Shown here: positions 1 through 64,000 of the stretch, piece after piece | Layout: each line of letters begins with the position of its first letter | Numbering within the stretch: the first letter of the stretch is position 1 | Source: Amphiscolops sp. MND2022 | Taxonomy: Eukaryota | Direction: 5' to 3' | Length of the DNA stretch: 64,000 nt | Assembly (NCBI GenBank): GCA_964187785.1 | Contig: OZ076416.1 | Span: forward strand, 34,596,001 to 34,660,000 | Notes under the pieces: generated by a model | The model's input: only the letters and a program-made list of their open reading frames with translations | Database searches by the model: none | Told to the model about the DNA's origin: nothing | Translations under genes and position numbers: made by a program

Positions 1-1235
1 CCCTTCTGCAGGCGCAGCAGCGTCTAGAACAATCTGGTGTAACAATGCTAACCATGACTGGTCGCCGCCCTGCCAGAGGGGATAATCCAGAATATTTCCT
101 TAAAGATGCTCTGCAAGAAAAGCGCGTTCGTTTTTCAAGCGAGATAGGGCGGCAGAAACTGAGGAATATTTTCCAACGGATGGGGTTCATGTTTTGACAG
201 AGGGTTTCAAAAAAACGGTACAGTGCGCTATCGATTCGGTTGAGGGAGGAAAAGATGGTTTCAAACGTCGTAAGGTGAAAAGTTTCGTCGGGGTACAGGT
301 TTGAGTACCGATTAGATTTAGAAAAACTGTGATAGTTGATAATGGCCTTCCCAAATAACTTTCTCATTTTCTTATTGTCAAGGAACATCTGTCACCCCCT
401 GGTTTTATATTCGCTATGATAAATGGTTCGAAGGACTTCAGAAAAACTTGAGAAAGGAGTGTAGAGCTTTTTTTATCAAACAGTTCGTGGGCTTTGATTC
501 TTGTTGGCTTGCATGGTTGTTTCACCCGCAAAAAACACACACAAAAAACAAAAGACTCAAAATTTCAAAAAATGCGGCCCAGGTAGCTTATGTCTTCGTT
601 GCGGCCCCGGGTATCGTTAGAAAAACTGGTTGCAAGACCGCTATCAAACATTTTTGACTGACAGAAACTATTCTTCTTTTTTAATCTCTTTAAACCCAAG
701 GCGAGAAGCAAATGCAAGTCATGGTTAAAGCGATTTTCATTCTCTCATTGAAATGCCTACAATTTTCAATTTTCTTCTTTTAATTTTCTTTTAGATTCTT
801 TAGTGCTACTACTCCGATCTGAAGAGTATTCATTAGTCTGCCCGATGAACTGCTCTATGGGCATAGAGCCTTTCATTGATGTTGAAATATTACAGAGACA
901 TCGACACGATGTTCACTTTCGGCCAGTTTAGGAAACTTCAGGTGTGAATTGAATTAGCAAGTGTGAATTGAATGATCAGGTGTGAATTGAACTTTTTTTT
1001 GAGTCACCTTTTTGGCTCATTTTGGACAAATTTCGCAAACACGTGGGATTGACGCGTGTGGAAATTTGTCCCAATTGATTGAAAAAGGTAACAATTTCAT
1101 TACAGGTGCTTCAATCGTTGTTTAATATAGGTTCATTAACTTGCTTTTGCTTGCTTTTAGAGTTTAGTAATTGCAACTCAGTTTAACAAAATAATTTCCT
1201 AAATCAAATTCAAGTATCACAACTCTTCCACAAAA

Positions 1236-1812
1236 TTGAGAGGAAAAATTGTCATCATCGCCGCGTCCAATGGATCTTGCTTTGCAAAGCAAACATGGGA
1301 GAAAAACAATAAATGCAGATGGATACGAGGTGCTAGGGGTAAGAGTAATGAGAAAAAACCTTGGAGTGTTTGACCGGGCAGGCTCTGGAACAAGATCCTA
1401 AGGCAGTAGTGGTGAATGCCGATATACCACTGAACAGCCTGCCCAACTGCCCTTTTCATAAAGAAGACTGGCAAAGTCCCAAGCCGATTACGGAGTCCCT
1501 TCTGCAGGCGCAGCATCGTCTAGATCAATCTGGTGTAACAATGCTAACCATGACTGGTCGCCGCCCTGCCAGAGGGGATAATCCAGAAACATTCCTTAAA
1601 GATGCTCTGCAAGAAAAGGGCGTTTGTTTTTCAAGCGAGATAGGGCGGCAGAAACTAAGGAATATTTTCCAACGGATGGGGTTCATGTTTTGACAGAGGT
1701 TTTCAAAAAAACGGTACAGAGCGCTATCGATTGGGTTGAGGGAGGGAAGGATAGCTTCATACGTCGTAAGGTAAAAGGGATACGTCGGAGTACAGGTTTG
1801 AGTAACGATTAG
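1236..1812 (+). pseudogene. Frameshifted SGNH/GDSL-hydrolase-like ORF, array unit 2
   Basis: Joining three frames gives RGKIVIIAASNG (block I, Ser) ... WIRGAR (block II, Gly) ... DPKAVVVNADIPLNSL (block III, Asn) ... PTDGVHVLTE (block V, DxxH), in the order and roughly the spacing of SGNH hydrolases. Two frameshifts are needed. Confidence 0.6.
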
Positions 1813-3596
1813 ATTTAGAAAAACTAAGATTGTTGATTAAGGCCTTCCCAATCACCATTGTTTTTTCTTTTTGTCGAGGAACATCTGTCAACCCCTGGTT
1901 TCATAGTCGATATAATTCGGTAAAATGAATGGTTCAAAGAATCCCAAAAAATTTTAGGAAAGGAGTGTACAGCTGTTTTTGGCCAACACTTCGTAGGCTG
2001 TGCCATGTGTTGTCTTGCATGGTTGTTTCACGGACAAAAAACACACAAAAAAAACAAAAGACTCAAAAACCAAAAAATGCGGGCCAGGTACCTTATGTCT
2101 TCGTTGCGGGTATTGTTAGAAAAACTGGTTGCAAGAGCGCTATCGAACATTTTTGACAGACAGAAAATACTCTTCTTCTTCCATCTCTTTAAATCCAAGG
2201 AAAGAAGCAAATGTAGGTCGAAATTAAAGCGATGCTTTTTGTTAAAGTGAAATTTTTTCCCTGAAGAGAGTTTATTTCCTCATTGTAATGCCTACAATTT
2301 TCAATTTTTTTGTTCTCTTAACTGTCTTTTAGATTCTTTGGTGCTACTACTCCGATCTGAAGAATGTTCGCTAGTCTGCCCGATGAAACTCCCTATGAGC
2401 ATGGAACTTTTCAATGATGTTAAATTTTTACAGATACATCTACACGATGTTAACTTTCGGCCAGTTTAGGAAACTTCAGGTGTGAATTGAATTAGCAAGT
2501 CTGAATTGAACTAGCAGGTGTGATTTGAAGTAGCAGGTGTGAATTCAAATTGTCACCTTTTTGACTAAATCTGGACAATTTTGGCAAACAGGTTTGAATG
2601 ACGGGTTTAAAAGTTGTCCCAATTGAGTTGAAAAAGGTGACAACTTCGATACTGGTGCTTCAATTGTTGTTTAATATAGTTTCACTAGCGTGCTTGTTTG
2701 CTTTTAAAGTTTAGGTTTTGCAACTCAGTTTAACGAATCAATTTCCTAAAACAAACTCAAATAATACATCTTTCACAAAAATGAGAAAACATTGTCATCA
2801 TCGCTGCGTCCAACGGATCTTGCTTTGCAAAGCAAACATGGGAGAAAAACAATAATTGCAGATGCATATGGATACTAGGACTAAGAGTAGTAAAGAGAAA
2901 AAACTTTGGAGTGTTTGACCGGGCAGGCTCTTAAGCACAATCCTTAGGCAGTAGTGGTGTATGCAGATCTACCACTGAACAGCCTGTCCAAAGACCCAAG
3001 CTGATTAAAGAGTCCCTTCTGCAGGCGCAGCAGCGTCTGGAACAGTCTGGTGTAACAATGCTAACCCTGATTGGTCGCCGCCCGCTATCGATTGGGTTGA
3101 GGGAGGAAGGATGGTTTAAAACGTCGTAAGGTGAAAGGGATCTGTCGGGGTACAGGTTTGAGTAACAATTAGATTTAGAAAAACTGGTTGTTGATTAAGG
3201 CCTTCCCAATTAACGTTCCTTTTTTCTTTTCGTCGAGGAACATCTCTATCAACCCCTGGTTTCATATTCGGTATGATAAATGGTTCGAAGAACCCCAAAA
3301 AAAATTAAGAAAGGAGTGTACAGCTTTTTTCTAGCCAACAGGTTGTAGGCTTTGCACCGTGTTGGCTTGCATGGATGTTTCTCCGACAACAAACACACAA
3401 ATAAACAAAATCAAAATCTTGAAAAATGGGGCCCAGGTAGCATATGTTCTCGTCGCGGCCCCGGGTATTGGTGAAAAACTGGCTGCGAGGGCGCTATCAA
3501 TTATTTTTGACTGACAGAAAAACTTCTTTTTCCATCTCTTCAAATCCAAGGAGAGAAGCAAATGCAAGTCAAAATTAGGGCGATGTTGATTGTTAA

Positions 3597-4118
3597 CCTC
3601 GACAGTACACCGAGAAGTTGAAAAAGTGACAATAGCAAAAAATTTTCAAAACCTAATTTCGCCACGAATATTAGCAACAGCTCCAATCGGTTTTCTGCTC
3701 CTGAAAGCCCTTTACCTAAGCTTTCAAATGAACACTAGTTAGGCTGGGAGTTGACGCCACTTTTGGGGCCTTTCAAATGAACATTTCCCTGAAGCTTCAA
3801 TAAAAAATTTCCTTATGCGGTTTCAATGGTGGCAAACTATTACTAGAGAGTGACAGTAACTTAGCAAACAGTTGCTGTGTTATAGAGAAAAAGTTAATTT
3901 TCTGAAAAGCATCTTTTTGCAAATTTTCACTTTTTTTAGTTACTTTTTTGCCAGTGGTTCGGAAAACAAACTATATAACAACTCGCCCCAGGTAGTCCAA
4001 TAGATTGTTGATTAGAAAACAAAACTTCGTTTTCCTATGAGCTTTTTGCGTTTCGTAATATTTCATTGATTGTGAAAAAAATCGCTGTCCTCATTTGGGG
4101 ACAAAAGCACTCTCGAGG
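3597..4118. mobile_element. piggyBac-like MITE (522 bp) inserted in array unit 3
   Basis: TTAA|CCTCGACAGTAC at the left end and GCACTCTCGAGG|TTAT at the right end (imperfect terminal inverted repeats). Sister units show the empty site TTGTTAAAGTGAAATTTTTT. Confidence 0.8.
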
Positions 4119-4636
4119 TTATAGTATAGTTTTTCCTTGAAAAGAGCTTATTTCCTCATTGAAGTGGCTACAAATTTCAATTTCTTTATTCTCTTAGTTG
4201 TGTTTTAGATTCTTTGGTGCTACTATTCCGATCTGAAGAATATTCGCTTGTCTGCCCGATGAAATGCTTTTGGGCATGGAACCTTTAATGAAGTTGAAAT
4301 ATTACAGATAGATCTACACAATGTTCACCTCGGCCAGTTTAGGGAACTTCAGGTGTGGATTGAAATAGCAAGTGTGAATTGAATTAGCAGGTGTGAAATG
4401 AAAGTGTCACCTTTTTGACTCAAATTAGACAAATTTCGCAAACACGTGTGAATGACGCGTGTAAAATGTGCCCTAATTGATTGAAAAAGGTGACCTTTTC
4501 AATACAGGTGCTTCAATCGTTGTTTAATATAGGTTCACTAGCGTGCTTGCTTGCTTTCAAAGTTTAGTTCTTGCAACTCACTTTAACAAATCAACTTCAT
4601 ATATCAAATTAAAACAAATACAGCTCTTTCACAAAA

Positions 4637-5205
4637 ATGAGAAAACATGATCATCGCCGCGTCCAATGGATCTTGCTTGGCAAAACAAATATGGGAGAAA
4701 AACAATAAATTCAGATGGATAGTGGGTGCTAGGACTAGAGTAATGTTGAGAAAAAAACCTTGGAGTGTTTGACCGGGCAGGCTCTCAAACAAGATCCTAA
4801 GGCAGTAGTGGTAAATGCAGATATACCACTGAGCAGCCTGCACAGCTGCCCTTTTCATAAAGAAGACTGGCAAAGTCCCAAGCCGATTACGGAGTCCCTT
4901 CTGCAGGCGCAGCAGCGTCTAGAACAATCTGGTGTAACAATGCTAACCTTGACTGGTCGCCGCCCTGCCAGAGGGGATAATCCAGAAACTTTCCTTAAAG
5001 ATGCTCTGCAAGAAAAGGGCGTTCGTTTTTTAGGCGAGATAGGGCGGCCGAAACTAAGGATTTTATTCCAGCGGATGGGGTTCGTGTTTCGCCAGAGGGT
5101 TTCAAAAAAACGGTACAGAGCGCTCTCGATTCGGTTGAGGGAGGAAAAGATGGTTTCAAACGTCGTAAGGTGAAAAGGTTCCGTCGGGGTTTGAGTAACA
5201 ATTAG
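4637..5205 (+). pseudogene. SGNH-like ORF remnant, array unit 4
   Basis: Same blocks; AAAATG start context at 4637; block V reads ADGVRVSPEGF (His lost); frameshifted at the same two regions. Confidence 0.55.
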
Positions 5206-6171
5206 ATTTAGAAAAACTGATTGTTGACTAAGGCTTTCCCAATTACCTTTCGTTTTTTCTTTTTGTCGAGGAACATCTCTGTCAACCCCTGATTTCATAT
5301 TCGTCATATAAAATGGTTCGAAGAACCCCAAAAAAACGTAAAGGAGTGTAGAGCTTTTTTAATCCGACAGTTCGTAGGCTTCGCCTCGTGTTGGCTTGCA
5401 TGATTGTTTCACCGGCAAAAAACACACAAAAAACAAAAGACTCAAAATTCCAAAAAATGCGGCCCAGGTACCTTATGTCTTCGTTGCAGCCACGGGTATT
5501 GTTAGAAAAACTGGTTGCAAGAGCGCTACCAAACATTTTTGACTGACAGAAGCTATTCGTCTTTTTCAATCTCTTTAAATCTAAGGAGAGAAGCAAATGC
5601 AAGTCAAAATTAAAGCGATGGTTTTTGTTAAAGTGAAATTTTTTCCCTGAAGAGAGTTTATTTCCTCATTGTAATGCCTACAATTTTCAATTTCTTTGTT
5701 CTCTTAACTGTCTATTAGATTCTTTGGTGCTACTACTCCGATCTGAAGAATATTCGCTAGTCTGCCCGATGAAACTCCCTATGAGTATGGAACTTTTCAA
5801 TGATGTTAAAAGTTTACAGATACATCTACACGGCTAGTTTAGGAAACTTCAGGTGTGAATTGAATTAGCAAGTCTGAATTGAACTAGCAGGTGTGATTTG
5901 AAGTAGCAGGTGTGAATTCAAATTGTCACCTTTTTGACTAAATCTGGACAATTTTAGCAAACAGGTGTGAATGACGGGTGTAAAATTTGTCCCAATTGAG
6001 TTGAAAAAGGTGACAATTTCGATACTGGTGCTTCAATTGATGTTTAATATAGTTTCACTAGCGTGCTTGTTTGCTTTTAAAGTTTAGGTATTGCAACTCA
6101 GTTTAACGAATCAATTTCCTAAAACAAACTCAAATGTTACATCTTTCACAAAATGTCATCATTTCAGAAAA

Positions 6172-6754
6172 CAATGTCATCATCGCTGCGTCCAACGGAT
6201 CTTGCTTTGCAAAGCAAACATGGGAGAAGAACAATAATTGCAAATGGATACGGGGTGCTAGGAGTAAGAGTAGTAATGAGAAAAAACCTTGGAGTGTTTG
6301 ACCGGTCAGGCTCTCAAACAAGATCCTAAGGCAGTAGTGGTGTACGCAGATATACCAGTACACTGCCTGTCCAATAAAAGCCGCCCTTTTCATAAAGAAG
6401 ACTGGCAAAGTCCCAAGCCGATTACGGAGTCCCTTCTGCAGGCGCAGCAGCGTCTAGAACAATCTGGTGTAACAATGCTAACCTTGACTGTTCGCCGCCC
6501 TGGCAGAGGGGATAATCCAGAAACTTTCCTTAAAGATGCTCTGCGAGAAAAGGGCGTTCGTTTTTCAAGCGAGATAGGACGGAAGAAACTAAGGAACTAA
6601 GGATTCTATTTCAGCGGATGGGGTTCATGTTTCGCCAGAAGGTTTCAAAAAAACGGTAGAGTGCGCTATCGATTCGGTTGAGGGAGGAAAAGATGGTTTC
6701 AAACGTCGTAAGGTGAAAAGGTTTTGTCGGGGTACAGGTTTGAGTAACGATTAG
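6172..6754 (+). pseudogene. SGNH-like ORF remnant, array unit 5
   Basis: VIIAASNGSCF...WIRGAR...DPKAVVVYADIP...ADGVHVSPEGF (6614-6646), the best block-V match in the array. Confidence 0.6.
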
Positions 6755-7641
6755 ATTTAGAAAAACTGTGATTGTTGATTAAGGCCTTCCCAAATACCTT
6801 TCTCATTTTCTTATTGTCAAGGAACATCTGACAACCCCTGGTTTTATATTCGCTAAGATAAATGGTTCGAAGGACTTCAAAAAAACCTAAAAAAGGAGTG
6901 TAGAGCTTTTTTTATCCATTAGTTTGTAGGCTTCGCCTCGTGTTGGCTTGCATGGTTGTTTCACCGGCAAAAAACACACACAAAAAACAAAAGACTCAAA
7001 ATTCCAAAAATTGCGGCCCAGGTAGCTTATGTCTTCGTTGCGGCCCCGGGTATTGTTAGAAAAACTGGTTGCAAGAGCGCTATCAAACATGTTTGACTGA
7101 CAGAAACTATTCTTGTTTTTCAATCTTTCTAAAACCAAGGAGAGAAACAAATGCAAGTCAAGATTAAAGCGATTTTCATTTCCTCATTGAAATGCTTACA
7201 TTTTTTAATTTTTTTCTCTTAATTTTCTTTTAGAATTTTTGGTGCTACTACTCCAATCTGAAGAAAATTCGCTAGTCTGCCCGATGAAATGCTATATGGC
7301 CATGGAACCTTTCAATGATGGTAAAATATTCCAGATATATCTACACGATGTTCACTTTCGGCCAGTTTAGGAAACTTCAGGTGTGAATTGTATGAGCAGG
7401 TGTGAAATGAACTTGTCATCTTTTTGACTCATTTTGGACAAATTTCGCAAACACGTGTGAATGACGCGTGTAAAATTTGTCCCAATTGATTGAAAAAGGT
7501 GACAATTTTATTACAGGTTCAATCGTTGTTAAATATAGGTTCATTGGCGTGCTTGCTTGCTTTTAAAGTTTAGTAATTGCAACTCAGTTTAACAAAATAA
7601 TTTCCTAAATCAAATTCAAATAACGCAACTCTTCCACAAAA

Positions 7642-8226
7642 TTGAGAGGAAAAATTGTCATCATCGCCGCGTCCAATGGATCTTGCTTTGCAAAGCAAAC
7701 ATGGGAGAAAAACAATAAATGCAGATGAATACGGGGTACTAGGAGTAAGAGTAGTAATGAGAAAAAACCTTGGAGTGTTTGACAGGGCAGGCTCTTAAGC
7801 AAGATCCTAAGGCAGTAGTGGTGTACGCAGATATACCTGTACACAGCCTGCCCAATAGAAGCCGCCCTTTTTATGAAGAAGACTGGCAAAGCTCCAAGCA
7901 GATTACGGAGTCCCTTCTGTAGGCGCAGCACCGTCTGGAACAGTCTAGTGTAACACTGCTAGTCATGACTGGACGCCGCCCTGCCAGAGAGGATAATCCA
8001 GAAACTTTCCTTAAAGATGATTTGCAAGAAAAAGGAGTTCGTTTTTTAGGCGAGATGGACGGGGAAAACTAAGGATTCTTTTCCAGCGAATGGGGTTCAT
8101 GTTTTGCCAGAGGGTTTCAAAAAAACGGTACAGAGTGCTATCGAATCGGTTGAGGGAGGGAAGGATGGTTTCAAACGTCGTAAGGTAAATAGGATGCGTA
8201 GGGGTAGAGGTTTGAGTAACGATTAG
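7642..8226 (+). pseudogene. SGNH-like ORF remnant, array unit 6
   Basis: Same blocks; block V reads PANGVHVLPEGF; extra stop codons. Confidence 0.5.
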
Positions 8227-8394
8227 ATTTAGAAAAACTGTGATTGTTGATTAAAGCCTTCAAAAATAACTTTCTCATTTTCTTATTGTCAAGGAACATC
8301 TGGCAACCTCTGGTTTTATATTCGCTATGATAAATGGTTCGAAGGACTTCAAAAAAATTTAAGAAAGGAGTGTAGAGCTTTTTTTATCCAACAG

Positions 8395-9442
8395 GATTGA
8401 AGAAGTAAACGCTGTCGAAATTTGTTCGCCCCCACGTGACACGGAACTTGATATTTTCCCGCACACGAAGCTGACGTTGCTCTAAATGCACGAATTGAAG
8501 AAGTAATCGCTGTCGAAGTTTGTTCACCGCCACGTGACACGGGACTTGATAGTTCCCCCGCAGCCGAAGCACAAATTGAAGAATGTGAAAAACGTGTGAA
8601 AAAACAGAAGCAATATCAAGGGGGTAGAGTGTCTCGTGTGCTATTCAATTGTGAAAAGAATGGACAATCACATCGAGACACACAAAGATCGACTGCCTGA
8701 GATAAATGAAGGAATTTCATTATGGATATCTATCGATGCAAAAACCCTGCTTCGAACAAAAAATCTACGACTGCTTGTCGTGTTACAAGTGTTTCCATCG
8801 CTTATGACACATAAGCATGTGAACAAATGTGACTGCTCAAAAGTTGTAACAGTAGAAAAACCCCAAATCCGAAGTTCAATACCGCAAGAAATTCGGAAAG
8901 CTACTCGCACCACCCAGGACCAACGATTTAGAAATTGCCGAAAAATTTGTCCATTTCCGAAATTAAATAGCGGTATGTAGGGGGAACGAAAAAAAGAGCC
9001 AAGATCGCATGGCTATTAAACTCCTAATGACGCTATTTTATAACCGAAAAAATGGCCTATCAAGCAGAATGTCTTGTGAGATTTTGTTTTGAACATCAGA
9101 GCGAAATTCAAAAGCCCAATCGATGCTCAACTACTTATCTACTTTTGCGCGCTCTTGCGATTTTTGTTTCCTCTATGGGGTGAGTGTCAGTTCATCATCA
9201 AATAGCGACAGGTTCAAAGCAGCTATCAGAGACGCTAGAAAAGCGTTTGCCCCAGCTGCTGTGGCAAACTATGGCGAAATAGCCCAAGAAAAGATGGCGA
9301 AGGTCCCTAATTGCAAATTGGTTCGACAAAGAATCAAGCAAATTCTTAATGTCTTACGTGGAAACCAGCAGGACATTGAAATGAAATATAAGATGCAACA
9401 AAGCATGAACTTCTTCCTTCTTCAGGCAAGACGCAACACAAG
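8395..9442 (+). pseudogene. SET-ZnF-tyrosine recombinase copy A, exon 2 repeat 1 (5' truncated)
   Basis: EADVAxNARIEEV linker repeats, Zn-finger remnants, ...AAIRDARKAFAPAA...MNFFLLQARRNTR|GT; several frameshifts. Confidence 0.8.
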
Positions 9443-10383
9443 GTATAGTAGTCTACAATTCAATTCAGTCTTATTTTTGTTTACCGTATAACTCACCTTC
9501 TTTCTAATAGCTTGTGTAAAGTTGAAGATAACTAAGTTTCACGATAACTTTGGATAAAATAATAAAGTTGCCAGTTTCAAAAACATAAAGGTGGAACTTT
9601 GCATTCGTAACACATGAATTATTCTTGAATAATTTGAGATTATGCGAAGGGTGCCTTCTGACGAGTCCCGAAATTAATTTTAAATCCCACGAGTCGGAAA
9701 AATAATTTTCATTCCCATGAATCCGAAAATAAATCTTGCACAAAATAAACACTTTTACAGTAAATTAAGCTGAGTTAAATATCCCGAGGAAGCAAAATAA
9801 CAGTAAAATACAAATACAACAGCAACAATCTTTCGGACTTGTGGCAATTGAAATTTATTCTCGGACACGTGAATAGCAATCATATGAAAGGAAAGCTGTA
9901 GAGTTGAATGTTCAATTACGGAACAAATGTGGATGTAGTACAATGGATGGTGGTACAAAGTGGATGATGTAATGTAATACCATGTAATGTGCATTGATTA
10001 TGATGCTGTCGTGTTTCGAATGACTCAGCTCTGCACAAAACAGTTGCTGCTCTTACTACAGCCAGCAATCTTGTATTGCATGTATTGTATACATGTAATC
10101 TAACTACTAAACAACCTGATATAATGTAGATGTAATGTAATGGTAAGCTACGATATATACATTGCAATGTATTTATTACATACAAAAGTAAAAAAATGCT
10201 TTTCACATTGCAATTTGAAGAAGAAGTATTGACAGGATCAAGATTCTTTTTTCCCCCAAATGGACCGTGTGGAATGTTTTCCTTCCCCCCACACTTTTCA
10301 AGATGTTTTTTTTGCACTTAATTATATCAAAGACTTGAACTTTCCTAAATTTCGCCGTTTTTCACAGTAATGTTTTGATTTAG

Positions 10384-11643
10384 ATACATTGTAATTGAAG
10401 AAAAGAGCAGCACCATTATCACCATAAAGCAATCCGCCAAATGATTAGAGAAGAAGTCACCGTGTACTACGGAAACGACTACTTCGGCGCAAACAACAAT
10501 GACTGTTTGCGACCAGATTGCAAAAAGCTGGAAAGGAGCAACGCCCAAATAGCAAGTTCCTCCGCAGTCGAAGCTGACGTTGCCCCAAATGCACGAATTG
10601 AAAAAGTAAACGCTGTCGAAATTTGCTCGCCTCCACGTGACACGGAACTTGATATTTTCCCGCAGACGGAGCTGACGTTGCCCTAAATGCACGAATTGAA
10701 GTAAACGCTGTCGAAGTTTGTTCGCCGCCACGTGACACGGGACTTGATAGTTCCCCCGCAGCCGAAGCACAAATTGAAAAATGTGAATAACGTGTGGAAA
10801 AACTGAAGCAATATCAAGGGGGTAGAGTGTCTCGTGTGCCATTCAATTGTGAAAAGAATGGACAAGCACATCGAGAAACACAAAGATCGACTGCCTGAGA
10901 TAAATGAAGGAAATTCAATGTGGATATCTATCGATGCAAAAACCCTGCTCCGAACAAAAAAATCTACGACTGCTTGTCGTGTTACAAGTGTTTTGCATCG
11001 CTAATGACACATAAGCATGTCAACAACTGTGACTGCTCAAAAGTTGGAACAGTAGAAAAACCCCAAATCCGAAGTTCAATATCGCAAAAAATTCGGGAAG
11101 CTACTCGCACCACCAAGGACCAACGATTTAGAAATTGCCGAAAAATTTGTCCATTTCCGAAATCAAATAGCGGTATGTGGGGGAACGAAAAAAGGAGCCA
11201 AGATCGCATGGCTATTAAACACCCAATGACCTTATTTTATAACCGAAAAAATAGCCTAACAAGCAGAATGTCTTGTGGGAATTTGTTTTGAACATCAGAG
11301 CAAAGTTTAAAACCCCCCAATCGATGCTCAACTATCTATCTACTTTTGCGCGCTTTTGCGATTTTTGTTTCCTCTATGGGGTGAGTGTCAGTTCATCATC
11401 AAATGGCGACATGTTCAAAGCAGCTATCAGAGACGCTAGAAAAGCGTTTTCCACAACTGCTGTGGCAAACTATGGCCAACTAGCCCAAGAAATGATGGCG
11501 AAGGTCCCTAATTGCAATTTGGTTCGACAAAGAATCAAGCAAATTCTTAATGTCTTACGTGGAAACCAGGAGGACATTAAAATGAATTATAAGATGCAAC
11601 AAAGCATGAACTTCTTCCTTCTTCAGGCAAGACGCAACACAAG
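10384..11643 (+). pseudogene. SET-ZnF-tyrosine recombinase copy A, exon 2 repeat 2
   Basis: TTTAG acceptor; SET C-terminal half KAIRQMIREEVTVYYGNDYFGANNNDCLRPDC; C2H2 CLVCHSIVKRMDKHIEKH (from 10828); YDCLSCYKCFASLMTH; ends FFLLQARRNTR|GTATAG. Confidence 0.85.
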
Positions 11644-12569
11644 GTATAGTAGTCTACAATTCAATTCAGACTTTTTTGTTTAACGTATAACCCACCTTCA
11701 TTCTGATAGCTTGTGTAAAATTGAAGATAAAAAGGTTTCACGATAACGTTGGATAAAATAATAAAGTTGCCAGTTTCAAAAACAAAGGTGGAACTTTGCA
11801 TTCGTAACACATGAATTTTTCTTGAATTATTTGAGATTATGCGAAGGGTGCCTTCTGACGAGTCCCAAAATTAATTTTAATGCCCACGAGTCGGAAAATT
11901 AGTTTTAATTCCCATGAATCCGAAAAATAATCTAGCACAAAACAAACACTTTTACAGTAAATTAAGCTGAGTTAAATATCTCGAGGCAAAATAACAGTAA
12001 AATACAAATACAACAGCAACAGTCTTTCGGACTTGTGGCAATTGGAATTTATTTTCGGACACGTGAATAGCAATCATATGAAAGGAAAGCTGTAAAGTTG
12101 AATGTTCAATTACGGAACAAATGTGGATGTAGTACAATGGATGGTGGTACAAAGTGGATGATGTAATGTAATACCATGTAATGTGCATTGATTATGATGC
12201 TGTCGTGTTCGGAATGACTCAGCTCTGCACAAAACAGTTGCTGCTCTTACTACAGCAATCTTGTATTGCAAGTTTTGTATACATGTAATCTAACTACTAA
12301 ACAATCTGATATATTGTAGATGTAATGTAATGCTAAGCTACGATATATACATTGCAATGTATTTGATATATACAAAAGTAAAAAATGCTTTTCACATTGC
12401 AATTTGAAGAAGAAGTTTTGACAGGATCAAGATTCTTTTTTCCCCCGAATGGACCGTGTGGAACGTTTTCTTTCCCCCACACTTATCAAGATGTTTTTTT
12501 GCACTTAATTTTATCAAAGACTTGAACTTTCCGAATTTTGGCCTTTTTCACAGTAATGTTTTCATTTAG

Positions 12570-13889
12570 ATACATTGTAATTGAAGAAAAGAGCAGCACC
12601 ATTATCACCATAAAGCAATCCGCCAAATGATGAGAGAAGAAGTCACCGTGTTCTACGGAAACGACTACTTCGGCGCAAACAACAATGACTGTTTGTGACC
12701 AGATTGCAAAAAGCTGGAAAGGAGCAACGCCCAAATAGCAAGTTCCCACGCAGTCAAAGCTGACGTTGCCCCAAATGCACGAATTGAAGAAATAAACGCT
12801 GTTGAAACTTGTTCGCTCCAACATTACACGGAACTTGATAGTTCACTCGCAGTCGGAGCTGACGTTGCCCCAAATGCACGAATTGAAGAAGCAAACGCTG
12901 TGGAATTTTGCTCGCCCCCACGTGACACGGATCTTGATATTTTCCCGCAGTCGGAGCTGACGTTGCCCCAAATGCACGAATTGAAGAAGTAAACGCTGTG
13001 GAATTTTGCTCGCCGCCACGTGACACGGGACTTGATAGTTCCCCTGCAGCCGAAGCACAAATTGAAGAATGTGAAATACGTGTGAAAAAACTGAAGCAAT
13101 ATCAATGGGGTAGAGTGTCTCGGGTGCCATTCAATTGTGAAAAGACACACAAAGATCGACTGCCTGAGATAAACGGAGGAAATTCAATATGGATATCTAT
13201 CAATGCAAAAACCCTGCTCCGAACAAAAAATCTACGTCTGCTTGTCGTGTTACAAGTGTTTCGCATCGCTTATGACTCATATGCATGTCAACAAATGTGA
13301 CTGCTCAAAAATTGTAACTGTAGAAAAACCCCAAATCCGAAGTTCAATATCGCAAGAAAATCGGAAAGCTACTCGCACCACCCAGGACTAACGATTTAGA
13401 AATTGCCGAAAAATTTGTCCATTTCCGAAATCAAATAGCGGTATGTGGGGGGAACGAAAGAATTAGCCAACATCGCATGGCTATTAAACACCCAATGACC
13501 CTATTTTTGACCGAAAAAATGGCCCAACAAGCAGAATGAACATCAGAGCAAAATTTAAAACCCCAATCGATGCTCAACTACTTATCTACTTTTGCGCGCT
13601 TTTGCGATTTTAGTTTCCTCTATGGGGTGAGTGTCAGTTCATCATCAAATGGCGACAGGTTCAAAGCAGCTATCAGAGACGCTAGAAAAGCGTTTGCCCC
13701 AGCTGTTGTGGCAAACTATGGCGAAATAGCTCAAGAAATGATGGCGAAGGTCCCTAATTGCAATTTGGTTCGACAAAGAATCAAGCAAATTCTTAATGTC
13801 TTACGTGGAAACCAGGCGAAGATTAAAATGAAATATAAGATGCAACAAAGCATGAACTTCTTCCTTCTTCAGGCAAGACGCAACACAAG
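12570..13889 (+). pseudogene. SET-ZnF-tyrosine recombinase copy A, exon 2 repeat 3
   Basis: Same content, with an extra linker repeat and a TGA in the post-SET cysteine motif. Confidence 0.85.
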
Positions 13890-14493
13890 GTATAGTAAAC
13901 TACAATTCAATTCAGTCTCATTTTTGTTTACCGTATAACTCACCTTCATTCTGATAGCTTGTGTAAAGTTTAAGATAACTAAGTTTCACGATAACCCTGG
14001 ATAAAATAATAAAGTTGCCAGTTTCAAAAACAAAGGTGGAACTTTGCATCCGCAACACATGAATTATTCTTGAATTATTTGAGATTATGCAAAGGGTGCC
14101 TTCTGACGAGTCCCAAAATTAATTTTAATTCCCACGAGTCGGAAAATTAATTTTAATTCCCATGAGTCCGAAAAATAATCTTGCACAAAATAAACACTTT
14201 TACAGTAAATTAAGCTGAATTAAATATCTCGAGGAAGCAAAATAACAGTAAAATACAAATACAACAGCAACAATCTTTCGGACTTGTGGCAATTGAAATT
14301 TATAATAAAGACTTGAAAACAAACCAGAATCCTTCAACTGTAATTTTGTTTTCAGAATGACAGTTTATAATTGAGATTCACTGTCTTTCACACTGTTTTC
14401 TCTTTTCTTTAAAAAGTGTGGGGAAGAGCCGACCTTGTTTCGTATCCTTTTTGTTTGTGGGTACGTTAATCAACAGTTTTGATTTTTTTGCAG

Positions 14494-14600
14494 AGGCGAC
14501 CAATCTTGCAGTTGATTTGGGACGAGTTTACGTCCATTTGCAAAAACAATGCTGGCCTGACAACAAATAGGCACAACACTGGAAAGTGTTATACGGTGTA
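14494..14600 (+). pseudogene. Truncated tyrosine-recombinase catalytic exon (3a)
   Basis: TTTTGCAG acceptor, then PILQLIWDEF...LTTNRHNTGKCYTV; similarity to the family stops near 14600. Confidence 0.7.
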
Positions 14601-14870
14601 TTATCAACGAAATGTCGAAATTGTTTCCAGGGGGTTTAAATTCGCAACAAGGTTCATCTGGGGTGGGGAGGTAAGTGAACACATGGCCCACGTAATGTTA
14701 TTCCCCCGCAAAAGAACATCCCTAAAATAACGCCCAACTTCAGCTGAGTTGGTCAATGATTTGGAATTTATCTTCTGTTTGTGCCTACTGTGGGGGGTGG
14801 GGAATTAAAAGAGAAAATTCTAATATTTTAAATAAGTTAAGATAATTACAACCTCCAACATCTGTTTCGG

Positions 14871-15345
14871 GGCTGGTCCGATACTGCAACTAACATGAGA
14901 AGCATTCAACGACATTGACAAATATGATCGGGAATTGACCACAAATAATCATAAAATAGGCAACTTTTATACAGTTGATATTTACATACAGCCGGACCAA
15001 CGAGAGTTTCTAATGAAACAAAGAGGGAAGTACAATAAAGAATTCCACGTCGAGCCGAAATTCATTTTCTCGTCCAGAAAGAACAAAGTGGAATCGTCCA
15101 TTTGTCGCGGCCTCGGGGAAGTCTTTTTTCGGAGACGACAAAACTAAAGTGATGTGTAACGCTAACTTTATTCGAAAATTTTGGGAGGAAATGTGGACTG
15201 TCATAAAGGACAACGTGAGCGGAGGGGTCCATAGGGTTCACCTCGCCCAGACTGCACACAGCGAGAAAACAGCCAAGGAAAAATATCTTTCCAAGAACGG
15301 AACCCGAGAGAAACGTAACAATGTTTTGGAAATATTTTTAGACCT
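14871..15345 (+). pseudogene. Tyrosine-recombinase catalytic exon (3b), interrupted by an LTR
   Basis: AGPILQLT*EAF...LTTNNHKIGNFYTV...NANFIRKFWE...AQTAHSEKTAKEKYL: candidate K, R, H and Y catalytic residues in the expected order. An LTR starts at 15346. Confidence 0.8.
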
Positions 15346-15898
15346 TGTAACGGTTGTTTGATCCCTTCACTTGACCAAACTTGTCGCCGCCCTGAATTCG
15401 GTGCTCGGCACTGCGTATCGTTACCGAACACTGCTTGCTTCTTGGATTAAAAGGACTGTATCTTGACTTAGTAGGATCCAATGATCCCGAATTGCACTTC
15501 CCTCTTGTCTCTTAACACGTCCAACTCTCCACAAGTTGAGAGTAAGTAACTTAGTCGTTTAGTCGTTCTAAGGCTTTGGCGAAAAGTCGAAAAGTGGTGA
15601 AGAAATGAATTGAGAATGTGTGGTCCTGAGACCCGCCTTTAATACAGCTTTCCAATCAATTTGTGCTTATCTAACAATGGTATACGTCTCGTTTACACTT
15701 TTGAAGTATAAATAAATGACATTTAAAGCATAATATGAAGTTATTAGCTATGTAAATAAACTATGTGGTGGTTCTGACCAATCCTTAGGTAGGCTAGAAA
15801 GTATGTTTACATATCACTAATTTCAACAGAGCTACATTCTAATGTGGTTATATAGATAAATAACAAAGTTTACATTTTCAGTTCAAGGACCTTGAACA
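15346..15898 (-). mobile_element. BEL/Pao LTR, left copy (553 bp)
   Basis: TGT...ACA termini; clearly homologous to 22338-22908 but with many substitutions and indels. Confidence 0.9.
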
Positions 15899-16167
15899 TC
15901 ACACATGTGAGGAGTAAAGGGGGTTATAATGGGTGGTTGACCTTGTAACTTGGCGGGTATGTTTCTATTAGGTACTTGCGTATGTGTGCCAAGTTTCATG
16001 TCTCTAGGGTTAGTGGTTGTCGAGAAAACCCATTTGGGGGTGTTTCCATTTTTGTCACACTTGATATTTTTTCAATATTCTATGTTTCTAAGAGTGTAAG
16101 TTTTGTTTCTCAACCAGCATGTTTTATATCGAGTTTTTTTGCCTACTGATGACTGGCGCCAATATTG

Positions 16168-19100
16168 CCGGCCCTGTTTTTTCCCGAAAAACACTTTCAT
16201 AGAACAGGGTGCCAGTTTCGCTACTGGTCTTTTAAATTTGCCATCTTTTGGTTAGACCGCTTCACATTTTCATCCACGACCCAAACCAAATCATTCACTC
16301 TGAGTTGCCTCACATCATCTTTGTTCCATTTATTACGCACGTTCCCTTCCGGTAGATATTCTTTAGTCCATCTGGTCCATATCATATCTGAATAAGCTTG
16401 CGACACTCTGAATACCCGTCGCAAGTCCGTGTAGCGTTGAGCGTCTGGTAGGAAAGGTGTCGCTAAATTTGCTCTTCCCAATAAGAAATGATTCGGTGTC
16501 AAAGCTTCCAAGTCATCTGGATCGTCACTAACACTAGTCAGTGGTCTATCGTCCATCGAGTACAACTATCATAGTTTTTTTATCATCATCAACTTCGAAC
16601 CAATCGTTCCCAGATTCCTCCAAAATGAGGGGCTCCAGGAGGTTTGAATTTCCACTTGATATCCTTTTGAGATAGAGACGTCTCAATGTCTGACTGATTC
16701 CACGCCTTTATACAATCTCTCATTTCTTTGGCTGCACCCACGAAGTTCGTCCCATTATCGCTCAGAATTGTAGCAGGTTTGCCTCGCCGGGCAATAAACC
16801 GTGTGATAGCAGTTAAGCAGAATTCTGCTTCCAAAGATGGAACAATTTCGATGTGTACTGCTCTAGTCGTCAAACAAGTGAAGAAACAGCATCATCTCTT
16901 CATAGTCTTGCGCATGAATTTCACTTCAAACGGACCAAAATTATCAACTCCAGTGTTTTTAGAGGGGAACACTCGTTCCTGCAACTTTTCTCGTGGTAAA
17001 TCAGCCATGAGTGGTTGAGACACTCCCGCTCGTTGCTTTCTACATTTGACATTTCGCTTTGACGTTCCTCAAAGTGTTTCGCAATCCAACTATCAATATT
17101 TTTGCCTCAGAACACTTCTGACGTATTCGGTGCCTTCATGAAAACTCGCTCGATGCGCCTCTTCAATCAACTTGATAACATAATGCTTTGCTGACAACAA
17201 GATTGGGTGTTTAATTTCATAACTTGACTTTGAATGTTGCAGTCGACCTTGTAGTAGTAGCAACCCATTTTGGTCCAGAAACGGCGATAAATTATTCAAC
17301 AGATCTGAAGCCGACAACGTCTGCCCTTTGGAGATCTTCTCGTAGACATTTTGAAAACTTTCCTGCTGACAACGCTTCAAAATTGCCAGCTTTGCTGCAG
17401 TGAGTTCTTCCACGGTCAGATTTCCTTTAGATTTCTTTTTCCTCCATCTAAGGCAGTATGACAGCACTAGAATCATTTTCTTGAAAGACCCAAATCTTTC
17501 CCATTTGAATGCTGGTTCCATTACCGCAGCTTCCATGACTGGTTCAGGCTCTTCTCGATTGCTGAATTGTAACTTTTCAGGCACCTTAGGCCAGGCGTCT
17601 TCTGTCTCGGTGAGCCACACTGGCCCTGTGAGCCACTCATTTTCCTTTAGGGCTTCAACTGTCATTCCTCGAGTTCAAATGTCAGCAGGATTCAATTTTT
17701 CTTCATTTAGCCGCCATTGATCGATAGTTGAGTTTTGAGAATTTCAGCAACGCGGTTTGCCATAAAGACCGGATGTTTGTTGTTGCTTGTGTGAAGCCAT
17801 TGTAGGACCGTTGTTGATCTGTCCAATGTATAATTTGGTCTACTTCAATATCATGTTCTTCCAAAATAAGCTCTCGCAGTCTTACTCCAAAAACTGCTGC
17901 CTGCATCTCCAACTTAGCCACTGTCATGATTCGTATTGGAGGTACTCTACGTTTTCCAATCACAAAGGCCACTTCGCCATTTTCTTGCTTTCTCAAATAA
18001 GCAACCATACGTATTGCTTCCAACGACGCGTCTGAGAAGATATGTAGATCTACTTTATTCACACCTGACTCAAAATATGTCCCTTTGAGGGCCATTTGGT
18101 TCACAGGTATCATCTCTGATGCCCATTTCTCAAATGCATGTCAATTTTCTTCATTCAGTTCTTTACCCCACGACTGTCCATTCTCCTTCCATTTTGAGTT
18201 CAGTAGGTGTGGCATTCTTATGGTGAAAGGAGACACTATTCCCAGAGGGTCGAATACAGCTGAAGCATGGGATAACACCGCTCTCTGTGTTATCTTCACC
18301 GGTATATCCTTCTACATGCCTCTGCATACTTCCATACTCATGCACTTAAACAGGTTCGTTTGTATTGTCCCTCCATAGAGATCTCAACACTTTGCAATCT
18401 CCCGGCGGTACTTTCGCTTGTAGGAACATCCTTCAATGTCAGCAAGGATGGTGATCTTTTGTTCTCCAAACCTAAAGATTATTCCAATCAGATTCTGCAG
18501 TAGGTCCGGCCCTGTCAAGAGGTTATCGTTAAAGGAATTTCCGCGGAATTTGGAACCTGCGTTTCACACTCGCCTCACTTTTCCTGGTTTGATTGGTTTT
18601 TCTACTGGGTGATGTGGAAAATACCAATGTCTTTCTAATTTTGTGGCTTCTAGTTCTTCTTGCTTTAGGATTCTGACGAATCCCTTCAACATCTACTTTA
18701 ATAGGGTCTTGATAGAATTTCTTCAACTCCGGTTTCTTTTCGAGTCTATACTCTAACGACTTCACTTGGCTCAATGCCGAAGAATAGTTGTTTGGCAAGA
18801 AGGTCATTTCTTTTCCAGAGAAGACCAACTTCATATCTTTCACCATCAAACTTTGTCTTTTGTTCTAGCATCTGCAGCGCCTTCTCATCTTCCTTGTACC
18901 TTCCCGATACATCGCAGCGACACGCATAGGATTCAATGTCCCACCAAGTTTCAATCTGTTCTGCCAGAGCATCATTTTCAGAAACTAGCTTCTGAAAATG
19001 ATGCTCTGGCAGAACAGATTAAAACTTGCCTACGCAAGATGCAACAGCTGTTACGCAAGATGCAGTCATCTGCACAGCTTCTTTCTGTGGAAGTGGTCCA

Positions 19101-22100
19101 CAGAGGGTCCATCCAAGTTTCGTTTTCACTGCCCATGGCTTACCATTTGTGCCGCTTTTATATTCTCCAGGCCGATGTATAGGGTAGCAGTTTTGTCCAA
19201 AATCATTTTCAAATCCTTCAGCTTCAATGATTCTTCGCTTAGTACCGACAAATGGGGTTAGGCAAGTTTGAGCTCGTATGTCCTTGCCTTGCCTCGAATT
19301 CCCACGGTGAGTAGTTCACATTTCACTTCATTTGTCCCATGTATTCCAGCCACACTCAGATCAACTTCTTCACCGTGAGCATTTAATTTGTCAGCTAATT
19401 CCTTGTCTTTGAACGACGGGCTCGCTCCAGAGTCACACAGAGCCAAGGATGATTCTTGCCTTTTGCCAACTTGAATGATGACAGGTATAACTGGCAGAAT
19501 TCCAATGCTCTTCGGTGAACGAAATGCTGAATTTGCCTCCGCTGTTCGTTGTGGGTCTTCCACTCTACTTTCTTTCGGCCGTTGGTTTGCCTCGCGATGT
19601 AGCAATCGATGATGCCGCCTGCTACAGCCTTTGTCTCCACACGCTTTGTAAGTGCAATTTTTCACATGTTTCCAGCCAAGCAACAAAAGCAGAGTTTCAC
19701 TTCTTTGGCTTTTCATATCGAGCTTGACAGGTCATCTTCAGAAACTTCTCGCATTTCCATAAGGGATAATTACCATCTTTCAATGGACAATCATGCCAGT
19801 CTTTTTGTGGGCACTGTCGTCAGCAAAGGTTGAGAACGTAGAGGTCTTTAGCTTGTCTTTATATGCCCATTTCGATTTGTCTGCGTTGGAATTGCTTGTC
19901 ATGAGAACATCTTCCTGCACTGCTGCTATCTCTTTCAACCATGCGCTGAACGCTTCCAGCCCCATACAGTAGTTGGCATTTTGTCTGGTGTGAGTCAGTC
20001 ACTTTGTTTTCATGTTCAATGGCAGTTTTCTGGTCGCACTACTCAGGACGCCTTCTGATTGCAAGTCTCCAACATAGTTTGTCTGCGTCAGAACTTGTAC
20101 ACAACTTGAAACTACTCTTGAGTATTTGACCAATGCTACAGAGTCGTACGCTTTCACTGGTGGAAAGATGTATATTTGTCTCAGTTGTGCGTTAAGAACC
20201 ACTTGTGGTCTCCCAAAGTGCACAACCAAGGTATTCCATGCAACATCATACATGTCTCCTGTGTAGCCTAGTCCGGCTATTACTTCCTTTGCCTTTCCAG
20301 TGACCAGCGTTTTGAGGTGATTCATCTTCAGAGCATGGACCGTCGAGAGGAACAACCCTGACCACTCGGCCATTCCAATGAGTCACCTGAGAATTCTGCT
20401 AACTTCAGTTTCGTGAAACTGGCTGGTAGGCTCATTATTTCGGTTCTCGTGGGTCCGACATGACTATGTGAGGCTAACGGGGTGTGCAACATGTGGAACA
20501 TGTGCAACATGTACCGTATCATTTCGTTGTTGGCTGATTCGGAGGTAAACCCTTTCCAAACTGAACATATTGTAGTGCAGCCTTCTTCAGCGTTACAGGA
20601 GCCACCTTCGAAACAATAAGATTACCCGAGTCGCTAACGTTTGCTACTGTTGGCTGTGCCATCTTAGCAGCTGGTTGAAGCAACTTCGTTGTATGCGGCA
20701 ATGCACCAGGTTGTTGTTGCATGGGTTCGCTGGCTAGGGCGATTCTGCATACATCATTCCCATTCTTCGTTAACTCAACATCAACTTCGATTTGATCAAG
20801 CCAAGAAGGTACATTTTCAAACGGATCGGTTTGAATGGGTACTGGGGAGACGCTTCGCAAACTCGTATTTTCTCGGCTACTTCCCACTCGAGCTGTTTCT
20901 ATTTCCTTTTCTGAGATTCGTAAGGCTCTTGCCTTCTCTTAGAGTTGTTTCTTTCGGATCTCGGTTTGGCGTTTCTTTGCAGCTAGTTGTTCATCAATTT
21001 CTTCTTGTTTCTTCATTGCTTCCAGTTCCATGAGCATCACTCGCTTTGTAGTAGTTGACTTTGAACTAACTGATGTTCTGTTGCCCTTTGAATGTGCCTT
21101 GCTTGCACACTGATCTCTTTCTTCAGGTAGCGAATTCACCTCATTAACACAACGATTCTCAAACGAATAGGGTCTATCGGTACCTTGTTCCACTTCTTCA
21201 TTCGCATTCTTCTGAGCAGAAGTGTCACATGACTTTAGTTTTTGCTCTTGCCAATTCACCCTGGAACGGGCCATGATTCCCTCCATACGATGCAACTCAT
21301 GGTAGATTGAAGTATCTCTATTGTGTTTCAACCACTCATCCATCTCGGCCACAATTTCGTCTCTCCTTTTGAGGGTTTCTTCGTTTGTTTCTATCAATGC
21401 TTTGTAATCCTCTGAGTTGCAAAGAGTATCCCGATTTTTATTGATTTCGTCTTCGTTTTTTCGAAGCATTTCATCACATTCCTCTTTGGAGTTTTGAAGT
21501 TGTAGGAACTCCTTCAACTGTCCTTCATTCTTTAGGCTCCGTATCATTGTGAGCATCTGACCAATGTTTTTATGTCGTGTTTCCAAGGAATCTATTTCAT
21601 TCCGATATCTGAAGAATCGGTCGCCTTTATTATCCGACCATTCTGGCTGATACTTGGCTTGCAATTGTGCTGTGCTCGCCCCCACGAGTCTCTTCCATCT
21701 AGGCAGTAGGTCTTGTCGGTTCGGTAGAAGGTCTGCGAGTTTTTCTTCGTTACCTCTGCTTTGCGCAGCTCAGCATGTATTTCATCCATTTTTGTCTCAA
21801 AGTTTTGAATTGCTTTCATGTTGCTCTCCCATTGTGGCTTGTCCATAGAACTCTTCAAATGGTTTTCAATTCTTTTGCAATCAATTCTTTGGATCAGCCA
21901 CTTTTGAAGTAGCCCAAAACCCCAGAGTACACTAACCAACCAAAGGAGTCCAAACTCTGCTGTGAAAGACAATTCCCAACAAGCCGAAGAAGTAACCCAA
22001 AACCCCCAGAGTACACAATAGCCCAAACTCCCAGAGTACAATGTAAACCAAAAATTCCAGTAATACCACTCCGAATACAATCTTGCGTCTGCAGAAGTAG

Positions 22101-22337
22101 CCCAAGCCCCAGAGTACACTAAACACAGAGGAGAGCTCAGATGTGACCACTTTGCAGCACACACAGTTTTGTATAGATAGCCACCAGTCGTCGTTCACTG
22201 TACACGTTCACTTGTTAGCACGATGCTATTCTGGCTTTGTTGCTATCAGAAAATCATCCAGTTCTCCGCCCAATTGATGATGTCCGCTCAATTGATTATG
22301 ACCGCCCAATTGATGATGTCCGGGTCGGCGGACCAAA
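16168..22337 (-). mobile_element. Decayed BEL/Pao retrotransposon internal region (gag, protease, partial RT, RNase H, integrase)
   Basis: Minus-strand frames: KLAEFSGDSLEW...KMNHLKTLVTGKAK (Pao gag), CSRRHHRLLH, protease CDSGAS, LHIFSDAS (RNase H), TRAVHIEIV...RRGKPATILSDNGTNFVGA (integrase), LTPNHFLLG...WTKEYL. The protease-RT-RH-IN order fits BEL/Pao. Many stops and frameshifts. Confidence 0.95.
22319..22335 (-). promoter_or_regulatory. Primer binding site of the BEL/Pao element (probably tRNA-Tyr type)
   Basis: TGGTCCGCCGACCCGGA starts 2 nt inside the 5' LTR on the minus strand; resembles the TGGTCCTTCGAGCCGG tRNA-Tyr PBS common in this superfamily. Confidence 0.75.
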
Positions 22338-22908
22338 TGTAACGGCTGTTTGATCTCTCACTTGACCAAACTTTACGCCGCCCTGAATTCGGTGGTCGGC
22401 ACTCCGCATCGTTACCGAACACTGCTTGCTTCTTAGAATAAAAGGACTGTATCTTGACTTAGTAGGATCCAATGATCCCGAATTGCACTTCTTCCTTGTC
22501 TCTTAACACGTCCAACTCTCCACAAGTTGAGAGTAACTAACTTAGTCGCCCTAAGTCTTTGGCGAAAAGTCGAAATGAGGTGAAGAAATGAATTGAGAAT
22601 TGAAATGGTCCTAAGACCCAACTTGAATACAGCTTTCCAATCAATTTGTGCCTATCTAGTTATGGTATACATCTCGTTTACAATTATTCGGTAAACATGA
22701 GTTGAAAGATGAAGTATAAATGACATTTAAGTGAATTATTAAAGTTATTGGCTATGTAAGCAATTCATAGTGTGGGTATAGCATGTTGGTTAGGTGGGCT
22801 CTAAAGCATGTTTACACAATGTAAATATCGTGAATTTCAACAGTTACATTCCAATGTGGTCATATAGGTAAATAACAAAGTTTACATTTTTGGTTCAATG
22901 ACCTTGAA
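22338..22908 (-). mobile_element. BEL/Pao 5' LTR, right copy (outer terminal dinucleotide missing)
   Basis: TGTAACGG...GACCTTGAA followed by unrelated GGGAATAAG repeats instead of CA. Confidence 0.88.
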
Positions 22909-24050
22909 GGGAATAAGGTATAAAATTGCAGGACGGTAGAAAAGATTTAAATGGAATAAGATCTAAAATATCTAAAGAATAACATCTGAAGGGAATAAGA
23001 TCTAAATTTTTACATCCTAATCCCCTTTTGGAAGTTAAGCATGTCACAATTTTAGATCTTAATATTTTAGATCTTATTCTTTAGATCTTATTCCTCCCTC
23101 CCAGATTAAATGTTAGAAGTATATCCTCATGCTCAGAGTTTCGAAGTTTTGAAAGTTCAAGTAAGCGGCATAAGTGCTCCTCGAGTTTCGGTAAAGACTT
23201 CAAATGAAACTTATATGAATTTGATCTGGGAAAAACCTCACCACCACCACCCCCTACGTTTGTACGTTTGAAAGGAAGCCACAAAAGAAAGTGACTGCTA
23301 CCTGGACCTGGTATAAATTCAACAATGTTCAACTCCGAATCCAACACCACCCTGATGTGAACTGGGGATTTCACCTTACATACTGAGTACACGGGGGTTC
23401 GTCAGTGCCAGCACACCTGCGCAGTGCACCTGGGCAATCTAACCCCTCTGCAGCCACCTCCCACTATTCTGCATTCACTGCCTCTATGAATGCAGCCAAG
23501 ACCACCATCCCCAACATTCAGGACACCACCCCTTCCCCCAAACATGAAATTTTTTATTGTTTATACATGATTCATTTAACAAAGAAATAAAATTTAAGGA
23601 CGGGTAAAAAATCTAAAAAAAATATGACCTAAAATTCCCCCCCTAGGTTCGCGGAATGTTTTTTGAAAAACATGTATCATTGTTTCGAAAAAATAGGTTG
23701 CTTTTTCGACATGAAACTCAACAACCATGTTTCTAAATCCAAGAACCCACAAATATTTTCCATAAATGGAGTTCAGGTTGTAAATGGATGAAGTTTCAAG
23801 TAATTACAAGTTGAAAACAGAGGTTATGGACATTTACATGTTCTTTTACATAAGATGGGATAGTTGGAATGGGATGTTGCGAACGACTATTTTTAACAAA
23901 TTACGCACTGGCATTCGTACAAACGGGTTGTGCTTTGCAGATTTAAGTTTGTTTCTGTTCCTGCGCTGACGGGGTATCGTTTTTCGCGTTTGCCTTAAAA
24001 CCGCGAGGATTTTGTTCAAAAAGTGAGATAACTCTGGTAGTAAAGACAAA

Positions 24051-24167
24051 ATGTCATTTTAAAACTTACTACCCAGTAGTAGAGTTGTTTTGAAATGTCA
24101 CTACCACTAATGAGGACGATTCAAAATGGCTTGCTACTACAGAAAAATTTTCCAAGTGTCATCGATA

Positions 24168-24198
<31 letters not shown>

Positions 24199-26093
24199 TA
24201 GGTATGAATGGCATTTTAGTGTGGTTGTGGTAGTTGTTATCATGATATTTTGGTCACTCAAGCACACTAAGATGTCATTCTAAAATGGATTTGCCCAAAT
24301 ACTTTTTTTGAGAAGTTGTAACGTTCCAGCACACTGCTTTAGAGAACGTAAAAGAAATAATAATAAAAGTAATAATGAACATCTCAAAACTTTTTTTTAA
24401 AGTAGGAAACCATTTTTTCCATGACATTTTAGACCATTTAGTAGTGGAGATGACATTTTGGGTTATCCCGCAAACTTAAAATGGCCACCATAACAAAATG
24501 TTTGGTAGTGACAAAATTTGTCGAGTATATTGTCGAGAACGTGGCTTCTGGAGGGTCCCACCAAAGAAAACAATTTAATTGGTAATGAAACGTATGGGTA
24601 AGTACGCCCTCTATATTTTAGTTCTGAAAAGATTTTTGGAAAACAGCTGTTCATTGATTGGTACATAATGACATTTTAAAACTTACTACTCAGTAGTAGG
24701 GTTGTTTTAAAAAATCACTATCACCAATGAGGACGATTCAAAATGGCTTGCTACCACAGAAAAATTTTCAAAATGTCATCGATAAGTAGTAGTGGTATTA
24801 GTATAGGTATCATTAGCATTTTAGCGCCCTTGTGATAGTTGTTATCATGACATTTTGGTCGCTCAAGGACACTAAGTTGTCATTCTAAAATGGATTTGCC
24901 CAAATACTTTTTTTGAGAAGTTGTAACGTTCCAGCACACTGCTTTAGAGAACGTATTTGAAATATATGAAAGCAATAATGAACATCTATAAACTTTTTTT
25001 AAAGTAGGAAACCATTTTTTAATGACATTTTAGATCATTTAGAAGTGGATATGACATTTTGGGTTATCCCGCAAACGTAAAATGGCCCCCATAACAAAAT
25101 GTTTGGTAGTAACAAAATTTGTCGGGTATATGTGTTGGCTATGATAAAATTTCACGACTTCAAATCACAATATCCCAGTATAATGTACTTTTAAAGAGGA
25201 TCTCAGTTAGGGGATCAAAACGTTTCGCCCATAACAAGACCCACGCCGAGAACGTGGCTTCTGGGGGGTCCCACCAAAGCAAACAATTTAATTGGTATTG
25301 AAACGTATGGGTAAGTACGCCCTCTATATTTTAGTTCTGAAAAGATTTTTGAAAAACAGCTGTGCATTGATTGGTACATAATGACATTTTAAAACTTACT
25401 ACCCAGTAGTAGGGTTGTTTTAAAAAATCACTACCACCAATGAGGACGATTCAAAATGGCTTGCTACCACAGAAAAATTTTCAAAATGTCATCGATAAGT
25501 AGTAGTGTTATTAGTATATGTATCATTGGCATTTTATTGTCCTTGTGGTAGTTGTTATCATGACATTTTGGTCGCTCAAGGACACTAAGATGTCGTTCTA
25601 AAATGGATTTGCCCAAATAGTTTTTTGAGAAGTTGTAACGTTCCAGCACACTGCTTTAGAGAACCTATTTGAAATATTCGAAAGTAATAATGAACATCTA
25701 AAAACATTTTTTAAAGTAGGAAACCATTTTATTATGACATTTTAGACCATTCAGTAGTGGAGATGACATTTTGGGTTATCCCGCAAACTTAAAATGACCA
25801 CCATAACAAATTGTTTGGTAGTAACAAAATTTGTCGGGTATATTGGCTTGCCATGATAAATATTCACGACTTTAAATCACAATATCCCAGTATAAGGTAC
25901 TTTTACAGGGAATCTCAGTTAGGGGATCACAATGTTTCGCCCATAACAAGACCCACGACGAGAACGTGGCTTCTGGAGGGTCCCACTAAAGCAAACAATT
26001 TAATTGGTAATGAAACGTATGGGTAAGTACGCCCTCTATATTTTAGTTCTGAAAAGATTTTTGGAAAACAGCTGTGCATTGATTGGTACATAA
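24051..26093. repeat. Three tandem units of ~620-710 bp, non-coding
   Basis: The (T)CATTTTAAAACTTACTAC anchor recurs near 24051, 24669 and 25381; each unit ends GCTGT(T/G)CATTGATTGGTACATAAT. Confidence 0.95.
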
Positions 26094-27289
26094 TAGTCTG
26101 AGTGACCAGTGACGGCTTTAGAAGTTTCTCAACGGGTTTTTGAATTTCTCAACAGGAGTGGGAGTGGAATGGCTAAGAAACATGACCAAATTCAGGGTAT
26201 ACCAGTTATATTAATTTAAACTATTAAATACTACAGCATTGTACCCATTTTAACCTACCTCTTAAAAAGAAAATGAACGGAAAGAATAACTTGAAAACAA
26301 ATCAATCCCTCCCCACTTCAACTGAGGAAATCACCTTCACCCCCGACCAGAATGGGTCAGGTCACTTCCCCAAAAAATGAGACACACAAATTGAAGCAAT
26401 TGCATTACTCGAAATCTTGCCGTATTAGAAGTTTTTTAAAGTTTTTACCAGTTTGAGATGGACCAGCACAATTCTTCAAACTCAAGGTAAAACTAATAGT
26501 ATAAAGTATATAAGTTAAAAATACAGAATAATTATACGAATTTGCAGCTAACAGTTTAAATGTTCTTTTTAGGTAATTTACAGTAGGGTCATCTAAGTAA
26601 TTTGGTACTGACTAAATTATCTAAATACTGTTTTACGCAATGTCTACAAACTAAATGTAATCAATGAACTGTATGGAAAGACTGTAAAACATCTAATCTA
26701 AAGTCTTCAAGACAATTGAAGCATTTTTGGCATCTTGTGTGAGCACTTTGTTTGACCCGCATCTCTCTCTTTTTGACACCTAAACACTTGATAAAAATGA
26801 AAATTTTGTACGGAAATTAGGAAAAAGAAAACTTTCAAATTATACGTAGCACTATACGACCATATTTCTTATTTTTTTGTCTAGAGTCTAAACTTCAATA
26901 TTAATTTTCAAAAAAAGTGAATACACTTTTGTACATTTATGTCATCAATTATTCATAAGTACATTCTAAGAATTTCTTCAGTAATTATCGTTCCAAAATT
27001 CTAATCAATCACATTAAAAAAACTTCATTCATACTAACTGGTCTTCAAAATGTATATGATTAAAAACAAATTGCGTTTGACGCAAATGTTCTTCCTAAAT
27101 TGAAGGTTATCAGTGACAACACCAGTGAAAAGTTTGGTACTCATAATAGTTAGCAAAAATTCACCAAGCTCCTCTTAATTCTTCCATTCAACTCTCAAAT
27201 ACAGCAGCTACTCACTCCAGTCAAAAAATTTCATAAACTTACAAGTTTCCATACTTTCATTAGTTCTGCTTTCCATAAGTTCCACTAGC

Positions 27290-28405
27290 AAGCCAAGGGA
27301 ACTCCGAGGTCGTGCTTTGAAGTCCCCTCCGAAAAAGTACCTAGCCAATTGCCGAAAAAGTCGAAAACCGAACAACGAGCAACGCAACCATGTGAAGAAG
27401 TCAAAAAACGAATAACACGAGCCACTCAACCATGTGAAAAAGTCAGAAAACGAACAACACGAGCCACACAACCTTACGAAGAGGTCCCAAAACGAACAAC
27501 ACGAGCCACACAACCTTGCGAAGAAGTCGAAAAACGAACAACACGAGCCACGCAACCATGTGAATTTGAATCTGATCATTTTTTTAAAAAAAAGATTGCA
27601 AAAGTCTCCCCTTAAACCAACATCTCGGGCAAAACAGCTCTCGCAAAAAACTGCCCAAATGGTTAAAAAAACATCCACTGAATACACTGAAAGTTGCGCA
27701 CCCTGTAGCTGCTCATCTCTGAAGGATACCATTGAGCCACTTTGCTCAACTGTTGGGCGATGAACTACGCGCATTTCCCAAACTGCCCCCATCAGTAGCA
27801 AAAAGTCAACATGTCTATATTAACTTTGCAGAAGTTGAAGACTGCATGGACGTCATGGACTGTATATCAGATCTGGAAATAATTTGTCCAACCGAACCAA
27901 TAGCTGCAAAAAGTGTAATTGAAGCAATGCTGCCAAAGCCGAAAGCAGTCGTTTCTTCACTCCAGGTTTTGGACCCCTGTTATGAACCTTGGCAGATTCT
28001 GGGTTTCATAGATGCCGAAGGAACCTCATTTATTTTGGACAATTGTTTTGTGACCTCTCACAAACGTTGCTTCCATGAAAACATTGAAACCCTTTTGTCT
28101 CTTGAAAAGTATCGCGAGATGCATGATAAAATTTAGAAATCCTATGTGCAAAGCTTGGAATGGGTATGTTATATTCCAACTCCTATGTATGGCGTGAACC
28201 CCCAATACACAGAACTTGCAGTTGTATCTTCGAAGAAGATGAAATCCAAAACAACCATCGAGGGGTTGACAGGGTTCACTGCCCTTGTCAAAGAAGAAGA
28301 CCTGAGTGAGCAAAAGCAGTTCGTTGTATTTCAAGGAGCTCAAATGTCAAAAATTATGCTCGGCCCGGCTAGCTTCGTCAATCACGATTACAAACCAAAC
28401 AGCAG
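27290..28405 (+). pseudogene. SET-ZnF-tyrosine recombinase copy B, exon 1 (basic repeats plus Suv4-20-like SET N-terminal half)
   Basis: ILDNCFVTSHK...VCYIPTPMYG...TIEGLTGFTALVKE...IMLGPASFVNHDYKPNSR|GTAAT, collinear with remembered KMT5B (LDPYLGFQTHK...LWLGPAAFINHDCRPNC). Internal stops present; start position approximate. Confidence 0.85.
27368..27563 (+). repeat. 39-bp coding minisatellite, 5 copies (KRTTRATQPCEEV)
   Basis: ACGAACAACACGAGCCAC(A/G/T)CAACC...GAAG repeated in frame. Confidence 0.95.
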
Positions 28406-28509
28406 GTAATTATTAACTTTTTAAAACATGATTTTGGGTCATTAGGGAAATTCAAAACTAACTATTTAAGTAAGGTAGTTCGCACAAAATTTAAAAATGC
28501 AGGAAAATT

Positions 28510-28582
28510 CGTCAATTCCGTGAACCGAACTCTAGACCCTTGCGTTATCAGCACGTTGGTCTAATCGACTGAGCGATCGGCC
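28510..28582 (-). pseudogene. Degenerate tRNA-Ile-derived sequence in intron 1 of copy B
   Basis: Reverse complement GGCCGATCGCTCAGTCGATTAGACCAACGTGCTGATAACGCAAGGGTCTAGAGTTCGGTTC aligns with eukaryotic tRNA-Ile (GGCCGGTTAGCTCAGTTGGTTAGAGC...GTGCTAATAACGCCAAGGTC...GTTCGATCC); acceptor and T stems are broken. Confidence 0.7.
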
Positions 28583-28705
28583 TTGATAAATCGTTGTTCT
28601 AATTCAATCATATTCGCTCCGCAACACTAAATTTATTTTGAAAAAAATGGTTTTTAACAGTTATCTCAATAATTTTTAAATATTATATACCTTTTTATGT
28701 TCTAG

Positions 28706-29737
28706 ATTCAATGCTGCCGGGGAAAATAAAAACACAATTGTGAGAATCGAGATTTTGCGGGAGATTGAGGAAGGGGAAGAATTTTTAGTCTCTTACTATC
28801 CGAATTTTTTTGATGAAAATAATAAAAACTGTCGCTGTTTCTCATGCCAAATAACGAAGCCCTTACCCCCAGTCCACTAGCAGCTGTTGAAGTGAAGTCC
28901 AGTGCCTCGTTTGTGATAGCATTGTAAAAAGATTCGAGAGACATATATTGCAGCACTCCGACGTTCTCAATCCAAAACAAAGACAAATCATCTTGGACTT
29001 CTATAGGACCAAAAACGCTAGAAACGGAAAGTTGTGTATGATTGCACCAAATGCTTCCGGAGATTTGGGTCTCTAAACAATCATAAAACAACAAAATCTC
29101 ACTATGGCCCTGAAGATATTATTAAAGTTGAACATCCAGAAAGTAGAGCTTCACTTCCCCTCGAAGTAAAAGCAGCACTGAAATCGAAAGTTTTGACCAA
29201 TCGTAGGGACCTTGAAGTAGCCCAGAGATTTGACCAATATGAATCAAACTTGGCAAAGTGCAGTCGAGAGCACAGAACGTGGAGTCAGGACTGAGGTGGG
29301 ATCGTTAAATTGATGAGACAGATGTTCAAAATGACTAGTGGACTAAGAAAACCCGAAGTTTTGGTCAGGGGCTGCTTAGAATTAAAAGAGACGAAAGGGC
29401 TGAAACCTCAAACGATGCCTAATTTATCCACGTTCCTACTGTTTGTGAAATACTGCTACCTTGCAGGGGAGACTAATACCAAAACCCCAGGGTTGGATCA
29501 AAAAAGAATGATGACGGCAATTCGAGATGCCCGAAAAGCCTTTTCTCCCGCTGCAGCAGAAGAATATAGGGTCACTTCTGATGCAATGAGGAAGCTAGTA
29601 CCCCCCAGTGATGTTGTTTGGCAAAAATATCAGAAAATTTTGAAACACTTGTCGGTTAACTTGACAGAAAACAATTTATTCTACAGAACCCCAAAAATTT
29701 TGAACTTCTTCCTTTTACAGGGACGAATAAATACAAG
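28706..29737 (+). pseudogene. Copy B exon 2 (SET C-half, post-SET, Zn fingers, core-binding-like region up to the first catalytic Arg)
   Basis: ILREIEEGEEFLVSYYPNFFDENNKNCRCFSC; CLVCDSIVKRFERHILQH (from 28903); YDCTKCFRRFGSLNNH; AIRDARKAFSPAA; LNFFLLQGRINTR|GT. Confidence 0.88.
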
Positions 29738-30790
29738 GTTGATTGATTTATAGTATGTTTTTGCTTCGAAAACATTTTATGAAAATCAACAAATGTAACA
29801 ATTGTTACATCTGGTAATTTTTATAAAAATATCTTCCATTAAATTTATGAAATTAACAACACAAAGCTTACCACTAACCAGGAATTGAAGCAATTGATTG
29901 TAGTCCTTATTTAAACTGCGGTAAGCTGCTCCGATGCAGGTTTCGGAATGATAATCATCTGTTGTAGTATCAGTTATAAAACTAACAACAATCAAGTATT
30001 TTAATAATTTAATAACTTCCATGATCAATCGACGTGTTGAGGAGTTGTTTGAACAAATGAACAAATCAAAACAAATGGAACATAATAGTTTCGAATAGAA
30101 TTGCAGAAAAAAAGTTTGTATATTGTGGGGGAATAAAATTGTAAAAAAGTAAAAGAATATGATCGAATTAGAACAACAATTTATTTTACAAAATGTGAAA
30201 AAGAAACAAAAAAAGTTGGAATGTTGAAGGAATTGTTTGAACAAATGAACAATTCAAAACAAACATAGTAGGTTCAAATAGAACTGCAGAAAAAGTCTAG
30301 ATCTTCGAAGGAACATAAACGTTTCCCCAAAACAACAGTGAATTTTGAAAACTCCATTTGTTTTGAATCATTGTACTATGAATAGATTTGCAACTTATAT
30401 AATGGCGTGAATGCTAATCATGTGTGTAAAAACTGTCTTGTCATTATCAAATTTAATTCAATCATTTCATAAAAACAACTTTTCAAACAACAACAATTTA
30501 GTACAAGCCACCAATGTACTACTACAAAATAGTACTGGCTTACGGGTTTGGTAAATAACCACACGTTTGAATTCACACGTGTACCTTCAGACAGGATTCT
30601 GGTTGCTGCGCGTACAAGCCAACCATGTTATTATTACATGGTCTTTATAATGAAAGCAACTACATGTACATGTATTACCCATCTTTAGCAAAACACAAAG
30701 TTTATTAGCAATGTGTCCTAATTAACTGAATACAGCATGAGTTGGTTTTATAAATTACAACAATCAAATTCAATTTGTTGTTTGTTTCGG

Positions 30791-31740
30791 AGCAGCGCAC
30801 ATTCTTCAGTTTACTTGGGAAGAATTCGAAACAATTGCCACGATAAACAGGGAGCTCACAACCAATGCAATAAAACTGGTAAAATATACACTCTTCATAT
30901 ATACATCCAAGAAGATCAAAGAGAGTTTCTGAGGGCGATGAAAGCAAAATACCTAGAAAAATTCAAAGTTGAACCCTTATATGTCTTGGCTTCCACTGTC
31001 AACAAAATCGAAAGAAGTATTTGTCGTGGGCTACAGGATGTTTTCAAAAATCTATTCGGAGACGACCATTTCGGTTCAATTCTAACTCCATCAGGAAATT
31101 CCGGGAAAGATTATGGAGTGTCATCAAGTGTTTTGTTAGCGATGGCGTGAACAAAGCACAACTTGCGCAAACGGCACATTGCGAAAAAACAGCACATGAA
31201 AAGTATTTGGCAAGAAATGGTACCGGAGAAGAGAGGCAAAGCAGGTGATTGATTTTTACGCTCAGCGTTTAAGGCACCGAGAAGATGACGAGAACCAAAT
31301 TCTCGCATCGTTCGCCACAGAAGAACTAGCAGACAAAGAAGTTGAGTCAAACATAGACGAGGAGGACCAAAATGAAGCCTCGTAAATGATAACGCCTCTT
31401 ACGCCTCTACCAGTGACCAGATTTGATATGGTCCGCGATTCACTCCAAGCCACAAACCAACCAGCCATCAATGAGTTGTCCCCCCAGTAGCTTTCATCTC
31501 CCCAGCAGGAGTGATACCGCAGGAGTGATACAGCAATGTCTCAATATTTAGCCTTCTTGAAGAATTTTAGAGTTAGGGCAGCTAAACCACAATGGACAGA
31601 GGAACAAAAGAATGCATGCCTGTTGTTCCAGCAGTACCGCGGAACTGTCCGCGAGGGCGAAGTCCGTAAACGAATCGATAAGGAAAGCTACGGTTTGACA
31701 ACTCAGCAAATTGGAAGAACGAGAAAATTAGGTTTGCAAC
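30791..31740 (+). pseudogene. Copy B exon 3 (recombinase catalytic domain, acidic linker, Myb/SANT-like tail)
   Basis: AAHILQFTWEEF...NKTGKIYTL...NSNSIRKF...AQTAHCEKTAHEKYL, acidic EDDENQ...DEEDQNE, then KPQWTEEQKNACLLF; frameshifts present; end approximate. Confidence 0.8.
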
Positions 31741-33898
31741 TGGCGTCTTTCGCAAACCCAAAGCTTCCTTATTTCCACATGTTGTTTTTTGTATGCTCTT
31801 TACATATTAGTTATATTTAATTTCAAATATCATATTTTTATTGACGTTTTCAAGTAATGTGCATTGTATTTTTATGTGTTCATTTACTCTGCATGGTATT
31901 CATATACTTTTTTAGGTATTCACATATTATGCACTTTTATTACATGAATCAAATATCATGCATGTTGTTTAGGTTTTATTTTTATGACACTTATGATTAT
32001 TGTATTTGATATTGCTATTATACATTTATTGATGTATTCATATATGATGCATGTTATTCAAGTTTTATATTTATTGTAATTATATTTATTATATTTAATA
32101 TTGTTATTATATATTTATTGATATATTCAAAAAACATGCTTGTTACTTAAGTTTTATAAATGTATTATTTTTACTCTTATCTATACATTATATGTAAAAT
32201 GAATTTACTCATTACACAAACTTTTTTCTAATAAAATGCCTGGTTCTGAACGAATTTTTGATACGAGTCGAAAACTTTTGTTATGACATGCCTGGCTCTA
32301 AAAGAATTTTTGACGCGAGTCTAAGGACTTACATCTGAAGGTCCATTGGAAATAACGTCTAAAGGAATAACATCTAATAAGAAAAATGAGGAATTACGTC
32401 TAGTAGTTCAGCAATAACTTCTAAAAATTGGAATAACCTCTGCAAAAAGTTTTAAAGTCTAAAGTTGTCAAATATTTACTAAATATATGTATTGGTTCAT
32501 TAGAGAATATACTGATGAATGTTTCTCCAAAAAATAGACTTGGTTGAACAATGATTTTCAAAAATGCTTATAACAGAACTTCAGAATTGCAGCAGTGTTT
32601 AGTGCATAGCAGCTCTCGCGGCTTCAGGTACATGTTTTGCTGGCTAGCTTCACGTCAGTTTACTGACGTCTCTTGACTAACCCGATGTTTCCAACTTAGG
32701 AGTATCCCAAATAGGAGTTTCCACAGTCTTAGGAGTTTACCTGACTCATACCTGACCGGAACTGAACGAATATTTCATATACGAATTCAAATCATCATAA
32801 ACTTTTATTGTGAGATAAAATTTTAGGAGTATGTCCTCATGCTCAAAGGGCTTCGAATTTTTGAAAAAAATGGAAAGTTCTTTATTAGAAAGTAAAAAAA
32901 GCCTGTACCTGGAGGACTTCGATAAGATAAAATGACGATGTTAGGATAAGATCAAAAAATTGACGATAAGATAAATTGACAATGTCGAATAAAAGATGAT
33001 AACATAAAATGAAAATTGACGATGTCTGGATAAAAAATGACGATGTTGTTTCTAAAGCAGCAGTTATCGTTTCTATTAATTTTCCCCCACTGTCGTCAAG
33101 TTACGTCCCCCATATAAAAATTCAGAAAACCCATTCACACAAAATAAATTAAAATAAAATAAAAAAGAGGTCACCCATCGAAGTTTTTACCAATTGTATT
33201 ATGGAAATCATTTTTCGAGCGTCTAGAGTAGATGGGTTTAATTGAAACGATTCACTCTTTGTTCTTGTTGTCAGAATGCTTTTGTTCATTTGTTTTGAAT
33301 ACATATGGCAATACAGAGTTCAAAACAATTGACAAAAAAATCAAAACGATGTGAACGAAGAAATTGGAATTGTGAAAATCCATTTATGAACCATGCCGGG
33401 ACTGAACGAAATTTTCACCGAAGAACAACTGTGCCGTCATAGTTAATTTGACGTCACTGCTGTGACGTCATAATTGATATGCTGCTGTGACTTCAACATG
33501 GACCCGTGTTTCTCTTTGAACTCAAACATTGAACCGTATTATCTATTTTACGTAATACTTACTTAATATAGTATTTTATACTGTTTTTGTTTAAAATATT
33601 GTTTATTATTCAAAATAAAATGAAATTATATAAAAATGACATGTATTTAAAAGATATAAATATTATAATTTGAACAAAATACGAGGACGGGAGGAATTTC
33701 TTCTTTGCCCCACACTTAATTTCTTTTACAATCTATTACTTGAACTTCCTTTAAACTTTGATTCTGACAGCTACTACTTCTGAAGTTCTATTCATTTTAT
33801 TACAACTCACATCTAACAATCAGACTGTTTAAATCACCGTACAGAGTCCTAATACGACTTTCTCCAATTAGTATTATTCCAACCAATCTTGAAAAAAG

Positions 33899-35043
33899 AT
33901 GCCAGTTGCGCTAAGGCGCCGACAAGGCACTGAAAAGGAACGAGTGGAACCGCCTTCGAAGAGTCGTAAAATTGACCCCCCTGAACCAATTGAAGGAAAA
34001 AATACAAGACGTAGTAGACAGCAATCAAATCTGGCTGAGAAGTGTACGACTGCCGCAAACCCCTGGAAAAAAAGAATCTCCATCAGTCAAAAACTACTAG
34101 ACAGCAAACCAACAATGCGCAAAAATGTCAGAAAGGGAAAAGTCCTCCGGAAGAAAGTGTACAGCCCTCTCAATCGAGAATTACTCGACAACCAGTAAAA
34201 ATGGCAGAGAAACCACCGCACTCGAGAACTACTCGACAGCAAAAAACTGCAGCTGTGGAAAAAGGACTCACATGCCAAAAAACAACAGACGTCATCCACG
34301 AGGACTGCGACATCATGATAGAAAAAAGTAGAACGGGAAATGAAAATGAGGAAGTGACTTTGAATTTCTATCCAACTAGTTCTTCAACATTTATGGAAGA
34401 ACACATAGAAAAAAACGAGATCCCGCAGACGGAAACCAGACGGAAACAATCGAAATACAACAGCACGAAATCAGAGAAACACCTTTTTTCGAGTACTTTT
34501 TCGATTTGGACGTAATCAGCGAAAAAGTAGCAGTTACGCCCTAAATGGATAGTGTCCAGAACGATTTCAAAAGGGCTCAAATTCGAACAGTAGATGTATT
34601 CGAACGTTCTTATAAATCTTGGGAAATTTTGGGTTTTGTTGACGCCCAACTGAAGGAAGATTTTATTGACAATACTATTGTCACATCACATAAGCTCTGC
34701 GTTCATGAGAAGTACCCAGAATTCATCAAAGAGCCAAAATATGACAAATTGCATCTGATGATGTATCAGTCATATGTGGAGGCAATGGAGTCGGTGGCTT
34801 TTGTCCCAACCCCCAGCTACGGGGACGGCCAAGAGTTACACAACCTGCGGTAGTAGCCGTTCAAACAGTTCCACGAAAAGGGCTGATTGGCGGATTGAAG
34901 GGATTTACCGCAGTAACTGATTCGCAAGACCTGAAACCTGGCGTGGGATTTTCATTGTTTGGCCGAAGTCTAATCCAAAAGGAAGAACGAATCATGTTAG
35001 GTGCGGCCAGTTTTCTCAACCACTGTTGCGACCCAAACGCCAG
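33899..35043 (+). pseudogene. SET-ZnF-tyrosine recombinase copy C, exon 1
   Basis: TTRQQ-type basic repeats; WEILGFVDA...FIDNTIVTSHK...VAFVPTPSYG...LKGFTAV...IMLGAASFLNHCCDPNA|GTAAG; start approximate. Confidence 0.85.
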
Positions 35044-35123
35044 GTAAGATTGTTTTAAATAATTTATTAGTAATGATAATACGACAAAAATATTAGGAAG
35101 CCAATTTAAAGTAAATATCCAAG

Positions 35124-35197
35124 GGCTGCAAAGCGGATTCGATCTTCAGGCCCTGTGCTTGGGAACTTGACGCACTACCCATTCAACCATTCCACCT
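35124..35197 (-). pseudogene. tRNA-like sequence (A/B-box-like motifs, TTCCCAA loop) in intron 1 of copy C
   Basis: Reverse complement ...GGAATGGTTGAATGGGTAGTGCGTCAAGTTCCCAAGCACAGGGCCTGAAGATCGAATCC...; stems do not pair well. Confidence 0.45.
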
Positions 35198-35340
35198 ACA
35201 TTTGTTTCTTTTCGTAATTAAATCCATTGTGGTTAAGAATTTGAATTAACTTGTAGCATCCTCATGCTCAAATTTCGAATATAATAGTATCATTATAAAA
35301 AAAGACATGTAGTAAATCTATATATAATTTGATGTTTTAG

Positions 35341-36647
35341 ATACGTTGTAACTGGCGAAAAAGTGCGACGTTTGTTACAATAGATACCATCCGAGAAATT
35401 AAGAAAGGAAAAGAAATGACAGTTTATTACGACATTGATTTTTTGGTAAGATACCAAGGATTGTTCGTGTCCAGAATGCGAAAAAAAGTTGCGAAAAGCA
35501 AACCTCAAACTAAAGAATTCAATCAAAGTGAAATTCGAACAGAAATTGGAGCTACGTCCTCCGCAGTGTAACTTAATGAAGCTAAATTGAATCAATTCAA
35601 ATCAAAACAGAAGATGAAGGCAGTTCCAGCACAGTTGAAGCCACCCCCACGCTGCGCCACCTCCCCTTGAAGCCACCCCGCGCTGCGCCACCCCCTGTTG
35701 AAGCCACAGCCCCCGCTGCGCAACCCCCTGTTGCAATGAGCCCACCTCTAGAAGCTTCTGATGAGCTGCAGCTCATCAAACGAGACAAAAAAGTCAAAAA
35801 CACGCCGGGGCCAGAACAGCGTATTGTGTGCAAAAAACTTTTTCTACGTTTGGACAAACACATCGAGACACATGCCGATCGCTTGTCTGTAACTAAATGG
35901 CGACAGTTCATCTTGGGTTTCTGTCGATGCCAAAATGCGCCACCAAACGTGAAATATTATGACTGTTCGGCATGCTTCAGACGTTTCAGGTCACTTCCTA
36001 CGCATAGGTATGGTCCCAGATGTTCTCACGCTTCAATTACTGAAGTCTCAAACCCCGGAAGCCGAAGATCACTTCTTGAAGAAATCAGAAAAGTTCTGAA
36101 GTCGGATGTACTGCCAAGCCAAAACGACTTGGAAATAGCTGAAAATTTTGTTGGAAATAGAAATCAACTGTCTGTGGGGGAAATGAAAATGGTGCCAAGA
36201 CAGACTGGGGATGAAACCTCTCAAGGTCATGTTTTATCGAAGAACAAACGGATTGACTCAACAAGAACGTCTAGTGCAAACTTGCCTGCAAATTGAAAAA
36301 GAAAGAAACTTTAAACCCAAACAAGGGTAAGTTTCCTGTCAACGTTCGTTGTTTTCTGTGATTATTGTTTCCTCTATGGTGTAGGCGTGAGTTCAACCTC
36401 AAATGGAGACCGAATTGAAGCAGCAATTAAGGATGCCAGAAAAGCTTTTGCCACGGCTGCTGTACAAAATTACCGGACTTTCGGAAAACAGCGCAATAAA
36501 TGATGACAAAGGTCCTCAGTAACACTTTGGTGAGACTTAGAATCAAACAAACTGTGGAGCAACTGCAAAAATATAGTAGATTGTTTTCAACTACAAAACT
36601 CAGCAGAGCTTGAATTTTTTCCTGCTTCAAGCTAGAATTAACACAAG
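35341..36647 (+). pseudogene. Copy C exon 2
   Basis: TTTTAG acceptor; IREIKKGKEMTVYYDIDF...CSCPEC; Pro/Ala repeats; CKKLFLRLDKHIETH; YYDCSACFRRFRSLPTH; AIKDARKAF; EFFLLQARINTR|GTACGT. No catalytic exon recognised downstream. Confidence 0.85.
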
Positions 36648-37244
36648 GTACGTATTTTGGATTAGGTTTTTGAAACAACCTAATTTTACCAGCATTTCTA
36701 GTAAAACTGGTAGAAAACTGAAAATGATTAACTAACAGATTTGTTGATTAGATAAACAGAGGTAGTAATAAGTTGAAGTGAAAGCAGAAGTGGATAATTC
36801 AAGTTAGTGAATATTTCAAATGAACTCCGAAATGGATTTTTGAAGTGTATAATTCAAGAATTAATTTCGTTATGAACTCATACTGAAATTAAAAACTACA
36901 AAGTTGAAGTAGAAGGAAAGTAAACCAAAAACATATAAGAATTATTGTAATGAGAATTTACAAATTCATTGTACTAGATGAATCAAAAATTTTTCGAGTA
37001 CTTAAAAGTCAACAAACGTCTCAAAGCTTTGAAAGTGTGAAGGAAACGACTGGTATAGTCGTTTAGACTATTTTTGATGGTTCAAACCATCTTTGGTTGG
37101 AGATGCGATTACGTAATATGAGCTTCACCCAAAAAGATTGAAAGATAAAATTGAGAGATTCACGTTTTTTCGGTTCACATAATATAAGAATTTCAGTTGA
37201 GAAGCATTCAGTTCAACAGAATAGTTAATCAATACACGCACTGT

Positions 37245-37470
37245 GTACGCACAGAATGATTCAGTTCTGCACACAACGTATTTCACACTAAATGCGCTGT
37301 GTACTCACAGAATGGATTCAGTTCTGCGCACAACGTATTTCACATTACATACACTGTGGAGGCACGAAATGATTCAGTTCTTCACACAACGTGTTCCACA
37401 ATACACCGAGTATACGCACAGACTCATTCACTTCTGTTCACAACGTGGCTGCTGCTCCTGCTTATATTAC
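37245..37470. repeat. ~60-bp degenerate minisatellite (3-4 copies)
   Basis: GAATG(G)ATTCAGTTCT(G/T)C(A/G)CACAACGT repeated. Confidence 0.8.
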
Positions 37471-38835
37471 ACCGTAAACACTGTAGATACAGTCAACGGC
37501 AATTTTGGAAGAAAGTTTATTTGAAAATAGGAAAATAATTCCAATTTGATAGTAATGTTTCAGGACATTACAAAGGTATAATTAATTTCAAAGTTATCCA
37601 AAGTTATGAATCAAAGTAAATAATTAATGAGTTATAGTTCAAAGTTGTACTCCAATATTTATATTTCATTAAATTTAAGGTATATAAACAAAATTCCGTA
37701 TGCTTTCTAGCATATGAAATTTTTATTCAGATGACAAAATATAATTCAGTTGAGAAAACATGAGAAAAGATTTAGTTCAGAAAAGATTATATGATATAAC
37801 GGAGATGATAAAATATAATCAAGATGATAAAATATAACTAAGATATATTATAATATATAATATTAGATACAATATAATAATAAGATACAATATAATAGAG
37901 ATGATAAATAAGTTAGTTTTGATATTTTTTCTAATATTTTTCCAATATTCCATCAACTGTGCAATAGTGACTACGATAACTTATTCGGTAACTCTGATGT
38001 AAAACCATCCCAGGCCATAATCAAGGGAGGACCTTCCCAGAGTTTCAAAACTACCCCATTTGAACGAATGGAACTGGTTTGTGCCCCCATCAGCACCAGA
38101 GTCGTCATCAAGGGAGACATTGTTGGAGTTTTGTGCTGCGATTGGAAGATTAATTAAATTCACTACCTACAGACGCAACTATTTGATAGATCCAAGCAAC
38201 AATGTGACGACATTCAGTTGCGATAATTCACCATAGAAATTCGCATTGGTTCCATGTATTTTCGACTTTTTACACTTTTTGTACTTTGAAGACTACGTTT
38301 AAACTGTGATAAGCTGATGAGAAAACATATCACCGGTCAAAACATTTTCATACGTGTTTTCATTGTTTTTGCGGAATTTGCAACTTTCAATCCACTTCAA
38401 AATCGTTTTAGGCCAAGATATTTTGGGTTCCACAAGAAATTGGACGGGGGTTGCCTCTTAATCCGGGAGACGTTTTCGCTATGCCGTCTCAGTACATTCA
38501 CGCAGTCCTTAAAAGTGGATACTGTGTGGCAGTGTGGACGAATTTTGTTTCAGAAGGCCGCTCATACCAGATCATGAAGGCAATCATTGATGAAGAGTAC
38601 CTAAGACGGGGATCTTGAGACGTTTCCGGGCATGTTGAAATACTAGCCATTTTGATGCTTAAAGCAGCAGAGAGATGAATGATAACTCCGGACTTCCTCC
38701 GACTTCGCACGGTCATCGAAAATCGATATCAAGAAAGTGAAGCTGTTGCTGTGAGTTAACTTTTTTGACCGAACTCACATTTGTTTTTATTCACACTAGG
38801 GGTCAAATTAGGTTTTCTATAATCAAGCCTAGCTG

Positions 38836-38908
38836 TGACTCACGACAGTGATCAAAATCAAAAATTGAAGATTTTTCAAATTTTGATTTTGGTCTCTGTC
38901 GTGAGTCA
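38836..38908. repeat. 73-bp near-perfect inverted repeat (34-bp arms, 5-nt loop)
   Basis: TGACTCACGACAGTGATCAAAATCAAAAATTGAA versus reverse complement of the right arm TGACTCACGACAGAGACCAAAATCAAAATTTGAA: 3 mismatches. Confidence 0.9.
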
Positions 38909-39799
38909 AAACAAGGCATAACTGGCAGTTATGACGTGTTGTGACTCACAGCTGGGACGGCGGGACCAAAGTTAAAATAATTAAGCAAAGTTGAAATATT
39001 AATAGAAGTTATCATGAGTTTCGTGTTTTCAAATTTGCCCAGAATTCGGGAAGAAGAGACTCGTTCACAAAGTTTGCTCGTGCAAAGACTTCGTAAACGA
39101 TGTTACTGTAACTGCGTTCATGGAGGCGAATTCACAAAAGGCATATCTTCTTTGTCCCACTTCAAAAAGAGAACTATGTGTTGGACGAGGACAGCGTGAG
39201 GGTTTCGAAGGAAGCAATTTCTGAGGGGCGCATCAGTTTTTTGTGCAGGAGACAGGATGTTGACAAAACAATCGTGATTCTTTCATCAGCTATGTGGAAG
39301 TCATCACGTATGTTCACCAGCGACCGTCACACACTGTTAGAGGTTAGCACAAGGTGCCAAAGAGAAGATCTCTCGTTCAAGGCCGTTGTAATTTGCTTTA
39401 TGACTTAGCTACAGACTGCTTCTTTCACAAAACAACAATGCTGGAGAGAGGACAACATTTTTACATATAAATTACGTGAATGTAAATGATAATATTCAAC
39501 TCAAAAAAGATCGAACGGTTGAACATGTTACATGACTTCAAAATGACTTCAAAATGAAATTGATTGAGTGGTAATCAGACTCACGGTTTCTGTTTCAGAA
39601 TTCAGGCCATCCATTGCTTCGATCATTAGTCACACTGTCCCTGTATAAAATGTGATTTTAAGGTTCTTGTCTCTGAGTTATTTGTTGAGATCAGTATGCT
39701 GTACACGATAGAGAACAAACCGGGAACAGGCAAAGTCGGCACTCTTTATATGGCTAAAAATTGTAAAATATGGAACCTTTGAGCTTTGTGAAAGCGTTG

Positions 39800-40030
39800 T
39801 TTGCAAAAGATTGAAGGGGAGACCCTAGGGAGAATTTAAAAGATTTCAGAAAGTTCGAAAAGATTTCTGAACCCTATCACACTGCCAAAAAAACGTAAAA
39901 CGGGGGACCCTTTGGGATTTTTTGACCTGCATTGTGTTTCAATTTATAAAATATCGCAGCAAATGCAGTGGGACCCTTTGGTGCAATCCAAAAAATTTCC
40001 AAAAAAGTGTCAATGCCGATAAAAAGTTAG
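39800..40030. repeat. Dispersed GGGGACCCTTTGG / CAC(A/T)GTGCCAAAAAA-type repeat (related inverted copy near 59205-59260)
   Basis: Motifs GGGGAGACCCT, GGGGGACCCTTTGG, GGGACCCTTTGG and CACACTGCCAAAAAA; the reverse complement of 59205-59260 gives AAAGTCACACAGTGCCAAAAAA...AAGGGGGACG. Confidence 0.55.
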
Positions 40031-41569
40031 TTGAAAACACCTAGATAGTCAAAGAGTGTTTTCGCGGTTGCGGACGTCGGTTTTTGTATCGGCAAGGTTC
40101 TGAGAATGGGTATATTGAATTGTTGTTGAATAAATAAACAGAAAGGTGGACCGTACGTGTCTAAAAAAACTATCCAAAGTAAGAGTCGTGCTTGATTTCT
40201 ATCAAAATGCTCTGAATAAAAATTGACATTTTCGTTGAACAAAACACGCATCTACCATTACACAAGAACACTACCTGAATCTGTTTTTGAATTTTAGACG
40301 AAATCAATCTAGGTCTCGACTACCAAATGACGTTTCGAGTATTTTGTTCAAAATATTAAGCATACCTGTACGACAAAAAGGCATATAATTATACATTATT
40401 CGAATTTAAATTTCAAATAGGAAACGACCTGTTGTTGTTGACCATGGTTACTGTGTACAATTTACTGCCAAGTTATAGTGCTTTTGTACCGCCTGGATCT
40501 TTTGTATGTTTGTAACGTTCCAGATTGTGTTGTTTTCGTGTTTAAAAAAACAACTATCGTCGGAAAAGTCGGGTGGTTGTTTCCGAGAGTGATTATAACT
40601 ACTGTCGAAAATACCGGGTAGTTGCTTCCAAAAAAGAAAATACAGATAGACACTAGAAACATAAATGTCAGCCGGAAATCATCGGGTCATCACAGTTTTT
40701 ATTTATTTTGTCTGTGTGCTCCTTTGCATTGTATGTTTTCATTCTGAGTATAACCAGAGTCTGAAGCAAACGTCTTTGAGAAGCAGAGTAGTAGTGTTGA
40801 GGGCTGTTTGATTATAGACAGGAGTGTGTAAAATCAGAGACGAATTTTTCCTAGAAACCACTGATCTACATAGTTTCCGAGAGATATAGTGATTTTATTA
40901 TTAGGGCATGTTTGTTTGGTACAGTGCAAATTTGTTTGTTCGAAAAGTCTGTGATGAAAAATTTAAAACAAGCTCATGCTTTGGTAATTTACAGTTTTGT
41001 TTGACAACTTTTTTGAAATCGAAAGAGTATGTGAGTAAGAAACGATGCCATGCAGTGCTTCGAAAATACAGTACAGGGCGAAAATTCAAAGCGTCCCCTT
41101 TGCACTGAGCGTCGTTATCAACCAATTAAGATCCCTTATTGGCTTTAATTGTCAATTTTGGTTCTTCGAGTCTTGCAGATTGCTCAAAATATGATGTGTT
41201 TTTTGTTTCAAAAACATTCGGAAAGGAAAAATATTTTCTCCGTAAATTGTTGTTTTTCTACCTTAGTTTCTGTAAATAGACGAAATTTCACCTTTCGAGC
41301 GTTGTGATATCCTTGATAATTTTTAAAATCAAAGTAATTACTTAAATTCAAATCAAGTAAGGGAGATACTTGAGCAAAAAACTTGCTAGAAAAACTGTGG
41401 AAAAACCGGTCAAAAACTAGGTTCTCGTCTCCCATTTGAACAATATACTAATGTGAACTGAATGAAAGTCTCAGAATCTTTATTTTTGACGTTTCTCAAA
41501 ACTTTCAATCGATTCTTTGAAAATCGAACTTAAACTTGCTCGAGGATCAATCAAACTTGCTCCAATCAA

Positions 41570-44215
41570 ATGAACATGTGGGACTCGATCAACCAATGAT
41601 ATAACTTTTTTCTGAAGTTGACAAAATCTTTTGATATAGACTCAGATTATCTTATTACATTTTGCAGGGAAAATAAGTACAGGTACTTTATGTTCTCCGT
41701 CGTGAGCAATTAAGAAACATGAATTGCAAACATGTATTGCACACTGTTTTGATTGAATTTTTAGTCAGAAGTAGCACCCGTGTATCGAATTTGTCACAAT
41801 TGTCAGAAGGAGTCCGGAATTACTACGCATGCATTTGAGGACCTTATGAGCTTTATATCCTTTATGGCATAACAAACCACATTAGAAAGTTCAAGTGCGA
41901 GTCAAGGTTTAGAAACATGTTTTTGAGATTTTGATTTATATTTGAATTTGAAAAAATCAATATTATAAAGGAAGACATTGTCTCTGTCTCGGATGACTGA
42001 CTGATTAAAGTTATGTAACATACAATACGAATATGGTTGGCTTCTAATTGACGAAAGATGATTACGTAATCAAATCTTCTACGTAATAATGAAGGACATT
42101 GTCTAGATCAACTGTCACAGATAGAAGAAACTACGTAATAGCCAGTTACGTAATCATAGCAAACAAATTAGACTGAAAACAAACAGTATTGGTAAACTAT
42201 GCACCTCATCGCACGGACTGTCAATCATCATCGAATCCAAACGTTTAATGGAAGAAACTATCTGTCGGATCACAAACAATACAAGAAGTTCTATTATGTG
42301 ATTTCGGTTTTTCAAATCCTTTAAAACCTCTGCAATTCTTATCACGTAACGGATTCAGTTTCAAACGAGCAGATCAAGGACATTGATGCAAGGGATAAAC
42401 TATGAGTTACGTGAGACCTCATTTTTTTAACCAAGGAAAACCGGTAGATTTACCAACAGAACACCGGAGGAAAAATTGTGCCGTCGTCATTAACCTGATG
42501 CTCTTTTCAATCGGTTCATAGTGCTTTTGAATCATCTTGAAAGTTCTTCCTAATGGATCCTGTGTTACCTTTTCAATCAGTCAACCGGATCAGTGGAATT
42601 CATCATCAAGTGTAAAGTGTATTTTCTGTAAAACGAGAGCGAACCGTATTCTGGTCAAAAACTGCATCGTGTTCATTGCGAATTGTGATGCACAGTGTAA
42701 TCAGAAATTGCAGATTCTCATCATTGAGGGTAATTGGAGAGAAAAATACAAACAAGTAAAAGATTTTGGTATACACCGTGAGTAAGAATGACTCTAAACG
42801 ATGCTTCCATTCGTGTGTGAAGTGAAAACCAGTCAAAGTACGTAATTGTAGAGAGTGTAAATTAGTCTTTTACTGCATTTTGATCACTACGCGTAACGCC
42901 AAATCACACAGTGAAACAAGCAAAACACGTAACGCGTATTTGAAATAATAACGCGTTGTTTTTGGCTGTTAATCCAACTAGCAAGATCTTGCTAGTTCGT
43001 TGCGGCATATGTGTCGTAAAAGTGTTACTCCTCTCAGACCCTTCGCTATCCATGTCATTTTGAAATCTTTTTCAAGTGTGAATCGCACTATGATCCACAT
43101 GTGGGCCTCGATCAGCCAATGACAAATTTTTGTTTTTCTAAAGTTGACAAATTCACTTGAAATAGACTCAAGTTATCTTATTACGTTTTGACAAGGAAAA
43201 GAAGTACAGGTTCTCTATGGTCTCCGTCGTGAGCAATTAAGAAACATGGTTTGCGAACATGTATTGCACACTGTTTTGATTGAATTTTTAGTTCAAAGTA
43301 GCACCCGTTTTTCGGCTTTGTAACCTTCTCAGAATGGGTCCGGAATTACTACGGATGCGTTTGAGGGGACCTGATGAGCCTTACGAGATCATTTATGGCA
43401 AACCACAATAGAAAGTTCAAGTGGGACTCAAGGTTTAGAAACATGTTTTTGACATTGTTTTGATTTATATTTGAATATGAAAAAATCTATATTATAAGGG
43501 AGGAAATTGTCTCTGTCTCGGATGACTGACCGATAAAAGTTATGTAACATACAATACGAATATATCTCGGCTTTTCATTGACGAAAGTTGATTACGTAAT
43601 CAAATCTTGTAGGTAATAATGGAGGACAGTGTCTAGATCGGCTGTCAAAGGTGAATAGAACTACGTAATAGCCAGTTACGTAATCATAGCAAAAAAACTA
43701 AGGCTGAAAGCTAACAATATTGGTAAACTATGCACCTCATCGCACGGCCTGTCAATCATCATCGGTTCGAAAAGTTTAATGGAGGAAATTGTTTCTGTCG
43801 TATTACAAACAATACAATAAATTCTATGTGATTTCGGTTTTCTTTATCAAGTAGAACCTCTGCAATTTTTATTAAGTAACGGATTCAGATTCAAACGAAC
43901 AGATCAAACACATTGATGATGATGAAAGGGATTAAATATTTGAGTTTCGTAAGACCTCATCATTTTTAAAGAAAAAAACCAGGTTAAACCGGTAGATGTG
44001 CTAGCAGAAAACAGGATGAAAAATTAAACCGTCGTCATTATCTTGATGTTCCTTTTCCAATCGGTTCATAGTGCTTTGAGTCATCTTGAAAGTTCTTCCT
44101 ATTGGATCCTGTTACATTTTCAATCGAGTCAACCGGATCATAGTGCGATTGAATCATCTTACTATTAATCCTATCAGATCCTTTGCTATCCATGTCATTT
44201 TGAAATCTCTTTTCA
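41570..44215. repeat. Diverged tandem duplication of a ~1.1-kb non-coding unit; first copy carries a ~410-bp insertion
   Basis: ACATGTGGG(A/C)CTCGATCA at ~41575 and ~43098 with collinear downstream sequence; extra block 42607-43020 in copy 1 only. Confidence 0.92.
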
Positions 44216-44960
44216 AAAAGGCGATCGATGAAGCTAAAAGACTGAATTCTCTTGATGCCTCAATGGAGAGATTTCGGCGAAGTGTCGGTAGTTCCACTCT
44301 TTCTGGTCTCACCGGAACTCCAACAGAATCCTTACATGGAGCCATTGTCAATTTATGGCAAGAAATGACTGACGCCCAAACTTGAAAGTGCGAATAGCCA
44401 CAAACAAGAAATTGGCAATCATCTTGAGGAAAGTGTGCGCTCTCAATCAGAGCAATATTCAAGAACTGGTCAAGAAAGAGGCGAAAGTGACCGAGTAAAC
44501 TAACGCCAAGCCACTTCCGAAATGGATACATCCAATGAAAAATATGAAGACTTCGATCAGAGAGCATGGTGGTTGCACCAAAACAGCGAAAGTGAAAAAA
44601 AGCAAGCGGACGATTTCGGTAGCTCATTGAAAGTGATCACCTTGGTGAGTGACAACGAAGAGACAGTTAACAGCACCCAGGTTGATGGAGGCACTGACGT
44701 TAACAGAAGACTAATCGCTGTCGCTGAAACAATTGAAATAATCAGCCATTGCAGCTGCAGCTGAACAAAACGACGCTGGTGAACGAGGAGAAGAGGTAGC
44801 CACTGAACAATGAGTAGCTCAAAGTGAAGACCCTCAGAAAAACCACAAAACAAATATATATTTTTAGTTTCATATACTTTCTTTTGAAAAAGTATAAATA
44901 TGTTATATATTGTTGTTCGTTTTAGTTCAAACTTTTACTCAACAGGAGCAATTAGATTCA

Positions 44961-45320
44961 GATCTTTTAAAACTCTCCTAAGAGCTGACAGGGATCACTG
45001 AGATCACTGACCTCATCAAGATCATACATGAACCTCCGAGATCACAGATCGTATCATAATCTAGCTTACACTTTCGATATCATGGATCTTACCAAGATCC
45101 TACATGGATCTTCGCGATCACTGATCATAAAAACGGCCTGGATTGATCATCGTCATCAATGATCATGCGAAGATCTTGAATGGGTCTTCGACATCACTGA
45201 TACCTTCAAGATCTTGGATGGATCCTCGAGATCCTTTATCTTACTAAAATATTGTATCCATATTCGGCATCACTGATCGTACCAAGATCTTGCATACCTT
45301 GATGTCACTTGGCATTGATC
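44961..45320. repeat. GATC-rich degenerate minisatellite
   Basis: 20 GATC tetramers counted by eye in 360 bp. Confidence 0.85.
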
Positions 45321-45329
45321 AGGATGTCA

Positions 45330-46520
45330 TATGACATGTCCCAAAGTTCTGACTCATGATTCTTGTCTCTTGATATTGACAATGACTCATGCGACAGTTT
45401 CATGACGGATGAGTCACTTAACCTAATTCAAACAATGTCATCATCATTGACATTCAATGGTATCACTCGATCCTAATCTTGATGCCCAATGACATGTCCC
45501 AAGGTCCTGACTCACGACTCCTAATATTGGCAACGACTCATGTTTCCCACGAAAGTTTCGTGACTCATGAATCACTTAACTTGATACAATCCTTGTTTTG
45601 AAAAATCGCATACATTGTCACTTGGGATTGACCTGCATGCCATATGACACATCCCAATATCCAGACTCATGACTCAAACTCTGGATGTTGACACTGACTC
45701 ATGACTCATGCGACAGTTTCATGACTCTGAGTCATTCAACCCAATGCAATCCTTGTCTTGGAAAATGACATACATTGTTGTCACTTGGCCTTGACATGAT
45801 CTGGATGCCATTTGACATGTCCTATGTCCAGACTCATGACTCAAACTCTTGTTGACAATGAATCATGACTCAGCGGACAGTTTCGTGACTCATAAGTCAC
45901 TTTCTCTAATACAAACAATTTCTTTATTTTTGACATTCATTGGTATCGCTCGGCCTCAATCTTGATGCCTAATGACATGTCCCAATGTTCTGACTGATGA
46001 TTCTTGACTCTTGATATTGACAATGACTCATGCCCCATGCGACAGTTTCATGACTCATTAGTCAGTTCATCTAATGCAATCATTGTCTTGAAAAATGACA
46101 TTTTTGTCACTTGGCTTTTATCTGGATGCCATATGACATGTCCTAATGTCTAGAATCAGGATTTAAAATCATGTTGACAATGAGTCGTGACTCATGCGAC
46201 AGTTTCGTGGCTCACGGGTCACTTAACCAAATACAATCATTGTCTTGGAAAACGGTATACATTGTTGTCACTTGGCATTGATCTGGATGCCCTATGACAT
46301 GTCCCAATGTCCCGACTCTTGACTCACACTCTAGATGTTGACAATGACTTATGACTCACGCGAAGATTTCATGACTCGTGAGTCACTTAACCTAATACAA
46401 ACAATGGAATCTTTATTGATTATTGACACTCATTGGTATCACTCGGCCTCAGTCGTGATGCCTATTGACATGTCCCAATGTCCTGGATGTGACTCTTGAC
46501 TCTTGATATTGATAACTACT
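45330..46520. repeat. TGACTCA/TGAGTCA-rich satellite of ~150-200-bp degenerate units (recurs at ~48040-48700 and ~50220-50460)
   Basis: Recurrent TGACATGTCC...TGACTCATG...GACAGTTTCATGACTC...GTCACTTAACC blocks; about 18 TGASTCA sites in ~1.05 kb. Confidence 0.9.
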
Positions 46521-49500
46521 CATGATTAATTCAAGACTGAACTGGAAAAATAGGTATTTAACGTCAGTCACTATCGCACATGAAGATCATTGTCGTTTTT
46601 CGTTTACAGATAGAACGTTTGTGAAAAAAGTTCCCAGTCATAATAGGTTGCTTCAGGAGATTGTTTTTACATCAATGTACTTGGAACGACAGAAAAAACC
46701 ATGCAGTCTGACACCCAGGATGATACCTCTGAAGGTTTTAGTATGAATAAATCTCTGCTACCCATCATAAGCTTACTGCACATTTCTAGTCGTACACTTT
46801 CTGGCCAACATATATTTTTTATTCTTCAGAAATTTCATACAAAGTAAGAAAAGGTTTACAATCAGCAAGCGACGATGATGTCTCTACGCTTCCTTATAAC
46901 GCTGAATGCGACAACACAAGCATTCTGGTAGACAATTGGAAGCCTGGATTGGTCGACGAAAGTCATAACTCCACAGAAAAGCAAACCAACCATATTGAGA
47001 TTTCCATCAATGACACTTTGCTCTCCACCCTTCCTTACGGGGAATCTATTACCCAACTAAAATCGCAACCTCACGAAGCAGCCTATGATTGCGATGATGA
47101 AGAGTGGTTACGTTCAACGCTAGCAGACCAGTTTGAAGACGTTAAAGAACTGCAAGCTGTGGAGCAAAATGTAACATCAGAAGCGAACATTAATAGTGAG
47201 TTGTATTTCTGTGGATAATCCCTGACATCTGAAAGTCAATGGATAAGAATCACTTTGTTAGAAACAATTGAAGGCTCGAACGCAACCGAGAAGTGATTCT
47301 GGTTACCCCTACAACAATTGCTCATGCTGCAATTACCACTTGTCAGTCATCAAGCATCGTATACCAAAAAATGACAACTAGCTCGCCAAGCAGAAGTAAT
47401 CAGACGCGGAAAAGAGCGTTCCGAGAAATCCTTGAACAGGCGCTGTGAGAGAAAACTGCGGTCAGACAATGCAAGGACAGAGTGAAAAAGAAAAACCGAT
47501 ATCAAGCAATGACTCAGGGAAAAAGAATGGAGTGTCCACCAGCAGATTGGCCCGTAACGCGAAATGTTCCGCGCAACGCTCGAAGACTGCTAAAAATGCT
47601 CCTAGGGACATAGAAGCGTTGAATGATGATTATAACACAGTACATAATATCGGAAGTGCTGACGTCCCCTGTGAGTTTTGTGAGGCTCTCAAGTTTTCCA
47701 TTGAATCAAATTGCTTTTGCTGTCGCAGAGGGAACGTTGTTCCACCACAGTTGTTGAAAACTCCTGACACCATCCTAAAAATGTACATGGACAACATTGT
47801 TCTTCCAAGAACATTGTAGTTTTTAACAACCTCATGGCACTAGCTTCCTTGGATTGTGAAGAGCCCGAGGACGGAATTGTTAGTAACAGGTCAACGTTCA
47901 ATTTCAGGGAAAAATTATCATAGAATTGGGTATCATAGAATCACAACCTCCCCTATTCCAGCTCTGAATCAAAGTTTGGATAGCTTTATTTCTATGACAC
48001 AGATCATGAATTAGAAAGTCGGACACTTGACAGTTATTATTGACTAGGACTCATGGCTCAGGCGACAGTTTCATGACTCAGTCAATTAGTCTAGTACAGA
48101 CATTTTTATGGTTATTGACTTCCATTGGTATCAAGTGGCCTCAATACTGATGCCTTTTGACATGTCTCAATGTCCTGACTGATGATTCTTGACTTTTGAC
48201 ATTGACAACGACTCATGACCCATGCGACAGTTTCATGACTCATTAGTCAGTTCACCTAATGCAATCATTGTCTTGAAAAATTATATTTTTTTGTCACTTG
48301 GCTTTTATCTGGATGCCATATGACATGTCCTAATGTCCAGAATCAGGACTTAAAATCATGTTGACAATGAGTCGTGACTCATGCGACAGTTTCTTGGCTC
48401 ATGAGTCACTTAACCAAATAAAATCATTGTCTTGGAAAACGGTATACATTGTTGTCACTTGGCATTGATCTGGATGCCATATGACATGTCCCAATGTCCT
48501 GACTGATGATTCTTGACTTTTGATATTGACAACGACTCAAGACTCACGCAAAATTTCATGACTCGTGAGTCACTTAACCTATTACAAACAATGCAATCTT
48601 TATTGACACTCATTGGTATCACTCGGCCTCAATCGTGATGCCTATTGACATGTCCCAAAGTCCTGGATGTGACTCTTGACTCTTGATATTGATAACCACT
48701 CATGATTAATTCAGGACTGAACTGAAAAAATAGTTACTTAACGTCAGTCACTATCACACATGAAAATCATTGTCGTTTTTCGTTTACAGATAAAACGTTT
48801 GTGAAAAAAGTACCCAGTCTTAATAAGTTGCTTCAGGATATTGTTTTTACATCAATGTACTTGGAACGACAGAAAAACCATGCAGTCTGACGCCCAGGAT
48901 GATACTTCTGAAGGTTTTAGTATGAATAAACCTCTGCTACCCATCATAAGCTTACTGCACATTTCGAGTCGTACACTTTCTGGCCAACATATATTTTTCT
49001 TTCTTCAGAGTTTTCATACAAAGTAAGAAAAGGTTTACAATCAGCAAGCGACGATGATGTCCCTACGCTTCCTTATAACGCTGAATGCGACAACCCAATC
49101 ATTATAGTAGACAATTGGAAGCCTGGATCGGTCGACGAAAGTCATAACTCCACAGAAAAGCAAACCCACCATATCGACATTTCCATCAATGACACTTTGC
49201 TCTCCACCCTTCCTTACGGGGAATCTACTACCCAACTAAAATCGCAACCTCAAGAAGCAGCCTCTGATTGCGATGATGAAGAGTGGTTACCTTCAACGCT
49301 AGCAGACCATTTTGAAGACGTTGAAGAACTGCAAATAGTGGAGCAAATTGTAACATCAGAAGCGAACATTAATAGTGAGTTGTATTTCTGTGGATAACCC
49401 TTGACATTTGAAAGTCAATGGATAAGAATCACTTTGTTAGAAACAATTGAAGGCTCGAACGCAACCATGAAGTGATTCTGGTTACCCCTACAACAATTGC

Positions 49501-50460
49501 TCATGCTGCAATTACCACTTGTCAGTCATCAAGCATCGTATACCAAAAAAAAGACAACTAGCTCGCCAAGCAGAAGTAATCAGACGTGGAAAAGAGCGTT
49601 CCGAGGAATCCTTGAACAGGCGCTGTGAGAGAAAACTGCGGTCAGACAATGCAAGGACAGAGTGAAAAAGAAAAACTGATATCGAGCAATGACTCAGGAA
49701 AAAAGAATGAAGTGTCCGCCAGCAGATTGGCCCGTAACGCGAAATGTTCCGCGCAACGCTCGAAGACTGCTAAAAATGCTTCTAGGGACATAGAAACGTT
49801 GAATGATGATTATAACACAGTACATTATATCGGAAATGCTGACGTCCCCTGTGAGTTTTGTGAGGCTCTCAAGTTTTCCATCGAATCAAATTGTTTTTGT
49901 TGTCGCTGAGGGAACGTTGTTTCAGCACAGTTGTTGAAAACTCCTGACACCATCATAAAATTGTACATGGACAACATTGTTCTTCCGAAAACATTGTAGC
50001 TTTTAACAACCTCATGGCACTAGCTTCCTTGAATTGTGAAGAGCCCGAGGACGGAATTGTTAGTAACAGGTCAACGTTCAAATTCAGGGAAAAATTATCA
50101 TAGAATTGGGTATCATAGAATCACAACCTCCCCGAATCCAGCTCTGAATCAAAGTTTGGATAGCTTTATTTTTGTGATACAGATCATGAATTAGAAAGTC
50201 GGACACTTGACATTTATTATTGACAAGGACTCATGGCTCAGGCGACAGTTTCATGACTCAGTCATTTAGTCTAGTACAAACATTTTCATGGTTATTGACT
50301 TCCATTGGTAGTTCCATCGACTTCCATCGAGTGGCCTCAATACTGATGCCTTATGACATGTCTCAATGTCCTGACTGATGATTCTTGACTTTTGATATTG
50401 ACAACGACTCAAGACTCACGCAAAATTTCATGACTCATGAGTCACTTAACCTAATACAAC
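45900..50460 (+). repeat. Tandem duplication (~2.18 kb x2) of the Helitron 5' region
   Basis: GATTAATTCA(A/G)GACTGAACTG at ~46523 and ~48703. Both copies carry the RepHel N-terminal Cys motif and break off at GATCATGAATTAGAAAGTCGG. Confidence 0.93.
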
Positions 50461-53400
50461 AATGCAATCAATATTGAATGATTCCCTGAATCGCTCGAAA
50501 AGTGCTAGAAATGATTCCAGGAACATTGAAGCATTGAATGATGATGATATCACAGTACATAATATCGGAAATGCTGAGGTCCGTGTGAGTTTTGTCAGGC
50601 TCTCGCGTTTTCCATTGAATCAAGTTCTTTTTGCTGTTGCAGAGGGAACGTTGTTTTACCACAGTTTGTTAAACTTCCTGACACCATCTTAAAATTGCAC
50701 AAGACAACATAATTCTTAAAAACATTATAGTTTTTAACCTTTTGGAATTAGCTTCTTTGGGTTGTGAAGAGCCGAGGATGGAATTGTTGGTTACAGGTCA
50801 ACGTTCAAAAGCCAGTAAGAAAAATTATCAAATAATTGGGTCACTCCTCAATGATTCCGGCTCTGAACCAAAAGTTGGACAGCTTTATTTCTATAATACA
50901 GATCATGAATTAGAAAATCGGATGAAACATATGAACAATTTAGACCGAAACGTAGTTAAAGAGTTGCTCAAAGGTTTACACGACAGCAATAGTTACATTC
51001 GGAGCTTCAAAGCTGCAGTCTAATTGAATAAACACTCGACCTACGACCTTTTGCTAACGGCCAACCAGTGCCGAAAACCACTCGCAGCCCATTGTAGACA
51101 GTACATTTTACGCCGTGACTCCGCAGTTGCAGCTATCGTTCCTGGTTTTGCGGTTGAAAACAACCTTGATGTCATCTTGCACTGCCGGGGTGGTGAAATG
51201 AAAAGAATCAGTCATCTCCATCGATCTTATGAGCCTCTCTTTTTTACGTCTTACTGTTCCCATGTCGTGAAAATGGTTACGAACTTGGTTTGACGCAACG
51301 TATTAGACTAACTGATTCCCACCGATTTTTATGCATATCGTGTACAAGTAATACGTTTCGATAACAGTTTAATCAAGAAGAGTCGACGGCTCATGCAGCA
51401 GTACGCAGTTGACAGCAGGGCTAAAATTGAAGACAGTCGGTTGGACTGGGCGAAACAACACCAATGAACCATAACAGCGGAGAAGTATTAAGGTCTCATT
51501 GATGCTATTAAAGCGGGTGACGGACACATTGCCAGTCGCAGAATAGTACTACCTCCCACAATTTACGGCTCTCCACAATTTTACAACGAGCAATATCAAA
51601 TTAGCATGTGCATTGGTCGCCATTATGGGGAACCTGGTTACTTCAAAACGTTTACCACAAACCCTGATTGGCCTGAAATCAGAAGCCTACTCATTAACGG
51701 TGAGAAGCCCCGAGACCAACCCGACGTCTGTGCTCGAGTTTTCCAAGCGAAATATGACGCATTAATGGATGATGTACTGAAACACGGCGTTCGTGGAAGA
51801 GTTATTGCACATTCACCGACTATCGAACGGCAAAAACGGGGTCTTACACATGCACACACACACACACCACGCTTGCCTGAAGACATCGACAAAATTATTT
51901 CAGCTGAGCTTCCAGTTCCTTCTGCAAATCCGAAACTGTTTGATATCGTTGAGCAAGCCATACTTCACGGGCCCTGTGGAGTTCTCAACCCACGCTGTGT
52001 TTGCATGGAAGCAAGTGGAGGTCAATCAACTTGCTCAAAGAAATTTCCAAAGCAATTTAGCAAAGAAACGTTTTCCCGCAAAGATGGAATTCCTGAATAC
52101 AAACGAAGAGGGCCTGACGACGGTGGTCATTCAGCTATCAAAGCAGTCAAAGGCAACATTCTGAAACTTGACAATTCTTGGGTTGTTCCGTTCAACCTGA
52201 CTTAACCATGAAGTTCACAGCTCACATCAATTGTGAAATGGTAAACTCGGTGGCAGCGGTGAAGTACCTTTACAAATACATAAAAGCCAGTGATCAAATT
52301 TTGGTCAACATGAGGAGAACTGACACTTCAGACAAAAATAGAACCGATGAGATTGAACTGTCTCAACGCACGCTACATATCACCAGGCAACGCGTTTTGG
52401 CAATTTACGATTTCCCAATACATTCCAGGAAACCAATTGAAAAATTACCCTGTCATTTGCCCGGGGAACAAATATTCACATTCAAGGAAGGCGAAGGCCA
52501 AAACGCGTTACTGAAATCCACGTCAAAGCCCTAATGAATTAAATTCAGTAGATGGTTTTGCTCGAACATTGCTCGACGCCGAAATTTTTAGCTTTTTCAC
52601 TTGGAACGCGAAAAGCAAAAAATGGTGTCCCTGAAAACAGGGGCAGCCTCAAGAAGATGCTGACTTTTTTAGGCAGATTTCCGACAACTTCCTCATCAGT
52701 CAACCAGCTGAGCTGTACTATCTTCGCATGCTACTTCATCGTCCACGGAGCACAGTCGTTCAAGGATTTGAAATCGAGTGACTCAGTTGTTTGGGAAAGT
52801 CGAAAGTACTTACTCAGTTATTTCAAAAATAGGCCAGACCGAGAGGACATGTGTCCAATGCGAAATTTTGGTATACATTTGCTCAAAAAAATGCTTCAGA
52901 TGATGATATGCCACAATTTTTGAAAAAAGAGCCCAATCATCAGGTCCAGCAGGCAGAGAATGTTTTGAATGCTGAGCAGAGCGTTGTTTACAAGAAGGTA
53001 ATTTGGTCGGCTGAGAACAACTTGGAAAATTTTTTTTGCATTAATGCATGTCAAGACTTTCTTGATTAATCTAATACTCTCCAAGGTTGGATCAATGAAC
53101 AAAATAGCAACAGCAACGAATTGCATCAACGCTTCTTCGATCTGGACGAACCCTCCATTCAAGGTGCAAAGTTCCATTCGATTTCAGAGGATTCTGTCTG
53201 GTTGTTCAGTAGATTCGACGCGACCGGGAAACTGATGCAGCATGCTAGCCTACTGGGTATTGATGAAACGTCCATGGGCCGTAAATACAAATTTGAATGT
53301 CTTGACTGCTCTTTTCAAGATGTCCCGAGAACGAAAAGTCATTTAGGCGGTCTTACAGTTCTTGCAGGTGACTGGAGACAAATTTTACACGTAGTGAGAC

Positions 53401-54390
53401 ACGGTACCTCAGGGCAAACAGTTGCATCAACGTTAAAAAAACATGAGTAGCAGCCGCCGGACCTGAAAATGGATCTTATTTGAACTTTGTGGAAGCGATC
53501 GGAAGTTGAAAACTTGAAATACGAAACGATAAAGGGCTGTAAAAAGTTCAATTATCGATGAATTTTTTGGTGACTGACAACAGTTTCGAGGTTTGGAGGA
53601 ATTGTGTGACATTGTATTTGAAAACATCAACAAAAACCACCGAGATCATTCTTGGCTTGCCAAATGAGCAAAAACTGCGCCTACAAACGAAGCAGTTGAC
53701 GAAGCAAATGAACTTATGATTACCAAGTTTCCGGGCTTCCGAAAAAACCAAGTTTTCCTTACGATTGTTTACAAAAGTTGTGACAGTGTCGAAGAAACTG
53801 CTCATAGGTAAGCATCAAGTCATTTTCATCCTACATTCACCATGATTGAATTTCCAAAACAATTATTTACCAGGTACCCAATAGATGTCATTAACAAATT
53901 GACACTATTAGGCTTCCCGCCTCATGAATTACGTATCAAATTGGGCTGTTGCATTATGTTCCTTCGAAACCTAGATGCCTCACAAAGTGACTGCAATGGA
54001 CTACGATATATTGTAAATGCGGCTGGAAATCATGTGATAGCAGTTATAGCCACAGGCACCCATATAGGAAATCAATTATTTATCCCGCGCATTTGCTCAA
54101 CTCCTTCAGATAATTTGTTTCCTTTTACGATGCATAGGAAGCAATTCCCGATACGACTTGTATTTTCGTTTACGGCCAACAAGTCGCAAGGTCAAACACT
54201 GAGAAGAATGGGGATTTATCTTCTGAAACAAGTTTTGCCATGGCCAACTGTATGTAGCAATGTCACGAGTGGGGAGTGGGAGAGTCTGCGGACGTCAAAC
54301 TTTGTCTAGCTGACAAAACAAGATCAAGTTCTTTTTGCAGGATTTCCAATTTTTTGATAGATAATGTTGTTTACCCGGAGATAATATAGT
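47400..54390 (+). mobile_element. Decayed Helitron RepHel (HUH Rep endonuclease plus Pif1-family helicase)
   Basis: CEFCEALKF...CCRRGNV (47.6 and 49.8 kb); PKVGQLYFYNTDHELENR; Rep motifs FKTFTTNPDWPEI, ERQKRGLTHAH and YLYKYIK; helicase KTFLINLILSKV, GIDETSM, LAGDWRQIL, QFPIRLVFSFTANKSQGQTL; ends NVVYPEII*. Many frameshifts. Confidence 0.95.
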
Positions 54391-54492
54391 TTGTCTTTAG
54401 CCCATTCTCCATCATCACTTTAGTTATTTGTAGCCACTGTCTTTTGCCGCAAAGTAGTTGATTTGTTTTCGTACATCCTATTATTCTCAATA

Positions 54493-54515
54493 AGACGGGC
54501 AAACGGGCTTACTAG
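54493..54515 (+). other. Probable Helitron 3' terminus
   Basis: GC-rich GACGGGCAAACGGGC followed by TTACTAG|T, ~120 bp after the helicase stop, matching the CTAG-3' end and T target base. The hairpin is imperfect. Confidence 0.7.
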
Positions 54516-54689
54516 TTAAAGATTAAAAAAAATTATTATCCGAAGTTTGGAAACTCCAAAAGCTTCCTCCATTTGAAAAACTTTCAGAAAGACTATTTTG
54601 GCAGAGATTATTCAAGGGATTATGATGTTTCGCAAACTTTAGAAATAGCAAAATGCTTCCACCGAGTACCTACGTTATTCAGCTTTCTG

Positions 54690-55620
54690 TTGATTATAAG
54701 ATACTGCATTGAGGTTCTTTCGTTTTTTGATGAGCTTTCATCATCTTTGACAATTCAACAAAGCCTTCCTTCAAGCCCTCGAGAGTTTGATCAGAGCAAA
54801 GTTGGACGTAGCACTTCCGATCAGTGATCGATGATATTCCAGTGACATCGGTTTCCGAGGTACCTGAACCAAACCAGAGCACCAAAACTGGGACCTCTTT
54901 CGGAAGTTTTGTCAGAAGGTCCTTGAAAGCGCTTCTTTGCATGTCAGAACGCGAGCTTAAGCCACGAATTACGAACACAAGACCGTCAACTGGTAGTTCT
55001 GGAAGAGTGCTGACAAAAGTAGCTTTAAGTTTTAGTACAAAAGTAAGATTCTAAGAAATGATCTGAAATACTTTGGCCTAATAGCTTGGTTATAACAAAA
55101 AAACGTTCTGAAATTTCGGAAAAAAACTTTGCCCAGTCATCATTTTTGTATACCAAACTTTTGCGAAGAGTTTCTGAATATGTAGTTTCGAGAAAACCAT
55201 CGCTCTCATGCCGCTCAAGGATGGAAAATTCATCATTTGGGAAATAGATTGAATATTCAATTTGACCATTTAGATAGGGCATGTTCTCATTTCGATTACA
55301 CTCAATTATTAGCTACTCTTGACACCTTCTGCCATAGTCCCATATTTCCATTGGGTTGTGAGGTTCCCCGAATGTCAGGCTAATCACACATTTCGGGAAT
55401 CCCAGGGGGTACTTCAAGAAGGGTTTCAGGTCACTTGTTTCAAAGTAAAGTCTTTCTTCTTCGTCATGACCTCCGATTAACATCACGATGTCAGTAGGTG
55501 GGGCGCGCATTCTCGCGACATCGCTAACAAAATCAACACACACGTTGTTGAACTTTGGACTTGTCGTGCGAATGGAACGGAAGAAGTATCTGGCTACTAA
55601 GTTGCCCCACAAAAGTAACC
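54690..55620 (-). pseudogene. Decayed ~300-codon coding remnant of unknown family
   Basis: Three consecutive minus-strand ORFs (55313-55612, 55025-55282, 54694-54978) join through one in-frame stop and one frameshift into globular-looking sequence. Confidence 0.45.
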
Positions 55621-56380
55621 GCCGAATTTAGTATGAACATACGTATCTTAGATAAAATTTATGGATCATTTCATAATTAGCATTTTTGGGCTATCTTTTT
55701 AGTGCATTTGTTTCTATTATTCACAACGGTCGCGTTCTATTTGTTAAGTGCTAAGAAATCTCTGATTTCAAGCCTCAAATATCATTTTTTAAAAACTATG
55801 CCAGAAAATTTAAAACCCTGAGTTTTCCAGCAACAACGACATTCAGGCAGTGGTTTGTTTGTCTCAAGCTATAAGTGCTAACAAAAATTAGTCAAAAACG
55901 TCAGAATGTTCGTAATTTAGAACTAACCGTGGATTTGAGAACATGAAACCTCACATTCATACTTGAAATCACTTTTTCACTTTTATTTAAAGGCGCCGAA
56001 TATGAAATATGTCATGAGTATTGTAGACAAACTTACTTTTGTGGGCTAGCGTGCTGATACGGTCAAAAAAGGAAAACGCGTAAAAGAATGTGTTCTATTT
56101 TGCCAGCAAGTTAATCAAGTGTTTTCCGAATCACTGAAAAGTGAACTTCTGAGAACTGACGACAAAGACGGAATAAGGGACACAGCAGTTGGCATGAGAT
56201 CAATCGTGCCGTTTTTTGGCACACAGCGACCGTTTTTTGATACTATTTGCTAACAAGTCGCAAAACTCAGTAAAAGACTCGCGGGTATCTCGAACTTTGC
56301 TTCTTCAAAATTGTAATATTTGTAAACAAGGTACTGAAAATCGTTGAGTCAATCTTCCAAATCGGAGCTACCAATACGTA

Positions 56381-56749
56381 CTAGGTGAACCAAAAAAACG
56401 GAATGCACAAAAATATTTCACTCTTCGAAAACCCAATATTTGTAAACAAGACACTGAAAAACTTTCACTTTCTCTGTCAATCATCCTCTCATTACGTAAT
56501 CACGTCTTGGACATAAAATGATCCTAACCTACCGAAAAAGTCTTGACGTCTTTACAGGTAGTTTCGTTCACACTTTAGATGTGTAAAAGCTTTTACAAGT
56601 TTCTTGACTTGAAGAAAAGTTGTCAAAGTGAATGACTGACAAGCTGAATTGCAATGTTCAGAGTTGTTTTGAAGCATTTGTTGACAAATATTTGAAACTT
56701 TGAGAGCTCAAAATATTTTCGTGCATTCCGTTTTTTATGGTTCACCTAG
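56381..56749. mobile_element. Tc1/mariner-type MITE (369 bp)
   Basis: TA|CTAGGTGAACCAAAAAAACGGAATGCACAAAAATATTT ... AAATATTTTCGTGCATTCCGTTTTTTATGGTTCACCTAG|TA: ~38-bp TIRs with TA on both sides. Confidence 0.9.
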
Positions 56750-57492
56750 TAATCAAATCTTCAACGAAGGATGATTTGAATCTTCAGTGAAGTTCTACTG
56801 TAAGTAAACTGAACCGCAATGCGTTCAAAACTATGAGTCAGCCTGAACTGAGCTATATAGTTTCTGGTTGTTGTCTGATTGATATCAATCAGAAACTGCC
56901 GGTGGTCAAAAGAGAGGATTTTGGATGATTTTCTTTCAAATTTTGATTCATATTTTCATTGTCATTTATTGGGAACGACAATCTTGGATCAAATCAAATT
57001 AACTCTCTACATTCAAAATTACTGTAGTACATCAGCCTCAAATGATTTTTTGGCATTCTCAGATCTGAAGGCTTTTTGGCATTCTCAGATTCAAAGCTTC
57101 GAAGCTTTAAAACATCATTTTTAAAGATTTTGATGAAGCAATAACAAATCAATTTTGTATGATTAACTGTGTTTCAGTTTCTCGTTGACAAAGAATGAGT
57201 TTGATCAACAAAAGCTTCAGAGGAACTTTTTCCTGAAATATGGAACACGTGTAAATGCAGAATGTAGGTATAATTTCAAAAAATGGATCGTTGTCAAGAT
57301 TTAAATTCAATTTTTTGGGTGAAACTGTTAGTTTTATGTATATAGTTTTTACGAATTTCACGATTGGAAAGATATCAAGTTGAATCTGACTCAAGGTATT
57401 TGATGATGGAAACATGCTTGTGTGTGTTTTCTTAGCTTCAGTTGACTTCAGTCCGCTCATTTCCCAATCGTGGCCAATCAAAACACAGCATT

Positions 57493-57578
57493 TCAATATC
57501 GTCGTCGTCGTCGTCCATACGTCCCTTTGTTCCTGTAGCCTTGCACATAACCATCGTTCGGGCTTCTGTCGTATCGGC
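57493..57578 (-). CDS. TPPP: TPPP terminal coding exon
   Basis: TTTTAG|(G)RYDRSPNDGYVQGYRNKGTYGRRRRRY*; phase 1; compare human GYVSGYKHAGTYD. The four exons give 167 codons plus stop with no frameshift. Confidence 0.95.
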
Positions 57579-58260
57579 CTAAAATTTTGCGATGTCAAAA
57601 AATTAATTCGAGGCCTCGAATAACACGGGACATTTATGTTGTTATTTAAAAGTAAACTTCAAGTAAACTATTCGTCTATTTGCTTTTTTGTTAAACGTTT
57701 TTTTAGTTGAATTGAAAAATCAAGTTTTTTTGTTAAATTGTAAAAAAATATATGGCTAACAAGTGAACAAAAAATTATCTGCTTTTTTGTTAACTACTAG
57801 AATGTTGCTACTCACTAAAATTACGACTGATAAAACGAAGAATTTTTGTCATGCATGTGCATCACAAAAATTCATGTGCAAGCAAAATTAGTTAGTTTAT
57901 AATGTTGCTTCAGAACCAAAACCGTATTTCTTTGAGGTGAAACTGTCAAAGGTGAAACGAAGTAGTTATTGGAACTTTTTGGATTTATAACCAGCCATAC
58001 CGAAAACTGCGAGGAACAATTTGTTTCAGACATGGTCAAATAGGAAAAAATGCACGAACAAACAGCTGCTCCCATTGTACGTATGTAGCAAAAAGGTAGA
58101 AAAAAAACATTTTTGGAAAAAGAATGGCATTTTTGTCAACGGACTTCTAATATAGCATGTCACTGGCATATATGGAACCAAAAATGGAGCACGGTGAGAA
58201 GGGAATTGAATATATTCAATATTAAATATATTCAATATTCAATATATTCAGTATACTGAC

Positions 58261-58381
58261 CTCTTGCACCCCGTCCACGGCCCCTGGAGTCGAATCTGGC
58301 TCTGTGTGCCCCAGTGTAGCCCTTGTGGTCTGTCAGTCTACTCACGACGTTAGCCCGGGACATTCTCAAGGTAGAGTTCAT
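58261..58381 (-). CDS. TPPP: TPPP exon with the family signature
   Basis: TTTCAG|MNSTLRMSRANVVSRLTDHKGYTGAHRARFDSRGRGRGAR G|GTCAGT; 121 nt, phase 0 to 1; compare human [30 protein letters not shown]. Confidence 0.95.
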
Positions 58382-58615
58382 CTGAAACATTCACCACCAC
58401 TAAGCACCAGTAAAAATCAGTCATATGCACTTGTCAAATATCGATTACTATCGGCGACGGGACTACAAGCACTGGATGCACGACCACTGTTTTGTTCTGA
58501 AAAACGTTCATTAGAAAACTATCACAGTCACTTCTTTTTCAAAAACAATTCAAGACACACACGAACGCGACGAAAACGGACACGCCGACCAATGTTCGAA
58601 CTGGGATACATATAT

Positions 58616-58687
58616 GGCAGTTGACCTAGTAATTGAAGCTTTGGCTTCCGAAGCAGGAGTACGCGGTTCGACTCTCACAGGTGTCCA
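58616..58687 (+). pseudogene. tRNA-derived sequence (Arg/Gly-like) in a TPPP intron
   Basis: TGACCTAGTAATTG (A-box-like), CTTCCGAAGCAGG loop region, GGTTCGACTC (B-box); stems poor. Confidence 0.5.
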
Positions 58688-58825
58688 ATTTGGTTTGTGC
58701 GGACTTGAAGCTGTTTTAGGCTTGTTTTGGCAAATGTCTAATCCTTTTCAATTTGCTATCAGCCCAATGCATTTCCCCGATACGTAATTCAGAGTTGCAA
58801 AAGAATGCAGAAAAGAATCATTTAC

Positions 58826-58917
58826 CCCAGGAGCTGCACTGACAACGGCTCTCAACACTTTGGTCTGGTTACCCCAACTAGCACTTCCGAAACACGCCTG
58901 AGCCAACTGGGGAACAG
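58826..58917 (-). CDS. TPPP: TPPP exon
   Basis: TTTCAG|(A)VPQLAQACFGSASWGNQTKVLRAVVSAAPG|GTAAAT; 92 nt, phase 1 to 0. Confidence 0.9.
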
Positions 58918-59446
58918 CTGAAATAGAAGTATTCAAGCATCTATATACCCAAGAATACCCTGAATATTTTGATAAGTATCCTGAATATGTTCAAATATTG
59001 CCAAAAACTGTAAGTTGTTTATAAAAGTATATATAATTTGCATCATGAAAACGATCAGTGGTTTACTCAGTACTCCAAAATTTCTTTCTCGAAACAAAAA
59101 AATTGAGTTGAATTTGAGTAGGTTAACGTCTATTCGCACCGACTAGGAGGACTATGTAATCAGTGATGCGTTTGATGTTCAGTGGGCTAAACTCTTTTTG
59201 AGTTTTTCATGGTATTTTTCATATCTTCGAAACGTCCCCCTTGAGATGTTTTTTGGCACTGTGTGACTTTTTTCTTGTTTTGAGTTAGAAATACGTTTCG
59301 AAAGTTTTCTTTGCCGCTGCAACTTTATTCGAAGATTTTTTGCTAATTTTGGCACTCATAATTTTGAGATTTTTCTCTTAAGCCTTGGTCATATTGTGGA
59401 AACTACGCGTTTTTTGACGGGGCGCCGATGCAATCATATTACATTA

Positions 59447-60229
59447 CAGTGCATAGACAAGCTAAATCACTACAGACACATTTCTATGCGTGCCTGTAGG
59501 CCCTCCAATTCCGCAGACATGTCTTGAAACGTGTAAAAATGGCAATTTAGCACTAATTTTGCGGAAACCACGCCACGAAAATCGGCGTTTTCCGGAATCC
59601 GAGGGCATGGGTCAATACGTTAGCTGGTTTCATTTTGCGGAATCCGGGACCGAGAATATGCCGTAAAGATGCTGACAAATGCGTGTCTTGGTTTCCACAA
59701 AAAACATATTAGCCAATCAGATGGCTGTAAATTTGAGCGCCTCAGTTTCCACTTACCTCAAACAAGTCCCAATTAATGTCTCACTTTTCGTAAAATTGTC
59801 GGCTTTTCTTCTTTTCATCTTCAAATTGGTGCTAAGTTCTTTCATTACGTTACTATACCATGGTGGAATATACTTCGACTATAGTGAAATACAATAGTGA
59901 AATACAATAGTGAAATACTACATTTCTACCAACTGTAATGATATTGAAAAAAATGAAGATTTAATTGAAATAGTCAGAGTGGAATTGGAGATAATTTGGT
60001 TCAAATTGTGGGTCGACTTGTGAAGCTTTTTAACGAGCACAATTAAGGCCTGGCATAAGTTGCAATTAGTAGGCCCCATTAACTTGCCAAGACACAAATT
60101 TGCGGAAAGTAAGATTTCAACTTCAAAGGATGCTAAGGCAGTCGACATCAAAGGGGAATGAATTCAGTGCACGCGTCTCGGTTTCCGAGATTTCCGCAAA
60201 ACACTCAGAAAAAGCTTGCCTATGCACTG
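59447..60229. mobile_element. Tc1/mariner-type non-autonomous element (783 bp) in a TPPP intron
   Basis: TA|CAGTGCATAGACAAGCT ... AGCTTGCCTATGCACTG|TA: 17-bp TIRs with 1 mismatch and TA on both sides; internal AATAGTGAAATAC x3. Confidence 0.88.
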
Positions 60230-60684
60230 TAATGTACAAGGCTAAAAAGTAGCAAATGCCCCTGTTGGGGTTTTCGAAAGATTTTTAACTTTTACCTCTG
60301 ACTTTTTTTGTTGTATTCACTTTTTAAAACCTTGAGCAGCAGAAAAACTTTATAGAAGCAATTCTTTGCGTTTTTTGAGCCTTTAGGAAGGCGCTGACTG
60401 GGACCTTTCTAGGTTTTCTGTTACGATTTTTCGTATCGTCCTTGAGAAAACATACTAAATCGATATTTCATCCGAAACATTGAAGATACTGACTTCCAAC
60501 ATATGTCATCCTGGTTCCAAATCACTCATTCTCATCACCAGATCAAATGGAGTGATTTTCAACCAATCTATCATCTGACAAAGATTGGCAAAAAACGTCA
60601 CGAAAACTAAGATTTCTGTTTATCCTAATAACGCGAAAATTGTTATAATTGCTGCAGTAGTTAGTATCAATGTCGCCGAGTAAC

Positions 60685-60889
60685 CTTTTCTTCGGAATGA
60701 TGGGTATGATATCATTCTGTTTGGACCTTTGCATCGGGTGTAGATCATGTCCATCTCAGCCCCGTCCAGCCGTCCTCTGCGGAAAAGTCTGGCGTCATTG
60801 ACCATCTTCTTGAAGTTGCGAGACTCCAAATTCTTCTTGCCTCTGTTTCCACCCCCGAAGTTGCAGTAGATGCGGAACGCTTTTCTCAC
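60685..60889 (-). CDS. TPPP: Tubulin polymerization promoting protein (p25alpha), first visible coding exon
   Basis: TTTTAG|VRKAFRIYCNFGGGNRGKKNLESRNFKKMVNDARLFRRGRLDGAEMDMIYTRCKGPNRMISYPSFRRK G|GT. Phase 0 to 1; matches the p25alpha N-terminal helices. The ATG exon lies upstream and was not identified. Confidence 0.9.
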
Positions 60890-63390
60890 CTAAAACCAGA
60901 CTACTCCATGGTAGCTATTTTCGTACACGAAAAACGTCTAGAATAGAAACAATCACTGCAAAACTCAAATCCGAACCAGGGCGGCGTTTGCGGATTTAAA
61001 TATTGAAAAACAATTTTCCTACTTTTTTTCTAGAATTGGTCATTTTTGGACAAAATTGTGCTATGTTTCTCAGATCCCAGTCATACGATTTTGATGACGT
61101 GGGAAAAAAGGTTGCATAAGTAGTCGACAATTTTTTTTCGACTCCTAAAAATGAAAAAGATGCGTAGAGTTAAAGTACCGCATGCTATGATATCGCTTTC
61201 TTCACTTCAGCGCATTGAAATATTTTTCGGTCATCAAAAGTAACGAATTTTTATATTTTTTTTGCATCTTCCCATTTCCTTGTTTGATAGATAAAGTTCA
61301 AGGAAGCGGAAAAAGGTAACATCCGGTTAATTCCATCCCATTCCGGAAACTAATGTTTGTAACCTATATCGAGAGCAACACATCTTCAGCAACCATTGAA
61401 AAATAGAGGCATTTGATCCTCTTGGGTTGTCACAGCCCGCTCCCGGTCTGGCTTGTGGTTGCAGACGACTGAAGATCGGGAGAGGTCACGGAGGCAATCT
61501 GAGATTCCCCAGATCTTACTTCAACTGGTAACTTTAAAACCTTATCCTTAGAATAAACTGTGACTAAGAATACGAAAACAAACGTCCAACTCACGAAAAG
61601 TTTAAACAAAAATGAGAACTGAAATTAAAATTGAAATAAGATGATTTCACGCACATCCGGTAGGACGTCCTTAGTGCGTCAAAATAGAAACATTCGCCAC
61701 CTGAAAACTAAATTAAAACTCGCAGTGAAATAAAGACCATAGACCGATCTAAATAGAAATATACCCAAAACCACCGTTGAAAAAAGGACATTATCTGAAT
61801 CTAAAATAGAAACTACATTGAGATGACACACTGAGATATTCACTCCTTTTCTAAGAAAGGCAGCTTAATTGCACTTTGAACAGCAATTAGTGCGGATTAG
61901 GACGTCGGTACTGCGCTAAGTAAACAAAATAAAGGATACATGTATATTAGATGTCGGTAAGAAGCAGACTTGAAAGTATATAGCGTGACGTCACCGTTTC
62001 GTCCACGCTCACTAGAAAACCATTCCAATTTACCGCCTATATAAGAGACACTACTTGAAATCATTCCAATTTTCCGCCATAGTGACGTCACGGTATTGCC
62101 TTCTCGGCAAGGACTAATTCTACTTCAAATTTACGTCCGCGTTACGTCCACTATGTTGGACCAGGCCTAATACTAATACGTACGTCCACGGTACGTCCAA
62201 ATTCCATCGAGACGAGTTGTCTTAATCCATCCAGAAGTTATGATGAATATCAATCAAATTAAATTAGTGTTAGGATTGCGTTTAAAGTATTTGGTGTTTC
62301 AACAAAATAATTAAAAGGGAATTTGAAGTCCTACGCCACGTTTTCGTCAAATGTTTCCTTTGCCGGATAAATTTTGCTCCAAAATTTAAGTTGAAATGGA
62401 AGTCCCAGTATAATGTAGGTGAAAGTCACAGTTTATGGGCATGACGAAAGTAAATCGATGATATTTTCATATTGGAAATATATTTTCATACGTTTGTACT
62501 TTTGTACTACATAAAGTGCGTGCTATAACCTTGTTGTTTAATTGGACGTCGGTACGTCGTCACCCCCTAATCAGAATGTGCATTATTTTAACCCTAATGC
62601 GCATGAATTAAGAGTAAATGTTTGTATTACATTTGTGCGTTCTGTAATGAATGGAATCTGGTGTTAGAAGGTTTTGAACTCTCACTTGTTCAGAGATTCC
62701 ATGAAGTGCCGTCCTCATGCCGTCAAATGTTTTTGTTCAAGATTACTATTTCATGTACAAGTTAAAATCTGTTGACAGAGTATTATGCATATTTACCAAA
62801 TAAGCGCTAAAATGATATTAGACGCTATTTGTAAGTGAAGTATTAATAAATTTGGACAAAAGTCTGAATTAGACAACCTAGTCCATCAATCCACCAAACG
62901 TCAATGTGTCGTTGCTTCATTTTGTTAATCGTTAATCATTTAATTTGAAACTAATTTGAGATTGTTGCTAATTCTTTGAGCTTGTTTCTCCTTCCTCCTT
63001 AGCATCATTGGAAATTATAGGGCTGAAAACATTAGTCATAGCATTTTTCTCGAGCAAAATATCAAAATTCAGGCATTAGTTGTTCATGCCGGCGTCATCT
63101 CAGCGTCAATTTCCCGCGAACCAAAGCAGTAAAACAGGGAATCATTTCCGGTTTGACAGACTGAAGTAATATCTACTTCCTGCTTGGGAGGAAACAAAAG
63201 GACGCCGAGCTGAAATAATATGATTACGGTTGATGACTAATGCTAGATTAGGTTTGCCGTGTCTTAAAATTTGACGGAATGTCAGCGCAAATTTGGGAAC
63301 TTCGTGATTTTTTCATCGATAAAACAGGAAATGACTAATTGTTCGAAGGAAATTAGGGATTATGATCGTGATCAAATGATGCTGGGAGGG

Positions 63391-63398
63391 TATAAATA
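63391..63398 (+). promoter_or_regulatory. Candidate TATA box upstream of the terminal ORF
   Basis: GGG-TATAAATA ~150 bp upstream of the ATG at 63542. Confidence 0.4.
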
Positions 63399-63541
63399 TG
63401 ATAGGATTTGATGATTGAGGGACTCAGTCCTTAGTAATTGTACAATTCAGTTGAATTTTCAATTTCACTCTCACCTTATTCTACTTTGTCAGAAAATCTT
63501 TGAAAGAAATTCAATTCTTCAAGTTCAAACTTTTCTACAAA

Positions 63542-64000
63542 ATGTCTACAACAAGAAGCCAAAAAAGAAGAAATGATCAGCAAAGCACCAGTGAGAACGT
63601 AAGTGAAGGCTTGATTTCACCTATAGTAGTAGGTAATCCTTGTCCTTTGAATCAGGACGATGAGGTAGCGGGGCCTTCCAATCCAAAATCCCCCCGGATT
63701 GAGAATAGTCTCTTAGAAAGTTTGAGAGCCTCTTTGAAGGAGGAAATAACATCGGAAATTAAGAATCTTCTTATCGAATCCCAGAAGGAGATGTTAAAAC
63801 TCTTGAAACCTGAAACAAGGGGAATCATTAGGGAAAATACCGAGGAGGAAGTAGAAGAGGAGACTAGAAACTTTTATACCCCTACAAAATCAGTAAGGAT
63901 AAGCTCAACTCAAAACGACTCGATAACATGTCGTAACATGGTGACAGGAGTCCTAACCGATTCCACAAACCAGCCGAAAAGAACGAAAGCCAGGTCTCAG
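63542..64000 (+). CDS. Uninterrupted ORF (153 codons, runs off the window), probably ORF1/gag-like N-terminus of a young retroelement
   Basis: CAAAATG start; MSTTRSQKRR...LLESLRASLKEEITSEIKNLLIESQKEMLKLL (coiled-coil-like)...; no stop to the window end. The retroelement call is inference only. Confidence 0.6.
   Translation, partial: MSTTRSQKRRNDQQSTSENVSEGLISPIVVGNPCPLNQDDEVAGPSNPKSPRIENSLLESLRASLKEEITSEIKNLLIESQKEMLKLLKPETRGIIRENTEEEVEEETRNFYTPTKSVRISSTQNDSITCRNMVTGVLTDSTNQPKRTKARSQ

Follow-up and report, generated by a model that had tools for sequence, protein, structure and literature searches.

A decayed copy of a probable animal DNA transposon encoding a Suv4-20-type SET domain joined to a predicted tyrosine recombinase

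In the window, by which we mean the whole 64,000-nucleotide stretch of Amphiscolops sp. DNA that was analysed, positions 25,509-33,598 of the forward strand probably represent a decayed, right-truncated copy of an 8-9 kb animal DNA transposon, which encodes a single protein made of a SET domain and a tyrosine recombinase (YR), and which would move as a circle through a microsatellite, as proposed below. The gene itself, here called copy B, is a three-exon pseudogene at 27,290-31,820 on the forward strand, and its protein runs in the order of basic N-terminus, KMT5B/C (Suv4-20)-type SET, post-SET, two putative zinc fingers, SAM-like core-binding helices, YR catalytic domain, acidic linker and small helical tail. 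Copy B is a dead copy of the element, and as such is a pointer to the family and an example of its tandem stacking. Gene models were drawn from open frames and splice-site reading of the DNA alone, and the exon proteins of L003, a relative in which all three exons are intact, were used as queries on the window. The parts of copy B are as follows.

25509..33598, forward strand: whole element of copy B, decayed, with the right end (about 500 bp including the arm) absent
25509..27289, forward strand: 5' non-coding region, with clustered ATGACATTTTR motifs, homologous to the 5' region of the L003 element
27290..28405, forward strand: exon 1, basic N-terminus followed by the N-terminal half of SET (27945-28405)
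28406..28705, forward strand: intron 1, GT...AG, interrupting SET downstream of the NHD(C)xPNxR motif
28706..29737, forward strand: exon 2, C-terminal half of SET and post-SET CxCxxC (28706-28865), zinc fingers and core-binding-like helices
about 28900-28955, forward strand: putative zinc finger 1, in exon 2
29034-29100, forward strand: putative zinc finger 2, in exon 2
29738..30790, forward strand: intron 2, donor GT, acceptor mutated to GG
30791..31820, forward strand: exon 3, encoding the YR catalytic domain (30791-31245), then the acidic linker (31245-31500) and last the helical tail (31515-31757)

An earlier, sequence-only reading of this DNA had joined the three exons at 28405/28706 and 29737/30791, and these coordinates proved exact, being matched by the exons of L003 and by the introns of intact relatives. 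Its description of the junctions as GT-AG-like holds for both donors and for the acceptor of intron 1, but not for the acceptor of intron 2, which now reads GG; in the intact relatives, canonical GT-AG introns in the right phase occupy both of the same codon positions. The position of intron 1 is common to copy B, the intact L003 gene and copy C, and that of intron 2 to copy B, L003 and copy A, the two other copies in the window being described at the end. The same reading had recovered one continuous reading path by repairing stops and frameshifts, and this was indeed borne out by collinear alignment of the L003 exon proteins: residues 191-347 of exon 1 with 27945-28406 (E 7e-46), exon 2 with 28695-29744 (E 7e-87), and exon 3 with 30774-31756 (E 1e-42). 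The decay of copy B is extensive. Its start codon is lost, with AAG at 27290 where the relative has ATG; in-frame stops occur at 28134, 28878 and 29292, with further ones in exon 3; and the frame changes between about 27615 and 27732 in exon 1, twice in exon 2 (about 28870-28897 and 29022-29034), and at least four times in exon 3 (about 30880-30920, 31066-31072, 31227-31236 and 31719). The basic N-terminus contains 42-bp coding repeats at 27354-27564, and in the zinc-ligand motif NHDC the Cys is replaced by Tyr. All motifs that had been listed from the sequence, i.e., NTR, ILQFTW, KTGK, IRK, AHCEKTAHEKY and WTEE, are retained, and the NTR, which holds the first catalytic Arg of the YR, forms the very end of exon 2 (29729-29737).

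By sequence comparison, the SET domain is assigned to the KMT5B/C (Suv4-20) type. Among solved structures, the piece of copy B at 28137-28406 matched SUV420H2 (E 7.6e-5), and the best matches of the SET domains of relatives were SUV420H2/KMT5B (E 2e-7 and 1.9e-15), whereas other SET families (NSD2, EHMT1, viral SET) scored only about 1e-3. Across five lineages that share 38-60% identity, the GEE..SY..F..N..CxCxxC motifs do not vary, and both the NHDC motif and the post-SET CxCxxC zinc cluster are kept in the intact relatives. The element domain shares the NHDCxPN and GEEIT..YG..FFG..N..CxCxxC motifs with KMT5B/KMT5C (SUV420H1/H2), the host di- and tri-methyltransferases of H4K20, the likeness being one of sequence; unlike these, it forms the N-terminal part of a transposon recombinase.

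The presence of a YR catalytic domain is supported by a predicted fold and by the catalytic layout. The AF2 model of a relative, P0013, had a pLDDT above 90 over the core, and in a Foldseek search with this model the top matches were nearly all tyrosine recombinases or topoisomerase IB, with probabilities of up to 1.00. With VIA-align, the first 43 entries were all of the YR or topoisomerase IB fold (Z 12.7 to 8.0), including archaeal Xer (12.7), XerH (11.7), Cre (10.8), Tn1549 Int (10.3), and lambda Int and Flp (both 9.5). The Atlas and BFVD searches agreed with this fold, the top BFVD matches being phage integrases and VLF-1. The layout reads R...HKTGK...NxxR...H-x8-Y, in which R, K, NxxR, H and Y are in register with known YRs; R107, K135, R211, H241 and Y250 are invariant or near-invariant in the family, the spacing from H to Y is 9, and the His of HxxR is replaced by Asn208 across the whole family. 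The sequence-only reading had proposed a profile comparison for the recombinase, and in this Pfam returned no YR match, the matches to Xer, XerH, Cre and lambda Int being structural ones. Specifically, Phage_integrase (PF00589) gave no match at E <= 10 in 23 family members; Pfam searches of window pieces and full relatives found no YR, DUF3504 or Myb match; and the family profile, run against PDB sequences, retrieved no YR, just low-complexity noise. Since no HMM detects the recombinase, its identification rests on predicted structure and motifs. In AFDB, clusters with SET-type names (K1R6F8 and A0A087XM20) showed structural alignment to the YR part.

The joining of the Suv4-20-like SET to the recombinase, which had also been claimed from the sequence, is judged to be real because exon 2 spans the last part of SET as well as the first catalytic Arg, as is evident in the open exon-2 frame of L003; exon 1 alone and exon 3 alone encode no complete domain. 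Both zinc fingers show a C-x2-C-x12-H-x3-5-H pattern, for which Pfam zf-C2H2 gave only E 0.1. The C-terminal helical domain is conserved across the family, and its model (pLDDT 85) is a small four-helix structure with weak helix-turn-helix matches to Fur/PerR in Foldseek (E >= 0.3). The tail had been described as Myb-like, an identity that was not supported, as no Myb/SANT match was obtained, either among the top 50 of Foldseek or in Pfam. In the Atlas, one cluster of similar YR proteins carries the label HTH myb-type.

The family had been taken as mobile rather than confined to a single locus, and it is indeed multicopy, with different flanks in the same genome. In the host genome (ENA assembly ERZ25074608), at least eight dispersed copies of a sister lineage, of the L003 type, were found that are 99.1-99.7% identical; they share 8.4-9.3 kb, lie in unrelated flanks, and abut (TAG)n at both ends of all 8. 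All three exons are open in most of them, with introns at the same places. They are placed in the same genome as the window because L011 is 100% identical to window positions 28322-30753. Judged from these sequences, the sister lineage is intact and appears to have been active recently. The intact L003 element, 8.3 kb in length, contains no gene other than the one composed of the three exons, which agrees with the earlier view of an element devoid of reverse transcriptase (RT) and outside the described families; our literature search, likewise, found no published description of a SET-YR element.

The ends of the element are a new result of the present analysis. Family elements are bounded by inverted arms of 15-20 nt lying directly against a trinucleotide microsatellite, (TAG)n in the lineage of copy B and (ATA)n in another, and they stack head to tail. 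Immediately upstream of copy B, the following features document this organization.

24046..24173, forward strand: right end and terminal arm of an upstream element copy, terminating at junction J1
24155..24218, forward strand: junction J1, consisting of right arm, (TAG)7 at 24170-24190, and left arm
24191..24790, forward strand: mini-element 1, internally deleted, composed of the left-end region and about 130 bp of right end
24772-24823, forward strand: junction J2, at the left of mini-element 2
24796..25503, forward strand: mini-element 2, internally deleted, just upstream of copy B
25485..25536, forward strand: junction J3, consisting of the right arm of mini-element 2, (TAG)2, and the left arm of copy B

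The right end at 24046..24173 shares 90-92% identity with those at 24663-24790 and 25376-25503, and is homologous to that of the intact L003 element. Self-BLAST displayed the composition of both mini-elements: in mini-element 1, 24191-24532 and 24534-24669 match the 5' region of copy B at 91-98%, and in mini-element 2, 24796-25382 matches 25509-26094 at 92%, and in both the right end comes next. Inverted arms of 15 nt occur in mini-element 2 (73% complementary) and at J3 (80% complementary). Within the window, arm patterns are confined to the three junctions (24.15-25.54 kb), against a chance expectation of 0.06 and 0.31 matches. The ATGACATTTTR motif occurs 14 times in the window, compared to 0.29 expected, and 13 of the 14 fall within 24047-25773; short ATGACATTTT-type motifs are concentrated close to both element ends. 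Copy B itself is collinear with a paralog of the same genome, L012:1343-9828, at 78-89% nucleotide identity, the similarity beginning at the left arm. L012 then continues to a right arm and (TAG)2 at about 10340; its left end is without a clear (TAG)n. Because copy B stops earlier in this comparison, it is about 500 bp short of its right end; no right arm or right-end sequence was found for it, such sequence being confined within the window to 24.0-25.5 kb.

In the mechanism that we propose, the recombinase would bind the arms and excise the element as a circle, the junction of which would read right arm, (TAG)n, left arm. The circle would then re-insert by strand exchange, either within a (TAG)n tract of the genome or at an element junction already present, with the microsatellite serving as the crossover (overlap) region; re-insertion at existing junctions would explain the tandem stacks. 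The role of the SET domain is more loosely drawn. It may act on nucleosomes beside the recombinase, perhaps by writing H4K20 methylation on the element or in its surroundings, or perhaps as a nucleosome tether; that the enzyme might write or read this mark at its own sites, as the sequence-only reading had suggested, is conjecture.

Several other explanations of these data were weighed. The (TAG)n could be a part of the element, i.e., terminal simple repeats that grow by slippage, rather than its target, with insertion occurring elsewhere or unspecifically. The great difference in tract length among copies and the left end of L012 would fit this explanation, and no empty site was seen; however, all 8 sister copies abut (TAG)n at both ends, and lineages with differing arms use (TAG)n and (ATA)n respectively, each placed exactly between the inverted arms, which is the geometry of a YR crossover region. 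We thus regard it as unlikely, though the least so of the alternatives. It is considerably less likely that the recombinase-like domain is catalytically dead, a DNA-binding module only, and that the copies spread by another route. The family-wide Asn208 and the silence of the Pfam models speak for it; nonetheless, the two Args and the hairpin Lys, as well as the final His and the Tyr, keep their canonical spacing and are invariant or near-invariant, there are recent 99%-identical copies, and the element has no other gene. The HxxR His position, moreover, varies in active relatives, being Lys in poxvirus topoisomerase IB and Tyr in the telomere resolvase ResT.

The existence of three diverged copies (about 40% amino acid identity) on one strand within 30 kb could also suggest a tandem cluster of immobile, domesticated host genes. 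This we hold to be very improbable, since all three copies are pseudogenes in a region rich in other transposons, 8 near-identical copies of the sister lineage lie in unrelated flanks, and the elements show defined ends as well as mini derivatives and junctions. Lastly, SET and recombinase might be two neighboring genes joined only by the splice reading, as the three separate ORFs returned by the gene caller of the assembly would have it. This explanation is the least credible of all: the open exon-2 frame runs from the C-terminal half of SET into the beginning of the YR domain; the intronless relative L002, although broken by one stop and two frameshifts, keeps all parts in the same order in one collinear coding line; and in P0045 and P0052, a single ORF covers the SET, the zinc fingers and the first portion of the core-binding part.

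The SET-YR transposon shares features with several known systems. Like Cryptons (Goodwin et al. 2003; Kojima & Jurka 2011, PMC3212892), its family comprises YR-only DNA transposons with introns and no reverse transcriptase, forms non-autonomous deletion derivatives, and would move via a circle, as is thought of Cryptons. Animal Cryptons (CryptonA/CryptonI), however, match DUF3504 (E <= 8e-12) and have neither a C-terminal domain nor terminal repeats (PMC3212892), whereas the SET-YR family matches neither DUF3504 nor Phage_integrase, and possesses an N-terminal SET with two putative zinc fingers, a C-terminal domain that is conserved, and inverted arms at its termini that adjoin a microsatellite; histone methyltransferase and microsatellites are both unmentioned in that paper (PMC3212892). 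The YRs of endogenous nimaviruses, reported to be unrelated to Cryptons, combine a C2H2 zinc finger, a SAM-like N-domain and the YR, and insert into simple repeats such as (TAACC)n (PMC10871703); unlike the present family, they reside in giant viral genomes and have no SET. Special structural closeness to nimavirus or other viral YRs was looked for in the BFVD search and was not seen. The bacterial YR transposons Tn916/Tn1549 and CTnDOT, which have circular intermediates, match in recombinase fold (Tn1549 Int, above), and the end-to-end junctions of the SET-YR elements would fit a circle in which the crossover sequence lies at the joint, as in those elements; the latter, in contrast, are prokaryotic, have no chromatin domain, and use targets that are not microsatellites. 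DIRS, Ngaro and VIPER are eukaryotic YR elements as well, DIRS also having a methyltransferase-like domain; they encode RT and RNase H, neither of which is found in the 8.3 kb intact SET-YR element. SETMAR, the primate SET-mariner fusion, unites SET domain and transposase within a single protein, but is a single immobile host gene with a DDE transposase in place of a YR and with a SET of a different family.

As a rule, mobile elements undergo chromatin marking and do not author it, and a SET-YR transposon would offer a direct way to ask whether an element sets or uses H4K20 methylation in choosing, protecting or silencing the sites where it inserts. If the proposed mechanism is true, inverted arms plus a lineage-specific repeat would constitute a simple eukaryotic site-specific integration system, its target apparently set by a short repeat, and the arm-microsatellite ends would matter to the study of transposons and of microsatellite evolution, and might also serve as a tool. 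More speculatively, and with greater doubt than belief on our part, the family could be a new superfamily of animal DNA transposons, the recombinase of which brings its own H4K20-type methyltransferase, so that the mark would be written or docked where DNA is cut and joined, with the insertion site set by the trinucleotide microsatellite crossover and re-aimable through the spacer repeat.

The two other copies in the window belong to different lineages.

8558..15343, forward strand: copy A, about 40% amino acid identity to copy B
34040..36660, forward strand: copy C, with basic repeats, SET, zinc fingers and a core-binding part ending in NTR

The three copies are related at the protein level only, no DNA-level copies of the gene being found within the window. 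No exon 3 was found in copy C (34040..36660), and no SET in copy A (8558..15343), which consists of three tandem units of zinc finger and core-binding part and one exon 3. The BEL/Pao genes at 16-22 kb belong to a separate insertion, which lies on the opposite strand, and past it, at 22.9-23.9 kb, no recognizable linker or tail continues copy A. Sequence relatives with a listed source were all located in unannotated ENA, Logan or JGI assemblies.

The window is eukaryotic (~38% G+C, zero N), and the open pieces on its + strand at 27,290-31,820 form one collinear path within the decayed element termed copy B. For comparison, translations of the three open exons of L003, an intact sister-lineage relative from the same genome, were aligned to the window and matched it collinearly across all three exons, which bears out the single reading path proposed in the sequence-only reading. 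The junctions proposed there, 28405/28706 and 29737/30791, were exact, and at the same codons the intact relatives carry two canonical, correctly phased GT-AG introns.

Gene path of copy B: L003 matches, then exon boundaries by sequence reading
27945-28406, +, L003 exon 1 residues 191-347, 47% identity, E 7e-46
28695-28865, 28897-29034 and 29022-29744, +, L003 exon 2, 54-55% identity, E 7e-87
30774-31756, +, L003 exon 3, split by frameshifts into five pieces, identity up to 73%, E 1e-42
28405, +, exon 1 end, then GT
28706, +, exon 2 start, after AG
29737, +, exon 2 end at the N-T-R codons, then GT
30791, +, exon 3 start, acceptor AG mutated to GG

Copy B itself is a pseudogene: in the alignment AAG stands where the relative has its start codon, in-frame stops occur at 28134, 28878 and 29292 and several times in exon 3, and the frame changes at least seven times.

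When a profile of the core-binding piece was searched against 1.84 billion proteins, 51 relatives were found, and those with a listed source were all unnamed proteins from ENA, Logan or JGI assemblies. They bear on whether the SET and tyrosine recombinase (YR) parts might be separate genes. In L003 a single open frame in exon 2 covers the C-terminal half of SET, both fingers and the core-binding helices up to the recombinase NTR; neither SET nor YR could be made without this exon. In L002, an intronless relative (assembly ERZ25071359), SET, zinc fingers, core-binding part, YR and tail follow in one collinear line whose sole damage is one stop and two frameshifts. Judged from these reading frames, the proposed SET-YR fusion is real. 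Two relatives, P0049 and P0051, have fingers, YR and tail and no SET, so SET is an addition of one branch. Both are intact (683 and 747 residues, core-binding part included), and their short contigs (~3-6 kb, ENA/Logan) might be transcripts.

The copies also speak against a single-locus host gene. Assembly ERZ25074608 encodes the 399-residue exon-3 product P0064 in identical form at 8 places, always preceded at fixed distances by exon-1 and exon-2 ORFs of 347 and 417 residues (slightly shorter at two places). Across these 8 loci, 8.4-9.3 kb is common at 99.1-99.7% identity, beyond which the flanks are unrelated. Window 28322-30753 is matched at 100% identity by L011, a sequence of ERZ25074608, so the intact copies belong to the window's own genome. 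The intact 8.3 kb element contains no RT and no other gene. As compared here, the loci show an element that is mobile and has recently multiplied.

The Suv4-20-like nature of the SET domain was upheld by its matches to solved structures. SUV420H2 and KMT5B were the sole solved relatives of the 90-residue window piece 28137-28406 (E 7.6e-5), and were likewise found with L003's intact exon 1 (E 2e-7) and L002's C-terminal half of SET (E 1.9e-15), other SET families giving nothing better than near 1e-3. The motifs NHDCxPN, GEE..SY..F..N and post-SET CxCxxC are retained in five lineages of just 38-60% identity, which argues that SET is under selection within the element; in copy B, Tyr replaces the Cys of NHDC.

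The recombinase assignment held at the level of predicted structure and catalytic residues, although it received no support from sequence searches: Pfam gave no YR match in the window pieces or in 23 full relatives, and a family profile found no solved YR. An AlphaFold model of the relative P0013, built with 23 input sequences (pLDDT > 90 over the core), matched in the PDB by Foldseek nearly exclusively lambda Int, XerH, XerA, XerD, Flp, YopR/MrpR and topoisomerase IB. By VIA-align, the first 43 entries all had the YR/topoisomerase IB fold (Z of 12.7 for archaeal Xer, 11.7 for XerH, 10.8 for Cre, 10.3 for Tn1549 Int, 9.5 for lambda Int and Flp), and Atlas, AFDB and BFVD searches agreed. In the family alignment R107, K135, R211, H241 and Y250 vary little or not at all, K135 lying in HKTGK on a predicted beta hairpin; the H-to-Y distance of 9 residues equals that of Cre, XerD and lambda Int, and the HxxR position has Asn instead of His throughout. 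Copy B retains NTR, KTGK, IRK and AH...KY. The modelled fold and these residues indicate a recombinase of YR type.

Alignment of flanks, as the sequence-only reading had advised, defined the ends. In 8/8 intact copies the common sequence starts directly after a (TAG)n tract of highly variable length and stops directly before one, with inverted arms (20 nt, 85% complementary) adjoining the tracts. On L005, from the same genome, a second copy follows the first in head-to-tail orientation, and the joint between them reads right arm-(TAG)n-left arm. The left end of the L002 lineage is the same, a related arm following (TAG)n. In the L001 lineage of the window's own genome, a different arm pair surrounds (ATA)8 at three junctions. 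The L003 end sequences also matched non-coding window DNA upstream of copy B, where the following were located.

Junctions and internally deleted derivatives upstream of copy B
24155-24218, junction J1: right arm, (TAG)7, left arm
24772-24823, junction J2: right arm, (TAG)n, left arm
25485-25536, junction J3: right arm, (TAG)n, left arm
24191-24790, mini-element 1, between junctions
24796-25503, mini-element 2, between junctions

Arm patterns in the window are confined to J1-J3 (chance expectation 0.06 and 0.31). Copy B starts on the left at 25509; its paralog L012 is collinear with window 25513-33598 (78-89% nucleotide identity) and extends ~500 bp beyond copy B's stop to a right arm and (TAG)2, so the right end of copy B has been lost. 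Against 0.29 expected, the window has 14 matches to the motif ATGACATTTTR (13/14 within 24047-25773), and a related motif clusters at both L003 ends. The arm-microsatellite geometry, tandem junctions and deletion derivatives are directly visible; the ends, microsatellite abutment and stacking are new in this analysis. In the L001 lineage, also of SET-YR type (L001:2124-15886), one deleted copy of 4.25 kb and one full copy of 9.4 kb lie in tandem, with (ATA)8 junctions between inverted arms of TTTGGCAYTGCG type. The two tandem full elements of L005 are followed at 13062-18355 by three SET-domain ORFs spaced ~2.1 kb apart.

We propose that the recombinase would bind the arms, the fingers or tail perhaps contacting subterminal motifs, and would excise a circle whose joint is arm-(TAG)n-arm. 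The circle could then integrate by strand exchange, either inside a tract of (TAG)n or at a junction already present, so that (TAG)n would flank the insert at both ends and head-to-tail stacks would build up. Our best guess is that SET would act in cis on neighboring nucleosomes, as an H4K20 methylation writer or a nucleosome tether.

The closest described kind is Crypton. Animal Cryptons match DUF3504 and are without a C-terminal domain or terminal repeats (PMC3212892); the SET-YR family differs in all three respects, giving no DUF3504 match and lacking neither of the other two. Kojima and Jurka (PMC3212892) make no mention of histone methyltransferase or microsatellites. The nearest functional analogues, nimavirus YRs, combine a C2H2 finger with a SAM-like domain and insert into simple repeats (PMC10871703), but are components of giant viruses and are without SET. 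Literature searches turned up no description of a SET-YR element, as had been supposed; judged against the literature, copy B is a dead copy of a novel variety of YR DNA transposon. Structurally similar animal proteins in AFDB, two with SET-type automatic names, indicate that relatives probably sit unrecognized in public proteomes. The C-terminal parts of four animal AFDB clusters (K1R6F8, A0A087XM20, A0A1I8Q4P6, A0A498MQS7) align structurally to this YR, and their automatic names (SETD8-like, SET, homeobox, DDE_Tnp4) denote other N-terminal domains, which suggests the same kind of YR fused to various domains.

Two zinc-finger patterns lie downstream of SET, for which the Pfam match reaches only E 0.1. 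The tail (window 31515-31757) aligns with the C-terminal block conserved in the family and is modelled as four helices (pLDDT 85), but its proposed Myb-like character was not borne out: the best solved matches were weak HTH domains of Fur/PerR (E >= 0.3), and Myb was absent from the top 50 structural matches. Among Atlas clusters of similar YR proteins, one bears the label HTH myb-type.

Elsewhere in the window, copy A, of a different lineage, has three tandem repeats of its zinc-finger and core-binding part at 8558-13911 (period ~2.2 kb), with 95-98 bp tandem repeats between units (10555-10768 and 12741-13041). A BEL/Pao LTR retrotransposon occupies 15346-22908 (-), with Peptidase_A17 and DUF1759 gag matches; direct repeats of ~570 bp with 81% identity, at 15346-15896 and 22338-22908, appear to be its LTRs. 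Since it starts 3 bp past the final recognizable residue of copy A exon 3, it probably cut copy A. A Helitron fragment lies at 51606-54309 (+), with Helitron_like_N and Pif1 2B domain matches, and 45293-46524 and 48202-48579 are satellite with a 161-bp unit and a 483-bp higher-order period (70-79% matches).
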